Part shown: piece by piece, positions 1-64,000 of the stretch
Layout of the letters: each line of letters begins with the position of its first letter
Position numbering within the stretch: position 1 is the stretch's first letter
Virus record (IMG/VR): IMGVR_UViG_3300035208_005856
Coordinates: 1 to 64,000 of that record
Reading direction: 5' to 3' (one strand)
Origin: a virus
Taxonomy: Duplodnaviria; Caudoviricetes
DNA length: 64,000 nucleotides
The notes under the pieces: generated by a model
Database searches by the model: none
What the model saw: the letters and a program-made list of their open reading frames with translations, nothing else
What the model was told of the DNA's origin: nothing
Program-made: the position numbers and the translations under genes

Positions 1-1
1 A

Positions 2-748
2 ATAGCGTTAAAGACCACGCTTGATGCTCTTAACGGAATAGTAATAGGCGATGGTGCTGGTAATTATACAACCACAGCTAATAACTCAACTAACTGGGAT
101 GATGCTTACGGTTGGGGTGACTGGTCTACTTCAGTTAATAATATTTTAGACGGAACAACATCTTTTACAAATTTAAATGTTGATAATTTAAATCTTAACG
201 GTAATACACTGTCATCTACAGATACCAACGGCAATATCAATCTAACTGCTAATGGTACAGGGGAAGTAATAGCAGGAAATGCAGCTGAAACAACTTACCT
301 GATTAAGGAATTTGCTGAATTATACGTATATGGAGGAAGTGGAACTTTAACCCTAACAAACCAAAATACTTGGTATTTAATTGATTTAGATACCGACAAA
401 GGAGGGTATGACGGGGTAAAAAGAGGAGGAATCACCCAAGATAAAGCAAATAGTAAAATAACGATTACAAGAGCTGGCTATTATAGATTAATATATTCTT
501 TTTCGATAGGAGTCAATTATAATGAATCACTTAATCTAGAAATGAGCTTATATAAAAACGGAGCAATTTTGCCAAACACTGTATCAAGAGCAGGAGTACC
601 GGGAACGAGTAACACGCTTATTTTCGTAAGTTATTCTTTGGTTTCGTTGGCTGCAAACGACTATATACAACCATATATTAGAAATGTAACTAATGCAGGA
701 AAACAAATATTAACAACAAATGCTCATTTTAGTGTGGAGGAAATATAA
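2..748 (+). CDS. Tail fibre / receptor-binding protein, 3' part (5' truncated by window), C-terminal C1q/BclA-CTD-like domain
   Basis: The frame of ORF 542..748 is open back to base 2 by manual translation (IALKTTLDALNGIVIGDGAG...NLNLNGNTLSSTDTNGNINLTANGTG). The C-terminus ITITRAGYYRLIYS...LYKNG...LVSLAANDYIQPY has a C1q-like jelly-roll pattern. Confidence 0.7.
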   Translation: MALKTTLDALNGIVIGDGAGNYTTTANNSTNWDDAYGWGDWSTSVNNILDGTTSFTNLNVDNLNLNGNTLSSTDTNGNINLTANGTGEVIAGNAAETTYLIKEFAELYVYGGSGTLTLTNQNTWYLIDLDTDKGGYDGVKRGGITQDKANSKITITRAGYYRLIYSFSIGVNYNESLNLEMSLYKNGAILPNTVSRAGVPGTSNTLIFVSYSLVSLAANDYIQPYIRNVTNAGKQILTTNAHFSVEEI

Positions 749-1575
749 GCTATGGAAATATTTGCAGGAATAGCATTACTAACTTTATTTGACTTTGTGC
801 ATACTTATGTAAGTGAAACGTTTAAGACTCTTAAAAATAAGGATCTCAAGAATGGAAGATAGCATTAACAAGTTAATAGCCTTCGTTTTTACACAAGGTA
901 GTGGTTATATTACTTTAGCCTTTTGTTTTGCTTTATTTTATTTCCATACAAAAGAGTTTTATTCAGAGCAAAGATCAATATCTTCAACTTATTTCTAATG
1001 TTCCTGTAATTGAATCACAACCTAGTGGAGAAGGGATTGATAGTTAATGTCTTATAACCTAGAAGAACATAAAAAGATATTAAGGCTATGGAACGACATT
1101 AGAGATGGGAAAAGTGAGTTAACCATTAATGCTCAATTTTGTATAGTACTAAGTGCTATTGATGACCTTATGATAAGTGAGAGAACTAGGTGTGAGAGAG
1201 AAGAAAGAGCTAGGGATATTTTATCAGGAGAGGAAGACAAAGGCAATGAAGAATGATACAAAAGGAGCTTTTTTATACCTAAAGGCACAAATAATTAACC
1301 TCCATGGCATAAAGGCGTTATTTGCTAAATCTGATTTAGTTGCTAAATTTAACTCCATAGTTGATGCCAACTGTTTGCTAGAGGTGGGTTTTATTGACAA
1401 ACCAAATCCTTATCTACCAACAGTAACTCCAAATTATAATAAGGCCCTAACTCAACTAAGGGTACTAGTTGATGGCCATAAAAACAGGAAGGATTTAATG
1501 CCTTTATTTAATGCCTTAGTTGACAAATTTGAATTAGATATAGAAAAGTTGGTTTAAAAATGCTAAAATAAGAGA

Positions 1576-2187
1576 ATGGAGAGTGGGATTATGGACGAAG
1601 AAATTAAAAAAGATGTATTTAGTTTTTTGACCGCTGGCATTAATTTTTGTCAGAGGCTTATAACTTATTACAAATTAGATCAAGAAACCAAGACAACGGT
1701 AAAAACCCCAGAATCTAACATGGACAAGCCGCCCACTGTTGCGGTTTTAGGATATGAAACAATGGTATCGTCCCACTTTAAACTCGGCGAATTTCTGAGA
1801 GTTAATCACGACACGTGGGTAAGATCTTTTCCGAAAACAGAGGCCACTAAAGTATTTTTTAACGGCCAGTGGGAATATATGTTTCCAATAGCCATGCTCA
1901 ATGACACTATTATTGCGAATATTAAAAAAACAGCAGCCAAGTTAGAAATCGTAAGGACTAAATATGGCAAACCAATTGAGATAAGCAGGGGCGGTGGGCT
2001 TCGTATGGGGGCCTATAACTATAACGCAGGGGGTGTTGATCACAGCCTGCACATGCTTGGATTGGCTGCGGATATCACTATTAAGGGTGTTGAGCCCAAG
2101 AAAATATACGGGGAGTTAATAGCCCTAAAAAAAACAGGCGAGTGGGTATTAGAACCATCGTGGATGCACGTTGGTGCGGTATTATAG
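1576..2187 (+). CDS. Peptidase M15 family endolysin candidate
   Basis: Zn-peptidase motifs HSLHMLGLAADI and WMHV; followed by small membrane proteins. Confidence 0.8.
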   Translation: MESGIMDEEIKKDVFSFLTAGINFCQRLITYYKLDQETKTTVKTPESNMDKPPTVAVLGYETMVSSHFKLGEFLRVNHDTWVRSFPKTEATKVFFNGQWEYMFPIAMLNDTIIANIKKTAAKLEIVRTKYGKPIEISRGGGLRMGAYNYNAGGVDHSLHMLGLAADITIKGVEPKKIYGELIALKKTGEWVLEPSWMHVGAVL

Positions 2188-2200
2188 AAGGAGAATTTAA

Positions 2201-2467
2201 ATGGCATTACAAAGTATTCTAGCAGGGTTCGTAGTAGATCAGGTAGCTAACTTTATCCCTGCTGATCAAATAGCAACCGAAGGTGCAAAGCTATTGGCTG
2301 GAGTCGAAAAACCGTTATTTGACAAAATTGAACAATTTGTTGATGCCTTTGACAAACAAATTGAGGCATCTGCATCTAAGTTAGATGACGCTGGTAAAAA
2401 ACTTCTTGCAGCTCAATTAAAAACATTTGGCCAAGAACTTGTTAAAATCGGCGAAAAACTAAGTTAG
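2201..2467 (+). CDS. Hypothetical protein in lysis cassette
   Basis: Strong RBS (AAGGAG) and helical amphipathic sequence directly after the endolysin. Confidence 0.55.
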   Translation: MALQSILAGFVVDQVANFIPADQIATEGAKLLAGVEKPLFDKIEQFVDAFDKQIEASASKLDDAGKKLLAAQLKTFGQELVKIGEKLS

Positions 2468-2475
2468 GAACTGAC

Positions 2476-2667
2476 ATGAAACCTAATACTATAACAGTAA
2501 TAATTATAGTGTTAGTCGTCTTCTATCTCCTTTTGGGAATAGGGGACGCTTTTAAAGTCTGTGGATACAACGCAGATTTTATCTCTAGCATAGCACGGTT
2601 AATAACTTGCCTAGCGGGGGGATATATGACACAGAGGTTATTCTCAAAAAAAGGAGAAGATAAGTGA
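2476..2667 (+). CDS. Putative holin-like two-TM protein
   Basis: Two hydrophobic segments and a charged C-terminus (KKGEDK); located in the lysis cassette. Confidence 0.45.
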   Translation: MKPNTITVIIIVLVVFYLLLGIGDAFKVCGYNADFISSIARLITCLAGGYMTQRLFSKKGEDK

Positions 2668-2777
2668 TAGATTTATTCGCATTCCTTGCCGGGGCAGCCA
2701 TCTTTTTGGTTCTTGAACAAAAAGAAGCTACTGAAGAAGGCAAGAAAAAAGAAAAAGCAGAAAACAAATAGCAGTAA

Positions 2778-2810
2778 GGGGTAGGGATAATACCTTACCC
2801 CGGTCCTTTT
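2778..2810 (+). terminator. Probable intrinsic terminator of lysis cassette
   Basis: GGGGTAGGG-ataata-CCTTACCCC stem followed by ggtccTTTT. Confidence 0.5.
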
Positions 2811-2825
2811 CAGAAGGGTATTAAA

Positions 2826-3065
2826 ATGTTTTATGACGAAGGCCAGTGCGTTAAGATAGAAGACGAAGACCAGTGTATAACCTGCGACCATTTTAATAAG
2901 GGCGTAGCATGTCCGCTAATGTACGCACTTGGAGCAGGGGTTGTTTGTCTGGCAGAGGACACGGTTATAGTCCAAAACTGTGGATTTTACAAAGAATTCG
3001 TTAGAAGTCTTAGGCTAATAAAAGGGAAAGGGGAACAGATAGATGGTAGCGAAGAAAAAAAATAG
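2826..3065 (+). CDS. Small Cys-rich hypothetical protein
   Basis: ORF with RBS and CxxC...CP...NC pattern. Confidence 0.55.
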   Translation: MFYDEGQCVKIEDEDQCITCDHFNKGVACPLMYALGAGVVCLAEDTVIVQNCGFYKEFVRSLRLIKGKGEQIDGSEEKK

Positions 3066-3293
3066 CAAAAAGAAACCAGACAATAGACAAAAAAACAGGG
3101 AAAGAAAAATAGAAAAACAAGCTAAAATCGAGGGAATTACAACAGAGGCATTAAAAACTAAATACGAGAGCGCAAAAAAATGTCCTTTAAAATACGTAAA
3201 AGACGAACCAGGGCCTTTTGACAACCTAGCTCAAAAATGGGGTAGAAAAAGATTAAGGACATATTTTAATAGCCTTCAACGAGTTAATTAACG

Positions 3294-3833
3294 GTGTTAG
3301 ATAACGAGTTAATGTTAATGGCATTCACAGTGCAGTGTGATAAACTGTACTTGGCAGATGCCAAGAGAATTAGTAACAAACTACTTCTCAAAGAAAAATA
3401 CAATCCAGTACGGTATACTCTTGCCACGAGAAGAGGCCTGCATCAAAAACCCAATATTATTTATAGTAGCTGGAAAATGAAAGTAAGGCAAGTATTTGAG
3501 GCCGAATTTGGATTCAGTATTTATGATGCGTTCATTAAAAACGAGCGGTATGCTGTTTATGTCAAAATGTGGTTCAAAGACGACAGGCGAGCAGATACCG
3601 ATAATGTAGTAAAAGGCATAAGAGACTCACTTTTCCCAAAGCCGGATATTGATGACCATAATGTATCAGGGGCAGAAGAATTTTATTTCGATAAACTAAA
3701 CCCTAGGGTTGAAGTCGTAGTTATTGGGTTATCAACCAACAGGGATGAAGATAAAAAGCTAATGGCAGCGTGTTACGATTGGCTGCTTGAAGAGCAGATG
3801 AAATTTGAAGATATATTAAGTAATAAAACTTAA
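3294..3833 (+). CDS. rusA: RusA-like Holliday junction resolvase
   Basis: RRADTDNVVKGIRDSL, DDHNV and NPRVEV match the RusA catalytic Asp motifs. Confidence 0.75.
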   Translation: MLDNELMLMAFTVQCDKLYLADAKRISNKLLLKEKYNPVRYTLATRRGLHQKPNIIYSSWKMKVRQVFEAEFGFSIYDAFIKNERYAVYVKMWFKDDRRADTDNVVKGIRDSLFPKPDIDDHNVSGAEEFYFDKLNPRVEVVVIGLSTNRDEDKKLMAACYDWLLEEQMKFEDILSNKT

Positions 3834-3916
3834 TAAATAACTAAAAACTATAGACTTATGATAGAATGTAAGTATATATATTTTCAGGGAATTAATATTA
3901 CTTACAGGGAGAGAAT

Positions 3917-4813
3917 ATGGCTAATGTTAAGCTTGTAGTCATGGACCTAGATGATACGCTTTGGACATGGACTAAGCCATGGCAGATGGCAACAGATGAG
4001 TTATTGACAGAAGTTAGCAAAGAACTGGTATTGGACCGGGATAAATTAATTGCCGAACTAAAGGCTGTTTTTAGTCAGTATAAGACCAGTGAATACCTAT
4101 TTGGGTTATATGAGTGTCCGAGCATACAGCAGGCTCTTGACACAAAAGATCCGGTGACTATAGAAGAAAAGTTATTGAAACATATTGGCAGATATTGGGA
4201 AACCTATGCCGATAATTTTAAGGTCTTTGATGGCGCACTTGACTTCCTGGCTCTGTGCAAAGAGCATGGAATTAAGGTTATTGGCTATACTGAGAGCCAA
4301 GAGCTTTACACTAAATTCAGGACAAGTTTGGCCCCGGACGTGGTAAATTATATACATGCAATGTATTGTAACAAAACACGGGTGGATAAGGAAATTCTAA
4401 AATCAGGTGTATTGGGAACGGCACCTATAGTTAGGTTTATTGACTTAATACTAAACCCAGGTGGAGAATTAAGGTCAAATACTTTTGAGTACAACACTTA
4501 TAATCTGGAGTACAGGAAACCTAACCCTAAGTTATTGGAGACCATAGTCAGTAAATATGCTTGTAGTGTCTCAGATGTAATTTACATAGGCGATAGCCTT
4601 TACAGGGATGTGCTCATGGCTAATAAACTTAATATTGATACACTGCTAATGACCAATAAAGATAAAAGCAATGACGTAACCCTTTTAAGGGCATTAACTC
4701 ATTGGTCTCCAGCCGAAGTAGCTAGAGACATTTCGATAATGGAGAAAGAAAAAGTCGTACCTAGTTATACGGCCAAGGACTATAACGAGGTAATAAGGAT
4801 ATTGGAACTATGA
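3917..4813 (+). CDS. HAD-superfamily hydrolase
   Basis: Motif I DLDDTL, motif III KPNP, motif IV IGDSLYRD. Confidence 0.85.
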   Translation: MANVKLVVMDLDDTLWTWTKPWQMATDELLTEVSKELVLDRDKLIAELKAVFSQYKTSEYLFGLYECPSIQQALDTKDPVTIEEKLLKHIGRYWETYADNFKVFDGALDFLALCKEHGIKVIGYTESQELYTKFRTSLAPDVVNYIHAMYCNKTRVDKEILKSGVLGTAPIVRFIDLILNPGGELRSNTFEYNTYNLEYRKPNPKLLETIVSKYACSVSDVIYIGDSLYRDVLMANKLNIDTLLMTNKDKSNDVTLLRALTHWSPAEVARDISIMEKEKVVPSYTAKDYNEVIRILEL

Positions 4814-5445
4814 AAAAGTTAACGGCCAAAGAGGACAGAATCGCACTTGGTAATGTTATAAGACAGTATAGAGATCAATTTAAATGGTCAAGAAAAGATT
4901 TGGCCATGAGAGTTGAGTGTAGTACTGGAAATATTCAGACACTTGAAAACGGACAAATACAAGAACCAAGTTCTGCGCTCTTGGCCAGGTTGGCAATAGC
5001 ATTTGGCCTGAGACTAGATTATTTTGATAAGTTTTTTAGTTATAAGCAATTGGCAAAGGATTATAAAGGGGTTATTCCCCAATCAAAATATTCTTTTAGA
5101 ACTCTTGGGAAAATAAAGCTAAATACTGATATTGAGCACCAAAATGTTGTCAAAATAAATGGCATTGGTCATAGAGAACTTGGGTATCCAGATAAGACCT
5201 TGGTTCTGTACTCTGATTGTAATTGTCTGTATCTTACTGGCGAGTGTATGATAGTATCTGTTAATAACCGGCTACTTCTGTCTCCGGTTTATAGACAAGC
5301 TGGTGGATACACTTTGTTTGCTAGTGGGAAACTACAAGAAAAATCAGAAAAAGAAGTTATGGTTATTGGCCGAGTTAATGGCCGAATAATGCCAGTTAAT
5401 GGCAAAATTGTAATTGATGGCGATGAGATTGTAGAGAGGATATAA
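4810..5445 (+). CDS. XRE-family HTH transcriptional regulator
   Basis: N-terminal HTH (IRQYRDQFKWSRKDLAMRVECSTGNIQTLENG..PS); beta-rich C-terminus resembling a degenerate S24 domain. Confidence 0.8.
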   Translation: MKKLTAKEDRIALGNVIRQYRDQFKWSRKDLAMRVECSTGNIQTLENGQIQEPSSALLARLAIAFGLRLDYFDKFFSYKQLAKDYKGVIPQSKYSFRTLGKIKLNTDIEHQNVVKINGIGHRELGYPDKTLVLYSDCNCLYLTGECMIVSVNNRLLLSPVYRQAGGYTLFASGKLQEKSEKEVMVIGRVNGRIMPVNGKIVIDGDEIVERI

Positions 5446-5703
5446 CTATGGTATTTCAGAGTAAGACAAGAACTGTAGTAATGGATCAGTTAAAAGAGAT
5501 TAATGACTTAGTTGAAAAAGATGGGAAAATTCTTCGTATAAGAGAGAAGACAGGGAGTGACACTGATTTTTATATAGCTTTTTATAAAGCTAAGAACATA
5601 GAGGATTGCTGTGCTAGTACTAACTTATATAGTTTTGGATATTGCAGGACATGGAGAGAATGCATGCTTATTCTTCGTGGAATAGAGGGAGGGATAAGAT
5701 TAA

Positions 5704-6477
5704 ATGGATAAAGAAAAAATAACCAAGTTTAGAGAGAAGGTTCAAGGGGTTAAAAATACATTCCCTTTGTTATTCGGAAAAGAGCGTGACGATGCTTTTG
5801 TGGCTATAAATTCATTATATGATTTTGTAATGACCGAATTAATAATAAATGTTTTTCCAATAGCCAATATGTTTAAAACGATTGACTTTGGAGATTGTGG
5901 TTATTATGATATTCTTTATCTAGTTGGTACCCATGAAGTAGCTAGATTACATTACATTAAAGGCAAAGAATGCTTTTTAACCATGGCAACATGGGACAAG
6001 CGATTTGATTTAAATCCGATAAAAAAGAGAATAACATTGCCCATGGCAAAAGACATAGAAGAAGCTAAAGGCTTTGCTGTTACGGAGTTAATTTCTATTA
6101 TGGAACTGACAAAAGCGGCAGAAGATTGTGGAAGGGTTATTAACAATGTATTTAAAGAAAATGAAGACTTCAAAAAGAGAGTAAACTATCTAGAAGAAGC
6201 CATGAGCCACGGAGTTGAGTGTCTTGAGTGTATGGAAAAAGATAAAGAGATTCAGGAGAATCACAAGGAGTCAACTCGCTGGGCTAGGGTTGAGCTAAGG
6301 CCTGGTGACAAGGTTAAGTTGATAAATTGCCTTGAAGTACAGACGTATGGAGATAAAATATTTAATGTTATTTCTGATCCATGGTCGTTAGGAACCAGGG
6401 ATAACAATAAAGCAGTTAAGTTGGAAGGCATCTCTGGTGGTTTTTGTGTTGATAGACTTTTATTAGTGAGGGACTAG
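5704..6477 (+). CDS. Hypothetical protein with C-terminal SH3-like module
   Basis: Long ORF in a coupled operon; C-terminal LRPGDKVKL...PW...VKLEG. Confidence 0.55.
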   Translation: MDKEKITKFREKVQGVKNTFPLLFGKERDDAFVAINSLYDFVMTELIINVFPIANMFKTIDFGDCGYYDILYLVGTHEVARLHYIKGKECFLTMATWDKRFDLNPIKKRITLPMAKDIEEAKGFAVTELISIMELTKAAEDCGRVINNVFKENEDFKKRVNYLEEAMSHGVECLECMEKDKEIQENHKESTRWARVELRPGDKVKLINCLEVQTYGDKIFNVISDPWSLGTRDNNKAVKLEGISGGFCVDRLLLVRD

Positions 6478-6482
6478 GTATA

Positions 6483-6989
6483 ATGGAAAAAGTAAGAAAA
6501 GTGGTAGAAACAAGAGCCCAAGAAGTATCTTATTCTGATTATTTCTGTGATGTTTGTGGTAAAAAAATAGACATAGGAAGCGTTAATAGATTAGAGGTAT
6601 TAATAGATAATGACGTGTCATTAGACCTGTGTAACGATTGTGGTAATGATATTACTATAGAGATACAGGAAGCCATAGATCCCGTGATAGATAAATACCA
6701 AAAATATGAAATAACTAGAAAAAATGAAGAAGAGAAGTTTTATTATAATAAAATAAAGAAAAAAGAAATTAGCGTGGAGATAAAATCAGGAGATTTTGTA
6801 AGGGTAAAAGGAGCTAGTCCAGGAAGTTATGTTAAAGCTACATATAAAGTAAGCGGAACCCCATGGGAAGAAGCAGGGGAAATTATGGTAACACTAGAAG
6901 ACTATATTTCTAAAATCAAAATAGGTCCTTATGCTATTAATAGATTATTCTTTTTAAGTAGAGAGGGGATAACTGATGAAAATAAATGA
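6483..6989 (+). CDS. Hypothetical protein, N-terminal Zn finger and C-terminal SH3-like module
   Basis: CDVCG...DLCNDC; C-terminal IKSGDFVRV...PW...VTLED. Confidence 0.55.
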   Translation: MEKVRKVVETRAQEVSYSDYFCDVCGKKIDIGSVNRLEVLIDNDVSLDLCNDCGNDITIEIQEAIDPVIDKYQKYEITRKNEEEKFYYNKIKKKEISVEIKSGDFVRVKGASPGSYVKATYKVSGTPWEEAGEIMVTLEDYISKIKIGPYAINRLFFLSREGITDENK

Positions 6990-7864
6990 GGTGATAACTA
7001 AACTTCAAGAGCTTCAAAAAGAAATGGGAGCGGATGCTGATTTATTAATTGATCCAGGGAACGAAGAATATTTCTCTGATTCTTTTGACTTTGTCCCGGT
7101 GCAATTGGTTTGCGACAGGTATTTGACTAAAGAGGCTTATAGGGAAAAAGAATGTGACGAATGTGACAATTGTGAAATACTTTGTAACAATACTGAAGAT
7201 GTTTTTAAACCTGATTTTATAGTGTTACAAGACAATTTAGATAATCTTGATAAGACCACTGCAATGATAAAATCAGTACATAATAAATCACTTCAAGATA
7301 TAAAAGAAGCTATCCCTAAAGACGTTATATATCCGGGTGATGAAAAAATAATAGGATCGGCATTGATCCTATTACTTGAGTATCTTAATGTTATGAATAA
7401 AGGCGGGGACATGACGAGCGTAATGCCAGATGGAGCAAAAAGACAGTATATTATTACATTCCTATTAGGAGATGTGGAGGTTAAGAGTGAATAAAGCAGA
7501 GCAGGTTAAGGAAGTTAGGGACTGTATTTCCGGCCTTAGAAAAAACGGTGGATGGGATAAAGAGGACATAGAATGTAAGGCTTTTCAATTAGCCAATATG
7601 TTAGCCAATGACGAAGAATTTTTAACAGAGGAAGAAATAGAAAGTTTTTTAAAGGAAAAATAAATGGCTAAATGGGATAATTATAGTATTCCTCATCAAA
7701 ATGACAATACTAATCCAAATATAGTAACTTACACTTGTAAGAATAAAAGCAAGAAAAAACCGTGTAAGTACTGTACGGCACAGGGTTACTGTAATTTGAG
7801 CATTAATCACGATCTTAAAAAAGAGATAGAGTACCGTAATAAAATAGGTGGGGTTCTGTAGCGT

Positions 7865-10492
7865 ATGTTACCAGAAATGTATTATTTTCAAAAGCAAGCG
7901 GTAGACCTAAGTATGGAAAGAGTTACAACAACAGAAGAAAGAGATTTAATTAAAATACCAACTGGATGTGGTAAGACTAGGGTTCCGGCGGAGATCTATA
8001 AAAGGCTAAAACCGGACAATCCTACTTGTTTATTTACGGCCCATCGTGATTTTCTTCTGACACAGGCCGTTGGTGAGTTCAAGGCCGTTAATGACGGATT
8101 TAAGGACTACGGACTTTTTGATGCACATCACAAGCAAAACGACAGACCTTTTGTTTTTGGAATGAGGGATTCCCTACACCAAAATGCGTTAGAGAAATAT
8201 TTTAGCCGAGAAGCCTTTGACTTCTTATTTATAGACGAATGCTTTGTAGCTGGGACATTAATCAATAATAAACCAATTTTTAATATCAAAGTGGGTGATT
8301 TAGTTAAGTCTTATAATCATAAGACAAACAGAATAGAACTAAAAGAAGTTGAATATGTTTTTAAGAACAAAATAACAAATTTAATAGAAGTAGAATTTAA
8401 CATTGGAGATCCTATTTATTGCACCCCTAGTCACCCTTTTTGGGATGGTAATAAATACAAACCAATAAGTGAATTCAAGAGAGGAGAGTATGTCTATATC
8501 GAAAAAAATATTACATTTAACATGCCAAAATTGTGGAAAAGAAGTTATATGCCAAAGCATTGCTTCTGGCTCTCCGCATTATTCTTCCTTGATACAGTAT
8601 CGAACTACTGGAAGGGTTTATTGCTCAGAGGAATGTGTAAAACAGTATACAAAAAAAATCAGCTCAAAAACAATGAGCAAAACAAATCTAAAACGAAGGG
8701 ATATAATCTCACAAAGAATGAAAGAATCAAATCCAATGGCGAAAGAAGAGATAAGAATGAAAAGCTCGGAGACGCTAAAGAGGATAGGCCACAAACCCAA
8801 AATACGGGGTGGAAACGGAAAACCAATGTCTGTCCCACAATCTTTGTTGTACGAGAGATTAAAAAAAGAGTATCTAGGTTGGCAAGCAGAATTGGTAATA
8901 CCTACAAATATATGGAGAAATGGATATCCAACAAATTACAAAATAGATATTGGGAATACCTCTTTAATGATAGGGATAGAAGTGGACGGGGCAAGTCATT
9001 ATTCATTAAAGAGAAAAGAGCAGGACTTAAAAAAAGAAAAATTATTAATACCAAAAGGGTGGACGATATTGAGATTCAAGAACAAAGAAATAGAGGACGA
9101 TCTGGAGAAATGTTTTCAGATGGTTATGTCTATAATATCCAAGTGAAGGATAACAATAATTATTTCGCTAATGGTATTCTGGTACATAATTGCCACCATG
9201 CGCATACTGAATCTAAATTATATTCTGGTATATTAAACTACTTTAACAAAGCCAAAGTATATGGCTATACCGCAACTCCATATACAAACAGGGGTAGTTT
9301 ATCAGAATTATGGAATGTATTGCTAACAGTCCAGTACAGGGATATGATTAGGCAAGGGTTTTTGTGTCCCGCTGCTGTTATTAGGCTCAAAACTAATTGT
9401 GACCTGAGCGAGGTGCGTAAATCTGATACGTCCGAGGATGGATTTAACAAAAAAGATCTTGAAAAAATTATAAACGTACATAAACGTAATAAGTTAGTAG
9501 TAGAAGCCTATAACCAGTATCTTAATGGTAAAACGTGTATAGTATACGCCCTGAATAAAGAGCATGCAACTAATCTAGCAAAAGAGTTTAACGACTCTGG
9601 TGTTAAGGCAGAATTAATATTAGAAGACACTCCACAAGAGTTAAGGAATAGTATTAGGGATAGGTTAGATAATAAACAAACCCTTGTGGTTATTAACTGT
9701 ACTATATTAACAGAGGGGTTTAATGTCCCTAATCTTCAATCAATATTAATAGCAAGACCAATAGGATCACTTACCTTGTTATTACAAATAGTAGGTAGGG
9801 TGTTAAGAAAGCATATAACTAAGGATTTTGCTAGAATCCTGTTTATTGCCGATAAGCCTGGAAAACATAAATTATTTTTCATTAAGGATATAGATGACGG
9901 GATTCCAGAGATGGACGCCGAAGTTGATGAAGAACGAAAAGCTAGAGTTTTAAGCGAAGAGATTGAAAACAAATGGTTAACCGTAATTAAAGACGCAAAA
10001 ATAATTGAAGTAGTGCACGAGGATATCTTCAGGGGCGAAAAGTATATATGGGTGAAGGACACCAATACGGGTATATTTACAACAACAATTGACAAAAACA
10101 GAAAAGCCACGCTTAGACAAAATACAAACGGATCGTTTGTGGCTGAGTACCATGAGATTATTGACGTACTGGAAGATATTGAATGGGCACAATCAAGAGC
10201 CGAAAGCTACTTGTCAACTAACTTACCTTATACAATGGACAAGATAGAAAAAGACACTCTAAAGGGTAAAAAAACAAGATCTGATACTATAAGTAGAAAA
10301 CAATTATTGTCACTCGCAAGCCATTTTAATTTAGACGAAGGAAGTATTAGATTTCTAACCATAGGCCAAGCTGGCAAACTAATGGCAATTATGAAAAACA
10401 AAGGAATTCCTTTTTGGCAGAAAAAGAAAAAAGCTAAGGAGCTTATAGACGAGTGGCGAGTTATTTATAACGAAAACCTGCCATTAAAATAA
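7865..10492 (+). CDS. SF2 DExH-box helicase (ResIII/RadD-like) containing an intein
   Basis: Walker A IPTGCGKT, DE|CHH split by the intein, TATP, LTEGFNVP, QIVGRVLR. Spliced product is 558 aa. Confidence 0.92.
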   Translation: MLPEMYYFQKQAVDLSMERVTTTEERDLIKIPTGCGKTRVPAEIYKRLKPDNPTCLFTAHRDFLLTQAVGEFKAVNDGFKDYGLFDAHHKQNDRPFVFGMRDSLHQNALEKYFSREAFDFLFIDECFVAGTLINNKPIFNIKVGDLVKSYNHKTNRIELKEVEYVFKNKITNLIEVEFNIGDPIYCTPSHPFWDGNKYKPISEFKRGEYVYIEKNITFNMPKLWKRSYMPKHCFWLSALFFLDTVSNYWKGLLLRGMCKTVYKKNQLKNNEQNKSKTKGYNLTKNERIKSNGERRDKNEKLGDAKEDRPQTQNTGWKRKTNVCPTIFVVREIKKRVSRLASRIGNTYKYMEKWISNKLQNRYWEYLFNDRDRSGRGKSLFIKEKRAGLKKRKIINTKRVDDIEIQEQRNRGRSGEMFSDGYVYNIQVKDNNNYFANGILVHNCHHAHTESKLYSGILNYFNKAKVYGYTATPYTNRGSLSELWNVLLTVQYRDMIRQGFLCPAAVIRLKTNCDLSEVRKSDTSEDGFNKKDLEKIINVHKRNKLVVEAYNQYLNGKTCIVYALNKEHATNLAKEFNDSGVKAELILEDTPQELRNSIRDRLDNKQTLVVINCTILTEGFNVPNLQSILIARPIGSLTLLLQIVGRVLRKHITKDFARILFIADKPGKHKLFFIKDIDDGIPEMDAEVDEERKARVLSEEIENKWLTVIKDAKIIEVVHEDIFRGEKYIWVKDTNTGIFTTTIDKNRKATLRQNTNGSFVAEYHEIIDVLEDIEWAQSRAESYLSTNLPYTMDKIEKDTLKGKKTRSDTISRKQLLSLASHFNLDEGSIRFLTIGQAGKLMAIMKNKGIPFWQKKKKAKELIDEWRVIYNENLPLK
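8240..9190 (+). mobile_element. Intein (317 aa) inserted in the helicase DExH motif
   Basis: Begins CFVAGTLI (block A), has block B CTPSHPF and ends VYNIQVKDNNNYFANGILVHN followed by +1 Cys. Excision restores FIDECHH. Confidence 0.95.
8490..9146 (+). CDS. DUF559/Vsr-like PD-(D/E)xK endonuclease with N-terminal Zn finger, encoded in the +1 frame inside the intein
   Basis: ATG 8490 preceded by GAGGAG (alternative GTG at 8469); CQNCG...YCSEEC; YKIDIG...IEVDGASH...QDLKKEKLL..KGWTILRFKN. Confidence 0.85.
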   Translation: MSISKKILHLTCQNCGKEVICQSIASGSPHYSSLIQYRTTGRVYCSEECVKQYTKKISSKTMSKTNLKRRDIISQRMKESNPMAKEEIRMKSSETLKRIGHKPKIRGGNGKPMSVPQSLLYERLKKEYLGWQAELVIPTNIWRNGYPTNYKIDIGNTSLMIGIEVDGASHYSLKRKEQDLKKEKLLIPKGWTILRFKNKEIEDDLEKCFQMVMSIISK

Positions 10493-10565
10493 TTACAAAA
10501 ATTAATAAATACTAGCAATAAAAGCATATATGGGGTAAAATAAAAAAAGGATTGGGGACTGGGCT

Positions 10566-10982
10566 TTGGAATATCAAAAAAGGGTTGATGATATTAAAAA
10601 TCTAAAGATAGTCATCGAGGCTATCAGGGTTGTTATTTTGAGAAAAATAGTCTGGCAACTATCTGACTCAAGGCTCAAAAACGCAATAGAACAGATACTA
10701 GAAGAGACTATTAAAAAAATAGTTATCGAGATAGAGAGGAAACAATATCTCTTTAAACTAAGTCCCTTAATTGCTATCGCAGAGTCCAGGGATGGTCTCT
10801 TAAAGCCAAGCTGGATACAAAAGGAGCTGGGATGTTCAAAGACGGACAGTAACTCAATTATTAAAATTCTAATAAATTCAGGGGTTCTAGAGAAGGCCGA
10901 AGATGGCTGGAGTAGGCTAAAGCACGGATATAAAGAAAAAGTAATATATTTTAAAGAAGAGTTTTGCGAGACAGGGGAGTAG
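10566..10982 (+). CDS. Hypothetical protein with C-terminal winged-helix
   Basis: PSWIQKELGCSKTDSNSIIKILINSGVLEK is a wHTH-like pattern. Confidence 0.45.
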   Translation: MEYQKRVDDIKNLKIVIEAIRVVILRKIVWQLSDSRLKNAIEQILEETIKKIVIEIERKQYLFKLSPLIAIAESRDGLLKPSWIQKELGCSKTDSNSIIKILINSGVLEKAEDGWSRLKHGYKEKVIYFKEEFCETGE

Positions 10983-12076
10983 GGAAATGCTTACACAATG
11001 TTATACCCCAGAACCGGGGTTTGATTTTAGTCAAGATCTATCGGAGTTCGGACTTCTTCAGTTAGTATCTGGATATGGACCTATTGTTTTCAGAGAGATG
11101 GAAACATTTCCTGATACCAAGGGGCAAGAGGAAGCTAAAAAGTTAGGTCTTAAACCATTGGTCATAGCCTATGACCAATTTATTTACTTGATAACTAAAT
11201 TGGCTATAGGCCATGGCAGTTATAAGTTAATAACTATAAATAATCAGGAACTAGCTCAATATTCTCTTAATAATCTACCTTCTCAAGTGTCTATAATTAC
11301 TATTCAAGATATAGAAACAGAGACTTTATTCTCGGTTATCGAGTCAGGAATAATTATAAAAGACAATAAAGACCGAGGATATTTTAACGAAATAAGAATA
11401 CTAGGAGAATTACTGGCTTATGACGGTGGCAAATTACAGTAGGATACTGACAATAGAGCAGGCAGCTACTATTGACTTGGGCGATATTTCAACTGAAATA
11501 TTGTATGGATTTCAGCATATTGCTACTGGAATTTTTCAAGTGAAACTGTATAGTTACGATGATCCTAATTTATTCCAAGAGGCCACTAGGATATATTTTA
11601 AGGACGGACTGACATGGGATTTTATAGAGTTCTTATTAAAGAGAAGGGATAAAGATATAGTGGAGCTCGAAAAGTGTTATAGGCATGAGATTAAAGACTC
11701 AGATGATAACTTAATAGGTCAATTAGTTAGGAACTTTATAGACGTAAAAGGAGTATAATAGTGATTGGAGCTAGTTTAGTTTTAGCTACTGCCTTGGTTT
11801 TTGGGGAAGTGCTAACAAAGCCATCAGGGAAAGAAGCAGCAAAGCCTATTCCTATAGGAATAGGAGATTATACTACATTTAAAGATATAAGGGACAATTA
11901 TTCCGTTCCAACTTCTCCAGAAGAACTACTACCAAGATCTGTTGTGATCCGAGCCGATGCAAGATTTTATTTTTGTCCAGATAAAGACATTAACGACGAG
12001 TCAAAAGCTCAATGTATTAAGATAGAGGTTACGGCAGTTGATGCAAAAAAAGACCGATAGAAAGGTTGGGGAGTAA

Positions 12077-13429
12077 ATGGATAGTAAAAAATACGAAGCT
12101 TTTAAAAAATGGTATTTAGCTAAAGACAAAAAATACAATGGATTGGGATTTGATAAGACAAGGAAGTTATTGGCTGGCAATAAAGATCCTATGTTACGTA
12201 ACCTACTGACTAACGAACTTAAAATTTTTATCTCCGCAATAAAAGCGGAGAAAAATCAAGAGGTTGCGGAGAAAAAAGAAAAACAAGAACAGTTCGAGGC
12301 CGAGAAAAAAGAAAAGGAAGAAGCAAAGGCCTTAAAAAATATTAACATAAATACGATAACTAAAAATCTTGAGACAGAAGATTTAAGTCTTGAAGGTAAA
12401 AAGATAATATCTCTGCAAGAAGAAAATAAGTTGCTTGATAAAAAAATTAAGAATTTGGCCAAAGACGTAAGTTTAAGCGATAAACTTATTCAGGTACTAG
12501 AAGACAAAATAGAAGCCATTCCGTTCACAAGAAGTATAGCCCCAGTTCTAAAAGAAAACAAGAAAGGAAAATCAGAAGCTCTTGTTTTAAGTCTTGCAGA
12601 TTTGCATTGTGGAGAGAATGTAATAGGAACCGAGATCTATAATTTTAACGAATATAATGTTGAAATACTCAAGCAGCGGATAAACAATATATATCAAAGC
12701 CTGTATAGTATAGTTGCTAACAAGTTAAAAGACTACGCTAAATTTGATATTATGTACATAGTATTACTTGGTGATATGGTGCCGGGACTTATTCATGAGG
12801 AATTAATTCATTATAGCGATCCACTTGCTACGTCAATTTTGGATGCCTCTAATATATTGGCTGAACTGATTGTAAGAATTGCTACCGAATTATTTCCAGG
12901 AAAAATTAAAGTTATATGCGTCAGTGGCAACCATGGCAGAACTACAGCGAAACCAGCAAACAAAGCCTACTGGAATAATTTTGACACCGTAGTATATCAC
13001 CATATTAAAGCACTGTGTTTAAATTATAAAAACATAGAATTTATAATAGAAAAAGCGTATGGCCATATTGAAACGATCAAAGGGCATGATATTTGTTTTG
13101 AGCATGGAGACCAAAAAGTTGCTACGTTTGCCAATATCCCAATATATGCTTTATTGCGCAAGGTTACTACCATGTCATCAATGCATACTAAAAAGAATGG
13201 AAGAAGACTTAGAATGTACGTACAAGGTCATTTACATACATATATAGACATGGAAAGTACTTCCGTAGATCATATAATGGTTTGTCCGTCTATGGTAGGG
13301 AATAGTGAGTTAAGCGTCAGAATGGGATTTGACTCACGAGCAGGGGCCTTACTGTTTGGGATACATCCTACGTATGTTAAAAGTTTTGGATATAGGCTGT
13401 TAGCTGATAAACCGGGAGCAATAGAATGA
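12077..13429 (+). CDS. Calcineurin-like metallophosphoesterase with N-terminal coiled coil
   Basis: ADLHCGE, LGDM, SGNHGR, HGD and GHLH motifs. Confidence 0.85.
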   Translation: MDSKKYEAFKKWYLAKDKKYNGLGFDKTRKLLAGNKDPMLRNLLTNELKIFISAIKAEKNQEVAEKKEKQEQFEAEKKEKEEAKALKNININTITKNLETEDLSLEGKKIISLQEENKLLDKKIKNLAKDVSLSDKLIQVLEDKIEAIPFTRSIAPVLKENKKGKSEALVLSLADLHCGENVIGTEIYNFNEYNVEILKQRINNIYQSLYSIVANKLKDYAKFDIMYIVLLGDMVPGLIHEELIHYSDPLATSILDASNILAELIVRIATELFPGKIKVICVSGNHGRTTAKPANKAYWNNFDTVVYHHIKALCLNYKNIEFIIEKAYGHIETIKGHDICFEHGDQKVATFANIPIYALLRKVTTMSSMHTKKNGRRLRMYVQGHLHTYIDMESTSVDHIMVCPSMVGNSELSVRMGFDSRAGALLFGIHPTYVKSFGYRLLADKPGAIE

Positions 13430-14052
13430 AAATAAATATCCAGCTATCGAATGTTTGCCTTTTGGCATGCGATAAAGATAATTCTGTGTGTGGGTTTCCG
13501 TGCTGCAAAACTAGCGTTGAATTAGATAGAGTAAAGCTATTTAGCTTTTTAAAAACACTAAAAGAATTCTTAAAGGCAATCCCAAAAAAAGAAGCATTGG
13601 TAATTAACGTTATTGGCGGAGACGCACTTACTGTGGAGTGGTTTGGATACACTCGCATTATTTTATCTGAGCTAAAGAAGATGACGGTAATTAGTCCTGA
13701 GATAAACATTTTTACCACTGGGTTGTACGATAGAGCGGTGCTGGATTCAAATTTTAAACCGTATTATGTTGTTAATTATGCTTGTGAGCTTTATCATCAA
13801 TTTTGTTCCCTAACTAATACGATTTATTTTTATCCTGTACCCGTTGAAAATAAATTTCTAACAGATCTTGTTATCAATATGACCAATAATATACCTCGTT
13901 CTAGAATGATAACAGATGAAGAACTTAAGGAGGTACAAAAGACTCCTTTTGTAAACATGGACGGTGATATGCTAGTTGAGGGCAAAACTGTTGGCAATAT
14001 CCAGCAAATAGATTGGCGCAAGGCCAAAAAATATTTTAAGACGGAGGACTAG
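13426..14052 (+). CDS. Degenerate radical-SAM-like protein
   Basis: N-terminal NVCLLAC...C, GGD and FTTG positions resemble radical SAM motifs, but the Cys spacing is non-canonical. Confidence 0.3.
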   Translation: MKINIQLSNVCLLACDKDNSVCGFPCCKTSVELDRVKLFSFLKTLKEFLKAIPKKEALVINVIGGDALTVEWFGYTRIILSELKKMTVISPEINIFTTGLYDRAVLDSNFKPYYVVNYACELYHQFCSLTNTIYFYPVPVENKFLTDLVINMTNNIPRSRMITDEELKEVQKTPFVNMDGDMLVEGKTVGNIQQIDWRKAKKYFKTED

Positions 14053-14055
14053 GGC

Positions 14056-14637
14056 ATGAAAATAATAGCAAGTTTAGGTTGCATAGGATCGGGGAAGGAT
14101 TACCATCAAGGTGAATTAGTGGTTCAAGGCTATAAGGCTATGAATATAGCTGATGTCATAAGACAAGGCCTTTTTACTATATTGGGGTATTGGCCTAAAA
14201 CTGGCAAAGAGTACGAAGACTTTAAAATTGCGTCTGTGGCTATTGTCCTTGAGGGAAGATGGATTAAGTCATCTTTTGGCAGACAACTTCTTCAGAATTT
14301 TGGGTCTTGGTTATGTAAAGACGATCCTGAATTCTTGGTTAAAAAGTGGGCAATGCCCATAATTAAGGACCAAGCAGAAGACTTAATATCTGTTAATGAC
14401 GTTCGTAAAATAGAAGAAGTTTTGTATATTAATAAAGTTGCGGAAGAAAATGATATCGAGCTTGAATATGTCTATAACCGATACCCTAGTCCTCGTCTAA
14501 ATATTACAAATACACATTATACAGAGAAGTTGGCTCAGTTTTTATACCACTTGGGAGTAGAACACCGACAAAAGTTTACAGCCGGTGAGTTAATAACACT
14601 GCTAAAAGAAAATAATTATCCTTATACTTTTGAATAA
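14056..14637 (+). CDS. Deoxynucleoside monophosphate kinase (T4 gp1-like)
   Basis: GCIGSGKD P-loop, IADVIR, RQLLQNFG, NDVR..EE. Confidence 0.8.
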   Translation: MKIIASLGCIGSGKDYHQGELVVQGYKAMNIADVIRQGLFTILGYWPKTGKEYEDFKIASVAIVLEGRWIKSSFGRQLLQNFGSWLCKDDPEFLVKKWAMPIIKDQAEDLISVNDVRKIEEVLYINKVAEENDIELEYVYNRYPSPRLNITNTHYTEKLAQFLYHLGVEHRQKFTAGELITLLKENNYPYTFE

Positions 14638-14658
14638 AAACAAGTAATAGGTAATAAA

Positions 14659-15282
14659 ATGATAAAAACTTCGGACTTTAAATATATACATTTAGTCCAT
14701 GGCAATGGTTGCGGAAAAAGTAGATATGCATTTGGTACTGCAATGAGGGCAATAGACTTAGGTCCTATTTATATTGCTCAGTTCATTAAGGGAAGTAAGA
14801 AGCTGGCTGATGGTGGAGTTAATTCCCTTAAAAAGCTTGGAGTAGTAGCACACTCTTTTGGCAATGATAAAATAGTAATACCAAATAACGTTGATCAAGA
14901 TGACGTTGAACTTGCGACCAAAGGCTTTGAAACTGCTGTTAAATACTACCAAAAAAATAAGCCATTAGTTTTTATTCTAGATGAAATCAATCCGGCATTA
15001 AATTTGGGGCTTATAAATTATAATGATTTTAGTGAGCTAATAACTGAGATAAAAGGTCAGTGTGAAATCATATTAACCGGTAGGCTTTGGGATATGGATT
15101 TAATCTATAAACTAAAGATCATAGCAGATTATGATATGGAAATAAAACCCGGCAAGCATCCTTTCAATACTAGATGTCCAAAATGTGGGTGCGAGGATGT
15201 TTATTACGCTCTTAATTGTCGTTTTTGCAAGGATACTGCAATGATAACGAGCCTAAAGGCCAGACGGGGTATTGAATTTTAA
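14659..15282 (+). CDS. cobO: Cob(I)alamin adenosyltransferase CobO/BtuR-like, with inserted Zn ribbon
   Basis: GNGCGKS, QFIKG, ILDEI, IILTGR, KHPF and terminal ARRGIEF. Confidence 0.8.
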   Translation: MIKTSDFKYIHLVHGNGCGKSRYAFGTAMRAIDLGPIYIAQFIKGSKKLADGGVNSLKKLGVVAHSFGNDKIVIPNNVDQDDVELATKGFETAVKYYQKNKPLVFILDEINPALNLGLINYNDFSELITEIKGQCEIILTGRLWDMDLIYKLKIIADYDMEIKPGKHPFNTRCPKCGCEDVYYALNCRFCKDTAMITSLKARRGIEF

Positions 15283-15449
15283 TGACAGACCAGTTTAAGT
15301 ACTTAAAAACAAGTTCTATTCTAAATGACCAGCAGCTTGCTGGCAATATTATTATTAGCTCAGTAGTTGGCTCGTCTCATTTAGAGGGGATAGAGTTAAA
15401 AGAAAATCAGGTAAGACAATGGATAGAGGAAGACAGAGGTAATTTATGA
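15282..15449 (+). CDS. 55-aa peptide with Fic-antitoxin (VbhA-like) SxxxEG motif
   Basis: Manual translation MTDQFKYLKTSSILNDQQLAGNIIISSVVGSSHLEGIELKENQVRQWIEEDRGNL; TAATG and ATGA coupling at the two ends. Confidence 0.45.
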   Translation: MTDQFKYLKTSSILNDQQLAGNIIISSVVGSSHLEGIELKENQVRQWIEEDRGNL

Positions 15450-16126
15450 AACTAAAAGATCTCAAAAGAGCTTTTTTCCAAGAGCTTAGAAAGAGAATTG
15501 AGGTTATTGGAGAAGACCCACTAGTTAATCTAAAGACAATAGCTAACCTACAAGATACTCTTCGTTTTATAGACAAAGCAGTTACTTGCATACATAAAAT
15601 AAATCCTAACGATAAAATCTTTATAGAGCTTGACCCAAATAATAGCTATGGGATTAAGGTGGTTGATAACCAAGTAATAGTTATTGGAGTTAAGGACGTT
15701 GATTTTTTACTGTCTTTTGACGGTGAAATAAAACTGCAATCAAATTATTTGCAAACTACGTCTATTGATAGAATTATTATGGACCTTGCTCTAAAAAAAG
15801 AAGAACATATAGAAAACACAGAGGTTCCAGACGAAGAAGTTATTGCCTTGGGTTTTATTCAATATCTAGAAAAATCAGTTCCCAGATTTAATTTAAAAGA
15901 TATTTATAATCATAAAATTCCATACAAAGATGTTATTGAATTATGCAAAATGGGTGCTGAGTTATACAAACAAGGTAAACACGATTCTGCGAGTATAGTT
16001 ACCATGGCAGAGCTATTAACAGGATGTACTTTAAATAGAGACGGAATAGCGGACAAACTTAAAGCTGCTGTCTGTGATATTAAACAATTGGAGGATTCAT
16101 TTGACGAAATAGATATACCATTTTAA
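15446..16126 (+). CDS. Hypothetical protein
   Basis: 226-aa ORF with an acidic C-terminal tail (DEIDIPF) reminiscent of SSB-type tails. Confidence 0.55.
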   Translation: MKLKDLKRAFFQELRKRIEVIGEDPLVNLKTIANLQDTLRFIDKAVTCIHKINPNDKIFIELDPNNSYGIKVVDNQVIVIGVKDVDFLLSFDGEIKLQSNYLQTTSIDRIIMDLALKKEEHIENTEVPDEEVIALGFIQYLEKSVPRFNLKDIYNHKIPYKDVIELCKMGAELYKQGKHDSASIVTMAELLTGCTLNRDGIADKLKAAVCDIKQLEDSFDEIDIPF

Positions 16127-16145
16127 GGCAGGAAGGGGATAAATA

Positions 16146-16823
16146 ATGCTTAACGTAAAATTATTAGACTATTCGGACGATCCTATTAATTTAATCTATA
16201 CCGCCGCTCGAACATGTTACAGTAATGAACTGCCAGAGAATATTTGGAGTAATGATTTAAATACAAACAAAAAGCTTGAGTTAATAACTAAAGTTATAGG
16301 ATTTGGGCACCTAGGGATACTTGAACATGTTTATTTAAATTTTTCTGCATCAGGAATCTCTCGTTGCCTGAGCCATCAAGCATGTCGTCATAGGCTTGTT
16401 TCTTACGAACAAAAAAGTCAAAGATATTGCAACGAGAGGTTTTTCGACTTCGTAACTCCTACTAGTATTGGTCAATCTGAGTTTGTAGATGAATACAAAA
16501 AAATAATGTCAGACATAGGTGACTTTTATGCGAGGATGACTAAGGCATGTATTCCGGGAGAAGATGCTAGATTTATATTACCTAACGCATGTTGTACATC
16601 ATTTGTCATGTCTATGAACTTAAGAGAATTTCTTTATGTACATGGCCTAAGATCATGTTCTAAAGCGCAGTGGGAGATAAGGGAGTTATTTGCTCAGGCT
16701 AAGGCCCAAGTTCTTTCAAAGAGTCACCTTGAGTGGCTGGCTCCGTATTTAGAACCAAAGTGTATAGCGGCTGGAAGATGCACAGAGAAAGACAGTTGTG
16801 GTTATTTTAAACAAGGAGGTTAA
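16146..16823 (+). CDS. thyX: FAD-dependent thymidylate synthase
   Basis: RHRLVSYEQKSQRY ThyX motif, GH..ILEH, EDARFILP, AQWEIR. Confidence 0.95.
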   Translation: MLNVKLLDYSDDPINLIYTAARTCYSNELPENIWSNDLNTNKKLELITKVIGFGHLGILEHVYLNFSASGISRCLSHQACRHRLVSYEQKSQRYCNERFFDFVTPTSIGQSEFVDEYKKIMSDIGDFYARMTKACIPGEDARFILPNACCTSFVMSMNLREFLYVHGLRSCSKAQWEIRELFAQAKAQVLSKSHLEWLAPYLEPKCIAAGRCTEKDSCGYFKQGG

Positions 16824-16825
16824 TT

Positions 16826-17527
16826 ATGTACATTGCGATTGAGGGGCCTGACCATTGCGGGAAAAGTACTCAATGTAAATTAGTAAGTGCGGCGCTTACT
16901 GCGTCTGGGATTAAAAATAGAGTTATAAGAGAACCTGGGAGTACTCAGCTTGGAGACAAAATAAGAGAAGCGTTATTAGATCCCTATGTTCCTATTGACC
17001 CACTAACTGAATTATTACTATTCATGGCTAACAGAAGGCAAATAGAAGTTCAGTTTATAGCCGACCATGATCCTTATGAAGTTATAATAAGTGATCGTTG
17101 CTTTATATCGTCTGTAGTTTATCAGCTTCTTTATAAAGAAGTAGCCAAACTAATATATCCAAAAGAATACAGTCTTCAGCAGATATTAGAACAGTATATA
17201 GATTTACACAAAAGGTTTTGTAGTCAGCGGTATGACGAATTTGGTATTCCTGATATGTTTATCTACCTCGAAACACATGAGGATGTGATAATAGATTTTA
17301 AATCTCAAAAAGAGGAAATAGATAGGATGGACAACGAAGACTCCAAGACTCTTATTAAATTATATGATGATGTATTTGGCATGCTTAAAAAGTTTGACCA
17401 CACAACGGTAATAAACATAGATACGGTTGAAGAAAAACAAAAAGCAGTAGATGACACAGCTATTGTACATAGGAAGGAGATGGCTATAACAAAAGATATA
17501 ATGTTAGCTATTCTAAAACGATATTAA
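16826..17527 (+). CDS. tmk: Thymidylate kinase
   Basis: IEGPDHCGKST, REPG, LLFMANR, ISDR..ISS..YQ. Confidence 0.92.
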   Translation: MYIAIEGPDHCGKSTQCKLVSAALTASGIKNRVIREPGSTQLGDKIREALLDPYVPIDPLTELLLFMANRRQIEVQFIADHDPYEVIISDRCFISSVVYQLLYKEVAKLIYPKEYSLQQILEQYIDLHKRFCSQRYDEFGIPDMFIYLETHEDVIIDFKSQKEEIDRMDNEDSKTLIKLYDDVFGMLKKFDHTTVINIDTVEEKQKAVDDTAIVHRKEMAITKDIMLAILKRY

Positions 17528-17774
17528 AGGCCGTAAATGACTTTTGAGCAGAGAGAAAAAGCAAGAAAAATACTTTTAGAGCGTCTTCTCCAGTGGGTTG
17601 ACGTTAGTATTGAAATTAAAATTATTGAGAACGGAAATGATAGATTCATAAGGAAAGCATGGAATAGGCCAAGAAGACTTTGTTACGAACTATGTAAACT
17701 TTTTGTCAATACCGATAAGCTCATGGATAGTTTAAGGGTCAGGCAAGATATACTAAAGTCGCTTAAGAGAAAAT

Positions 17775-19148
17775 ATGAATAATAACCCGGATATATTAAG
17801 CATCCTGCCAAACGATTTTGAGTTAGAGCAAATAGTTCTAGGTCAATTACTTGTTAAGCCTGAGTTAATAGCCGAATCTAAATACAATGAAATAGATATG
17901 TCTCCTAATGACTTCTATTACGAGAGTCACCAACTTATATACCGGTCTATGCTCAGTATTGAGAGTGATGATGATTTTGATTTTGATATACTCGGAATAT
18001 CTGAAAATCTTAGGGCTGATAACCTATTGGAGAGAGTTGGTGGCCGGGAGTATATTAATAACATTGCACTCTTGGCGGTATCAACACAGAATTTTAATTT
18101 CTATGCAAAAAAAATAAAAGACTTGGCTATCAGGCGCAATATTATAACTCACGGACAAGCCCTTATTAATAGTTCGGCAACGCCCGGAACTAAATTAGAA
18201 GAAATATATAATTCAATTATAAACATGCCTAACTCTGTCATTCCAGAGCAAAAAGAAGGCAAAAGAACCTGGAAGGATATGGTAAATGATTTCAGGCTCA
18301 CACTAGGCACTGATATGACTATAGGTAGGCCAAAGACTGGTGCTACTAAATTAGATAATATGCTTGGCTGCTTTTTTTCTCAACAACTATACTATATAGC
18401 CGCAAGACCTTCTGTTGGTAAGTCTAGTTTCATGCTCTGGATGCTTTATAACATGATAACGCAGCAGGATATGAATGTAATTTTATTTAGTCTCGAAATG
18501 TCCGAGAGAGAGATAATGGCTAAAAAGCTAGCTAGAGAGACACGTATAGATAGTCAGAAAATATTCCTTGGTAAAGCAACTTCTGAGGCCGAAATTAAAA
18601 AACTAGCAGAGAGTCTTGATAGACTGGATAGATACGACCAAAAACTTATTCTAGATACTGACACGGATACAACTCCAGGTAAAGTAATATCAGTACTCAA
18701 AAAAAATAAAAAGGATGGAATAAAGACTGATATAGTCTTTATTGATCATATCCATATAATGATTGATGACAAGGAACATATTAATCAAAATGAGTTACTA
18801 GCCGAGACGAGTAGAAGGCTTAAAAATATTGCCAAGGCCTTTGATATTCCTATAGTAGTTTGTGTGCAACTTAATAGAAATAATGAATCACGTAACAACA
18901 AAGTACCGTGTATGGCCGATCTAAGAGGCAGTGGGTCGCTAGAACAAAACGCAAATGTTATAATGTTTCTACACTCAGATGCCTATAACGAAAGGAATGA
19001 TCTAGAAAAAACAGATAACCAAGGGAATGTAGAGGATATTAAGGTGTTGATAGAAAAAAATAGGAATGGTCCTACTGGAATAGCGGATTTTTCTTTTGTA
19101 AAACAACTCTGTCAATTTATTGAAAATAATGAAAAGCAAAACGGATAA
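17775..19148 (+). CDS. dnaB: Replicative DNA helicase
   Basis: DnaB N-domain, AARPSVGKS, FSLEMS, IDHI, QLNR, DLRGSGSLEQ, KNRNGPTG. Confidence 0.95.
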   Translation: MNNNPDILSILPNDFELEQIVLGQLLVKPELIAESKYNEIDMSPNDFYYESHQLIYRSMLSIESDDDFDFDILGISENLRADNLLERVGGREYINNIALLAVSTQNFNFYAKKIKDLAIRRNIITHGQALINSSATPGTKLEEIYNSIINMPNSVIPEQKEGKRTWKDMVNDFRLTLGTDMTIGRPKTGATKLDNMLGCFFSQQLYYIAARPSVGKSSFMLWMLYNMITQQDMNVILFSLEMSEREIMAKKLARETRIDSQKIFLGKATSEAEIKKLAESLDRLDRYDQKLILDTDTDTTPGKVISVLKKNKKDGIKTDIVFIDHIHIMIDDKEHINQNELLAETSRRLKNIAKAFDIPIVVCVQLNRNNESRNNKVPCMADLRGSGSLEQNANVIMFLHSDAYNERNDLEKTDNQGNVEDIKVLIEKNRNGPTGIADFSFVKQLCQFIENNEKQNG

Positions 19149-19157
19149 TGTTATAAT
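19149..19157 (+). promoter_or_regulatory. Extended -10 promoter (TGtTATAAT) upstream of the recombination cluster
   Basis: Perfect TGnTATAAT just after the dnaB stop, 21 nt before ATG 19179. Confidence 0.55.
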
Positions 19158-19178
19158 AGAAAGAAAGGGGAACAGGAG

Positions 19179-20804
19179 ATGGAAAAAGGATTCAAAGACA
19201 TAGTAAAAGACTTGAATAGGGAAAACCTGTATGACAAAATTCAAGAACTAAAAAAAGAAGGGTACTATACTGACTTAATCACAGAAATAAGTCCAAAGAC
19301 TATAATACCTGATTTCGTATCACCAAAGCTTCTGTTATTTACTATTAAGCCAGAGGCTTTGTATCAGCCTTCCAACGACGCAAATAAAAATTGTTTTTCG
19401 TCAGCGGCCATAATTCAGTTCTTTAATGCCATAGGTGGGGAAATACTTGATCCTACTTATCAGTATATAAAAAGGCCTCCAAGCTATGATGCCGCTAAAA
19501 AACCTATCAATGAGAACGAATGGCAATATATTGCCGGGATAAGATGGATGACTATTTTTGGAATAAAACCAAGTAACGACAAGTATATAAAAGAATCTAT
19601 TTTAATAAAAGATAGAATAACTAATACTAATACGGATGTAACCAAGAGGAAAGATCACCAAAAAAATATGACAAAAACCTTAGCCAGAGTTATCAGGACT
19701 TATTGTTTTCCTCACTCTCCATTCCCCAAAGAGGCAGTATTAAAAAAAGGCGTAATAGTGTTAATGACTGAATTTGATAAAACAACAACAAATTTAGCCA
19801 TGAGAGATTTTATCGAAAAAAAAGAGATGGAATCTTTTGGATTTTTTTCTCAGAAAGAAAACACCCCAATGCCTATCGAGTCAGTTGTTAATAATATAAC
19901 AAACACTGGAATACCTTCAGAATACGAAGATGATGATATAGAGGACTATGGAGAAGAAGATGGGCCTAATGAATCAGTGGTTGTAGTGGAAGAGCATAAA
20001 AAAGATAATCCTGAAATCATTTCATTAAAAGAAAGTATATACAAATATGGAAGATTACTTGAGTGGACTGATAGTCAAATTATATCCGCCGGTCTTAATC
20101 AAGGATGTGATTTTGAGACAGGAGACAAGGTTGATTTCATAACCTATAGAGATTTTCTAAAAATGTGCTATGAGGACAAGGTTGCAGAAGAAAAAAATAA
20201 AAAAGCTAAAGAAGAGCAGCAAAATAAAACTAAGACCGAAGAAAAAAAGACAGATCCAGTTACTGCCACAGGCGAACAAAAAAAAGAATCCGAGTCAACC
20301 CCTGAACTAGGTAAGGCAGATATAAACAAAGATATTAGCGTAAACGCCCATGGCACATGGCTGTATAAGGGTATGGAATTTGACAAACTTGATCCACTTC
20401 AAGTAACAGCCTTTAGGTCCCAAATGAACGCAATAAGAACTCAGTTCTTTACTGCCTATAAAGAAAGCAAAGTAGAAGGCCAAGAAAATTCTTTAAAATT
20501 ATTTAACGCCTCAATAATGCCTGAGCTTATGTTGTTACCTGATAGATTTATTTTAGAGCTCTATAATTATGTCCTTAAGCAATTTAAATACAAAATAGAG
20601 ATAACCAATGACTATAATCAAGATATAATAAATATTTTTAACTCAGACGAAAGTCAAGAAAAACTAGCTTTAGGACATAAAGTTAGCCAAGCAATTATTT
20701 CAACAATTAAAAGCAAGACCTTGAGTGGACTAACAAATACCAATAATATTAAGGAAAGATTTTTAAGAATTGAAGAGTCGGCAAAACAAAAAAAAGAGGG
20801 GTAG
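19179..20804 (+). CDS. Hypothetical protein (possible recombination/annealing protein)
   Basis: 541-aa ORF with acidic linker upstream of sbcD; function inferred from position only. Confidence 0.5.
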   Translation: MEKGFKDIVKDLNRENLYDKIQELKKEGYYTDLITEISPKTIIPDFVSPKLLLFTIKPEALYQPSNDANKNCFSSAAIIQFFNAIGGEILDPTYQYIKRPPSYDAAKKPINENEWQYIAGIRWMTIFGIKPSNDKYIKESILIKDRITNTNTDVTKRKDHQKNMTKTLARVIRTYCFPHSPFPKEAVLKKGVIVLMTEFDKTTTNLAMRDFIEKKEMESFGFFSQKENTPMPIESVVNNITNTGIPSEYEDDDIEDYGEEDGPNESVVVVEEHKKDNPEIISLKESIYKYGRLLEWTDSQIISAGLNQGCDFETGDKVDFITYRDFLKMCYEDKVAEEKNKKAKEEQQNKTKTEEKKTDPVTATGEQKKESESTPELGKADINKDISVNAHGTWLYKGMEFDKLDPLQVTAFRSQMNAIRTQFFTAYKESKVEGQENSLKLFNASIMPELMLLPDRFILELYNYVLKQFKYKIEITNDYNQDIINIFNSDESQEKLALGHKVSQAIISTIKSKTLSGLTNTNNIKERFLRIEESAKQKKEG

Positions 20805-20810
20805 GGGCCA

Positions 20811-21902
20811 GTGATTAAAAAACTATTACATACAGCAGATTGGCATTTGTCAGCAGACGACATAGAAGAAAAAATAAGATGCTGTTCTGAAATAATTAAT
20901 TATGCTAACACCCATGGCATTGACCTAATAGTTATTTCGGGTGACGTATTTGATAAAAATCCTTCGCCTTCTGACACCATGGCATTAGTTCAAATTCTAT
21001 CTCTATCGGAAGTAGATGTTATTATAGTGTATGGAAATCATGACACTAATAAATCTCTTGATTTCCTTCCATATCTCAAGACAAAGATTACAGTAGTGAA
21101 AGAAATAACCCCGGAGCCTGTGACAGTTAATGGCATCAATTGCTATTGCCTTCCTCATGTTCCAAAAGCTAAAATAAATACGCAACAAGATGGCATAAAA
21201 GAGAGTAATAGAGACATTAGCCAGGCCCTACAAAAAGTTATTACCTCGTGGCAGGCTAATGCCAAAAAAGGAGCAAATGTTATAATTGGACACCTTAATT
21301 TAATTGGCTGCAAACTTCCTGGTGGTCAAATTCCAATGGGAGCCAGTATTGAAGTTGATCCCTCTCTGGTTAGTGACAAAATACCGGTATTGGCCGGCCA
21401 TATTCATAAATGGCAAGTACTGGGCTCTTGTTTTTATTCAGGGTCCCCTACTCGTCAGACGTTTGATGACTTAGAGGATAAAGGATTTTATGTTTTTGAA
21501 ATTGATGACGAGACAGGAGAATATCAGTGGGAGAGTGTACAGCTAAATACTCGTATGCTTTATTCCCTAGGCGGCGAATGGGATGGAGCCAAGTGGCAAA
21601 TAGAGAACCAGGTTAATGACTTTGGGGGTTGTAGAGTTAAATTCAAATACAGGGTTAAACGAAGTCATATACCGAGTATAGATTACAAACAACTTAACGA
21701 CTATTTTAAGGCTAAAAACGTAGGTGCCCTTAAGCTAGAAAGAGTAGTGGAACAGGATATAAGCGCAAGGCACGAAGAGATATCAAGAACCTTTGGACCA
21801 AGATGTAAACTTAGACTGTGGCAAGAGATACATGGCGAGCCAGAAGATAACGAAACTGTATTTACTCTTCTTGATACGCTATTGGAGGAGGTAGGGTGCT
21901 AG
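20811..21902 (+). CDS. sbcD: SbcD/Mre11 nuclease
   Basis: HTADWHL, SGDVFD, GNHD, AGHIH, YSGSP. Confidence 0.92.
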   Translation: MIKKLLHTADWHLSADDIEEKIRCCSEIINYANTHGIDLIVISGDVFDKNPSPSDTMALVQILSLSEVDVIIVYGNHDTNKSLDFLPYLKTKITVVKEITPEPVTVNGINCYCLPHVPKAKINTQQDGIKESNRDISQALQKVITSWQANAKKGANVIIGHLNLIGCKLPGGQIPMGASIEVDPSLVSDKIPVLAGHIHKWQVLGSCFYSGSPTRQTFDDLEDKGFYVFEIDDETGEYQWESVQLNTRMLYSLGGEWDGAKWQIENQVNDFGGCRVKFKYRVKRSHIPSIDYKQLNDYFKAKNVGALKLERVVEQDISARHEEISRTFGPRCKLRLWQEIHGEPEDNETVFTLLDTLLEEVGC

Positions 21903-22654
21903 ATAAAAACACAATACACTTAGGTGATTGCCTTGAAATAATGCCACATATAGAAGACAAAAGCGTCGATATGATTTTATGTGATCTTCCTTATGGTACT
22001 ACAGCCTGTAAATGGGATGTAATCATACCTTTTGAACCACTTTGGGAACAGTATAAACGTATAATCAAGGATAATGGAGCTATAGTACTGTTCGGTAGCC
22101 AACCATTTACATCTATGCTAGTAATGAGTAATTTAAAAATGTTTAAATATGAATGGACGTGGAAGAAAAGTAGAAAAACAGGCCATTTTTTAGCAAAAAA
22201 ACAACCATTAAAAAAACATGAAAATATATTGTTATTTAGTAAAAAATCTGTTTTATATAATCCACAAGGTATAACATCATGTGACATTATTAAGAAGAAT
22301 ACAGAAGGTAGATTAAAAAGTAATTTATATGGTAATTTAAAAAATAAAAAAGATCATAATCAAATTATAACTAATTATCCAGATACTATTTTGGAATTTA
22401 ATAATGAACATAATATAAATGCTCATCCAACTCAAAAACCTGTAGCATTATTAGAATATCTTATAAAAACATATACCCAAGAAAATGAGTTGGTATTAGA
22501 TAATTGTGCTGGTAGCGGAAGCACTGGAATAGCTTGCATAAATACTAATAGGAATTATATTATGATAGAAAAAGAGCAAGAGTATTACGATATTATTCAA
22601 AAACGGATAAAGGAACACATAGAAAAAGATAAGCAGTTGGGATTGGAGTTATAG
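21896..22654 (+). CDS. Beta-class N4C/N6A DNA methyltransferase
   Basis: DLPYG, HPTQKP, LDNCAGSGST. Confidence 0.92.
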   Translation: MLDKNTIHLGDCLEIMPHIEDKSVDMILCDLPYGTTACKWDVIIPFEPLWEQYKRIIKDNGAIVLFGSQPFTSMLVMSNLKMFKYEWTWKKSRKTGHFLAKKQPLKKHENILLFSKKSVLYNPQGITSCDIIKKNTEGRLKSNLYGNLKNKKDHNQIITNYPDTILEFNNEHNINAHPTQKPVALLEYLIKTYTQENELVLDNCAGSGSTGIACINTNRNYIMIEKEQEYYDIIQKRIKEHIEKDKQLGLEL

Positions 22655-22657
22655 GAC

Positions 22658-25171
22658 ATGAAATTAAACAGTATTAGAATAAAGGGTATAGCTACGCTAA
22701 AAGACGTGTATTTGGATTTCGAGGAGTTGGGTGATGGCCTTCTTGCTGTCTGTGGAGAGAATGGCAGTGGAAAAACTACGTTACTGGAATGCATAGGTTA
22801 CGCCCTAATTGGTAAGCTTCCATCAAAAGACATTAATATATACGAACTGTGTTCAGAATCAGATGCCGTTATAGAACTAGATTATAATATCGAGACTAAT
22901 AATTATCGACACTTGATAAAAATAAATAGTCTTGATAAAAAAATGGAAGGCTTGATATACGTAAATAACGAAGTTGTTAATGACGGGAAGATAACCACTT
23001 ATAGAGAGTATTGTGAGAAACATATTACGACGGTAGAAACTTGGTTGGCATCTGTATTTTGCTCTCAAAATAATAGCCGGTCGTTTATAGACTTACCGGT
23101 AAAAGACCGAAAAGCTTTGTTTATAGATATGCTTGGCCTAAACAAGCTTGAGGATATTTCCCAGAAGGCGGCTGAGTACAAAACTCAGTACCAAAATGAA
23201 TTAAAGGCTATTGAGCTATCAGAGGGCTACTTGGATTTAAATGGCTTGGAGTTAGATGACTTGGTTACCGAAAGGCAAAAGAAAGAAACTGATAAGGTAA
23301 AAACCGAGGCCGAAATAAAAGGGTTAGAAGAGCAAAGAACGGAATTAGAAAAAAAATATTACGAGGTTCTTGAGGCAAAAAACAAAAAAGTTTCAGAGGT
23401 AGCAGAGTTAAAAGACCGTAGGATAAAAGCAGAAAGGGCCATAGCCAGAAGTGATGACCTCAGTAGAGAGCTGCGTATTAATAACTTGGTAATAGACGAG
23501 TCAAAAACTAACCTAGATGCCCTAACAAAAGAGCATGTATTAAAGACAGAAGAGCTTGAGTATCTTGATACTAACATAAGCTATTATCAAAATGAAATAA
23601 TGGGGCTTACGGCTAAAATTAATAACGAAACACAAGGCTATAGACAAGAGATAGAAGACGAAAGGTCTAAGTCCGAAAAAGAATTAAAGCTGTTGACTGA
23701 CGAGTTAAAATCTTATACCGATTTAATTACTCCTGCTAAAAGAGAATGCTACCGACTAGAGGTAGATGCCGAGGCATTGGGTATTGGATTCACAAAAGAC
23801 TTAAGTACGGCAGAAAAAGAATATGTTAAAGACTCAAGGCTTATAGCCGAACAAATATATGATCTCAAGGCCCAGGCTAAGACATTAGATTCATTGCCCT
23901 GTACCAATAAATTTAGCTCGGAATATGACGGATGTGAACTTAAGCAGAAATTTTTAAAGGCATATAATCAAATCCCGGAACTAGAAACTAAACTAACTCA
24001 TCTAAAAGATAATTACGATAAAGTCGTTGGGTATAAAACCGAAGAATACAAAGACAGAGAAGAGGCCAAAAACAAGGCATTGGCCGAGGCCAAGGAATAT
24101 TTAAAGTCTTTTGACACCAAGGTATCTGAGGTTAATAACAAAATAGAAAAGGCCCAAAATTCATTTAAGGATAAGGCTAAAACTTTAAATGGACTTATAA
24201 CTGATATCAACTTACGGCATAAAACTGATATGGAAGAATACAATTCTAATTTGGACACAGCTAAAAGCGATAAGGCTAAAGCCGGAACCGAGGTTAAGGC
24301 GTTGGCTAATCGCTGTTCTAGCTCCAAAAAAGACCTAGATAGACTAGAGTCAGAAACTAAGTCCATAGCCATAGAGTTAGAAAACTTAAGTAAATTAATT
24401 CCCGAAGATGGAGTTAATGCCTTAATTGAGGCCTATAACCAAACGGCTAAGGAGCTAGATGAATTAATAACCAAGCAGCAGGATATCACAAGAAAGGGAA
24501 AAGATGTAAAGGACGACATACACTACCAGGGGCTAAAGGTTTCTCAATGGACTATCGAGATGGCAATAATTGATAATAACATAAAAGCTATTGAGGCACA
24601 GGATTTAAAACGCAAAGAAATTGAAGTTCAAAAGGCTCAATGCCAGAAGCTATTAAACGCATATAACTACTTGGCAATAACTTTTGGTAGAAACGGAATA
24701 CAGGCTCTTGAAATAGATGCAGCCGGTCCGGCAATAAGTGAGTTATCAACGTCCTTGCTCGAAGAATGTTTTGGCAATAGATTCAATATTGAGTTTATTA
24801 CCGTCAAGCAAAAGGCTAAGAAAAAAGAGTACAAAGAGGTCTTTGATATTATTGTTCACGACACAAAGAATAACCACAGTGGTGATATAAAAGAATTTTC
24901 GGGTGGAGAAAAAGCTATACTGTCTATTGCCATACAATTGGCATTGAGTCTGTATAAGGCCGGTATTAATACCCGTTTTAAAACACTGTTCTTTGATGAG
25001 ATTACGAGCTCGTTGTCAGAAGACAACGGACATAAATGCGTGACCATGCTGGGCAAAGCCAGGGTTATCGGCGATTTTAATAACATAATATTTTCTACGC
25101 ATAACTCAGGGGCAGCGGCGTTGGCCGACAACTGTATTAGAATAGAGGAGTTACAACCGAAAGGAGATTAA
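22658..25171 (+). CDS. sbcC: SbcC/Rad50 ATPase
   Basis: GENGSGKTT, long coiled coil, FSGGE, FFDE, STH. Confidence 0.92.
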   Translation: MKLNSIRIKGIATLKDVYLDFEELGDGLLAVCGENGSGKTTLLECIGYALIGKLPSKDINIYELCSESDAVIELDYNIETNNYRHLIKINSLDKKMEGLIYVNNEVVNDGKITTYREYCEKHITTVETWLASVFCSQNNSRSFIDLPVKDRKALFIDMLGLNKLEDISQKAAEYKTQYQNELKAIELSEGYLDLNGLELDDLVTERQKKETDKVKTEAEIKGLEEQRTELEKKYYEVLEAKNKKVSEVAELKDRRIKAERAIARSDDLSRELRINNLVIDESKTNLDALTKEHVLKTEELEYLDTNISYYQNEIMGLTAKINNETQGYRQEIEDERSKSEKELKLLTDELKSYTDLITPAKRECYRLEVDAEALGIGFTKDLSTAEKEYVKDSRLIAEQIYDLKAQAKTLDSLPCTNKFSSEYDGCELKQKFLKAYNQIPELETKLTHLKDNYDKVVGYKTEEYKDREEAKNKALAEAKEYLKSFDTKVSEVNNKIEKAQNSFKDKAKTLNGLITDINLRHKTDMEEYNSNLDTAKSDKAKAGTEVKALANRCSSSKKDLDRLESETKSIAIELENLSKLIPEDGVNALIEAYNQTAKELDELITKQQDITRKGKDVKDDIHYQGLKVSQWTIEMAIIDNNIKAIEAQDLKRKEIEVQKAQCQKLLNAYNYLAITFGRNGIQALEIDAAGPAISELSTSLLEECFGNRFNIEFITVKQKAKKKEYKEVFDIIVHDTKNNHSGDIKEFSGGEKAILSIAIQLALSLYKAGINTRFKTLFFDEITSSLSEDNGHKCVTMLGKARVIGDFNNIIFSTHNSGAAALADNCIRIEELQPKGD

Positions 25172-25690
25172 ATGACTATAAATCAAGTACTTACTACTAT
25201 TTTTGTTTTTAAAGAAGAGGGAAGGTTAATTTCCAACAACCCAGATCATCTTCAAAAACTAATGTATTTTTATAAATATACTGGATATGACTTTAGATCG
25301 GACGTAAGAGGTCCTTATAGTAATCAACTGTATGAAGACATTGAAAAAGCAATTAGAGATAAATTAATAAGAATAACAAAGAAAAAAATAAAAATATTAA
25401 AAGATGGGTTTAAATTAATGGTTGTGTGTATGAATGATTTTATAAAAGACAAAAACGCAGCATACGAATTGTATAAAACTTTCTCTAAATATTCTATTAA
25501 CGATCTGACTTTGTTAACAACTGTTCATTCATGTGCCCATAGTCTATATTCTATTCATAAGATAAATGATATTAGAAAAATAATAGAAACAGTTAAATCT
25601 ATTCAAAGTCGGCCCTTTACCGATGATCAAATAAATAGTGCTATTGTAGCACTACAGGAGTTGGAACTTTTATCAAAGGAGATTAATTAA
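25172..25690 (+). CDS. YwgA/SocA(Panacea)-like protein
   Basis: LQKLMYF...YDF....RGPYS.QLYEDI motif. Confidence 0.5.
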   Translation: MTINQVLTTIFVFKEEGRLISNNPDHLQKLMYFYKYTGYDFRSDVRGPYSNQLYEDIEKAIRDKLIRITKKKIKILKDGFKLMVVCMNDFIKDKNAAYELYKTFSKYSINDLTLLTTVHSCAHSLYSIHKINDIRKIIETVKSIQSRPFTDDQINSAIVALQELELLSKEIN

Positions 25691-25691
25691 G

Positions 25692-26078
25692 ATGTCAGAA
25701 AACAAATCTTACGGCGTCAATGAAATGTATTGCCAAAAAGTGCAGGTTACTGGAAACCTGACAAAAAACTTAAAAGACGAAAATACTGTATGTTTTCCAG
25801 ATGGATCTACACTAACCACTTTTGATATAGCACTTGGGGGCATGGACAAGTGGAGTAAAAAAACTCAGGCATATGTAAGACAAACATTATTTAAAAAAAT
25901 AAGACAATTTAATATGAATCCAGATACGTTAGCAAAACTGGCAAAGGGTGTAAAAGTAGCGGTTGATGGATATATCCGACGGGATTTAGACTGGGAAAAG
26001 CAAGGCCAACCAATGGAAGGCCAAGAATATTACGAAGCCTTTAATGTCAGAATCCTTAGCGGCAAAAAGGAAAGTTAG
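25692..26078 (+). CDS. ssb: Single-stranded DNA-binding protein (OB fold, no acidic tail)
   Basis: VQVTGNLTK, FDIA, KGVKVAVDGYIR...WEKQGQ. Confidence 0.65.
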   Translation: MSENKSYGVNEMYCQKVQVTGNLTKNLKDENTVCFPDGSTLTTFDIALGGMDKWSKKTQAYVRQTLFKKIRQFNMNPDTLAKLAKGVKVAVDGYIRRDLDWEKQGQPMEGQEYYEAFNVRILSGKKES

Positions 26079-26492
26079 GATTGAAAACAGACTTTATAAT
26101 GTCTTGCCAACAGGCAATAAAGGCATATAACTCTTGCAGTTATTGTCTGTTTGAAGACGGAAATAGACCAAAGGCTATTGCCGCTATATCTTTTCACAAC
26201 AAACAAGCCAATGGCAAAGAGCTGGTTCATAGCCTATGCTATGAAGAAATATGGCTTGCCGTTAACGTAACTCAGCACGTTGATGGCATCGGCTGGGGCT
26301 ATGTTATGAAATATACTATTAACGGACTTGAGTTAAAAGATCATCATCAACAAAAGAGGGATAGAGTTAAACAAACTTATATTCTTTTCAGCAAAGTTCT
26401 TAAGTACGTTATTAATAAAAATCTAATGGCAAAAATCAACTCCAAGTCCGAGCTAATAGCAGAGGGAATCAGGATGAGGAGGTTATTCAAGG

Positions 26493-26672
26493 GTGATAAC
26501 TAAAAAACAAATAGGGCAAATTAAAAAATGTCAAAAACTATGCGAGATGCCCGACGACGAATATCGGGATTTTTTAAAATCTAATTACAACGCCGGATCG
26601 TGTAAGGATCTGACTTTTGAACAGGCACATGATTTTATAACATACTTAATGAGATTGGGAGCAATAGAATGA
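26493..26672 (+). CDS. GemA/Mu gp16-like (DUF1018) small protein
   Basis: Manual translation MITKKQIGQIKKCQKLCEMPDDEYRDFLKSNYNAGSCKDLTFEQAHDFITYLMRLGAIE; DD.YR..L.....S.KDL pattern; GGAGG upstream. Confidence 0.65.
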   Translation: MITKKQIGQIKKCQKLCEMPDDEYRDFLKSNYNAGSCKDLTFEQAHDFITYLMRLGAIE

Positions 26673-27295
26673 AAATAATAACACTTAATGACGAGGTAAT
26701 AAATACAGAAGGTGCAATACTTATAGGAGGAGACAGGGACAAAGATTTATTAATCCTCCAATGGCCTCTTACTCGATATAATATCGTAGAAGGAAAAGAG
26801 AATCTTATTTCTTTTCATGCTAAGTTAGGAACTACGACGGCAGAAGAATTTGATAAAGCTTATGATCAAATTTTGACGGCCATAGCCTATAGCCAAAGCG
26901 TTTGTATTTTACACCTTGCTCCAGAGAAAGATTTTAAGTTTAATCCAGATAAGAATATAACTTATGTAATCAGAGAAGATAGTTTTTGTGATAAGCTACT
27001 CTGTTTTATAACAGACAGTGCTTCGTTAATAGATAAATATATCCTTAATAAGATAAAAATACCAAAAATTAAAACAGAGGGCAATAACAGTGCTTAGGTA
27101 AATAGTTTATAACCACGGGATTAATCTTATAACCCAGACCTAAATAAAGATACCCTAGCCTCTTGTGCGTGTAACAATTTGTTAATAACTTAAGATATTG
27201 TTAGATAATTTTTATTTTAGATAGAAGCAGTAGTAAAATTGAAAATTTACCGTTCGGTAATATTCCCTGGAATATAACGATAATAACGAAAAAAT

Positions 27296-27907
27296 TTACC
27301 GATCGGGAATTAAATCTAAAGTCTTATTAATCTTATCTTTTGCCTCTACTAATTTAGTTTTAAGCTCAAAAACGTCTAAGTTATTAGCCACTTCAATTTT
27401 TGCCCTTAATTCTCTGTTATCATCGTCCCCTGTCTTATTCTCTGAAAAAAGCCACTGAATAAGAAATTGAATCTTAGGATCTATTTGCGACAAGCTATAT
27501 ACTTCTTGAGTGCTTTCGTTATCAGAAAACAGGTCGTAGTTCATAAACAGGACTACATTCTCGCCTTTGTCATCTAACAGGTAATGTCTTTCACATACGC
27601 CGTCGTCAGCTACCGTCTGTAGGCCTTCACTAAAAGCCGGATCGTTTTCTATGTACTCAAAAGGTTGCCATCCTTTTTCTTCTTCTAGATATAATTCTAC
27701 AGTCTCTTTAAAATCTGTAGCAAAATCATCTAAAAACTTACCTTCGTACATGTATAAATTACCAGAGGGCGTTGCTAGTTTGCCATGGTAACAGTTATCT
27801 TCTTTTGACCATTCAATGGTGCCATTAACTCCCCTATAGGTAATAATTGTAGCGTCGTTGTTTAGAACTACCCCATCTAAGGGCCTTTGTGGTTTTGAAA
27901 AACTCAT
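27296..27907 (-). CDS. HicB-like antitoxin domain fused to unknown C-terminal region
   Basis: YRGVNGTIEWSKEDNCYHGKL...YEG...DFKETVELYLE matches the HicB N-terminal domain pattern. Confidence 0.6.
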   Translation of the reverse strand: MSFSKPQRPLDGVVLNNDATIITYRGVNGTIEWSKEDNCYHGKLATPSGNLYMYEGKFLDDFATDFKETVELYLEEEKGWQPFEYIENDPAFSEGLQTVADDGVCERHYLLDDKGENVVLFMNYDLFSDNESTQEVYSLSQIDPKIQFLIQWLFSENKTGDDDNRELRAKIEVANNLDVFELKTKLVEAKDKINKTLDLIPDR

Positions 27908-28398
27908 TTTGTGTCGCCTCCAAACATCTTAACAAAATCAGCCATAAACCCATTGCCACTAACTACCATTTTTTCTACTTCGGGTTCTGTTCCATAATAT
28001 TTCTTTTTACACTCAGGACATTGCCAGTCCATAACTCCAAGCTTTTCGCTTGAATCAAACGGCTTGTGACAAAATTCACATGGAAATGTGTACATTATTT
28101 ATTTCCTTCCTTTGTTATAAGCGACTCAAGGCTATTAATAGTAGCCATGTATTCAGTTATTAACTGGTTTATAAATTCTATCTTTTGTCGGCTACAATGA
28201 AAGACCTGAAGTATGTGTTTATAGTTTTGAGGATGCATGGGTATTGAATGTCTTACGACATCAGCTTCAGGATGTCTGTTTAAGTACTTGTCAGTAGCCT
28301 GCCAATATTCCTTTACCTCAATCCCTAAATTTCTAGCCTCGTCCCTAATGAATTTTTCAGTAGTAGGCAGCGGATCAATAACTTTTAAATAACATCTT

Positions 28399-30207
28399 TT
28401 AGCTTTTGCCATGGTCTTTATCTTTGCCTTTTATTAAATCCCTTAACTTATATTGTTTAGCTATGGCCTCGGCCTCATCGTCACTGACCGCCACGATGCC
28501 CTTGGCCTCGGCCAATGCCTTATGGTTTTTAATCCGTTCAAGCGCCCGTAAATTATCATCCAAAAAGGCTCTTGCTTTATCGGGTGTTAAATATTCTTTT
28601 ACCAAGTCGGTATTAAACTTAATGTTATAAAACTCTTGTTTTAAATCCGTGTTATCGGCATACTCGTACTCAACCAGGTCTATAACCGATTGAATACTAA
28701 CTCTAGTGACATTTGGGTCATGAATATGATAGTCAATAGCCTTTTTTAAATCAGCCCGGATCTGATCATAGAGAGGAGTGTTAAAAGTTATATCCTCTGC
28801 GTTTAAAATATACCATAGTCTGTCAGCTATCAGGTAGAGACTAAGTATATTACATTCGGCCTGTTTAGTTACCTTCAGGATATCAATACCCGTTTCTACT
28901 TTTGGGACAATAGCTAAATACCGGACCCCAAATTCAGTTTTAAGGGCCTGGATATCAACTTGCGTTTCGTCCGCAACCACTCTTATAAAGCTGTCTTTAA
29001 GAATAGCATTTTCTAATTTATTATATATAATTTTTAAATCCTTAATGCATTTTATTCTTTCACTATTGTTTTTAAGTGAATAACCGTCAGTTACCGACTT
29101 AATCTTATAATCCAATAGCGGTAATGCGGTGGTCATTAGCTCAAAGAATTTATCCTTGCCCTCTGTCCGCAGATACTCATCAAGATCCTTAACCTTATCG
29201 AGGGTTATAACCCTAACGTCAAGATAATCAGAGCCCTGCGCCAAATACGAAAGAACCAAGTCAAAAAAGTTTATAACTGCTTTCTTCCCGGCTTCGTCGT
29301 TATCAAAACACAGGTATATAACTTTTTCTCTGAATTTCCTGGCAATGAGTTTTACGTGGTCTATTGACACTGCCGTACCCAGTCCGGCAAGTACGTTATC
29401 TAGTCCGTACTTATGTCCAGTAATAACATCAAAATTACCTTCTGTTAGAATAACGTTTTCTGCGTTGCTGTTTATCTCGTAGATACCAAATAAGGTTTTT
29501 GACTTTTTGTAAACAGGCGTTTCGGGGCTGTTTATGTACTTTGCCTGATTCTGATCGGTACCCAAATATCTTCCGGTAAAAGCCAAGACATTCCCATATA
29601 TATTTTTTACAGGCGTCATTATCCGGGACCTGAATACATCATAATACGAGCCATCTTTGCGCTCTATACACAGACCAGCTTTATTGGCAATACTCAGGTC
29701 ATAACCCCTTTCTGTTAGGTAGTTAACTAACCCCTGCCATTCACCTTCTGCCATACCCAAATCAAATTTATCTATTTCGTCTTGATCCACTCCCCTAGAA
29801 GATAAATAATCAAGACCCAAGTCATTTAGTTGCAGGGTAGTTGCGTAATAGTTTACGGCCTCTGAATTAACAGCCAGTATTTTCTTTTCTAGCGCAAGAC
29901 TCCCATCGTCATCGCCTAGCTCAACACCGCATCTATTAGCCAAGTACTTTATAGCCTCTGGGAACGACCAGTTATTAACTTTTTGAAGAAAGGTAAATAC
30001 GTCGCCAGACACTCCACAACCAAAACACTTAAAAGCCTGTTTCTCTGGATATACCATAAAACTAGGCCTACTATCTTTATGCCATGGACACAATCCGGCA
30101 AGGTTATTTCCTGTCTTTTTTAATATCATGTACTCAGAGACGAGGTCAGCTATAACCACCCCATCTTTTATCTGAGTTAATACTTCTTTTTCCACTCTCG
30201 TAGTCAT
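28399..30207 (-). CDS. dnaG: DNA primase
   Basis: CHC2 Zn finger CPWH...CFGC, KYINSPET, TOPRIM EGNFD and FDNDEAG, KDLDE. Confidence 0.95.
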   Translation of the reverse strand: MTTRVEKEVLTQIKDGVVIADLVSEYMILKKTGNNLAGLCPWHKDSRPSFMVYPEKQAFKCFGCGVSGDVFTFLQKVNNWSFPEAIKYLANRCGVELGDDDGSLALEKKILAVNSEAVNYYATTLQLNDLGLDYLSSRGVDQDEIDKFDLGMAEGEWQGLVNYLTERGYDLSIANKAGLCIERKDGSYYDVFRSRIMTPVKNIYGNVLAFTGRYLGTDQNQAKYINSPETPVYKKSKTLFGIYEINSNAENVILTEGNFDVITGHKYGLDNVLAGLGTAVSIDHVKLIARKFREKVIYLCFDNDEAGKKAVINFFDLVLSYLAQGSDYLDVRVITLDKVKDLDEYLRTEGKDKFFELMTTALPLLDYKIKSVTDGYSLKNNSERIKCIKDLKIIYNKLENAILKDSFIRVVADETQVDIQALKTEFGVRYLAIVPKVETGIDILKVTKQAECNILSLYLIADRLWYILNAEDITFNTPLYDQIRADLKKAIDYHIHDPNVTRVSIQSVIDLVEYEYADNTDLKQEFYNIKFNTDLVKEYLTPDKARAFLDDNLRALERIKNHKALAEAKGIVAVSDDEAEAIAKQYKLRDLIKGKDKDHGKS

Positions 30208-30213
30208 TTACTT

Positions 30214-30242
30214 ATTATAGCCCTAAACTACTTTTTTTATAA
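30214..30242 (-). promoter_or_regulatory. Promoter for dnaG, probably leaderless transcript
   Basis: TTATAA-17 nt-TATAAT, then 6 nt, then ATG; no SD sequence. Confidence 0.5.
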
Positions 30243-30259
30243 CCTTTTATTAAGGAGTA

Positions 30260-33200
30260 TTAAGCTTGATTTTTCTTACGATTATAATCCTGCATAATAG
30301 CCTTGAAGATTTTAAATAAATCAGCATTGGTAAGATCTCCGCCATTAAAGTTGAGATCAAAATTAAAGTTTTTATTTACCATCCCTGCCATTTTATCAAA
30401 CCTTTTATTTTCTTCTTTTGTTAACACTCTTTCGCCTTCGTGTATATTTGCAATCATGTCTTCTGGGACATAACTTATACCAGAAGCAAAACTACCTCCT
30501 GTTTTTGGCGGTAAAAATGATCCATTTTCAGAAGGATTTACATCTTGACTTGGCTTTCTTTGCTTTGGCCTTACTTTTTTAGGGTTAGATGGGTCTGGTT
30601 CTAAGCTTCCATTTTCTATTCCGCCTTCTACTATAGAAGACAAGCTTCCTCCTGGCAAAGATCCTGATCTACTATATCCATTTTTTTTATAGAAATTATA
30701 ATCTTCGGCTATTTTTTCCCAATATCCTGACTTATCAGTTTTTCCTCCTCCATTGTCTTTTGTATCTTCTTCTGTAGTTTTTTCAGGAGCTGCTGAAGAA
30801 TTAGGATTAGCAACTCTATGTCCCGCCGTATCATGATACTGACCAGTTTGAGAATTGTACCATATACCATCTCCTACATATGTATCAGTAGGACTTCCGC
30901 CTCCACCGCCTCCATCTCCACTGCCTCCTCCTCCATCTCCTTCATCTCCGCTTTCCCCACTATCTTCTTCGCCTAAATAACCACCTTCTCTTCCTCCAGA
31001 TCCTCCTGATGAATAAGAACTACTGCTTAAAGATCCTGGTGTAGATTCAAGAACTGGCGAAACAGTAGCTGGGCTACTAGCAAAAGGTACTCCGCCAAAA
31101 GACTGAGCTGGTGCCCCTAAATTAGTAGCCGGAGACTCCGTAGAAGCCAAACCAGTAGAGCCATTTACTGCCGTTATGGTAGGCAACTTAGGAGCAACAA
31201 ACCCTTTTATATATGCGCTTACTTCTTCTGCCATGGCCTTTAGTGCAGCGGCTAGAGTTGTTAAATAGTTATTTGATTGTTTATGTAAATCATCTATATT
31301 CCTTGTGTATTCGTTTTTATACTTGGCTATCGAGTCATCTGCGTCCTTAGCCACCTCAGTTTCTTCTTTTGCTTGTTTCTGTGCCAGTTTCATTAACTGA
31401 CGTCTTCTGTCTTCTTCAGGTCTTATAGTAGCAACGTCTCTGTCTTTATTTATTATATCTAATGCCGCATCGTTATAAGTAGATCTTATACTATCTAAAC
31501 TCTTTTTAGTCTCGTCAATAACTTTTTGAATATCAATACCCAGCCCGGCTTCTAGCGAAACAAGTTCGCCTCTATTATTTTCATAACCCTTGGATATTTT
31601 ATCAGCTATTTCCTGAAGACTTTTATTTGTTTCGTCAATAAGATTTTGACTTCTGGCTTTTAATAGTTTTTGAATAAGTTTTTGGTCAACACCCTGCTCT
31701 AGTAGATCTTTGATATCAGATACCATAGAAAGACCGGTACTATATCCAGATCTAGCTTCTAACGTAGGCAGAGTAAGACCTTTTATTTCTAAATTAATTT
31801 GCCTAACAACAGCTTTGAGATTAGCTTCTATTTCTTTTCTCTTCTCGTCTATGGCCTTGACAAAATCATCAATTTGAGTTTTTAAGTCATCAAGGGATAT
31901 GCCATAGGCATCGGCCAATGCCTGAAGTCTTGAGAAATTATTTTTAAGACTGGTTAGGGACTTAACTATAGCATCTAGCCCGGCAATAGATCTTACTTCT
32001 GAGAGGGAGGCACTAAATTCTCCAAGAGTGGCAGTAAATGGCTTTATCATTTTTTCTTGAAAATCGTTTTGGGCGGTAGCTAATTTCATTTGAGCTATTT
32101 TCAGTTGTGTCTCATAGCTATAACCTCCCCCAGCCTCTTGTCCTGAAGCTACGTTTTGTTGTTGGTTATAGATCATTTGATTAACATTTTTAGTAGCTTG
32201 CGAGTTATCTAATAACGATGGATTCGATACATTGGCTACAGGATTCATTAGCCTATTAGTTATTTCCTGAGCCATTTTTGTCACTGGGTCCATGGCAGTA
32301 GCGATCCCTGCTGCAACCTGAAGACTATAATTTTGAACCATAGCCAGGGCACCGCCTCCGCCCATGTCACTTGAGGTAGTAAAGCTCTGGGTTCTGGATG
32401 TTTTGCTATATTCTTCTAATTTAGCCAAGTTCCGGGCCTGTACGGCCTCTACCTCATTGTTAAGTTTTTGCCTGATACTAAGTTCTTGTTGTCCTGCGTT
32501 TTCTATAATAGCATTTTGTTTTTGTTCGCCTTCTGCTGTTATTTGGCTCATTTTTTCTTGAGCCGATTCTTGGGCCGCAAGTATTCCTTCTAGTTGTAAT
32601 TGTTGTGCGTCAGTAAGATCTTCTCCATATTTATCATACATATCCATTTCAGCGGCATACGCTTTGTCATATAACTGTTGCTGATCTGCCAATTTGCTTT
32701 CGGTGTCGGCATTTACTTGATCTAATCCCATCTGGGTATTAACACCTAATTGTTCTTTTTCTATATCCAGATTAGATCCAAATGCTTCCGAAGAAGATAT
32801 CCGGCCCATGGCAACACCTTGTTGAATATCGGTTTGTGCCATGCCCAAGGCCGATAATTTCATTTCTGCCCCGTGTTGTTTTTCGGCTAACTGAAGTTGG
32901 CGTTCAAACTGTGAGTTGGCAAGTGCCAGACTATCTTGCATGTCGTCAACGGATTTAGCTGCTTTTTGGTAGTCGACAGCAGACTGTTCTATTGCCTTAT
33001 TGCAGGCATCAACTTTATTTTGATTTTCTTCATAGACCTTACTAAGCCGTTCTATTTCAGAGCTCAACTGCTTGGCCCTTGCCGAGCTCTTTGGAACTGT
33101 ATTAATTTCTTGTAGAGCACCAGTCAGTAAGCCACTTGCGGTTGTTGTATTCTTTTGATAGACTGACCTTTTAGCAGCCTGCTCTTCTCCTGAAAGCTGA

Positions 33201-36200
33201 GCTCCGGCCATAGACATGTACCCACTGGCTTCTGCTCCCAGTCCTTGACCTGATAATTCTAGGTCTTGTCTTTTACGTTCATATTTCGTAGCGACTTTTA
33301 TTTCTTGGGACTTGGTTTCAGTAGCAACGCCCTTGAGGAATGACCTAATATTTGAGAATACATCAATTCCCACACTAGTGGCCTCGTTAACTATCATGGC
33401 CAATTCTTGATCCTTGGCTATAATATCTTTATACCCTAAGACCGTAGAATTTAAATCATTTTGAAGTGAGGTTATATACTGATCTATACCCTTAGTATCT
33501 TGTCCTCCTCTTTTTAGACTTTGACTCAGGAGTTTATAGTCCTCTATTCTCTTGCTTTGATCTGTAACTACTTCTTTTAAGTCCTTAAATATTTCCTGTT
33601 CTGCCGCCGTAAGTTCTCTGCCGGAATCCAATGCCGCTTTGTCCATGGCCTTGAACGAATCGGTGGTAGCATCTATAGTCTGAGTTAAATACCCTTGGGC
33701 CTCATCTATTTTAGCCCTAAGTTTTTTTACTCTCTCGGAACTAGTTCCGGGAGTGTTCATTTCCTGTGTCCATGTATTTATATTATTTTTAGCACCTTGT
33801 ATATCTTCTGGGGTCTGGTATTTTAGTGCCTTTAGTTTATTACTCTGCTCTTGTAATTTGATAGTTTCTGCGAGGATGGATTCTTTGTCTGCTCCAGGTT
33901 GATAGAATTTTGTTTTTAGTTTTGTTACAGCCTCATTGTTTTGTGCTATAATTCCAGCCGGACCAATACCTGCGGCATAATTTTCGGCCTCTACCCTTGC
34001 CATGGCCCTTAGATTTTCTATTTTTTTCTTTTCCAGCGGCAGTCTATCTACGGCCAATTTTGTAACTTTTAATTCTTCATCAAGCGCCTTATTCTCTTGA
34101 GCCAAGGTATCTCTTTTAGCTGATAATACTTGTGTGCTTGTGTTATTAATGGCCGCTTGTTTGTCAGCAATTTCTTTTTCCAAATCAACTTTTTCTAGAG
34201 CAAAGGTATCTTGCTGTAATATGGCTGCTTTTAATTTATCAGCAATTTTTTTAGTGTAGTTAGATGCATTTTGGTATCCAGTTTGGGTATTAAGATTTAC
34301 ATTTTTTGGTTCTTCTATTCCCAATTTTTGCCCTAAATTCATTTTTTCAATAACAGGCAAGCCATAAGCTGACTTACCGGATTTAATTAGAGAAGATAAA
34401 CTTTCGTATGCGTTTTTAGTATCATCTGGAGACAATCCACCCGCTGTTGTTTTTAATTGGTTATTTACTGACTTTAATTTTTCCTGTGAGTCTTTAACTT
34501 GCTGAGTCCATAATCCCATACTAGACCCAGCATCTTCTATGGCCTCTTTCATTTTTTGTGCGGCTACCGTGGGTGTATATTGAGCAAAAACCTCTTCTAC
34601 TTGCTTAGTAAGGGACAATACCTCATCGCCCAAAAGAGTCCCATATCTACTTGTTATATAGCTAAGTTCTTGTTCTGCTTGACTAGATGTAAATTCGTAT
34701 TGTGCTTTAAGATTCTGATCCTTGGCTCCAAGTGCTGCCGATGCGTTGGTTTCTTTTACTTCCGTTAAGTCTTTTACTATTTGATCATAATCTTTTTTAT
34801 ATTTTGCCATATCCGTAACAGCTATTTCGGCCTTTGACTTTTTAAGAAGAGGTTCAAATTCGGCAACGGCCTTTGATTTAATAGCATTTACATCAGAAGA
34901 CGAAGCACTTGCAGTACTTGAATCTAAATTATTTTTAGCCTTGTCCATCTCCCGATTCCATGCTACAAAGGCTATTGTAAATCCAATAAGAGCCGTAGCT
35001 GCTAATGACAATACCGATGCTGTTCCTGTTAATAACAAGAGCCACTTGGATTGAGCAACTATTGTTGCCTCTGTAGCAACAACAGATTCGGCCCTAACCG
35101 CAGTTAACTTGGCTTCTTCTTGTTCCATTACCACCATGGCAGCTATTCCTAAGTCAATAATTTTTGTCAATCTTCCTAATATAATCTCTGCGTTACTTAT
35201 GACAATCATAATGTTTTTTACTATCATTATACCAGCTAGAGCCGGAATAAGTGCTTTAATGGCTACGGTAATTTTATCTATATTGTCCAGAAGCGGCCTA
35301 ATCCCTTTATCAATTAAAAAGGCAAAGAAATTTGCAGCGTCTTTAATTAGTCCAATTGTTTCTTTGAATTTACCGCTTTCAATTCCGTCACTTACGGACT
35401 TAAGCATGTCCAAAAATGATTTGTGAATACCTGAAAATAATTCAGGACTCATTTCTAGCCACTTAGTACTAAGTTTACGAATCATACCACTTACTGTTTT
35501 GCTTACAGCCTCTTCACCTGCTGCCTCAAAACCTTTTGTTCTGTTTAATACATCTTCAGTAAATGCCTCTGGACCTTTCCCCATTAACCCCTTTAGTTGT
35601 GCGCTACTAGTTATACCACTAGCCTGTACTATTTGAGCCCTGTTTAATGGCGATTGCCCCAAAAGGGCCCTTAATTCAGATTGTGCCTGAAAACCTGCCA
35701 TGGTGGGAAACATTTGTTCGGCGGCCTTGGTGTATCTTGCTATAATCTTAGTACTTTGCTCTTCGCTAAATCCTTTTGTTAGGAACAGGGGCATTAATGC
35801 CGTTGCTGTTTCTTGGAGGGTACTAAAATTAATATTCATTCTAACACTTATCGCCAATAACTCTTTCATGAATCCATGACTACGTTTAAGACTGTCATTA
35901 AACGACTCAACGTATATGTTATTAAACGCACCAGCCTGCGCTATTTCAAGGTTTTTTAATTTGTCTATAGTGTCTATGAAAATTGATTTAAAATTATGTA
36001 AAGCACTTCCGGCAATAAACCACCAGCCTATAGCCGATGCCATCATAGTATTTAATCTTGATAATTGACCATATAGGTTAGTAGATCTCAGAGTTGCTTC
36101 TTCAAAGGATCTGGACAATGCCGCATTTATACGTGTTAAGTTAACAGACGCAGGGTTTATTTGCATTAACTTAGACCGTATGCCCTCAAGCCCTTCTCTC

Positions 36201-38143
36201 ATCTTGGCGGCTTTTGGAATAGCATCAGTATAGTCAGGTCCTTGTACTCCTTGAACGTCTCTTATCTTTTTACTGGCTATTACCATTTGGTTATAGTCTC
36301 TAAGTTGAGCACTTGCTTGTTTGTCTAATTCAGAGGCATTAGATATAGGTTTTGCCGCCGATGCCCCAAGGGGTTTCATTAACATGGTTTCTGCCTTAGT
36401 AGCTTCTGCTGACCATGCATTTATTTGCTTTAATTCTGATATAACAACTTGCAACCTTTCGGATACGGCAGTTGCAGAGGCTTTTACTCCACTTAATGCT
36501 TGTGGGTTGTTAGCATACATATTTGCCTGTTTGTTCAATTCTGTGTAAAATCCAGACAAGGCCCTTATTTCTTCTTTTAGTCTTTTTGTAGGATCTATAC
36601 CCAAAGCTAATCGCTGGGTATCCGATATCATTCTATCAATACCAAGTGGATCACCCTTGACTCCCATTGAAGCCAAACTGGCTTTTAGCTCTTTTATCTT
36701 GGCTTCGGACTGTGACAGTTTTGCCATGTTCGCAACCCATTCCTGGGTATTCTTTGTTAAATTCCGGGTCTCTGAGACTAGTGCTAAATAATCCTCTTTC
36801 ATTGTACCCAGTAGGGCTTTGTTTTGCTTAAGTTTTTCGGTATCGTCGTAAGCAGTTAATTCCCGGCCCGATGCCATATTAGCTCTAGTCAATGCCTGAC
36901 CTGCTCTATCCGAAAGAATAGGACCTCCAGTAGCCTTAATTTTTTCAAGTTCTACTGCCAGTTCTTTTATTTTAGATTTTTGTGCATCTATTTTAGATAT
37001 ATCTACGCCAGCCGCACCTTTCTCGTATCCTGTATTAAGAGTATTAAGATATGATGTAGCGGCCGCAACCTCTTTTATTTTGGTTGTTAGCCTTTCGTTT
37101 GCGTTCTCTTCTCTCTTGGTCTCTGCCGTTAATTTTTCTAGCTTCAGAGTAAGCCCCTGTGCTACTTTTTCATAAGTAGTGGTTCCGTCCATAAGCGTTT
37201 TTTTTGCAAGATTAGTACTGAGAAGTGTATTGCGATATTTTTCAAATCTATTTTTCGTATCTTCTGTTATACGACCTTCGTCCTTTATCTCGTCTTTTGC
37301 GGTTTTGTAGGTAGCGGTGAGTAAATTAACTTCATTAGCTATACCCCTTAAGGTATTAGTCTGAACCTTAGCTGATGCATTTTGTTCTTTATTGGCCGCA
37401 GCCATTTGCCTAGCAGCTATAGCCGGATCTGATATATATTCACTAGCGGTAGTCGTTTTTGTCATAATAGACTTAGCGGCATTAGCTAAACCTCTATCAG
37501 GACCGGCATCGCCTTTCATTGTATTAAGCATTACAGCTTTAAGCTTATTTAAATCCGATATAGTACCTTGTATTTCTTTCCTTGTTGTCTCAAAAGCTCT
37601 TGATCCAGTTGGCTGAGTCTTTAGTAATGCCATGGTCTGAGATAAATTTTCTTTAAGTTTATTACTTTGTGTTATTAAATCTCTATTATCTCTGGCAACA
37701 TCATTCATTGCCTTACTTATAGTAGCGGCTGCACGAGAGAGTGTTTCGGAATAATGAGTAGCGTTTCCACCTTTCTCTTCAACGGACAACTCTTTTACTT
37801 TTTTTATAAGAGTCTTGACCCCAGTGGTTGTTAATTCTACCGCTTCATTAGCTGTTTTAAGATCCACCACCCATGACTTAGCCATCCTACTTCCAGAGGC
37901 CATCAAAGATTGTTTACTGACTAAAGCACTTTCAAGTCTGTTAGTCCATGATTTAAGTAGGTCGTTAGCTTTTTGTAGCTCTGATTTTGCTTCCTTGGTA
38001 TCTACTTCTAAGTGCAACTTAGTAGCTGATCCCAGCTTGGTATTTAGCTCAGCTAACTTGGCTTCTAATTGTTTTATTGTATCAAAGGCCTTACTGGCAT
38101 CAAAAAACAGTTCCTTCTTAAATTGATCAGTCACTTCCCGCAC
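30260..38143 (-). CDS. Tape measure protein (2627 aa)
   Basis: Very long Ala/Lys/Glu helical protein, central hydrophobic segments, C-terminal FASGISYVPEDMIANIHEGERVL typical of TMPs. Confidence 0.9.
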   Translation of the reverse strand: MREVTDQFKKELFFDASKAFDTIKQLEAKLAELNTKLGSATKLHLEVDTKEAKSELQKANDLLKSWTNRLESALVSKQSLMASGSRMAKSWVVDLKTANEAVELTTTGVKTLIKKVKELSVEEKGGNATHYSETLSRAAATISKAMNDVARDNRDLITQSNKLKENLSQTMALLKTQPTGSRAFETTRKEIQGTISDLNKLKAVMLNTMKGDAGPDRGLANAAKSIMTKTTTASEYISDPAIAARQMAAANKEQNASAKVQTNTLRGIANEVNLLTATYKTAKDEIKDEGRITEDTKNRFEKYRNTLLSTNLAKKTLMDGTTTYEKVAQGLTLKLEKLTAETKREENANERLTTKIKEVAAATSYLNTLNTGYEKGAAGVDISKIDAQKSKIKELAVELEKIKATGGPILSDRAGQALTRANMASGRELTAYDDTEKLKQNKALLGTMKEDYLALVSETRNLTKNTQEWVANMAKLSQSEAKIKELKASLASMGVKGDPLGIDRMISDTQRLALGIDPTKRLKEEIRALSGFYTELNKQANMYANNPQALSGVKASATAVSERLQVVISELKQINAWSAEATKAETMLMKPLGASAAKPISNASELDKQASAQLRDYNQMVIASKKIRDVQGVQGPDYTDAIPKAAKMREGLEGIRSKLMQINPASVNLTRINAALSRSFEEATLRSTNLYGQLSRLNTMMASAIGWWFIAGSALHNFKSIFIDTIDKLKNLEIAQAGAFNNIYVESFNDSLKRSHGFMKELLAISVRMNINFSTLQETATALMPLFLTKGFSEEQSTKIIARYTKAAEQMFPTMAGFQAQSELRALLGQSPLNRAQIVQASGITSSAQLKGLMGKGPEAFTEDVLNRTKGFEAAGEEAVSKTVSGMIRKLSTKWLEMSPELFSGIHKSFLDMLKSVSDGIESGKFKETIGLIKDAANFFAFLIDKGIRPLLDNIDKITVAIKALIPALAGIMIVKNIMIVISNAEIILGRLTKIIDLGIAAMVVMEQEEAKLTAVRAESVVATEATIVAQSKWLLLLTGTASVLSLAATALIGFTIAFVAWNREMDKAKNNLDSSTASASSSDVNAIKSKAVAEFEPLLKKSKAEIAVTDMAKYKKDYDQIVKDLTEVKETNASAALGAKDQNLKAQYEFTSSQAEQELSYITSRYGTLLGDEVLSLTKQVEEVFAQYTPTVAAQKMKEAIEDAGSSMGLWTQQVKDSQEKLKSVNNQLKTTAGGLSPDDTKNAYESLSSLIKSGKSAYGLPVIEKMNLGQKLGIEEPKNVNLNTQTGYQNASNYTKKIADKLKAAILQQDTFALEKVDLEKEIADKQAAINNTSTQVLSAKRDTLAQENKALDEELKVTKLAVDRLPLEKKKIENLRAMARVEAENYAAGIGPAGIIAQNNEAVTKLKTKFYQPGADKESILAETIKLQEQSNKLKALKYQTPEDIQGAKNNINTWTQEMNTPGTSSERVKKLRAKIDEAQGYLTQTIDATTDSFKAMDKAALDSGRELTAAEQEIFKDLKEVVTDQSKRIEDYKLLSQSLKRGGQDTKGIDQYITSLQNDLNSTVLGYKDIIAKDQELAMIVNEATSVGIDVFSNIRSFLKGVATETKSQEIKVATKYERKRQDLELSGQGLGAEASGYMSMAGAQLSGEEQAAKRSVYQKNTTTASGLLTGALQEINTVPKSSARAKQLSSEIERLSKVYEENQNKVDACNKAIEQSAVDYQKAAKSVDDMQDSLALANSQFERQLQLAEKQHGAEMKLSALGMAQTDIQQGVAMGRISSSEAFGSNLDIEKEQLGVNTQMGLDQVNADTESKLADQQQLYDKAYAAEMDMYDKYGEDLTDAQQLQLEGILAAQESAQEKMSQITAEGEQKQNAIIENAGQQELSIRQKLNNEVEAVQARNLAKLEEYSKTSRTQSFTTSSDMGGGGALAMVQNYSLQVAAGIATAMDPVTKMAQEITNRLMNPVANVSNPSLLDNSQATKNVNQMIYNQQQNVASGQEAGGGYSYETQLKIAQMKLATAQNDFQEKMIKPFTATLGEFSASLSEVRSIAGLDAIVKSLTSLKNNFSRLQALADAYGISLDDLKTQIDDFVKAIDEKRKEIEANLKAVVRQINLEIKGLTLPTLEARSGYSTGLSMVSDIKDLLEQGVDQKLIQKLLKARSQNLIDETNKSLQEIADKISKGYENNRGELVSLEAGLGIDIQKVIDETKKSLDSIRSTYNDAALDIINKDRDVATIRPEEDRRRQLMKLAQKQAKEETEVAKDADDSIAKYKNEYTRNIDDLHKQSNNYLTTLAAALKAMAEEVSAYIKGFVAPKLPTITAVNGSTGLASTESPATNLGAPAQSFGGVPFASSPATVSPVLESTPGSLSSSSYSSGGSGGREGGYLGEEDSGESGDEGDGGGGSGDGGGGGGSPTDTYVGDGIWYNSQTGQYHDTAGHRVANPNSSAAPEKTTEEDTKDNGGGKTDKSGYWEKIAEDYNFYKKNGYSRSGSLPGGSLSSIVEGGIENGSLEPDPSNPKKVRPKQRKPSQDVNPSENGSFLPPKTGGSFASGISYVPEDMIANIHEGERVLTKEENKRFDKMAGMVNKNFNFDLNFNGGDLTNADLFKIFKAIMQDYNRKKNQA

Positions 38144-38158
38144 TCCTTTAATTATATT

Positions 38159-38644
38159 CTATTTTCTTTTCCAACCGGCTTCTATAAACGCATTGTTTGT
38201 CAACTCTTCTAACATACTATTATAACATTTTTCAAGTATTGGTTCTAGTTCTTTGTCTAATTCTATATTTGCGGTACTCCACCATGCTCTTGTAGGGTCC
38301 CCATAGTCTCTGCCTGGGCCTGGATAGTCAGCATCTTGAGACCTATGAATTGTAGTACTATCTAGAGCTCTGCCTATTTCAAGAATATGGCTTAAAACAA
38401 TAGAGTTAATATACCTATCTTCTTCGTTAGCATACGGATTATTATCCACTTTCTCAGAATAATCAAGAATCTGATTAGTTACTCCCACTATAGTTGAATT
38501 ATCTTTTTTGTATGCGGCAATAGAATTTTGTAGCGCACGAGTATCAACAGGAACATAGCCTTTAAACATCTCTACAGCTATGTTCTGAGCCAGGTCCAAA
38601 AATGTTTTTTGCCACTTATTATAAATCTGCTGGGATGTTGTCAT
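38159..38644 (-). CDS. HK97 gp10-like tail/neck component
   Basis: YVPVDTRALQNSI motif (PVDTG.L..SI). Confidence 0.6.
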   Translation of the reverse strand: MTTSQQIYNKWQKTFLDLAQNIAVEMFKGYVPVDTRALQNSIAAYKKDNSTIVGVTNQILDYSEKVDNNPYANEEDRYINSIVLSHILEIGRALDSTTIHRSQDADYPGPGRDYGDPTRAWWSTANIELDKELEPILEKCYNSMLEELTNNAFIEAGWKRK

Positions 38645-39488
38645 TGGCTAATAACTCCTTTAACGGCCTGTATTTAAACGGAAGGTAGCTTCCGGTATTT
38701 GTTTTATAAAATTTTGTGCCTTGGAATTGTTTTTGGAATTTATCTAAAATACTTTCGTCACTAATTTTTTGACCGGAAAATTTGTTACGGCCTGTTACTA
38801 TTTCGGCATTTACCCAATTTTTAGTTGTCGTGCACAATACTGTTTCATAAAAGTGATTGGCTATCATAGGATCTAAGTCTATTGCCAATGTATTTATAGA
38901 CTTGGCCTTAGCCATACACGCTAAGTGGATGGCGGCTATGGCTATTGTTCTCCAGTAATAGAGATAGCCATTAAACTCGGTATCAAAATGTCCTTTTTTA
39001 TAATCAGCAAAATTTGTATTAGGATCTACTTTTTCACCTTCCCACCTAAAGACATGGGTTATTTTATCAAGCAACCAACTATTTTGGCTATCCTGTTCCA
39101 GCCTGGCTATTGTCTTATTTATTGTCATAATATATTTCGACTTAGAAACTAAAGGCACACATACGTCAGCCCCCTGATCACCCCATAATGCTATATCAGA
39201 TGGAAAAAAACATGGAAATAAATTAAGGCCTATTGTTACGATGTTATCGTTTTTAAAACCGTAGTCTCTATACATTTGTTCGTACCTAATATGATCTTCT
39301 TCTGATATAGTTATAGAATGATCCAGTATCTTATTCCTTTCTGGATTCATTTTTAAGGCCGTTTTACTAACAGGCTCATCATACTCGCCGTCAAAAAAAA
39401 TGTCATTAACAACAGGGCTACAGCCTATAACAATAACATCTTTACCCTCTAATAACTCCAGTACATCATCAAAATTATTTTTTTGCAT
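38619..39488 (-). CDS. Maf/DUF115-like (CstII-fold) glycosyltransferase
   Basis: GKDVIVIGCSP, TIGLN, AAIHLACMAKAKSINTLAIDL, HFYE. Confidence 0.6.
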   Translation of the reverse strand: MQKNNFDDVLELLEGKDVIVIGCSPVVNDIFFDGEYDEPVSKTALKMNPERNKILDHSITISEEDHIRYEQMYRDYGFKNDNIVTIGLNLFPCFFPSDIALWGDQGADVCVPLVSKSKYIMTINKTIARLEQDSQNSWLLDKITHVFRWEGEKVDPNTNFADYKKGHFDTEFNGYLYYWRTIAIAAIHLACMAKAKSINTLAIDLDPMIANHFYETVLCTTTKNWVNAEIVTGRNKFSGQKISDESILDKFQKQFQGTKFYKTNTGSYLPFKYRPLKELLANDNIPADL

Positions 39489-40056
39489 TCTGTCTTCTCT
39501 CCCATGCCATTTTTATTGGATGCTCTTTTTCGTCTTCTTCTACTTTTTGACTAACCTCATAAACCTCTTCTGGTTTTAAGTAAGGTAATGAACTTTTTAT
39601 CATCCCTTCAGTCAAGTACTTAAAGAAATTCTCATAGTGAGATACGCAGTATCTCACTATGTTAGCATTGTTTGTGGCGTTATTCTTATCGCCTTCCCAT
39701 CCGCATTCATGCCAAGCGCTAAAAATAGCGTGTCTATTTCTTTCTAGTTTCTTGGCCTCGAATTCATCGTAATCATCAGCCTTGTAAATTGTGTCCAAAG
39801 TGTTTTCAAGATAGCCAACGACCTCTAAGAAATTCTTCTTATCAGGAGTGCCATTGAAGCCAGATACACAAGCAAAGTACAAATACTGAGCCTTTTCTTT
39901 TTCCAGGTTCTTTATGGCCAATAACTTATTTTCAAGCATCTTAGGAGTATAGGAGTTAATGAGTTTCTGGTAGTCTATTGCCATGCCGTTAGCCGACAAT
40001 AGTACTAAGCTCTCGTTTAAATTTCTGGCATCAACCCTGACGAACCTTTCAGGTTC
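39475..40056 (-). CDS. Tail assembly chaperone T segment (reached by -1 frameshift)
   Basis: The -1 frame is open from the slippery site (KKEPERFVRVDARNLNESLVLLSANGM...) to the stop at 39475. Confidence 0.7.
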   Translation of the reverse strand, partial: EPERFVRVDARNLNESLVLLSANGMAIDYQKLINSYTPKMLENKLLAIKNLEKEKAQYLYFACVSGFNGTPDKKNFLEVVGYLENTLDTIYKADDYDEFEAKKLERNRHAIFSAWHECGWEGDKNNATNNANIVRYCVSHYENFFKYLTEGMIKSSLPYLKPEEVYEVSQKVEEDEKEHPIKMAWERRQNAKK

Positions 40057-40655
40057 TTTTTTTTTACAAGTTTTAGAACTGTATCCATGATACAGTTCTG
40101 TTCAATTACGGTATTAAACGCATTACACCATTGCATCCAGGTGGCTGTTTTTTCGGCTAATGCCACGCTGCTTTCAATAGCCTCAATTAATCGAAGTCTT
40201 TTTCTGAGATCGTGTCTTAGAAGGAATCCTAATACTATTCTTTTTATCTTAACAAATAAGGAACAAAAACCCATCCCCTGTTCTAGTACTTGGCTTAGCT
40301 TATAGATCTTATTATTAATCTCAAACAAGGCTGTTATTTTATTGTATGTCTTCTCGTCAACACAGCTCAAAATAAAAGATTGAAGATTGATGTTATATTT
40401 TTCAAGAGCATTCCACGAAATAAGCATTTCGCTAAACAGAAGCTCTGAGTTATTAGCATCTAGATATAATTGAATTTCATCTTCGCCCTTATCTCCCAGA
40501 TAAGATAGAATAGGAGACAGTAGCATATCATATTGTTTAAGACTCAGGGCATGACTTTCATAACTACCCAGCCCAAGAGTTATTAATCTTGGACTTCTTA
40601 ACTCCACATCCTGTTCGGTTTTATCCGATTTTAAAGCCAACCCTTTGTTTTTCAT
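40017..40655 (-). CDS. Tail assembly chaperone G
   Basis: Ends with in-frame A-AAA-AAG shortly before its stop; lies upstream of the TMP. Confidence 0.7.
   Translation of the reverse strand: MKNKGLALKSDKTEQDVELRSPRLITLGLGSYESHALSLKQYDMLLSPILSYLGDKGEDEIQLYLDANNSELLFSEMLISWNALEKYNINLQSFILSCVDEKTYNKITALFEINNKIYKLSQVLEQGMGFCSLFVKIKRIVLGFLLRHDLRKRLRLIEAIESSVALAEKTATWMQWCNAFNTVIEQNCIMDTVLKLVKKKNLKGSSGLMPEI
40056..40062 (-). other. -1 programmed ribosomal frameshift heptamer A_AAA_AAG
   Basis: GTA AAA AAA AAG AAC in the G frame; the -1 frame joins the downstream ORF without a stop. Confidence 0.75.
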
Positions 40656-40685
40656 TTTGCACCCTATTATTTACCCTGTAGTTAT

Positions 40686-40714
40686 ATTATACAAAATTTA
40701 ATACAGTTATTCAA
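40686..40714 (-). promoter_or_regulatory. Sigma70-type promoter for the chaperone-TMP operon
   Basis: TTGAAT-17 nt-TATAAT, 30 nt upstream of ATG 40655. Confidence 0.65.
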
Positions 40715-40887
40715 CTATTTATTTAAATCTTTGCTCAGTACTTTTATTATTTCTTCCACTAAATTAGTCTTTGGCGTTTTGTTCCCTTTCTTGTTATCTT
40801 GTAACTTCATAATATAAATAGCTACCCACAGTAATAGAGGGACCATCCCTAAAAACACTATAAAAACAGTAGCTAACTCCCAATAAA

Positions 40888-41280
40888 TCATTCCCCATCT
40901 CCAATGTCTACAACCACAACACGCTTGCCTTCCTTCTTTGCTATATCCACAGCATTTTTAGTTCCCGAACTAACTCCGTCCCAGAATGCTATCATAAAAT
41001 CACAGTCGCCCACTATCTGTCTATTCCTTATCATACCCGCCGGATTTTTCTTACTGGGGTCAGTGGATTTATAGCCTTCCCATTTTGCATAGTGAATAGT
41101 TATTGACAATTGTTTTTCCCGGGCGTATCTTTCAACTAAGTTACCAGCCCCGGAGGCAAAGCCACCTGATATTATATGCCATGGCCCTTGGTTATTTTCT
41201 TTTTCTAGTACCATATCGAGTTCATGCTTAAACTCAGGATAATAATTATAATTCCGGCTACCAACCACTGCTACTTTCAT
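40888..41280 (-). CDS. YspA/SLOG-family (DUF2493) protein
   Basis: VAVVGSR, IISGG..SGA, AGMIRNRQIV, AFWDGVSSGT. Confidence 0.85.
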   Translation of the reverse strand: MKVAVVGSRNYNYYPEFKHELDMVLEKENNQGPWHIISGGFASGAGNLVERYAREKQLSITIHYAKWEGYKSTDPSKKNPAGMIRNRQIVGDCDFMIAFWDGVSSGTKNAVDIAKKEGKRVVVVDIGDGE

Positions 41281-41927
41281 TGCCCTAAATCTCCTCTATG
41301 TCCCAGACTCCAAATTTTTCTCTAAGTTCTTTAACCAACTTTGGTGTAAATTTTATTCCCTTTGAGGTAATTACTATATAATTATTTTGAGTCAAGTACG
41401 CTAATAATAGGTCTGTTATGTCATGGGCTATTCCCAAATCTTTTTGTACCTTATCCTTAAATTCTAGTGCATTTGAGTTATATTCCCCTTCAGTTAATTT
41501 GTATAGACCTTTATTTATTCCGTTAAGTAGCGAGACTAACAGTTTTTCGTATTTATTTAAGTTCATTATCTTGGCACTCCTTTAGCTTCTAAAGAAACTA
41601 CTAAAACCTTTCACTATCTTCCCAAGGAGAGACTTGTCTTTAGCAACTATACCGGCCCTAGCTTGCATTTGAGTCTCAGGTTGTGGCTTAATGCTTTCGT
41701 ATTTGTAACACCAGTTATCAAAATAATATACTTTGTCATCCAACCGGCATTTACCATCCAGCCCCTCTTTGTCAAAATAATTATTACAGGTAGTACACAT
41801 ATAGGGTTCTAGGGCACTAACATAAGGCCTGTCTCTTGATCCACCTGGATAATTTGCCTTTCCGGTTCTATTCTTATAATCTTGGTGGTACCCTGCTTCT
41901 CTATATACCATAATGTCTTCTCCTTTG

Positions 41928-42746
41928 TTATTTAGCGTAACAGTATATACATGAATGTTGACAAGTTCCGTATTCTCCAATATCTACAGTCTTTACACAA
42001 CCACATTCTTTCCTGCTTGTTGACTTTGAGAATTCAAATGGCTTACCTATTAGTTTAGTAATTAACTCAGGGTCTATGCAATGAGCTTTCTTAATCAGTT
42101 CGTCACCATAGGCGTTAAATCGAATGCTGTCTTCGCAACATGCCGATACCTCAATACCATATTCTTTAGCAATATCAGACAAGTCGCAAGCTACTTTTTT
42201 CTGAACCTCTAGGTAGTCATATACCTCTATCCCAGCGTCTTTAAATGCGTTTTTGGTTTTATTATACATATCCACAAAAGAAATAGTGCATTGGGTTATT
42301 GCTCCGTCGCCCAATATACAAAGTTGGTCTGCTATAAAATCAAAGTGATTAACATGCCATTCGGGGGTAAATTCCTTGGTGATTATAATAGGATCGTATC
42401 TCCATATTATTGGAATATTACTGTTATGCATTGTTATGTCATAAACCTGACGGACTGATTCCATTACATCTGGAACGTTAGGCTCAATAGAAAAGGGATA
42501 GCCGTTAATTGTAAATTGAAAATAATATTTAATGCCATAACTATCCAATATATGCAGTTTTGGAATCAAATGTTCGTAGTTTTTAGACCAAAAAACAATA
42601 CAATCAATATCGTCCCTCTTTATACTGTACCTGTTTTTAGTATAGGGATTGGTATATTCCAAATTCCCAGCCTCTAACTGTCTTAAAAATTTTCTATGGT
42701 GAAAGGCCGGAATATCAGTTCTCATACTCGCTGATATTATTGTCAT
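41928..42746 (-). CDS. DUF1848 family radical-SAM-related protein
   Basis: IISASMRTDIPAF, VFWSKN, WRYDPI, CGC...DIG.Y.TCQHSCIYCYA. Confidence 0.88.
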   Translation of the reverse strand: MTIISASMRTDIPAFHHRKFLRQLEAGNLEYTNPYTKNRYSIKRDDIDCIVFWSKNYEHLIPKLHILDSYGIKYYFQFTINGYPFSIEPNVPDVMESVRQVYDITMHNSNIPIIWRYDPIIITKEFTPEWHVNHFDFIADQLCILGDGAITQCTISFVDMYNKTKNAFKDAGIEVYDYLEVQKKVACDLSDIAKEYGIEVSACCEDSIRFNAYGDELIKKAHCIDPELITKLIGKPFEFSKSTSRKECGCVKTVDIGEYGTCQHSCIYCYAK

Positions 42747-42943
42747 CTTATGATTTCTCCTTGGTTTTAAATAATTTTTTACAAAAATCGGTTCTTAAAA
42801 TACTATAATCCTTATCGTAGCATAAATGTGAATTATTCAATGCGCATTTATATGATTTCAATTTTTTGCATTTAGAGATGCTACAATGGTTTTCGTCTTC
42901 CACTACTACTCTGTTTTTAAATTCTACGCCTACCATTTAATTA

Positions 42944-43672
42944 TTATTCCTCCAATGCTTTATATTGTATTATCTTAATATCAAAACTATCATCATATAA
43001 CCTATCCCCAAATTCTCTCCTAAATAGGGGTTCAAGAATATTTTCACTAGATTCATGATCACATGCCGTAAACGTGAGATAGAAATTAATACCTGACCTT
43101 AAAATAACATCTATGTTTCTAAGGATATCATCTGTATCAAAATTATCCACTCCGGTATTGTCTCTCCATTCCCTTTTACTAAGGCCCTTTATGTTAACAG
43201 CATAGAGTGCATTATTACGTTCTAATCGTGATAGTTCGTCAATTTTATAACGCCCTTCGACAAGAATAAAATCAGAATGAAAAACGAAATTAGATGGCAA
43301 TTTGTTCAATATCTTATGCCAATATCTGACGTATAGAGCAGGAGCTCCTCCCATTAGGTGAAATACTTCTTGGCCGGAATTCTTAAAAGAAGAGATTAAT
43401 TGATCGGTATCTAAATAATGCGGGATTCTATGAACCCCGCCTGGAGTAACATAACAATAAGGACATGCCAATGGACATCCGTTCAACTGGACCACAAATT
43501 GATTAGACACTTCTTTCCCTAGTCTTTTAAGGCATATTTCTGAAAATTTATCATATCCGCCACCGGCCGTTTTTGTGTTACATTTTCTAAACAGACCTCC
43601 TTCTAATAGATCATCTTTTTTAATATCTCTGCTCTGCTTCATGCAAATAAAATTTACAGGCCACGTTGTCAT
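42944..43672 (-). CDS. Radical SAM protein
   Basis: CPLACPYC (CxxxCxxC) and FHLMGGAP. Confidence 0.75.
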   Translation of the reverse strand: MTTWPVNFICMKQSRDIKKDDLLEGGLFRKCNTKTAGGGYDKFSEICLKRLGKEVSNQFVVQLNGCPLACPYCYVTPGGVHRIPHYLDTDQLISSFKNSGQEVFHLMGGAPALYVRYWHKILNKLPSNFVFHSDFILVEGRYKIDELSRLERNNALYAVNIKGLSKREWRDNTGVDNFDTDDILRNIDVILRSGINFYLTFTACDHESSENILEPLFRREFGDRLYDDSFDIKIIQYKALEE

Positions 43673-44512
43673 CTATAACTCCTCCTCTAATTCTTTTTTA
43701 TGAGCATTATAATACTTTGCTCCTAGTACATAAATAAATCCTCTCTCGATGACATAATACCAATTAGTTCCATCTTCGCCATGGTAGTTACGGTCTACGT
43801 CCATGAACCCGTGAGTTACTAACTCCTCTAACAACGGAGAGCTAGAGTTATAACATTTATTTCTATAAGGATCTTTACATTTAGAGCTACCAAAAAGAGC
43901 ATGGTGTAATTTTTTATATGCTTCGTCTGTTAACACAGTCTTAGCCTCGTCTTTAAAGATATTTACTGTCTTTGTTTCTTCTGTTAACATACTATTTTCT
44001 CCTTCATCATGGTAATATCTTTATTTATTTTTTGATACAAAGTTAAATTAAATTCATTATTATCTAATGCCGTTTCATTAATAGCATCCAAAACCTCAAG
44101 CGTTTTTAGAATATTATTGTCTACTTTGCCAATATCATACATACAATAAGCTGCTAATTCCCATTTTGGATACATATCAAATAATTGTTTTGCCGAGAAA
44201 TAAGCACTTAGTACACAAAATATATCATCATTACTGAGTTCATCAATAGCATTATTTAAATTGCCTTTGGAATAACCATACTTTTCGTAAATATCTATCA
44301 GTTCATAAAAATAATATTTATTTAAAGGCATTGTCTTTTGGGATTGCCACTTACCGTTGTCTATTTCTAAAAAGATTTTCATAAAAAAGTAAAGAAACAG
44401 CCAAGAAATAGTTACGTTTTTTATTTGGCAAAAAACTTTAGGCATGGAATCTAATCTTGATACTACCCTTAATAAATCAATTTCCGAGAATTGAGTAATT
44501 CCTAATCTACGA

Positions 44513-45043
44513 CTAGTCACTATCTCCTCCCCCTTCGTCCTTAAATAGTATATCATCGTTATGGTTCTTTATGAACCACTGGAAGGTATCAATGCGTTTT
44601 TCTTTAACCAACCACAAAAGACCTTTTTGTCTGCAACAAATTAAGTGCAATATATCGTATACGTATCTGTTATAAAAATCGCTGCCATTTAATAACTTAA
44701 AGTCCATCTTGTCAAACATGTAGTGTGCAATGCCTGCGCTTCTAGAAAATCCAGCCTCACAGTTTATATATACATGTTCATTATTTATTTTTGCGGTATA
44801 AATAACATCTAGAACCTTTTCTCCCATCTCAAAATCAAATAACTTGAAATTATATTTTGTCAGATCCTTATGCATGTGAAAATAATCAATGTCATCAAAC
44901 TCAAGTTTAAGGATCTTAGATTGGTTCCATGCAGGATGATAAATAAACGGCTCAGCCTTTGGACTTTTAATAGAAATAAGCGGAGCATCAAAACCGTTTT
45001 CGGTTATAAACTCTTGCGGGTGGTAACTAACTGTTAATGCCAT
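44513..45043 (-). CDS. Predicted protein-tyrosine/dual-specificity phosphatase
   Basis: CX5R loop INCEAGFSRSAG; LEFDDI; N.YVY. Confidence 0.8.
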   Translation of the reverse strand: MALTVSYHPQEFITENGFDAPLISIKSPKAEPFIYHPAWNQSKILKLEFDDIDYFHMHKDLTKYNFKLFDFEMGEKVLDVIYTAKINNEHVYINCEAGFSRSAGIAHYMFDKMDFKLLNGSDFYNRYVYDILHLICCRQKGLLWLVKEKRIDTFQWFIKNHNDDILFKDEGGGDSD

Positions 45044-45463
45044 TATTTATTTCCTCCCATAGTTTATCAACACATTTTTGCTCCTCAGCCATTTGAATAA
45101 TTTTATTAAGAATATCAATATGCTTTAAATCTTTATCCTCTTCTTCTCTTAGTGATAATTTTAAAATAATAGCTTCTCGCTTTACATAAGGAAGCATCAT
45201 AAAGCCATAAGCTAATGATTTAAAGTTAACCATTTATTTAAATATCCTCCTGGTTTTCTATTTCAATTCTAATAGCATTAACTTTAAGAGAGTCCTTAAA
45301 TATTACTTTTGGATATTTACAGTTATCGCAACATCTAACATCTCTAATACAATCTACGCAACATAAATATGCGTATTTATCAAAGTCTTTAAGCTTTACC
45401 ACTGCCTCTGGGTATTTATCAATTAATGACAACAAGTCCTTAACTAACATTTTCTAATTTCCC

Positions 45464-46864
45464 TTAACATTTGTGTGCAAAGATAGTAACTACATTGCCA
45501 TGGGCCGGAGGGGATATCTTAGTAGTATCCATTAACCTAAGTAGGTTTTCTTCAGTCTCATGTCGTGTGCCATAAAATGGGTGCTCGACTTTTTCTACTT
45601 CAAAACCGTAATCCTCAAGCATATTACATAGTCCTTGTGTCCCAAACAACGAAACATGTGTCTTGTCATGTAACAACCTAAACTTATCACCAAATCTTTT
45701 AGCCGTAATACTCTCAAAGTCTGGAGTTGTTATAATCAACTTCCCTCCTATTTTAAGTAAATTATTTATTTTTTGGATATATACTACCGGATCTGGCAAG
45801 TGCTCTATAACATGATACATATTAATTGCCTCAAAAGACATATCAGGATAGGGGCTTTCTAGCAGGCATCCAATATGGATGTTCCCGTATTCTCTTGCCT
45901 TCTCTCCTGCATATTCAGATAACTCAGTCCCGTATTTTAGCCACTTACCATTAATAGCACTTAGGATATATCCAAATCCACAACCTACGCTAAGAACAGC
46001 ACCGGGCTCTTGGGTATTTATATAGTCAATAACGTGCTTAGCGTCTTCTAAATACTGCCATTTCTCTCTCTCTTTATTACGTTCTTTGCCATCAGGATCT
46101 ATTGTCTTGCCCCAGTAATTATCTTCGTAGTTAATAACCCCTGCCGGAATTCTTTTCCTAAAATAATTACCAGATTCTTTTCTCTCTCTCTTTTTAAGTA
46201 ATATACTAGCAAGTTCGAGATCAGCAAGGGAATCAATGTCTAATGCATCCTCTTTGGGGATAAGGATATAACCATATCCTCTTCCTAACCTATTATCTAA
46301 TCTGTTATCATTTATAAACAAAGATTCTCTTGTCATTACCCATCCGTTTCCACATTCTCTTATGGCGGGGGTAGAATCCTGTCTGCGTGGCCGGTCAATT
46401 ATTTCTTGGGTATTAATATAAAAACCAAAATCTTCTGTCGTCATACAACATGAATCAACTTCTTCTGTTAATACTTTTTCAATAGCCTTATCAATATACT
46501 CGGTTCTATTCAAAGGACTAGTGGCTTGTAGAAAAACTATTATATCAATTATAATTCTTAATGAGTTTTCATATACGCTGCAAACTGTCTTTAGTGCAGC
46601 CTCAGATCTAGCATAATCATCAGACTCACTAGAATGACGCCATACAACACTAAGTCTGCTTTGGTCAGGATAGTTATGTACAACATCAGCTATTAGATCG
46701 CAGTCAGTAGATACCACAACTTCTGATATGTACTTAGATTTAAGTGCGGCATCAATCTGGTAATAAATAAGAGGCCGGCCATTAACCAATCTAATATTCT
46801 TTTTATAAATACCCTTACTTCCGCCTCTTGCTGGAATTATTGCTACAATTTTTTTGTCTTGCAT
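45464..46864 (-). CDS. NeuA-type acylneuraminate cytidylyltransferase fused to class I SAM methyltransferase
   Basis: N-terminal IPARGGSKGI.KKN...PLI, VSTD, LQATSP, DID...D; C-terminal VGCGFG, HVIEHLPDP, GGKLIITTP. Confidence 0.88.
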   Translation of the reverse strand: MQDKKIVAIIPARGGSKGIYKKNIRLVNGRPLIYYQIDAALKSKYISEVVVSTDCDLIADVVHNYPDQSRLSVVWRHSSESDDYARSEAALKTVCSVYENSLRIIIDIIVFLQATSPLNRTEYIDKAIEKVLTEEVDSCCMTTEDFGFYINTQEIIDRPRRQDSTPAIRECGNGWVMTRESLFINDNRLDNRLGRGYGYILIPKEDALDIDSLADLELASILLKKRERKESGNYFRKRIPAGVINYEDNYWGKTIDPDGKERNKEREKWQYLEDAKHVIDYINTQEPGAVLSVGCGFGYILSAINGKWLKYGTELSEYAGEKAREYGNIHIGCLLESPYPDMSFEAINMYHVIEHLPDPVVYIQKINNLLKIGGKLIITTPDFESITAKRFGDKFRLLHDKTHVSLFGTQGLCNMLEDYGFEVEKVEHPFYGTRHETEENLLRLMDTTKISPPAHGNVVTIFAHKC

Positions 46865-47677
46865 CTAACTACCCCTATTTCTTCTTTCTCTTTCCACTGC
46901 TTCTTCAAATCCTCTTAGCCAAGCAAATACACCTGCGTCTGTCTCCGTGTAAAACCATGGCATAGTATCGCCAATAGTTATAGTCCTGAGTATAACTTCT
47001 TTACCGCCTACGTCTCTTCTTGCTCCATGCACCTTTGGTCTTTTGCCTATTAGTTTTTCTATAGCATCAAGCTTTGACCGTATCTTTTCTTCATATCCCA
47101 TTAATGTCAACCTCGTAATTCCTAATTAGTCTATCCCTGTCACTCTCCATGTTCTTTATAGCCTCTTGAAGTTTGAGGTCTATCGCTGATTTCATGAGTT
47201 TACATAAGGGATCGTAGTGCAAACGAATTAAATTATGTAGCTCATCTCCAAAAGGACCGAGATTTTTTATTGTACAATCAATACAACCCTTCTCTTCTAC
47301 TTGTCCTTGGAAAAATTTTAGCATGAAAATATTAGGCTCAAAAAAAGGATGATCATCTACTCTCTTTAATTTATCCTTCAGGAACTCAACCTGAGACTTC
47401 CAATACTTATAGCTTGCAATTAGATCATCACCCAACTTGACATAGGCCCTTGCTTGTTCTAGTTTATTTTTTGCCATGTTATTTACTCCTGAATGATAAC
47501 TAAAGCTTTTATCTCGTCTTCTAACTGTTTAATATTGTTTTCAGCGTCAAGTATTAATTGATTGAGTTCTTTTCTTTTGTTTTTATTAATTTCCAACTTC
47601 CTTTGTTGGTCTCCTATTCTATCCTTTAAGCTATTAATCCTATAAAGATCATCAACCTTAAAAAGTTCTGTTGGCAT

Positions 47678-48130
47678 CTAGCTACCTCTTCCTGTCATTA
47701 TATTGTCTTTTATACAGGCGTCTAACACCCCGGGATCTAATGTACAATTCTTATCCAGTTGATAAGTCTTATTTGTTCTGTTATCTGTGCACTGTCCTCT
47801 TTTTTCGTTATAGGTTCTTATCTTATCACCCAGAGGGACTGTTTGTTCTCGAAAATGGATTTTGGCCTTGTCAGAATAGTATTTAGTTAGTCTCAAGCTC
47901 ATTTCTTTCACAGCCTTTTCGGCATTCTGGATTATAGACCTTTCGTCATGAATACTTACCATTATTTTTGATTCCCTGTGATATAACCTTACCCCGTTCA
48001 GGTGCCTATTAACATTCTGGCCACCTTTTCCGTTACTAAAAAATGATTTTTCTATTTTAAGACTATAGGCAAATGTCTCATCCTTTTTGTGAAGAGATTC
48101 TAACCAATCCTTAAATGACATTTTTGCCAA
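47678..48130 (-). CDS. Truncated peptide chain release factor-like protein (GGQ domain)
   Basis: GKGGQNVNR...VRLYH...ERS..QN...A and KIRTYN...TD.R; no PxT/SPF domain. Confidence 0.85.
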   Translation of the reverse strand: MAKMSFKDWLESLHKKDETFAYSLKIEKSFFSNGKGGQNVNRHLNGVRLYHRESKIMVSIHDERSIIQNAEKAVKEMSLRLTKYYSDKAKIHFREQTVPLGDKIRTYNEKRGQCTDNRTNKTYQLDKNCTLDPGVLDACIKDNIMTGRGS

Positions 48131-48890
48131 AGCTCACTTCCTCCCCTGGAAATTCTCTAAACCTGAACATATCTGGTATTATCTTAAAAACAGAGTCCTT
48201 TAAAAACAAGGGAATATCATATAACCTGATACCAGATATAAGTTCGTCAATAGCCTCTCTGATGGCTATAGCATTATAATCGTCTTTCTTCAGACCCTTT
48301 AACGTTCCTATAATAGCCCAGTCAATACAAAGTTTAAGTATCTTTTCGTCATCTTCACTAAAAGCTAACCGCTCAAGGATGGGCTCAAAACTCACAAACT
48401 TAGTTTTACACTTGACCCGTGATAGTATATGCATCCGATCAAGATCTTCAGTCTTTGTTATTGTGACACCTGTCCAACAATTGTCAGGGAAGACATAATC
48501 TAACATACCCTTCGGGTTTTTGGTGAGCAAAATAAAAGTATGCTGTGGATATTTTTTACAATAATCTAAAACCATTTTCCTAACTTTGTCAGCAGGGTAA
48601 TAAGCTTCTCCTTCTATATCCTCTGACCATAATCTCCACTGCCAGTCTCCAAAAACGTCTGCCATGGAGCCTAGGAATATTTTACAAGGTTTTTTTGGTG
48701 GTTTCTTGCTGAACTTGTCTAACCACAAAGTAGGCTCATATCCCCACGGATATATTCCACTTAGTCTTGTTTCTGATAGGTCGAACCCGTAGCAATAAGA
48801 GCATCGGTGCTCGCAGCCCGTTACCGGATTAAAAGTATATCCCTGTTCTCCATTTGGACCCATGGTCCATTCAATACCTGTCTTGTTCAT
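48111..48890 (-). CDS. DUF5131 (phage Gp37/Gp68) radical-SAM-like protein
   Basis: TGIEWT, FNPVTGCEHRCSYCY, SMADVF, LLTKNP, FVSFEP. Confidence 0.88.
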   Translation of the reverse strand: MNKTGIEWTMGPNGEQGYTFNPVTGCEHRCSYCYGFDLSETRLSGIYPWGYEPTLWLDKFSKKPPKKPCKIFLGSMADVFGDWQWRLWSEDIEGEAYYPADKVRKMVLDYCKKYPQHTFILLTKNPKGMLDYVFPDNCWTGVTITKTEDLDRMHILSRVKCKTKFVSFEPILERLAFSEDDEKILKLCIDWAIIGTLKGLKKDDYNAIAIREAIDELISGIRLYDIPLFLKDSVFKIIPDMFRFREFPGEEVSFGKNVI

Positions 48891-50353
48891 TAACCTTCTC
48901 TTCTCCTTTGTCTATTTCGTAAGGGGATGTCTTTTGAAAAAACTCGGAAAGATTGGCCTCTATGTTTCTATAATAAGCATCGTCAGACTCTAGTTTTGAG
49001 GCCGAAGATATAGCCACCTCATTTTGATAATCAAAAAACTTAATAACTATACAACCACTTGGTTTAAGTGGATCATAGGTTATTATCTTCCTTGCTGTTT
49101 GATCTCTCCATTCCTTTATCACGAGCCCTCTCCTCTCTTACTTTGTTTATAATAACTCTACGTCCATCGCATATATAGCCATGGGCCAAGGCATCTAATT
49201 CCATGGCTTTTATTATATCCTTGTGTCCGCAGTAAAAACAAGAGACTGGGACTGTCTCGTTGATTACTTTATTATATACCCTACTAACTCTTAAATAGTT
49301 TATAACCATAAAACCTAAGCCAGTACCCAACGCTATATAAAATATAGTGGCAATTATTTTAATAATAAAAATTAAAGTTATAAATCCAGGTATCCAATTA
49401 AGTGTTTCTGCCATGGCTTCCTCCTAAGTTTTTAAGTGTTGGCCTCTTTTTTCTATCTATCAAAGATATAAGTCTTTCCATCTTAATTATAAGCTGGTCA
49501 AAAGCAAAAGAAATTTTATCATTAATACTAACGCTATCATGAAGATATTTAATAACTTGATCTGCTTCTTTTTTAGTAAGTTCCCTTCCCTTGCCTTTAA
49601 TTAGGAATAGGGGGTCTATAAACGGAAGATTAAGTTGATTTTTCATATCTATTCTCCTTTATCAAAGGTATCTTTACAAAATTTACATCTCTTGGGGTTG
49701 TCAAACTCTCCCATTTCGTCCGATTTATCAGAAAAGGGACAGTCCCAATATAGATCATCAATCATTTCTAAAAAAGAACAGGATCTATCACAAATATTGT
49801 CATCTTCTATCTCTATATTTGAAGATATAAAATCCAGAAAATTGGTTATATTCTTTATTATAGTCATTTAAGCCTGTCCTTTCCTAATTTGTCTAGTAAC
49901 TTACTAGCCTTATAATAATCAGGCATAGGTAGTATAACGCTAACAATTCTAGATCCTATTCCCCAGAAAGATATAAAAGAGTGGTCAAGTTTAAAGCTAA
50001 TTTTGGCCCTTGACTTCTTTGGTTCTGGCGGATTAATTGGCTCGTCGGTAATAAAAATAGATATTATATTGGTTATTAACTCGAAATCTATCAGAAACTC
50101 AATATCCCACAGCCTGTGAAGGATATGCCCAGATATTATCCTCTTGCTTGAGTTGTAAATCATTTGATAAAATAGGTAGTAAGTAAAAAACAATTCAGGC
50201 AAGAGACCGGATAAAAGCAAATAATTTTGGGTGGGGATGTGCATGGTATATTTAGCCATAAGCCAGCCCCTTGCCTTTAGCTCTTGTTTTTTTTGCTTGG
50301 CATTGGCCTTGCGCTTATAGTATTTAACTTTTTTTCTTTTGTATTTCTTTTTT

Positions 50354-50986
50354 TTAGGTGTTATTGCCAAGGGCCGGCTCCTGCTTGGTTGTTAACAACA
50401 GTATTTCGTTATTTAAGATTTTTTTAATATATTCAATGCCTTCTTTGTTCTGGGTTTTTGTTCCTTTTATTTCTTTCTTAGGAGAACTAAAGTCATAATA
50501 GCCTTCTACTAATGGTTTTAGTTCTGGAAGTGTCTCCAATAACTTATTAGAACTCGTAAATTGTTTTATAGTTCTTTCTATTTGTCTAGCCTTAGATAGG
50601 TAGAAATCTTCTAACTCTTTCCTTTCTTTTTCTAATGAACGAATAACCGATAACTCAATCTTTGTCATCTTGGGTAGTAAATCGTCATGTAAAGAAGATG
50701 GAAATGTAATACTCCTCTCATTGTATAAAAAGACTTGTTCTTTCTTGCCTTCTACATTAAAATATATTGAATATTGAGATTTGTTTACTTTCCATTTTTC
50801 TAAAACCAGCCTATCTTCTTCTGGAATAAGTAGTTTTAATTTTTCGTTAACCATATCGTATATCTGTTGACTAACTTCTTTCTTTTTTGTATTAACCTCG
50901 ACCTCTACTTTTTGTTTTAATAAGGTTGTTAACCACCTCTTAAACCTAGCATCAAGCCTGACGCTTCTTAATTTTGTCTCTGACAT
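50354..50986 (-). CDS. Nmad5-like (nucleotide-modification-associated) protein
   Basis: N-terminal RL, C-terminal IKQFTSSNKLLETLPELKPLV resembling the Nmad5 T...LLE.WPE motif. Confidence 0.45.
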   Translation of the reverse strand: MSETKLRSVRLDARFKRWLTTLLKQKVEVEVNTKKKEVSQQIYDMVNEKLKLLIPEEDRLVLEKWKVNKSQYSIYFNVEGKKEQVFLYNERSITFPSSLHDDLLPKMTKIELSVIRSLEKERKELEDFYLSKARQIERTIKQFTSSNKLLETLPELKPLVEGYYDFSSPKKEIKGTKTQNKEGIEYIKKILNNEILLLTTKQEPALGNNT

Positions 50987-51868
50987 GAAAAGACCTCCTT
51001 TACTTTGTTTTATTAAAAACAGCAGTTCCTAATCCCCATCCAATAATAATAGATACGAGAAGAATAACAGTTCTAAGTGATTCGATTACAGTATCTAATT
51101 GCACTGATAGGTGTTCCATTAACTATCTCCTTTTATTGTCTACATATCTCATGACTAAGCCCATAACCGTGAACACAACTATATAAATTATAGTTGCTGA
51201 TATAATAAATAACACAACATCTACCATAACTTACATACCCCGTAGATTAGGTCCATGGTCAATAACGCTTCCCCATATTCCTCTATTTTTATAACATTTA
51301 GCGTAGGGATTGTTTGTTTAACAACCGCACAATGTTTTGATCCATAAAGAGGGCCTAAGTTACTTTTTTTCATTATAGTATGATTTATTATATGACGACT
51401 TAATCCACAAGAGATATTTATTAAATATTTTCTGTAATCCTCTTCAGAATCTAGTTGCTCTAGATTTAAGAACTCGGCAATATGGACCCACTTATTTATG
51501 CAACAGTATGCTCTTTTAAAATCTAATGGCAGCGTTATTGGTTTAATACTATTTGCTTCTATCATGCTCCTAGTAAGCCATAATCTTTTATCGGGTCTTA
51601 GTGTATCAAGATTTATAAAACTTACATCTGTCCAGCTGCTAAGTTCTTTAACTCTCTTATCTTGACAAGAAGCTATTTCTGTTCTAAGTTGTTGTACAGC
51701 CGGAGGCAATTCCTTTTTCTCAAAAATCTTATCCCTAAATGGATTAGTCATCATCTTTTTATTATCCTTTTCCTATTAAGTACCCCAAATGTATTATTTC
51801 TAATTATAACCCATGAGCCTAGAAAATAGTTCATGTTATTAACTTTTGTAAATTTTATTTTTAGGGAC

Positions 51869-51898
51869 TTGTAATACTTTGGGGGTATATGCTATAGT
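51869..51898 (+). promoter_or_regulatory. Antisense sigma70 promoter
   Basis: TTGTAA-18 nt-TATAGT with TGn extension, in a non-coding gap of the - arm. Confidence 0.6.
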
Positions 51899-51904
51899 AA
51901 AAGA

Positions 51905-52062
51905 ATCGAAATTTCATTTTTTTAATCCTTCGATGGGCTACAAATTCCTCCTTGACTAATGTGTGTGTCTCTCGGCCCATCTTTTATTAACGGTAATCGA
52001 ACACAGAGCAATAAAAAGAAACATTTCATCCCCCATATCCTTACAAGGGTATGGATTTTTTT
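51905..52062 (+). ncRNA. Candidate ~160-nt small RNA with anti-RBS segments
   Basis: Bounded by a promoter and an intrinsic terminator; stem GATGGGC/GCCCATC presents TTCCTCCTT in its loop. Confidence 0.55.
52033..52062 (+). terminator. Intrinsic terminator of the candidate sRNA
   Basis: CCATATCCT-taca-AGGGTATGG followed by aTTTTTTT. Confidence 0.65.
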
Positions 52063-52083
52063 ATTTGGCGAAAAAAGAGCAAC

Positions 52084-52120
52084 AAAAAAAGCGGTAGTCA
52101 CCTATGTTATAGACTACCGC
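52084..52120 (-). terminator. Intrinsic terminator after tail tube gene
   Basis: GCGGTAGTC/GACTACCGC 9-bp stem followed by T7 on the - strand. Confidence 0.8.
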
Positions 52121-52138
52121 AGAGAAAAGGGGTACTTT

Positions 52139-53077
52139 TTAGTACTGTTGACAAACTACAGATTGTAGTTCGTTTAACAAGTCATCAGGGACTTGTTTGA
52201 TTGTAATTGGAACTTCAGGTTTAGCTGTTTTTCCACCACCTATTGTGCTGTCAGTTGTTTCGCATTCGGCACAAGGGATAAAATAAACATCTACTTTACC
52301 AGAGTCACCAGATGGAAGATGTACTTCTAGTGGCAAGTATTTAGCAATACCGGCTCCAGCGAAGCCTTCCCACTTTGTTTTAACACCAGCCAAATTGGTA
52401 TATAGTGCACCGTTTACTAACGCCATGGCATAGTCGTCGTGCCCAATGAGTTTGGATGTGAAACTAATATTTACACCAGACACTACGTCATAGTCACCAG
52501 AGTGGGCTGGTGTCATTGTTACTTTTTGTTTGGCGTTGACTTTTTGAGTTTCGTCGGTTGTGTCAGGTAATGAATTTCTTTTGATTCCGTAGGCATTTAC
52601 AGAGTATAATGCTTTTGCAGCTACGTCAGCGGCTAACAGGGCGTTACTAGATGCTTTGTAATACACTGGGATATCAGGTGTACTTTGAGTTTGTGCAGCT
52701 CTGTTTGCTGGTAACTGTGGGAAGAAAACTGAAGCTTGGCCGTTAATAAATACTATTACGCCAAGTACTTTTGCTGGCATAATAACATTATTAAGTAGTA
52801 TTCCTTTTGCACCTGTACCTAGTGTGTGGCTTACTGGATTGTTTTTAGCGGTAATAGCCAACCCGCCATGAAGAGTATCCATTCCCAAATAAGCTAATTC
52901 TACCGTAACAACGTCCCCATCGGCTAGTCTTACTCCTGGTCTTTCTTTGTCAGGATCAGTTGTTAGGTCTGTAATAGTAGCACTTGCCAAGTCGGCAGGT
53001 GGTGTTAAAGGGGTGGCATCTGGTGTATAATAAAATATGTTTCCGCCGCCCGGAATTGCTTGGTTCTGCATTGTCAT
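52139..53077 (-). CDS. Major tail (tube) protein
   Basis: Position after head-tail genes, strong RBS, downstream terminator, beta-rich tube-like C-terminus. Confidence 0.65.
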   Translation of the reverse strand: MTMQNQAIPGGGNIFYYTPDATPLTPPADLASATITDLTTDPDKERPGVRLADGDVVTVELAYLGMDTLHGGLAITAKNNPVSHTLGTGAKGILLNNVIMPAKVLGVIVFINGQASVFFPQLPANRAAQTQSTPDIPVYYKASSNALLAADVAAKALYSVNAYGIKRNSLPDTTDETQKVNAKQKVTMTPAHSGDYDVVSGVNISFTSKLIGHDDYAMALVNGALYTNLAGVKTKWEGFAGAGIAKYLPLEVHLPSGDSGKVDVYFIPCAECETTDSTIGGGKTAKPEVPITIKQVPDDLLNELQSVVCQQY

Positions 53078-53382
53078 TTTTAGGTTTCTCCTTTTCCTAG
53101 TCCTAGTTCTAGTTAGTCGTATATTCTATTGAGTATTTTTGGCTTTGGCATAAGTCTTAATCTTTCAGCTTCTGGAACTACGCTCTTAATCAGGTACGCA
53201 ACTATTTGATAGATATGATACTCGTCATGTATTCTATTATTATAGTTATCTATTTTAAAACCTGATTCTGGATGATAACAACCATCAGAGTCTATGTCCA
53301 AAAGACCATAGGGCGTAGATATTTGGAACCCCGCATAATTTTTGCCAACAAATATTTTTTCGTTTTTGAAATTTTTCATGAG

Positions 53383-53967
53383 CTACTGAACTACCTCGTA
53401 TATTTGCATATTAAATTCGCAAATAAGTTTTCTGTGATTCCAAGAACTGTTATCCTGAATCTCTACTGGATTTATGGTTATAGACTCCATTCCCTTGACA
53501 GGATTCTCAAACTTACGTACCGTAGAGCAGGTATAGGCTGGATTACATATAAATATGCTCTTAATCCTATTAACTATGCTTGCTACTAATTGAGATGTAT
53601 CTGCCATGGCGTCAGTGTATACGTCTATTGTCACTCTTCCTTCATGCCATCCGCTATTAGATGCCAATTTACAATCCGGGCAATCTATAATAATTATAGG
53701 CAGATCAGTTTTTTGCAAGTTATTTTCTTCAGCCTTGTCCTTTTTTTGAAAATATTTTATATGTTTTTCTGCCCATATTTTATTACCATTGGGGTCGACG
53801 TTTCCTGACGTTTCTTTACACAGGGTTCTTAGACTTTGATAATGATAATCTTCTAACCCGGATGAAGTAAAAGAAGGATATTTTGCTTGAAGTTTAGTTA
53901 TGGCCGTGGCGGCTAATATATCAGTCTCGTCCACTTCCAGTATTTTAAAGACTGCTCTTGTTATCAT
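53383..53967 (-). CDS. Tail terminator/completion protein
   Basis: Synteny; LPIIII...VTIDVY pattern. Confidence 0.55.
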   Translation of the reverse strand: MITRAVFKILEVDETDILAATAITKLQAKYPSFTSSGLEDYHYQSLRTLCKETSGNVDPNGNKIWAEKHIKYFQKKDKAEENNLQKTDLPIIIIDCPDCKLASNSGWHEGRVTIDVYTDAMADTSQLVASIVNRIKSIFICNPAYTCSTVRKFENPVKGMESITINPVEIQDNSSWNHRKLICEFNMQIYEVVQ

Positions 53968-53968
53968 C

Positions 53969-54304
53969 CTATACCACCTCCTCTACTACCAATGTAACTT
54001 GATGTGAGCCATTAAAAGGTTTTGGGTCGCTGATTATTTTAAACCTTTGACCGTTGTCCTTTCTCTTTACCAAATATTTTTCATCAAGGGCCAGAGGATC
54101 GTTAAGGATTATTTGATAAGTTTCTTTTTGATTTTGCATCATGCCCCGTGCTTCGTTCATTTTCTTAAATTGCTCAGGCAAATTCCCTTTTAGGGTTATA
54201 ACATAATTCTCTACGTTAAATGCCTTTGCGTCTGCTACCAGGTCATCAATGCATTTATATACATCGTATAAATATAGGTTTTCACTAGACTGTAGTATGT
54301 GCAT
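53969..54304 (-). CDS. Head closure (stopper) protein
   Basis: Synteny; ~110 aa with NGQRFKIISDP...H. Confidence 0.5.
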   Translation of the reverse strand: MHILQSSENLYLYDVYKCIDDLVADAKAFNVENYVITLKGNLPEQFKKMNEARGMMQNQKETYQIILNDPLALDEKYLVKRKDNGQRFKIISDPKPFNGSHQVTLVVEEVV

Positions 54305-54313
54305 AAAACTACC

Positions 54314-54925
54314 CTACCTTAATGCACTAAGTATTGATTGCTCAACTACTTCATGCTTTCTATATCTTTGAGTTATTTGGGCTTGAGACATTGTTTCTAA
54401 TTCAATTCTAGCCTGATCTTTTCTCTTTAATAGATAATGTAATACAAGTTCTATGCACACGTCCTTAAACGTAATGGGCATGTCGCTAAAAACAAATCCA
54501 TAATCAAGCACGACGGTTACTGACGTGGGGTATATCATACAACCCTTCTGGTTTGACCATACACCGGATCTAAATTTAATTTTGCCGTTAGGATATAAAT
54601 CAACTATATCAGTTGCCATGTTAACGCCAGCAAAATTTAGATCGGTAGTAGATATACTCGTCAAATTACTTGGGTATTTGTGACCAATCCAGCCCGCTCC
54701 TGAATCAGGATTTATCGGGACAAGAATAGTTTGACCCACAGCCTTTGGCCATAGTCTAGTATATTTATATATTCTGATGCTTGCTTGATTAATGACAGTC
54801 TGAAGGACATTAAGTGACAATACGCCATAAGTAGAATAATAGTCATAAGCTGATATTCTATCGCTAAAATCAGTCTGCTCCGAAGAATCAGATAGATCAA
54901 AAATAGGTCTTGGTGTAGTTGTCAT
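54314..54925 (-). CDS. Head-tail adaptor protein
   Basis: Synteny; VTVVLDYGF...MPITFKDVCIELV. Start moved to ATG 54925 (GGGG RBS) because the upstream in-frame extension overlaps a stem-loop. Confidence 0.6.
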   Translation of the reverse strand: MTTTPRPIFDLSDSSEQTDFSDRISAYDYYSTYGVLSLNVLQTVINQASIRIYKYTRLWPKAVGQTILVPINPDSGAGWIGHKYPSNLTSISTTDLNFAGVNMATDIVDLYPNGKIKFRSGVWSNQKGCMIYPTSVTVVLDYGFVFSDMPITFKDVCIELVLHYLLKRKDQARIELETMSQAQITQRYRKHEVVEQSILSALR

Positions 54926-54967
54926 TATACTTTCCCCATTATATTTATATTTAGTAAATATCTCAGT

Positions 54968-55000
54968 AGTATGGAGCTGGATAAAAATCCAGCCCATACT
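54968..55000 (-). other. Intergenic stem-loop after capsid/decoration genes
   Basis: AGTATGG-A-GCTGGA / TCCAGC-CCATACT, no U-tract; likely an mRNA-stabilising or attenuating hairpin. Confidence 0.5.
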
Positions 55001-55012
55001 TCAATTATCGTA

Positions 55013-55462
55013 TTATACGCCTACGGTTAATACAGGTTTACATACGTATGTTTTAGCACTGTCTACTGCAACATCGCCAAAAGCTACATCGCAATAACCA
55101 AGGTATGTGTATAAATAATGGTTTTCTCCGTCGCCATTTACAGCATTTACATCTGCGTCCATGAACGCTCCAGCTAAATCTAGGGCGGTAATAGCAACGC
55201 CTTCTGCTGTTCTGAAGACTGAATATGTTCCAGGCGCACTATTTAACATACGTAAATAGTTTCTAACTACGTTTCCTGATCCGGCAGGGGCAGCTACAGC
55301 AATACTTGTATCTGCTGCAACGTATTTAGGGCCTGCACTATGTTTTACATCAACGACTCCTTCGCTGATATTTAATGTAAGTCCGGCCCCCGGACTTACA
55401 TTCATGCCTTCCTTAACGTGGGTGTGGGAAGAACCCACAATTCTTAAATCGCTATTAACCAT
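55013..55462 (-). CDS. Putative capsid decoration protein
   Basis: Directly after MCP, strong RBS, small Ala/Val/Gly-rich beta protein. Confidence 0.5.
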   Translation of the reverse strand: MVNSDLRIVGSSHTHVKEGMNVSPGAGLTLNISEGVVDVKHSAGPKYVAADTSIAVAAPAGSGNVVRNYLRMLNSAPGTYSVFRTAEGVAITALDLAGAFMDADVNAVNGDGENHYLYTYLGYCDVAFGDVAVDSAKTYVCKPVLTVGV

Positions 55463-55541
55463 TGTATTTTACTCCTTTTGTAATTTAGTATTGTTTTGCT
55501 TTTTGTTTAATTTTTTTAGCTTTTATCTGCTGCTTTTAGTT

Positions 55542-56804
55542 TTAGTTGAGGCCTGAGATTAAAGCCATTTTAATTTGGTCTCTTACTTGAGTAGACATGG
55601 TATCGAATACTTGGTGGAGGGTTGCCCATCCATCAGAATCTATACTAACTATAGCGAAAGGACCTACTCCACCACCAAATGTTGGAAGGTTCATAGATAC
55701 AGGTTGAATTCCTCCAGGAATATATAATAAGGCGGCGTTAGCTAGAGCTGCACATCCTTCTAAGTAAATAACTGGAATTATTTGTCCGCTACGGGCGATA
55801 AAGAATGTAGAGAAAGGAACTGTTCCTATGCGACCTTGGATTGGACCGGTATATAATTCGGTCTGGTTTCTGCCAGGTGCTTTTGTTTTTAAGATGTCAT
55901 CTATCTTAGTAATTTGAGCGCCTGAGCTCGTAGCTAAAACGTAAGGGGATCTACCGTATTTTGATGTAATAGGCAGTAAAATATTGTCGTTAAATACAGC
56001 CTCGGTGATATCCGCATGACCCACAACTAAGTTTGTCATTTGTTGGATTACACCAGCTGGGGTATAGATAGGGCCTACTGCATTTTCTGTACAATCTAAG
56101 GTTGCTTCGTCTCTTACTCTACGCAGATAATTATACTTTCTAATAACTGCCATCTCAGCTTCCGGCTGATAACCCATGTTAAGTCTCAAGCTTTCTGCTA
56201 CGTTTCCAATTCTATTGGCACTTCCGAAGAAGCCTATAGTATTGGTTTTTTCAGCTTGTACAGCGTCACTGTCTTTTGGCCCTCTGTTTGGGTTGAAGAA
56301 TGCATCTTTTGTAGATGCTGGATAGTTGTCTTCAAACCATTTAGTTCTAAGATCTTGGCACATTACTGGTGCTAAACCAGGCAATGTATCTAAAAATGGT
56401 GTTTGATCAGTGGTAATACTTACAAAAGCATGACTTACGTCTATAATTCTAATTTGGGCGGTTGATCCGATATTAAAATCTTTATTAACGGACTGACCAA
56501 TAAATTCTTTAAATACCGAAATAGTTTTATCCCCAACTCTTTCGTCTCTCATATTGTTAATGATATTGGCCACTGAATCTATGGAGGCCAATGCTTTCAT
56601 TGTGGCTTTCACTTTTTCGTCAGAGATTAATTCTGATTTAGTGCCCATAAGAGACTTAAATACTGCAATTTCTTCTTTGCCGGACAATACGCTTTTAGCG
56701 GATTTTTTAGCGATATTGAAATCCTCGTCTTTTTGAAAGATAGCAGCACTAGAAAGTGTCTTGCTGATTAAGCCCGGGGTTGGCATTGTGTTTAAATTAG
56801 TCAT
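55542..56804 (-). CDS. Major capsid protein (HK97 fold)
   Basis: Follows protease/scaffold; TPFLDTL...KWFED...N.I..F pattern of SU10/DUF5309-like MCPs. Confidence 0.75.
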   Translation of the reverse strand: MTNLNTMPTPGLISKTLSSAAIFQKDEDFNIAKKSAKSVLSGKEEIAVFKSLMGTKSELISDEKVKATMKALASIDSVANIINNMRDERVGDKTISVFKEFIGQSVNKDFNIGSTAQIRIIDVSHAFVSITTDQTPFLDTLPGLAPVMCQDLRTKWFEDNYPASTKDAFFNPNRGPKDSDAVQAEKTNTIGFFGSANRIGNVAESLRLNMGYQPEAEMAVIRKYNYLRRVRDEATLDCTENAVGPIYTPAGVIQQMTNLVVGHADITEAVFNDNILLPITSKYGRSPYVLATSSGAQITKIDDILKTKAPGRNQTELYTGPIQGRIGTVPFSTFFIARSGQIIPVIYLEGCAALANAALLYIPGGIQPVSMNLPTFGGGVGPFAIVSIDSDGWATLHQVFDTMSTQVRDQIKMALISGLN

Positions 56805-56807
56805 TGT

Positions 56808-58076
56808 CTATTCTCCATCTAAATCTAAAGTAAAATTGATTAAATTTTCCTGAGCTGACTCAGTAAGTTTTAAACCTTCCGATACTATGGCGTGGGCAGG
56901 TGTTCCCTTTTCTTTTGCAACTGTTAAAAGCTTAAGTTCTGTACTCTGTTCGTTTAAAGCTTTTTGAAGGGCTTCAAGCGCTTTTTCTGCGGCTTCTACT
57001 CTATCGGTAATAGCCTTAAATGATTCAGCGGTTGCAGAGCCTTTAGTTATTTCAGTACTCATTTCTTCCATTTTTTTCTGAAGGGCTTCAACTGATTCCT
57101 TTAGCTCCTTAGCATCTTTTTTAGCCGCTTCCTCTTCTTCTTTCTTCTCTTGAAGAAGTTTGTCCTTTTTGTTTTTTTCTTCTAAGTCCTTAGCCTCTTT
57201 ATCGGCCAAGTCTTTGGCCGCTTGTTCGGCCTCTAATTTTTTTTCGGCTTCGGTTTTGGTTTCTTGCATCCCATTGTTTTCTCCTACTGGTTTTGCTGTC
57301 ATTGACTTCTCCTTAATCTCAAACAAGGAATCCTGAATTTCATAAAAATCCTTATTCTCTATTACCACTTTTTTATTTAATGCCTCGTTGGCTGTAAGTA
57401 TTTTTTTTGAGCCTATGTTTTTTTGATCACTACCCATGTTTTGTTGTTGACTGCCATCAAATGCCTTCAAACTACCGGCTCTTGGTTGAGCGGGAATAGC
57501 CACGTTAGAAAGTTCAAGGTTTTCTTTTATGTCGTCAAATATCATATAACACATGCCTTCGTCGTATTCTCTTCCAGGCATATGAGGACATAAGAAATTC
57601 CCGTCAGAATCACGGCACAAAATAGGTTCGCCACATATTGAACACATCAGGTCATCAAGGGTATAACTAAAGCCTACAGAAACTTTATAGTCTATTCCTG
57701 CGTCCATTAACGTAATAAAACTTTTGTTTTCGTCCGTTAACACTGTGTATTCAAGGGCCTCGCAATACTCGTATGGAGGTGCATCTGGCTCTTGGTTATA
57801 ACCTTTGCCTTGTGATTTATCTATTACCGTCTTAGAATCAAAAATCCTTCCCCATGGAGCTCCATAATAACCCCAGTGGCTAATTAAGGCGGCATTGTCC
57901 TTCATTGTGGCTGCCATGGTCTGTAGGGCTTTATGGCTCAGGACTTGCATGTGTCTGTCAAGAAGATTGTCACATGCCCTGCGTTTAAAAACATAGACAT
58001 TTTCTATGGGAATACTTTCATCTAGAAGACAATTTTGTTGAATAAGTTTATACTGTTCTGGGGTTGCCCTTGGCAT
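56808..58076 (-). CDS. Prohead protease fused to coiled-coil scaffold
   Basis: CDNLLDR, ISH, VSVGF, CSICG...CPH.PG, ELSNVAIPAQP, then a Lys/Glu coiled coil. Confidence 0.8.
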   Translation of the reverse strand: MPRATPEQYKLIQQNCLLDESIPIENVYVFKRRACDNLLDRHMQVLSHKALQTMAATMKDNAALISHWGYYGAPWGRIFDSKTVIDKSQGKGYNQEPDAPPYEYCEALEYTVLTDENKSFITLMDAGIDYKVSVGFSYTLDDLMCSICGEPILCRDSDGNFLCPHMPGREYDEGMCYMIFDDIKENLELSNVAIPAQPRAGSLKAFDGSQQQNMGSDQKNIGSKKILTANEALNKKVVIENKDFYEIQDSLFEIKEKSMTAKPVGENNGMQETKTEAEKKLEAEQAAKDLADKEAKDLEEKNKKDKLLQEKKEEEEAAKKDAKELKESVEALQKKMEEMSTEITKGSATAESFKAITDRVEAAEKALEALQKALNEQSTELKLLTVAKEKGTPAHAIVSEGLKLTESAQENLINFTLDLDGE

Positions 58077-58135
58077 ATTAATCTCCTTTGTTTTATCGCT
58101 ATTGATTTATTTTGTTTGAAACATAACGCCGCTTG

Positions 58136-58240
58136 CTATCTTCCTTTTTTTTGCTTCTGATTTGCTTTGGTCTGTGTAGGTTTTTGCCCATTGCTCTTTT
58201 TCTGATTTTTGTCCTTGCCCTTGTTCTTGTTTCCTGCCAT
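58136..58240 (-). CDS. 34-aa Lys-rich peptide between portal and protease
   Basis: MAGNKNKGKDKNQKKSNGQKPTQTKANQKQKKGR; TAATG coupling to the portal stop; AAGGAG upstream. Confidence 0.4.
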   Translation of the reverse strand: MAGNKNKGKDKNQKKSNGQKPTQTKANQKQKKGR

Positions 58241-59661
58241 TAGCTTCTCCTTCTCTGTCCATTGCTTTCTCCGTCCGTATTATCTGTACCTGGTGTTGTA
58301 TCTGTTAAAGGATCTGTATCTGGTTGAAGATCTAAATAATATTTATTATTTCTATCGTCTCCGTCTGTTATCTTTAATCCAGCTAGGGTTCTAGCCTCTG
58401 CAAAAGTAATCATTCCGTCTCTCCACATTGTACTTATAGCTCTACTTCTATCAAGTCCAACTGGAACTATGTCTCTTGCCGGAGCTATATAATAGTCGTA
58501 GATTCCACCCTCTTCTTGTAGCCATTTTTTATTAACACATCTCAGGGCTGGCTTTACATAATTGCTGAGGATAGAAGAATCTAATCTATCTTTATCGCTA
58601 GTGGCTCTATTAGATCCAAGTTGACCACTTTTTGCTATGTTTATTTCTTCTTCTGGTATTAAGAATGTTCTTGATACTTGTTTTGCAGTTATATCAGGTA
58701 CTTCTCCAAAGGGTGTTGCATTATTGGTAGCTGCCGTATGAATCTCTGCATCCTTGAGAACAGAGGCCTTGCCTACATTCTCTTTACTATTTATGTCGGA
58801 TTCGGTTTGATCCATTACCTCATCTAATGCGCCTTGATCTGTTTGCTCACTGGACTTAAAGTTAATGATGGTTCCATCATGATTTCCGTTACGTAACAAT
58901 ATAGTTAAGTGACTATACCACTCGTCAGTAATTCCCAAACTGTCTTTGCACGCACATATCCTAGGTAGTCCGAAATCAGTGTTCCCAGGATCTCTTGCAT
59001 AAGGAAGTATCCTTATACAATCATCTAAATCCAACGTATATATTTTGGCCCCGTCCAGGTACGTAAATCCTTTTAACTTGGTAGTCATTCCATCTATAAC
59101 CGGGGTGATAGACAACCAAGATATATTATCAAAGCTATCAACTGACCCTATTTTTGTTCTATTTATTCTTATAAGCCCGTTACCAAATATAGCTGCCCAT
59201 GGAATGGCCTCTGCCATGAGTGATTGGAAATCTACTTGTTGAAGCTTACGTTGTAATAGTTTTTGCATCCTGTCGTTTTTAAGAACCTTGCCGTCTGTTC
59301 TTTTAACGACGTATTCCATTTGTCCAACTTCACGACTTATTATCTCGTAAACGCACCGGATAAGGTCGTTCTTAACTAAGTAATAATAACATAATAACCA
59401 ATCTGTTCTCAGGCTGGTTATTTTATGCATATCCATTAACTTACTTCCGGCAGTGACATCTATGAAAGAATTAGCCTTATTAGAATGCATTGTACGGGGA
59501 TGCAATGGTATATTCATTTTTGCCATTTTTTCTTGGAATTCTAATTTTATTTTTTCATTTCTTGCCATATCCATAGTCAATGCTTTTGCCAGAATAGAAC
59601 TACTAACAAAATTAGATATATTAGAAATGGAATTCTTCAAATTTCTCATTATAAGCTTCAA
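58240..59661 (-). CDS. Portal protein
   Basis: Synteny; FGNGLI, GLPRI, NGNH.G.II, F.IP..., GMITFAEAR..AGL. The true start may be a downstream Met. Confidence 0.85.
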   Translation of the reverse strand: MKLIMRNLKNSISNISNFVSSSILAKALTMDMARNEKIKLEFQEKMAKMNIPLHPRTMHSNKANSFIDVTAGSKLMDMHKITSLRTDWLLCYYYLVKNDLIRCVYEIISREVGQMEYVVKRTDGKVLKNDRMQKLLQRKLQQVDFQSLMAEAIPWAAIFGNGLIRINRTKIGSVDSFDNISWLSITPVIDGMTTKLKGFTYLDGAKIYTLDLDDCIRILPYARDPGNTDFGLPRICACKDSLGITDEWYSHLTILLRNGNHDGTIINFKSSEQTDQGALDEVMDQTESDINSKENVGKASVLKDAEIHTAATNNATPFGEVPDITAKQVSRTFLIPEEEINIAKSGQLGSNRATSDKDRLDSSILSNYVKPALRCVNKKWLQEEGGIYDYYIAPARDIVPVGLDRSRAISTMWRDGMITFAEARTLAGLKITDGDDRNNKYYLDLQPDTDPLTDTTPGTDNTDGESNGQRRRS

Positions 59662-60065
59662 ACCTCTTCTCTAACTCTAATAATTCTTCGTGTAATTCTA
59701 ATCTATGAGCTTCTAACATTTTTTTTATAGTATTATGGCTTAGGTATAAAGTAACTGTCTTACTTCTTATGGCAAATCTGTTAAAAACTTTAGTCCCTTT
59801 TATAATGTCAAGTTTGTCCTTATCCTTGCTCTTATAAATGTTTTCAAGACTAGGGCTATATTCAAAGTCGTCAAATTTATCTGAGTTCAGTTTTTTTATC
59901 AGTATATCTACATACTGTGCTTCTTTAGCCTTACTTGCATACCTGCTTAATGCATTTGCATACTCTAAAACTTTAAGATTAGTTTCTTCTGTATTAAATA
60001 ACTTTTGTAAGGGACCCCATTTAAAGAAGTTATTACCCCTTAAATCCTTCATTAATCTTTTTACA

Positions 60066-62090
60066 TTAGTCATTGACTTCTAACTCCTTCATGGCTCTTG
60101 TCAAACTATCCTGAAGAAATTCTATTTCATGTTTGATCTCTTCCTTTTCAGAATTTGTTCTGCTGACAATGCCCGGTTTTTTTAAATACAATAATCCACA
60201 CAGGGTGTCATAGGCCTCGGCCAAAAATTGGTGATCTTCTGCCGATCCTTTTTGTACCCATTCAAGCCTTGGTTCTGTGTATATAACTATACCATTCGAT
60301 TTTACTTCGTGTTCTACTGTTGCACGGTGAAGGGCTGTAAGATGATTTAGGTATCGAGTAGGGTCCTGTATGAAATTCTCTATCTGAGAATCATCTGCAA
60401 AAAATCTTTCAGGATAAACATATCTCTTGCCTGATATCTGATACTGGACTTCATTCAACAACGCCGTCCTATCTATTCCCACTAAGAAATTTTTATTAAG
60501 ATCTTTTGTGTTTTTACCACCACTGAGAACGGGTTCTACTTTGCCATTAGCAAACTTACATCTAAACACTTTGCCATGTCTTTTTGCTGCAAACCTTCTA
60601 GCTTCCTTAACCCTTGGTTCGTGGTCGACTATAACTATATCGCATCCAAAGACATTAAATAAAAGATTGTCAAGTTCCTGCCATGCTATACTGCCATGGA
60701 CTTGGTTTTCTTCTGGATATTTTAACTTTCCACTATAAATAACGTATTTTTTTCCTAAATATTGGTCACTTACCCTAATATCAAACCACGTATTACCAAC
60801 ATCAACCCCAGCCGTTCTTATACCTAATTTAGAATAGGTGCTGGGATTGTATTTTGGGCATGATTTAATCATTGCCTCAGTTATTTCCGTACCCTCTGGA
60901 GTATATGGCAGGCCTAAATCGTGCCAATAAAATTTCTGGATATCAGATAAACTTGTTGACTGACTAGCTAAGTACATGGCTCTGAGATTAGATTTTGCGG
61001 TATATGTTTTTTCATATTGCAAACTTAGTCTAAGTTTATTGTCTGGGTTTTTAGCTATCCATACCCCATCACTATTTTTGTTTATAATAGCATTACATTT
61101 GCTACATCTTAAATTGTAATCTTCTAACTTACCAGCATCCTTGCTCATGTGCGTTAAGAATGTAATATTCTCAAGAGAACCACAGCCTTTACATCTAACA
61201 TGCCATCCGTGCATTGTCCCTGATTCATATTTCTCACAAATATCCCTACCTGGAATACGTGGAGTAGATATTATTAGTTTAAAAGTTTCATCCCAGTCCT
61301 TATCATTAAGACGTCCATCACATGCCGATGCATAATCAAGATTAGTTACTTCCGCCATTTCGTCTATAACATAAAAATTAAGAGGAAATGACATCGGAAT
61401 TGTACTTAGTCCAAATAGATATAAGTAATTAAAGTTATTAAACTTTATAATGTTTTTGGTACTGATATAGTCGCATATTTTTTTATATCTTGGAGTCGTC
61501 TTAATAAAATTTTGCTCGATTCTCTCTGGAGCCCATTTGGTTATATGTTTTTCGGTGGGCATATAATAGCCACCAGTCCATTGAAATACATCACTAAAAT
61601 AAAAAGCAACTGTTAGGGCCAGTTCAGAAAAACGACTTTGAGAACTTTTTCTAATAGCGACATCTCTATAGGCCCACGCTATGCCACATGTTTTAGACCT
61701 AGAATACCTACATATATTATTGCCTTCGTTTTCCCAACAACATTCTTTATTTTTTGGTAATTTTTTGTTTTCTTCAAGCCATTCCCTTGCGGCTTCTGGA
61801 GTAAGAAGGTTATTAACCGGCTCAAAAACGTTAGTGGTCTCCCAGGAGGTATAAGCTTCTTGTACTTTATTATAAGTTCCTTTTGGGTCAAAATTACAAA
61901 ACATTTGACAAGCTCTTATATAAGCCCAGTCACGACCCAAAGACATTTTCTTTCTCTGTAGTACCCTAAAATCTTCTGCGTAGTTTATTAGGCAATACTC
62001 ATTTTTGTCCAAAAACTCAGATTTTTGAGCATCAATAAGCTTTTTATTTTCTATAAGCTTAGTCTTTTGTTTAGTAATCCTACCAACCAT
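60066..62090 (-). CDS. terL: Terminase large subunit (lambda GpA-like)
   Basis: KSSQ...SE, YVIDE, ISTP, CxxC pairs, LGLPY, nuclease GVDVG, terminal DH...A..Y. Confidence 0.88.
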   Translation of the reverse strand: MVGRITKQKTKLIENKKLIDAQKSEFLDKNEYCLINYAEDFRVLQRKKMSLGRDWAYIRACQMFCNFDPKGTYNKVQEAYTSWETTNVFEPVNNLLTPEAAREWLEENKKLPKNKECCWENEGNNICRYSRSKTCGIAWAYRDVAIRKSSQSRFSELALTVAFYFSDVFQWTGGYYMPTEKHITKWAPERIEQNFIKTTPRYKKICDYISTKNIIKFNNFNYLYLFGLSTIPMSFPLNFYVIDEMAEVTNLDYASACDGRLNDKDWDETFKLIISTPRIPGRDICEKYESGTMHGWHVRCKGCGSLENITFLTHMSKDAGKLEDYNLRCSKCNAIINKNSDGVWIAKNPDNKLRLSLQYEKTYTAKSNLRAMYLASQSTSLSDIQKFYWHDLGLPYTPEGTEITEAMIKSCPKYNPSTYSKLGIRTAGVDVGNTWFDIRVSDQYLGKKYVIYSGKLKYPEENQVHGSIAWQELDNLLFNVFGCDIVIVDHEPRVKEARRFAAKRHGKVFRCKFANGKVEPVLSGGKNTKDLNKNFLVGIDRTALLNEVQYQISGKRYVYPERFFADDSQIENFIQDPTRYLNHLTALHRATVEHEVKSNGIVIYTEPRLEWVQKGSAEDHQFLAEAYDTLCGLLYLKKPGIVSRTNSEKEEIKHEIEFLQDSLTRAMKELEVND

Positions 62091-62129
62091 CTATTTTTGC
62101 ACCCTTAGCCCTTAGCCCTTAGTTTATGG

Positions 62130-62708
62130 CTATAATTTTATATCTGATTCTACCTCATTACCCCAACACTGCCAGTCACTAACTTTATCCCTAGCAAATA
62201 ACTCAACCCTTGGAAGATCTCCACACAGGTCAACTATTTTGGGCCTAACTATTAATGGCTTAGTACTATGTCTCCCTACCGGAGCCAGCGTTATTTGTTT
62301 TACGTTTTTAAGATTTCTTTTTGGCCTTCCCCTCTTTGCCAGCAGGCAAAGTTCTGCATTACCATTAGTCCAACTGCCCAGTCCAGAATAAATACCATTC
62401 TCTATTATGATATTTCTTTTATTCTGATAAACTTTACCTTTTTTGTTGACTTTTACCCACACAAAAGCACATGTTGTATACCTAAATCCCCATGCGTTAA
62501 TAACCTTTAACGCCTCTGGCAATTTCGGCATAGTTGCCCACAAAAATAAAAGACAATCCTTATCCGCAATTTCCTGAACAGGCAATGCACATATTTCTTT
62601 AAGCGGCATAGTAGAATAAGGCATTCCCCCTAATTTAGGATCATGTCTTCTCTCATTCTCGTACTGCCATGGCGGGTCCGCTAATATAATATTAAACTTG
62701 TCGCTAAT
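62130..62708 (-). CDS. MT-A70 family N6-adenine methyltransferase (apparent ATT start)
   Basis: The frame extends upstream of the listed ORF to include KFNIILADPPW; also LFLWAT, HSTKP, ELFAR, WGNE. Confidence 0.85.
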   Translation of the reverse strand: MSDKFNIILADPPWQYENERRHDPKLGGMPYSTMPLKEICALPVQEIADKDCLLFLWATMPKLPEALKVINAWGFRYTTCAFVWVKVNKKGKVYQNKRNIIIENGIYSGLGSWTNGNAELCLLAKRGRPKRNLKNVKQITLAPVGRHSTKPLIVRPKIVDLCGDLPRVELFARDKVSDWQCWGNEVESDIKL

Positions 62709-62744
62709 ACCCTATTCCTACCCCTACCCCTCTCTATTCCAGTC

Positions 62745-63677
62745 TTAGAAGAACATATCCTTTGGTCCAAAAACTGGCGTAATAATTGGTTTTTCTCTCT
62801 CTGTTACAAACTGAACTTTTTCTAATCTTATTATATCACAATCGCCACATACAATGTAAGTACCTTGTTGATCATTTTTAAAAACGTGGCCATTGCCATA
62901 TAATTTTTCTGAATTCATATTCCTGAACGAAGTTGCTTGCCAAACCCTTAAATGATATTCTATCCCAGAATTACAAAGATAGCATTCTGCGCCACCAACT
63001 GTAGTCAAGTGCTCAACTTGGTACTGTATTTCAGAGGACTTGTTTTCAAAGTTAATTCTATTAGTCTGTAGAATATTGTGGTGTTTGTCGTTGTCCGTTT
63101 CGACATAAGATTGCTTTTTTACCCGGACAGAACCAACCTCCCCTTCATATTCACGGGTATATATTATATTGATGCGAGACGCTAAAAACTGTAAAAACGT
63201 TTTAAGCATTTCGTATTTGGCGTTGTTTACTTCGGATACAAGATGCCCAATGCCTTCTACGTCCTTAATCCTTATCTTTTTTTGATAGATTATTTCTATG
63301 CCCTTATCTTCTGTCGTCAAATACATAGTTGGTGTTATGTACCTTTGTCCAGAAATATAATGCCATGCTATAATATCTTCAGCCTTGCCCTTATATCGGG
63401 GATCACTATCAATTATTTTAATGCATTTACAACCTGAATTATAATAACTATAGTCCCCAAACTGAACTAGGTTATCTATCTCTCCTCTTGAAACAAGAAA
63501 ATCCAAATTGTATTTATTATAAGAATATCTTTGAATGTATTTATTTTTAAGCTCAGGCCCTCCCATATAACCCTTCGCCATAAGGTTATGCCCATTGGCT
63601 ATTATACTTAAATCCCTAGACGTTATTCTCTCTAATATCTTATCATAACCCAAAAAAAATACATTCTTTTCTGCCAC
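62745..63677 (-). CDS. Hypothetical protein
   Basis: 310-aa ORF, no motif recognised. Confidence 0.55.
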   Translation of the reverse strand: MAEKNVFFLGYDKILERITSRDLSIIANGHNLMAKGYMGGPELKNKYIQRYSYNKYNLDFLVSRGEIDNLVQFGDYSYYNSGCKCIKIIDSDPRYKGKAEDIIAWHYISGQRYITPTMYLTTEDKGIEIIYQKKIRIKDVEGIGHLVSEVNNAKYEMLKTFLQFLASRINIIYTREYEGEVGSVRVKKQSYVETDNDKHHNILQTNRINFENKSSEIQYQVEHLTTVGGAECYLCNSGIEYHLRVWQATSFRNMNSEKLYGNGHVFKNDQQGTYIVCGDCDIIRLEKVQFVTEREKPIITPVFGPKDMFF

Positions 63678-64000
63678 GTACCTAACCCTCTTCGTCTTCA
63701 GGCGGAATTATTTGCTTTATTCTCTTTAAAAAATCATGTACCCTGGCTATTTGCCCAGTTGTTAACTCAAAGCCATGTTCAGTATGTAAATTGACTAAAG
63801 AAATATGCCCCTTTTTGATTTCTGAGCTAGGCAGACAGTCTCTTGCTAAATCGTATGGACCAACACATATTGTTATACACTTCAAAACTCCGGCTTCATT
63901 ATAAACCGGATAGGTATATAACGTTAGCTTTCCCAGCTCTGGAAATCTCTCGTATATTAGTTGTAGTTTTTGTTGAATCTTATAATTTTTCACTGCCTAG

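Follow-up and report, generated by a model that had tools for sequence, protein, structure and literature searches.

What is a gene that resembles bacterial sialic acid-type transferases doing in the middle of a phage tail operon, and where would its sugar go? The question is raised by the first 64,000 nucleotides (here "the window") of the 117-kb genome of an uncultured phage, in which a first-pass annotation had read two genes on the same strand, one Maf-like and one a fusion of a NeuA-type synthetase to a methyltransferase, as a possible system for glycosylating the virion.

A small Maf-like protein

The first of these genes (38619-39488, minus strand) encodes P0001, a stand-alone protein of 289 aa. 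It had been called Maf/DUF115-like, and the resemblance holds at the level of the fold, although P0001 itself gives zero Pfam or PHROG matches, even at E 10, and falls below the 34.6-bit cut-off of the curated PF01973 model (DUF115, Maf/MptE-like). A search of 1.84 billion representatives yielded only 10 homologues; the family is 235-305 aa in length, its members lie on contigs of at most 19 kb, and 3 of the 10 match PF01973 weakly (best E 0.0065). The AlphaFold model (pLDDT 78, pTM 0.84) predicts a Rossmann-like MptE/sialyltransferase fold in the central domain. Its best structural match is the Magnetospirillum Maf (5mu5; Z 11.6, 194 residues, rmsd 3.9), with MptE (8sd5) at Z 10.9, CstII/Cst-I (1ro7, 1ro8, 2p2v) at Z 8.1-9.2 over 157-188 residues, GT29 at about Z 7, and the next at Z 5.4 and 3.8. 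Foldseek puts MptE and CstII on top (probabilities 0.99-1.0). When the P0001 family profile was aligned with six true Mafs, hhalign gave a probability of 83.5% (E 8e-6, 99 columns), and the alignment spans the core nucleotide-binding motif, RT..GAIHLAALAKAK.I.I.GVDLDP.

P0001 is nevertheless not a typical member of the Maf flagellin O-glycosyltransferases (PF01973 core; Maf/PseD/PseE of Campylobacter and Aeromonas). It is under half their size (true Mafs are about 600-680 aa, and 604-668 aa in genomes G001 and G005), the N- and C-terminal helical domains of a full-length Maf are absent, and its motif is G-[TC]-S-P where Mafs have G-P-S. If the likeness extends to function, its donor would be expected to be a CMP-nonulosonic acid, and it would work in the cytoplasm, modifying Ser/Thr of a protein destined to polymerise into a filament or tube. 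Mafs, in contrast, belong to flagellar glycosylation islands and P0001 to a phage tail operon; by context alone, flagellin cannot be its acceptor.

The CstII and Cst-I enzymes of Campylobacter jejuni (CAZy GT42) resemble P0001 in their size, their single domain, and an N-terminal loop of the G-x-S-P / G-P-S type. In GT42 enzymes a catalytic His and Tyr surround the CMP phosphate. CstII works at the membrane, where it sialylates lipo-oligosaccharide, and carries a segment for membrane association at its C-terminus, whereas no such segment was found in P0001. The CST-I model (PF06002, GT42) matched nothing in the genome, a comparison that is uninformative, as the control likewise matched nowhere. 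The structure list also shows that the MptE fold houses pyrophosphokinases (MptE, thiamin pyrophosphokinase) and SteA, so the fold alone does not prove glycosyl transfer, and we describe P0001 as a putative transferase for a CMP-activated nonulosonic acid.

A conserved place in the tail module

Does the gene truly belong to the tail operon? In the list of open reading frames (ORFs), it shares 14 nt with the gene upstream and 26 nt with the gene downstream, so the overlaps reported earlier with a tail-chaperone ORF and a gp10-like gene are real. All the tail genes described here lie on the minus strand. The upstream neighbour is a T-like ORF (39475-39999, 174 aa), the 3' end of which runs into the Maf-like start; it lies in the -1 frame of a G-like tail assembly chaperone gene (40017-40655, 212 aa) that contains an A9 slippery run at 40057-40065. 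The downstream neighbour, whose start overlaps the Maf-like stop, would encode an HK97 gp10-like tail/neck component (38159-38644, 161 aa), and it is followed by the gene for a 2627-aa tape-measure-like protein (30260-38143). This is a lambda-type G/GT arrangement, with two ORFs upstream of the tape measure and a predicted -1 slippery site between them. A tail tube-like protein (312 aa) is encoded at 52139-53077.

A distant relative, locus L007 (28-34% protein identity), keeps the tail tube, G, T, and Maf-like genes in this sequence, with the tube homologue directly upstream of G. The tube protein is 34% identical to L007:1-915 over its full length (E 4e-50) and is also identified in the ESM Atlas by Phage_TTP_17 (0.90) and by major-tail-protein structure rows. 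The G-like protein is 31% identical to L007:1001-1606 (E 3e-21) and the T-like protein 28% identical to L007:1630-2139 (E 2e-18). The A9 run occurs at matching phase and position in both the window and L007, each with an open -1 ORF behind it, which bears out the chaperone assignment. The gp10-like protein, for which a search of 5.8 billion proteins returned no homologue, keeps its earlier name as a lead from the ESM Atlas, in which its clusters are all viral by features (0.94-0.96) and the structure row points to the HK97 gp10 family (TM 0.59-0.60). The tape-measure-like protein has neither a Pfam nor a PHROG match, and its identity is therefore based on composition and position: it is rich in A, L, K, S, and E, has no Cys, and carries hydrophobic segments at residues 957-1064 and a Gly-rich tail. 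Its residues 2353-2382 form the richest Ser/Thr stretch of the proteome (47% S/T, the best 30-aa window and top of 179 ORFs).

The promoter that had been postulated at 40686-40714, a sigma-70-like sequence (TTGAAT-17-TATAAT, 10/12, minus strand), is indeed present as a match in the 232-bp gap upstream of the G-like gene (40656-40887), the only sizeable gap, but promoter-like matches are no more common than in shuffled sequence (38 found vs 38.2 expected). Judged by its conserved order, the Maf-like gene is a conserved gene of the tail module, which makes the case for operon membership stronger than when it was first proposed.

Where would the sugar come from?

The fusion gene at 45464-46864 (minus strand) was correctly read and is intact. 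Its product, P0002 (466 aa), joins a NeuA-type CMP-sugar synthetase (residues ~5-225; CTP_transf_3, PF02348, 85.5 bits with a cut-off of 22.6) to a class I SAM methyltransferase (residues ~279-430; Methyltransf_23, 63.6 bits, and Methyltransf_11 too). The PseF model aligns with residues 7-223 (model positions 1-220 of 222), NeuA/CSS entries of the PDB match at E 1e-12, and the fusion is common to 522 homologues. P0002 lies below the NCBIfam equivalog cut-offs, a score above which would settle the sugar, for PseF (92.7 vs 205.7 bits) and for the KdsB models (25-47 vs 155-281). The full cytidylyltransferase domain is present with its P-loop-like PxRxxSKG..KN and acidic DxD site; P0002 retains PARGGSKG..KN, acidic D211 and D215, and GCGxG, and across 19 homologues P11, R13, S16, K22, N23, and D211 do not vary and D215 hardly does.

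The first-pass annotation found no NeuB or NeuC, which is true of the window. In the genome as a whole, no NeuC was found, but a short NeuB of 296 aa is encoded at 69712-70602. Its NeuB domain (PF03102) is complete (profile positions 1-241 of 241, 240 bits), and the NeuB_NnaB model aligns over positions 1-278 of 329 at 244 bits. As the C-terminal SAF domain is absent and the score lies under the cut-off of 399.65, this protein is a member of the family and not an equivalog. A second methyltransferase gene lies beside it, and a GmhA-like sugar-phosphate isomerase (E 5e-39) is encoded at 106045-106632. The phage therefore need not activate a host nonulosonate, as had been supposed; because its genome holds NeuB, the second methyltransferase, and the isomerase, it probably synthesises its own sialic acid-like sugar.

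The nearest bacterial counterparts are SIS(GmhA-like)/NeuB/HAD/NeuA-MTase/radical-SAM clusters (L008-L058). They contain the same fusion at 40-56% identity, a SAF-less NeuB, and extra methyltransferases. In a tblastn comparison of all 179 phage ORFs with 51 bacterial NeuA-MTase loci, only NeuB (38 loci) and the GmhA-like isomerase (9 loci) were returned, the phage NeuB being up to 66% identical, in the L008 copy. The bacterial genes are clustered, whereas the phage pathway and transferase genes are dispersed at 38.6, 45.5, 69.7, and 106 kb, a span of 68 kb. The bacterial clusters also hold a HAD phosphatase, GT1/GT2, and B12 or SPASM radical-SAM proteins, which the phage lacks or has in non-homologous versions: neither HAD Hydrolase_3 nor GT2, the only other transferase family looked for, was found in the genome. 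Within that scope P0001 has no competitor as the transferase, while the missing HAD phosphatase counts against the route proposed below. Its place might conceivably be taken by a Cys-phosphatase-like protein of 176 aa (44513-45043, minus strand), a candidate sugar-phosphate phosphatase, which has a CX5R motif (C95-R101, CEAGFSR), a phrog_5614 match, and a DSPc match below the cut-off (E 2.3e-5).

The pairing of sugar pathway and transferase is also seen in other phages. In one complete 66.5-kb record (G007), a gpJ-like gene precedes, in this order, GT2, MTase, B12-rSAM, MptE-like, rSAM, NeuA-MTase, and NeuB genes, and the MptE-like gene passes PF01973 (48 bits, cut-off 34.6). PF01973 (MptE-like) matches occur in 25 of 47 NeuB-carrying viral records, at a median distance of 3.25 kb from NeuB compared with 19.7 kb under random placement; 11 are no more than 1 kb away. 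Relatives of NeuB are present on at least 567 IMG/VR contigs, and in Caulobacter phage CcrColossus, the sialyltransferase-like gp126 adjoins tail proteins. The link between the sugar pathway and an MptE-like transferase is thus general across phages. Of the three outcomes that the first-pass annotation had named as refuting its reading, two did not arise: the model of P0001 does have the Maf/MptE/CstII fold, and transferase and pathway are found together in other phages.

Where would the sugar go?

We propose the following route. The GmhA-like isomerase, the short SAF-less NeuB, and perhaps the CX5R phosphatase would build a sialic acid-like sugar (nonulosonic or related ulosonic), which the NeuA domain of the fusion would activate with CTP and which the fused methyltransferase, the one beside NeuB, or both would methylate. 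P0001, expressed from the tail operon along with the G/GT chaperones, the gp10-like protein, and the tape measure, would then move the CMP-sugar to Ser/Thr of a tail protein in the cytoplasm, during tail assembly. As acceptor, the Ser/Thr-rich C-terminal region of the tape measure is no more than a candidate. A sugar coat on part of the tail is the likeliest reading, because the phage appears to make and activate its own sugar and an enzyme of Maf-like fold is conserved in its tail-assembly operon; for the whole route, ending on a tail protein, we would put the chances at a little short of even.

The choice of the virion over a host structure follows gene position. Freeman and colleagues are said to have reported in 2023 that mycobacteriophage glycosyltransferase genes lie in the structural operon beside the modified capsid and tail tube proteins. 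By that logic a tail protein would be the acceptor here too, where the predicted glycosyltransferase gene has such a position, conserved in L007. The mycobacteriophages use ordinary GT-A/GT-B enzymes and host nucleotide sugars, in contrast to the sialyltransferase fold and phage-made CMP-ulosonic acid predicted here, and a place in a structural operon does not by itself identify the acceptor.

The same chemistry could be directed at host flagellin, pilin, S-layer, LPS, or capsule, so that the surface of the infected cell is remodelled, serving superinfection exclusion, avoidance of progeny trapping, or an auxiliary metabolic function, with the tail operon only setting late timing. Phage NeuA/NeuB/NeuC clusters, such as those of Lake Biwa viral genomes (10.1101/655167), are by convention read in this way, as is cyanophage KdsA/KdsB (PMC12801897); these phages likewise encode enzymes that make a keto-deoxy sugar acid and activate it in CMP form, and the two papers take the genes to modify the host surface and name no transferase. 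The present phage differs in having a Maf-like transferase in a conserved tail module and NeuA fused to a methyltransferase. Flagellin is the target of true Mafs, and 5 Maf paralogues are encoded in G001, the closest bacterial genome of the donor type, but P0001 lacks the domains that flank the catalytic core of true Mafs, as well as a membrane-association segment. Those flanking domains have a role in flagellin binding. The clusters of G007 and CcrColossus close the tail module, a region in which accessory genes collect as well, and the serine recombinase in the phage genome makes a temperate lifestyle possible; on the other hand, a host-conversion moron is not usually retained, as the Maf-like gene is, within the order tube, G, T, (gene), tape measure at about 30% protein identity. 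We regard a host acceptor as rather unlikely, though worth keeping in mind.

P0001 could also be no glycosyltransferase at all, but an MptE-fold nucleotide-binding protein with some other role, for instance as a pyrophosphokinase or as a tail assembly factor without catalytic activity, with NeuB, NeuA-MTase, and GmhA forming an unrelated auxiliary pathway for host glycans. Its fold is common to MptE (a kinase), thiamin pyrophosphokinase, and SteA, and several points count against transfer: the failed PF01973 model, the short length without Maf domains, the departure from G-P-S, and pathway genes that are scattered and do not adjoin P0001. Yet the top fold match is Maf, followed by four sialyltransferase families, MptE-like genes adjoin NeuB in many phages, and FolE, PTPS/QueD, and DHPS were not found in the genome, which leaves a pterin kinase without a pathway. 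We judge this reading improbable. Still more so, to the point of being very hard to credit, is a sugar placed on phage nucleic acid as a glycosylated base. NeuA-MTase is flanked by radical-SAM (42944-43672), DUF1848, DUF5131, and SLOG genes, which might form with it one DNA/RNA-modification block, and phage glycosyltransferases reportedly hypermodify DNA (Pyle and colleagues, 2024). These neighbours, however, have no homologue in 51 bacterial or 15 viral NeuA-MTase loci, the transferase gene is in the tail operon and away from the replication genes, and we know of no DNA glycosyltransferase with a sialyltransferase fold.

What it would mean for phage tails

We return, then, to decoration of the tail. 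In its most specific form, which we offer tentatively as a possibility that falls somewhat short of an even chance, a minimal single-domain Maf-type enzyme would be encoded by a core tail-morphogenesis gene of a phage lineage and would O-glycosylate a tail protein with a phage-made, methylated sialic acid-like sugar, one candidate acceptor being the Ser/Thr-rich C-terminal region of the tape measure, which enters the host. Our literature search found no paper on decoration of a phage tail by a phage-made sialic acid-like sugar, and such a coat on the tail would probably be new for phages. If true, it would be the tail's version of a decoration of phage particles with nonulosonic acids that is widespread and as yet undescribed.

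Genome and Tail Operon

The genome of this phage is a complete viral record of 116,749 bp with direct terminal repeats, of which the window represents the first 64 kb. Its large terminase is 21-25% identical to its best matches, and megablast with the 38-47 kb region found nothing in 50,697 phage records, so we consider the phage distant from every cultured phage. Similarly, IMG/VR scans with the NeuA-methyltransferase fusion (P0002), the family of the Maf-like protein (P0001), and the terminase as queries did not find a close relative.

On the minus strand the head module (terminase, portal) starts near 64 kb and extends to a tail-tube-like gene (52139-53077). A block of about 22 small genes (52.1-40.9 kb) separates the tail tube from a 232-bp gap, after which a tight operon on the same strand encodes proteins of 212 aa (40017-40655), 174 aa (39475-39999), 289 aa (P0001, 38619-39488), 161 aa (38159-38644), and 2627 aa (30260-38143); a DnaG primase gene lies beyond the last of these. 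The 161-aa protein resembles HK97 gp10 (ESM Atlas, at lead level), and the 2627-aa protein is tape-measure-like in composition, being rich in A/L/K/S/E and cysteine-free, with hydrophobic segments centrally and a Gly-rich tail. Just past the end of the window (genome positions 64880-65557, L003:880-1557) the phage encodes a serine recombinase of 225 aa (Resolvase domain, E 3.5e-35), which is compatible with a lytic as well as a temperate lifestyle. P0001 and the genome's other 289-aa ORF (66074-66943) are not paralogues.

L007, a 2.4-kb metagenome contig of a distant relative, carries a homologue of the tail tube (34% identity, E 4e-50) and, directly 3' of it, homologues of the 212-aa (31%) and 174-aa (28%) proteins, followed by the beginning of a homologue of P0001. 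The 174-aa ORF and its counterpart in L007 lie in the -1 frame of the ORF before them; the overlap of each pair is open and includes an A9 run in identical phase, an arrangement which, judged on sequence, is the signature of G/GT tail assembly chaperones. Taken with the gene order of L007, this gives tube, G, T, and Maf-like gene as the order of the lineage. The first-pass annotation had placed a Maf-like gene in the tail operon next to a tail-chaperone ORF; the placement is real and conserved, and the chaperone assignment holds in the window and in L007 alike. The promoter that it had proposed for this operon (40686-40714) fares less well, as the site is present, but shuffled sequence yields matches of this kind just as often.

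In L007 the tube and G genes are just 85 bp apart, and for this reason the 11.2 kb (40888-52138, ~22 genes) that separate them in our phage look inserted into the tail module. This block encodes the NeuA-methyltransferase fusion, radical SAM, DUF1848, DUF5131, RF-1 domain, and SLOG proteins, and a CX5R phosphatase; the fusion would then sit between tube and G by the chance of what looks like an insertion in this phage.

The Maf-Like Protein

P0001 has no family match of its own in Pfam or PHROGs, a PDB sequence-profile search with it found nothing, and tblastn against the 50,697 phage records gave no match. Only 10 homologues were found among 1.84 billion representatives, three of which touch PF01973 weakly. 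Two homologues, P0125 and P0127, are on contigs of 13 kb and 19 kb, respectively, and the one metagenome scanned for the family contributed two short contigs and nothing more. P0127 alone was seen to carry, directly after the N-terminal nucleotide-binding loop, a zinc-ribbon-like insertion of ~40 residues with a CxxC...CxxC pattern (alignment A1, columns ~40-82).

The AlphaFold2 model of P0001, built with an alignment of its homologues (pLDDT 78, pTM 0.84), has as its best Foldseek matches in the PDB archaeal MptE and the Campylobacter sialyltransferases CstII and Cst-I. The VIA second look ranked Maf 5mu5 at the top (Z 11.6), then MptE (10.9), CstII (9.2), SteA (8.9), and Pasteurella and GT29 sialyltransferases (8.3-6.7), after which scores drop to 5.4 and 3.8. 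In addition, a profile of the P0001 family aligned across the core motif with six genuine Maf proteins from two bacterial genomes (probability 83.5%, E 8e-6). The label "Maf/DUF115-like" can therefore be kept at the level of fold and superfamily, but not as membership, since P0001 fails the curated model; it is a cut-down, divergent form that lacks the Maf flanking domains. A CST-I model had no match in the genome, though its control also matched nowhere. P0001 is predicted from its model to work as Maf and CstII do, yet it falls outside the curated Maf family and probably outside the CST-I family as well.

The NeuA-Methyltransferase Fusion and a Probable Sugar Pathway

The proposed fusion of a NeuA-type synthetase to a methyltransferase is borne out: P0002 (45464-46864, minus strand) contains a full CTP_transf_3 cytidylyltransferase domain and a class I SAM methyltransferase domain. 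Over residues 7-223 the PseF model is matched along practically its whole length, with a score under the equivalog cut-off, and among solved structures CMP-sialic acid synthetases come nearest. In 19 homologues no variation was seen in the GCGxG SAM motif, in the nucleotide-binding motif, or in the acidic motif, apart from D215 of the latter, which is nearly invariant. Such fusions are common in bacteria (522 matches), where some are further fused to SIS, HAD, or CBS domains.

Other pathway genes are spread over the genome rather than clustered, at 23-68 kb from the fusion and outside the window. These are a NeuB without SAF domain (genome positions 69712-70602, L003:5712-6602; 240 bits), a second SAM methyltransferase that adjoins it (68683-69411, L003:4683-5411), and a GmhA-type phosphoheptose isomerase (106045-106632, L005:2045-2632; E 5e-39). 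A comparison of the full set of 179 phage ORFs with 51 bacterial loci holding the fusion returned NeuB in 38 loci and the isomerase ORF in nine; beyond the fusion itself and two scattered matches (one locus matched ORF 16826-17527, two the RF-1-domain ORF 47678-48130), no other ORF recurred. The closest bacterial NeuB belongs to an uncultured gammaproteobacterial MAG (G001), to whose NeuB and fusion the phage proteins are 66% and 52% identical.

The genome has no HAD phosphatase, GT2, or NeuC. It does have a CX5R phosphatase-like gene, which two small ORFs separate from the fusion. Isomerase and phosphatase together suggest that a sugar phosphate would serve as substrate, as in Kdn-9-P-type routes, in which case NeuC would not be needed; we infer this step as well as the nature of the methylation. 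Nothing supports a place in this pathway for the radical-SAM, DUF1848, and DUF5131 genes nearby, which have no homologues in bacterial or viral loci with the fusion and no sequence relatives in the PDB; non-homologous radical-SAM genes are nonetheless frequent in those clusters.

The bacterial loci (L008-L058) represent an uncharacterised cluster, recurrent in many phyla. Besides the fusion, which L017, L022, L038, and L050 carry as two adjoining genes, it contains a NeuB without SAF domain, a HAD phosphatase, an SIS protein of GmhA-like type, further methyltransferases, and radical-SAM enzymes of the B12 or SPASM kind. Among 131 neighbours from 14 loci, a Pfam count gave 16 methyltransferases, 11 radical SAM proteins, 10 NeuB, eight HAD phosphatases, seven GT1, and three SIS proteins. 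These clusters and their fusion suggest an unknown pathway to a methylated ulosonic acid. The MAG G001 also has five full-length Maf paralogues (L059, L062-L065), one of which (L065) adjoins a second NeuB-like gene.

Pathway and MptE/Maf-Like Genes in Other Phages

A second complete viral record, G007 (66.5 kb, terminal repeats), has an operon directly 3' of a gpJ-like tail tip gene that encodes, in order, a GT2, a TylF-type methyltransferase, a B12 radical SAM enzyme, a 253-aa MptE-like protein (48 bits, over the cut-off), a SPASM radical SAM enzyme, a NeuA-methyltransferase, and NeuB. Two further ORFs of this phage (L067:2875-3561 and G007 51399-51617) give weak partial MptE-like matches (E 0.0046 and 4e-4); one directly follows the gpJ-like gene, and both may be extra diverged paralogues.

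Phage-borne NeuB is frequent in metagenomes (L085-L164, IMG/VR) and nearly absent from deposited phage records, with two matches, both uncultured, among 50,697. The phage NeuB has relatives on at least 567 IMG/VR contigs, and we surveyed the 47 records on contigs of at least 30 kb among the best 80 of these. PF01973 was matched in 25 of the 47 (10 over the cut-off) and in four of the eight that are ≥90% complete, counts that refer to NeuB-bearing records only, some of them interrelated. Measured from NeuB, the median distance to the nearest match is 3.25 kb (11 within 1 kb), against 19.7 kb under random placement. Together with the G007 operon, these records show that the pathway and MptE/Maf-like genes are linked in phages. 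With an MptE-like gene near NeuB in about half of the larger contigs, the pairing is common in uncultured phages; it is uncharacterised, and the literature searched held no paper on it. BFVD likewise has many short MptE-like proteins from uncultured tailed phages.

Among cultured phages, the Caulobacter phage CcrColossus (L084, NC_019406.1) encodes gp126 (98832-99482; 216 aa), annotated as an alpha-2,3-sialyltransferase, which starts at the last base of the gene for the 1665-aa tail protein gp125. Downstream there are genes for a nucleotide-sugar transferase and a methyltransferase, as well as a GT9-like one. This protein is related to the MptE-like protein of G007; no relationship to the P0001 family is detectable. 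Being cultured, CcrColossus is suited to the related question of virion glycosylation.

What Might Be Glycosylated?

Our leading reading, to which we tentatively give a little less than an even chance, has the phage synthesize a sialic-acid-like sugar, activate it, and methylate it; P0001 would place this sugar on a tail protein as the tail assembles. The acceptor may be the tape-measure-like protein, encoded two genes downstream, whose Ser/Thr-rich C-terminal part is a candidate and nothing more: residues 2353-2382 form the top 30-aa Ser/Thr window of all 179 ORFs (47%). The surrounding region (~2330-2520) is Ser/Thr/Pro-rich, then Gly-rich and of low complexity, ahead of a conserved-looking C-terminal end.

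The customary reading of such phage genes in the literature is that the sugar modifies the host surface rather than the virion (10.1101/655167; PMC12801897). We hold this to be somewhat unlikely here, the main argument against it being the deep conservation of the Maf-like gene inside the tail module. That P0001 is no transferase at all is a doubtful proposition; kinases share its fold, but the linkage to NeuB and the lack of a pterin pathway weaken the case. An MptE-like kinase role in pterin or 7-deazaguanine synthesis was rejected, FolE, PTPS, and DHPS all being absent from the genome. Nucleic acid as the target of the sugar has no positive support, and we think it highly improbable.

Comparison and Significance

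Glycosylation of a tail protein by P0001 would follow the logic of mycobacteriophage virion glycosylation with another class of enzyme and another sugar. Earlier work has described phage NeuABC clusters as auxiliary genes (10.1101/655167). In the literature searched there was no report of a phage Maf-like transferase, nor of nonulosonic acids on virions. What sets this phage apart is that the gene has a conserved place in the tail operon, that the pathway is scattered, and that NeuA is fused to a methyltransferase.

The nonulosonic acids that bacteria carry on flagella, pili, and capsules control phage adsorption as well as autoagglutination and recognition by the immune system. A phage tail bearing such a sugar would be a new class of virion modification, with possible effects on receptor binding, protease resistance, and sticking to mucus or cells, and the recognition of therapeutic phages by antibodies could change as well.

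Follow-up and report, generated by a model that had tools for sequence, protein, structure and literature searches.

A candidate convergent antisense or insulating RNA beside the probable tail-tube gene of a phage, at the junction of an ~11.5-kb insertion

Why should a strand-specific plus-strand terminator, preceded by a promoter-like site, stand in a block of phage genes that are all encoded on the minus strand? The question is raised by a 384-nt gap (51755-52138) in a phage record of 116,749 bp that carries direct terminal repeats; its first 64,000 nucleotides are hereafter called the window. Every gene at 27296-64565 lies on the minus strand, in a block that encodes the terminase, the portal protein and a major capsid protein (MCP) of SU10 type, and the genome as a whole is ~90% coding. 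The gap separates a 312-aa gene, which closes the head and tail-tube genes, from a 177-aa orphan gene (Table 1). Our tentative answer, which we hold as possible rather than probable, is that the gap contains a convergent, cis-acting antisense or insulating RNA of ~160 nt. The first-pass annotation had described at this place a promoter, a terminator, three C/U-rich segments, several stems and minus-strand open reading frames of 18, 22 and 35 aa, and all of these elements were found in the sequence as it gave them. It had further claimed a small RNA, of a modular, trans-acting type that would occlude ribosome-binding sites (RBSs), and these parts of its account are weighed below together with the alternatives.

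Table 1. Positions of the features of the gap and its surroundings, in window coordinates
Feature	Position	Strand	Remarks
312-aa gene, probable tail-tube (major tail) protein	52139..53077	-	Strong Shine-Dalgarno (SD) site; closes the head/tail-tube block
Tube-gene terminator, hairpin B	52071..52120	-	Arms 52112-52120 / 52091-52099, 12-nt loop, T7, second T-run
Intrinsic terminator, hairpin A	52033..52062	+	9-bp hairpin 52033-52054, 4-nt loop, then A-T7 52055-52062
Sigma-70-like promoter candidate, TTGTAA-18-TG-C-TATAGT	51869..51898	+	-35 box 51869-51874; TG-C-TATAGT 51890-51898
Predicted non-coding RNA, ~158 nt	51905..52062	+	From promoter and terminator; start inferred from the -10 box
C/U segment 1	51912..51931	+	Complement of GAAGGA-N8-ATGAAA, start region of the 18-aa minus-strand ORF
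8-bp stem, GAUGGGCU/GGCCCAUC	51932..51981	+	Closes a 34-nt loop displaying CCUCCUU (51947-51953)
C/U segment 2	51941..51953	+	Reverse complement AAGGAGGAATTTG
Orphan strong SD, AAGGAGG	51941..51953	-	Followed by TTG-TAG; no ORF
C/U segment 3	52022..52034	+	Complement of GGGGGATGAAATG, start region of the 22- and 35-aa minus-strand ORFs
22-aa micro-ORF, MFLFIALCSITVNKRWAERHTH	51956..52024	-	26 aa with the ATG at 52036 as start
35-aa micro-ORF (MKCFFLLLCV...)	51922..52029	-	Other frame; AAGGA-N8-ATG, SD within hairpin A
18-aa micro-ORF, MKFRFFYYSIYPQSITSP	51861..51917	-	GAAGGA-N8-ATG; not hydrophobic
Inverted repeat I1 (14/16)	51781-51796 / 51872-51887		Flanks a zone with minus-strand promoter-like sites
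Promoter-like sites within the I1 zone	51852-51823; 51808-51803	-	TTTACA-18-TATTTT; TATAAT
177-aa orphan gene	51221..51754	-	Opens the inserted block
Inserted block, ~11.5 kb	40656..52070	-	Seven relatives lack it between the tube gene and the homologue of the 212-aa gene
Retained ancestral promoter (candidate), TTGAAT-17-TATAAT with TG	40714-40686		Far end of the inserted block

Setting of the gap and the inserted block

The 312-aa protein is probably the tail-tube protein of the phage. Its nearest clusters in the atlas are Phage_TTP_17 and major tail protein (feature score 0.90, structural TM 0.44-0.60), a lead that is backed by gene order. For the 177-aa protein, neither a family match nor a homologue was obtained. 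The G+C content is ~0.31-0.37 across the gap and 0.29-0.38 in most of the inserted block, and it is higher, 0.40-0.44, in the tube gene.

Relatives of the tube protein were collected by a HMMER scan of 1.84 billion representatives, which gave six proteins at 35-40% identity and one at 26%, none being closer than 40%. When the 312-, 177- and 210-aa proteins were used as queries in a word-based search for homologues, each recovered itself alone; the tube protein had no tblastn match among 50,697 phage records, and neither it nor the MCP led to related loci in viral contigs. In all seven of the relative contigs the order from the MCP to the tube gene is kept, and a gene of ~185-217 aa follows the tube gene at a distance of 14-173 nt. 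In the two relatives that were compared, this next gene is a homologue of the window's 212-aa gene (40017-40655; E-values 2e-19 and 2e-27), and one further downstream gene is also syntenic. Because this next gene stands directly after the tube gene in the relatives, ~11.5 kb has been inserted in the present phage. Among the inserted genes are the 177-aa gene, genes for small membrane peptides, and Nmad5-like, radical-SAM and cytidylyltransferase-methyltransferase genes, a set concerned with nucleotide modification, radical-SAM chemistry and sugar activation.

Where the relatives' gap is long enough (L005, L006, L008 and L009), an intrinsic terminator follows the tube gene, and in two of these contigs (L005 and L008) the terminator is succeeded by a TGnTATAAT promoter and then by an SD and an ATG. 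The antisense unit is present in none of the relatives' tube-side gaps. The firmest result of the comparison is this insertion between the tube gene and the next tail gene: on one side of the block the ancestral tube terminator is kept as hairpin B, and on the other the promoter that ancestrally served the next tail gene. Since the gap in the relatives holds only a terminator and a promoter, the unit would have come with the insertion or after it; the candidate RNA is lineage-specific and is located at the tube-side junction of the inserted block. The two junctions of the block share no repeats, no internal paralogue of the gap was found in the genome, and the motif of repeat I1 has no further copy elsewhere in the genome. 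A second inverted repeat of 18 nt (I2), which brackets the unit, was considered as the mark of a MITE and rejected: it is at the estimated chance level, about one pair per 384 nt, and is without a second copy.

Such a history allows a simple reading, that the gap is functionless junction DNA left by the insertion. In that case hairpin A would at most insulate the tube gene from antisense transcription that leaves the inserted block, and the promoter-like site and the SD-like motifs would be products of chance or relics of lost gene starts. The lineage-specific nature of the gap, as against 14-173 nt in the relatives, agrees with this reading, and so does the orphan SD followed by TTG-TAG, which resembles a truncated gene start. 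Phage genomes, however, rarely retain 300 nt of useless DNA, and the present genome is, as noted, ~90% coding. A weak additional point against junction DNA comes from sequencing runs: the sampled words of the stretch are all present in one landfill run (2018) and in one groundwater run (2022), which belong to unrelated studies and may both be sources of the assembly.

The plus-strand terminator and the predicted RNA

Hairpin A is the sole clearly non-random feature of the unit. It consists of a G+C-containing hairpin followed directly by a U-tract, as an intrinsic terminator does. Terminators of its class (a stem of at least 8 bp and at least 6 T in 8) number 11 in the genome, compared to 3.5 in block-wise dinucleotide shuffles, and a plus-strand terminator of the class arises in 14 of 1500 shuffles of the gap (~1%). 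About 4 of the 11 sites lie within genes in antisense orientation, close to the number that chance would give, and the intergenic ones are therefore mostly genuine. The energy of the hairpin is -10.7 kcal/mol on the plus strand versus -6.6 on the minus strand, because a G.U pair turns into a C/A mismatch on the latter. Hairpin A faces the terminator of the tube gene, hairpin B (the perfect 9-bp inverted repeat I16; -15.9 kcal/mol), with the U-tracts between them, and the layout is that found at convergent gene ends. Since a strand-specific plus-strand terminator stands here in an all-minus block, plus-strand transcription is expected to reach it, and the promoter-like site ~160 nt upstream would be its nearest plausible source.

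The promoter candidate itself, also detected by a promoter scan, is a weak match to the consensus: its spacer is 18 nt long and its -10 box reads TATAGT. Across the genome, 76 sites score as well or better, and ~0.08 such sites would be expected in the 250 nt upstream of the terminator. The motif TGnTATAGT occurs in 14 genomic copies, of which one, the candidate, is intergenic, with no intergenic enrichment; of the 22 copies of TGnTATAAT, 5 are intergenic, and extended -10 boxes of this latter form precede operons in the phage and its relatives.

On balance, we consider that a plus-strand RNA of ~160 nt, as predicted from these two elements, probably exists. No SD-bearing ORF was found on the plus strand of the gap; the plus-strand ORFs of 26, 44 and 69 aa were discarded, being without an SD and running through the promoter or the terminators. 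The small RNA of the first-pass annotation thus stands as far as the unit is plausible (a significant, strand-asymmetric terminator and no plus-strand SD-ORF), and the promoter is weak. The predicted RNA is not unusually structured, with a minimum free energy of -28.4 kcal/mol (z = -0.41 versus shuffles). The arms of the GATGGGC/GCCCATC stem fall at 51932-51938 and 51975-51981, and the alternative ATCGAA/TTCGAT pairing is also present. In the loop that the longer stem closes, CCUCCUU would be largely exposed, with a mean unpaired probability of 0.86 compared to 0.51 for the whole RNA.

Searches of known RNAs and of other sequences returned little. At the gathering threshold, Rfam gave no match in the whole window, its families including the C4 antisense RNA, RsaE and the modelled type I antitoxins; with Rfam 15 at an E-value of 10, the best hits in 51000-53000 (E 0.42-8.8) were far below the gathering scores and on the opposite strand. 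By blastn, the gap had no match in the 50,697 phage records. In viral contigs, the loop-plus-stem motif was matched once (L002); this match was set aside as chance since it lies inside a coding region of high G+C. No sequencing run recorded as RNA contains the stretch, a result with no bearing on expression either way. Two wastewater libraries labelled RNA-Seq, which are probably DNA, contain only exact 151-nt pieces inside and upstream of the tube gene, and the contigs of the runs do not cover the candidate RNA beyond one unrelated 40-nt piece of low identity.

For the view that the gap is useless junction DNA, the chance-level promoter match, the ordinary fold, and the ordinary motif count and lack of a target described below are all favourable. 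The terminator, which would arise by chance in about one case in a hundred and is specific to one strand, speaks against it, and we regard this reading as doubtful, though it deserves to be taken seriously.

Minus-strand micro-ORFs and C/U-rich segments

The same stretch could instead be read from the minus strand, with the micro-ORFs of 22 (or 26), 18 and perhaps 35 aa as real genes. They would be expressed by read-through of the tube terminator or from a weak promoter, the SD-like motifs would be their RBSs, and hairpin A would stop stray antisense transcription, with no regulatory RNA involved. Small ORFs with decent starts are contained in nearly all of the long gaps of the phage (with good starts in most of the others), and in the next gap two membrane peptides, 39 and 34 aa long, are encoded. 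The GAAGGA-N8-ATG of the 18-aa frame matches the start of the 177-aa gene in spacing and style (repeat D2). Scored with a position-weight matrix (PWM) built from the phage's own gene starts, the micro-ORFs obtained 7.5-7.6 (18 aa), 7.8 (22 aa) and 4.1 (35 aa), where the median of real genes is 11. The 18- and 22-aa starts thus fall at the 23rd-27th percentile of true starts, within their range, but ~3.5% of background start codons score equally, the 22-aa start being in the top 3.4% of the background. By this measure the starts appear mediocre, neither convincing nor excluded.

The 22-aa peptide has a non-random shape, in which a hydrophobic stretch of 12 residues is followed by the charged NKRWAERHTH. 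By published heuristics (PMC2887945), a type I toxin has fewer than 60 aa, a transmembrane-like stretch in which at least 10 of 15 residues are I, V, L, F, C, M or A, and a C-terminal end that is charged or bulky. With hydrophobic residues at 10 of 15 positions and polar or bulky ones at 8 of 10 C-terminal positions, the predicted peptide conforms to them. Both of these properties are found together in 2.2% of random 16-30-aa ORFs of the genome, or ~8% when corrected for the four ORFs examined.

Several observations weigh against the micro-ORFs as genes. A strong terminator lies directly upstream, and the search for a minus-strand promoter before them yielded nothing better than 7-8 of 12 consensus matches, none of which is convincing. 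Chance alone should yield ORFs of 18-22 codons, and the stretch has three overlapping frames in competition. In Pfam, at an E-value of 10, the 26-, 35- and 39-aa peptides have no family and no known toxin family, and homologues of the micro-ORFs were likewise not found; the AAGGAGG motif has no ORF; and the plus-strand bias of hairpin A is explained in part only. The first-pass annotation had named such micro-ORFs as the alternative that would refute its own reading. We judge it quite unlikely that the micro-ORFs, as real genes, account for the gap.

The AAGGAGG motif has an SD energy of -11.2 kcal/mol and a start PWM of -1.9. A strong SD of this kind with no ORF is left unexplained if the motifs are purely real RBSs. 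A role as a STAB-SD-like 5' stabiliser was considered and set aside as no more than an idea, as no upstream minus-strand start site was found.

Seen from the plus strand, the same motifs suggest a trans-acting small RNA, the exposed C/U segments of which, chiefly CCUCCUU, would block the SD regions of several host or phage mRNAs. This reading shares with the preferred one the evidence for a plus-strand RNA (significance of the terminator, strand bias and promoter-like site). In addition, CCUCCUU is a perfect complement of the SD, predicted to be displayed unpaired in a loop, and its minus-strand counterpart lacks a usable ORF; canonical SD sites precede almost all of the genes throughout the phage; and no obvious promoter-driven minus-strand transcript covers the unit, so that a target in cis is uncertain. 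The other two segments are about half accessible, which is a point against the reading: segment 1 has an unpaired probability of 0.47 (UCCUUC, 0.63) and segment 3, the 3' end of which enters hairpin A, of 0.50 (UCCCCC, 0.66).

For the antisense of such a purine-rich sense strand, the number of SD complements is ordinary. When the gene block was divided into 130-nt windows on its sense strand, at least three SD-like clusters were present in 11.5% of them at the energy cut-off at which all three segments are counted. Two strong SD complements together within 125 nt are found in just 1.8% of windows.

The pairing of the RNA (51905-52032) was computed against the translation-initiation regions of 168 phage genes. 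Compared to dinucleotide shuffles of the RNA, the mean energy was lower (0 of 100 shuffles reached it), whereas the best match was reached by 7 of 100 (p = 0.07). Since shuffling destroys the SD complements, this control is too easy, and antisense controls from 38 ordinary 128-nt regions with real gene starts were therefore used. Against these, the mean pairing energy of the candidate was -15.87 versus -15.60 kcal/mol, and its pairing potential is therefore that of the antisense of any SD-bearing stretch. In the best single target (-29.4 kcal/mol), 22 of 25 nt are paired across the SD of a 74-aa ORF (64010-64234), which lies within the end of the gene before it. An equal or better off-target match was obtained for 6 of the 38 controls, and we treat this pairing as a lead, not a finding. 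The start of the 177-aa gene ranks 96th of 168.

At no phage gene start did any of the segments have an exact or nearly exact target, in agreement with the first-pass annotation, which had seen no exact target by eye in the window. The modular, trans-acting anti-RBS function that it proposed finds no support in these comparisons, in which no phage target stands out from the antisense controls, with the CCUCCUU seed exposed. Given also the absence of an Rfam family and of conservation (the relatives at 26-40% identity are without the unit), an SD-masking RNA acting in trans seems improbable.

A convergent antisense unit and its likenesses

The convergent, cis-acting antisense or insulating RNA, which we tentatively prefer, would operate as follows. 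A lineage-specific, non-coding plus-strand unit would read head-on against the tail-tube operon, the terminator of which stands 30-40 nt away. The C/U-rich segments would then be the mirror image of the RBS-like motifs on the minus strand, and the RNA would be perfectly complementary to any minus-strand RNA that escapes the tube terminator. It could mask the starts of the short minus-strand ORFs, the most plausible target being the 22-aa peptide with its resemblance in shape to type I toxins. The resulting duplex may be exposed to RNase III, or the plus-strand polymerases may collide with those that read through.

As to the source of the sense RNA, an action in cis needs read-through of a strong terminator or a minus-strand promoter, which was not seen.

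Phages are known to encode cis-antisense RNAs. P22 sar and lambda OOP, which have a promoter and a terminator of their own, target defined, promoter-driven mRNAs (ant and cII, respectively), to an RBS or coding end of which they are complementary; sar masks translation, while OOP acts via RNase III cleavage (PMC5415839). Like these, the candidate would be a short RNA opposite a phage operon, with its own terminator, a weak promoter candidate and complementarity to RBS-like motifs. Unlike them, its sense RNA would be terminator read-through with unproven micro-ORFs; there is no sequence similarity, and the length would be ~160 nt compared to 69-77 nt.

The Ibs/Sib type I systems offer a second likeness. 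As Fozo et al. reportedly described in 2008, ibs lies in full overlap within sib. In a similar manner, a predicted antisense RNA gene of ~150 nt in a long intergenic region here encloses the whole of a very short ORF, hydrophobic and ending in charged or bulky residues, and the antisense RNA would cover both RBS and ORF. The differences are the lack of a recognisable toxin promoter, the hydrophobic stretch of 12 residues, and the absence of a tandem duplication and of a match to a toxin family.

Several C/U-rich, SD-complementary segments, an exposed loop and a terminator characterize the P1/P7 c4 antisense RNA and the C-rich small RNAs of Firmicutes (RsaE/RoxS type). The candidate resembles them in its short C/U-rich SD complements, at least one of which is predicted to be exposed in a loop, and in its intrinsic terminator; in contrast to them, it has no Rfam model at an E-value of 10 and no target beyond controls, and its segments are not conserved.

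The position of the unit recalls the morons, which are independent transcription units added to the late operons of phages (PMC3594210). Like a moron, the unit is extra DNA in a tail gene region that related phages lack at the same position, and it has its own terminator and a weak promoter candidate. Classical morons are protein-coding and usually co-oriented with their neighbours, whereas the candidate would be non-coding and inverted, and is joined to a much larger inserted block.

With no match to Rfam, to a toxin family or to a conserved target, the unit is filed under no described family. A real RNA here would add to the antisense or SD-masking RNAs that phages place at operon boundaries, and would be situated at the seam of a large insertion of accessory genes in the tail operon; RNAs of this kind are known, and a further example would not surprise a specialist. 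The position at the seam hints at how the inserted block may be insulated from late structural transcription. It is unlikely, in our estimate, that the unit is a phage-borne type I module in the style of Ibs/Sib, with a membrane-active 22-aa peptide encoded wholly within its ~160-nt antisense RNA between the tube terminator and the inserted block, or a three-seed anti-SD small RNA that damps translation of host or phage mRNAs late in infection. If either were true, the regulatory RNA would be a new one, in a lineage of phages without a cultured member.

Signals around the candidate RNA

The candidate RNA, a predicted + strand non-coding RNA of ~158 nt (51905-52062), contains a loop in which positions 51949-51973 can pair, at 22 of 25 nt, with the region around the start of a 74-aa ORF (see table). 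This pairing falls inside the range of the controls (6/38 controls), i.e., the antisense of 38 ordinary 128-nt regions with real gene starts, paired to the translation starts of the phage. The zone reaching from the + strand promoter-like site (TTGTAA-18-TG-C-TATAGT) to the start of the 177-aa orphan gene is flanked by an inverted repeat, one arm of which lies within the promoter spacer. The repeat, of which no further copy was found in the rest of the genome, could represent a pair of operator sites or form a stem in read-through RNA.

Coordinates of the features described (positions in the window, except where marked as genome)
Feature	Position	Strand	Remarks
16-nt inverted repeat	51781-51796 / 51872-51887		14/16 matched
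39-aa and 34-aa ORFs	51000-51227	-	Neighbours; occupy the gap next after that of the candidate RNA
34-aa ORF, extremely basic, K/N/Q-rich	58136-58240	-	Between portal gene and next head gene
6-bp hairpin, GAACCT...AGGTTC	40042-40062	-	Directly after A-run of proposed frameshift site of 212-aa gene
74-aa ORF with its start region	genome 64010-64247	-	Partly beyond window; lies within end of preceding 124-aa gene
Intergenic terminators in gaps of genome 92559-96669	92940, 95003, 95075, 96137	+, -, +, +
Accessory block	40656-52138		177-aa orphan, small membrane peptides, Nmad5-like, radical-SAM, cytidylyltransferase-methyltransferase, GGQ protein

Small ORFs and other regions

Each of the two neighbouring ORFs contains a clear hydrophobic helix, and their start scores, calculated from the translation starts of the phage itself, are 13.7 (39 aa) and 8.3 (34 aa). 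No matching family was found, and they may be small membrane proteins, e.g., holin/antiholin-like proteins or exclusion factors. The highest score among all small ORFs (15.7) belongs to the K/N/Q-rich ORF.

Just beyond the window, the divergent gap where the - strand block ends harbors a + strand tRNA-Cys (GCA) gene (genome 64777-64857; L003:1178-1258). Further on, genome 92559-96669 comprises several long gaps (563, 1037 and 553 nt) with small ORFs, and could be a site of further small RNAs. In one distant relative, a TnpB-like gene (Cas12f1-like_TNB; L008:947-2185), flanked by genes of 146 and 207 aa, is inserted among the head genes.

The accessory block

In the seven distant relatives (contigs with tube proteins 26-40% identical), comparison of gene order places a gene of ~185-217 aa only 14-173 nt past the tube gene. 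In two of these relatives it has been confirmed to be the homologue of the 212-aa gene of the window (40017-40655). The hairpin within the latter, a false match in the terminator scan when read as a + strand terminator, may act as a frameshift stimulator. The ~11.5 kb of accessory genes are an insertion relative to these relatives, and both ends of the block retain ancestral signals, a terminator at one and a promoter at the other.
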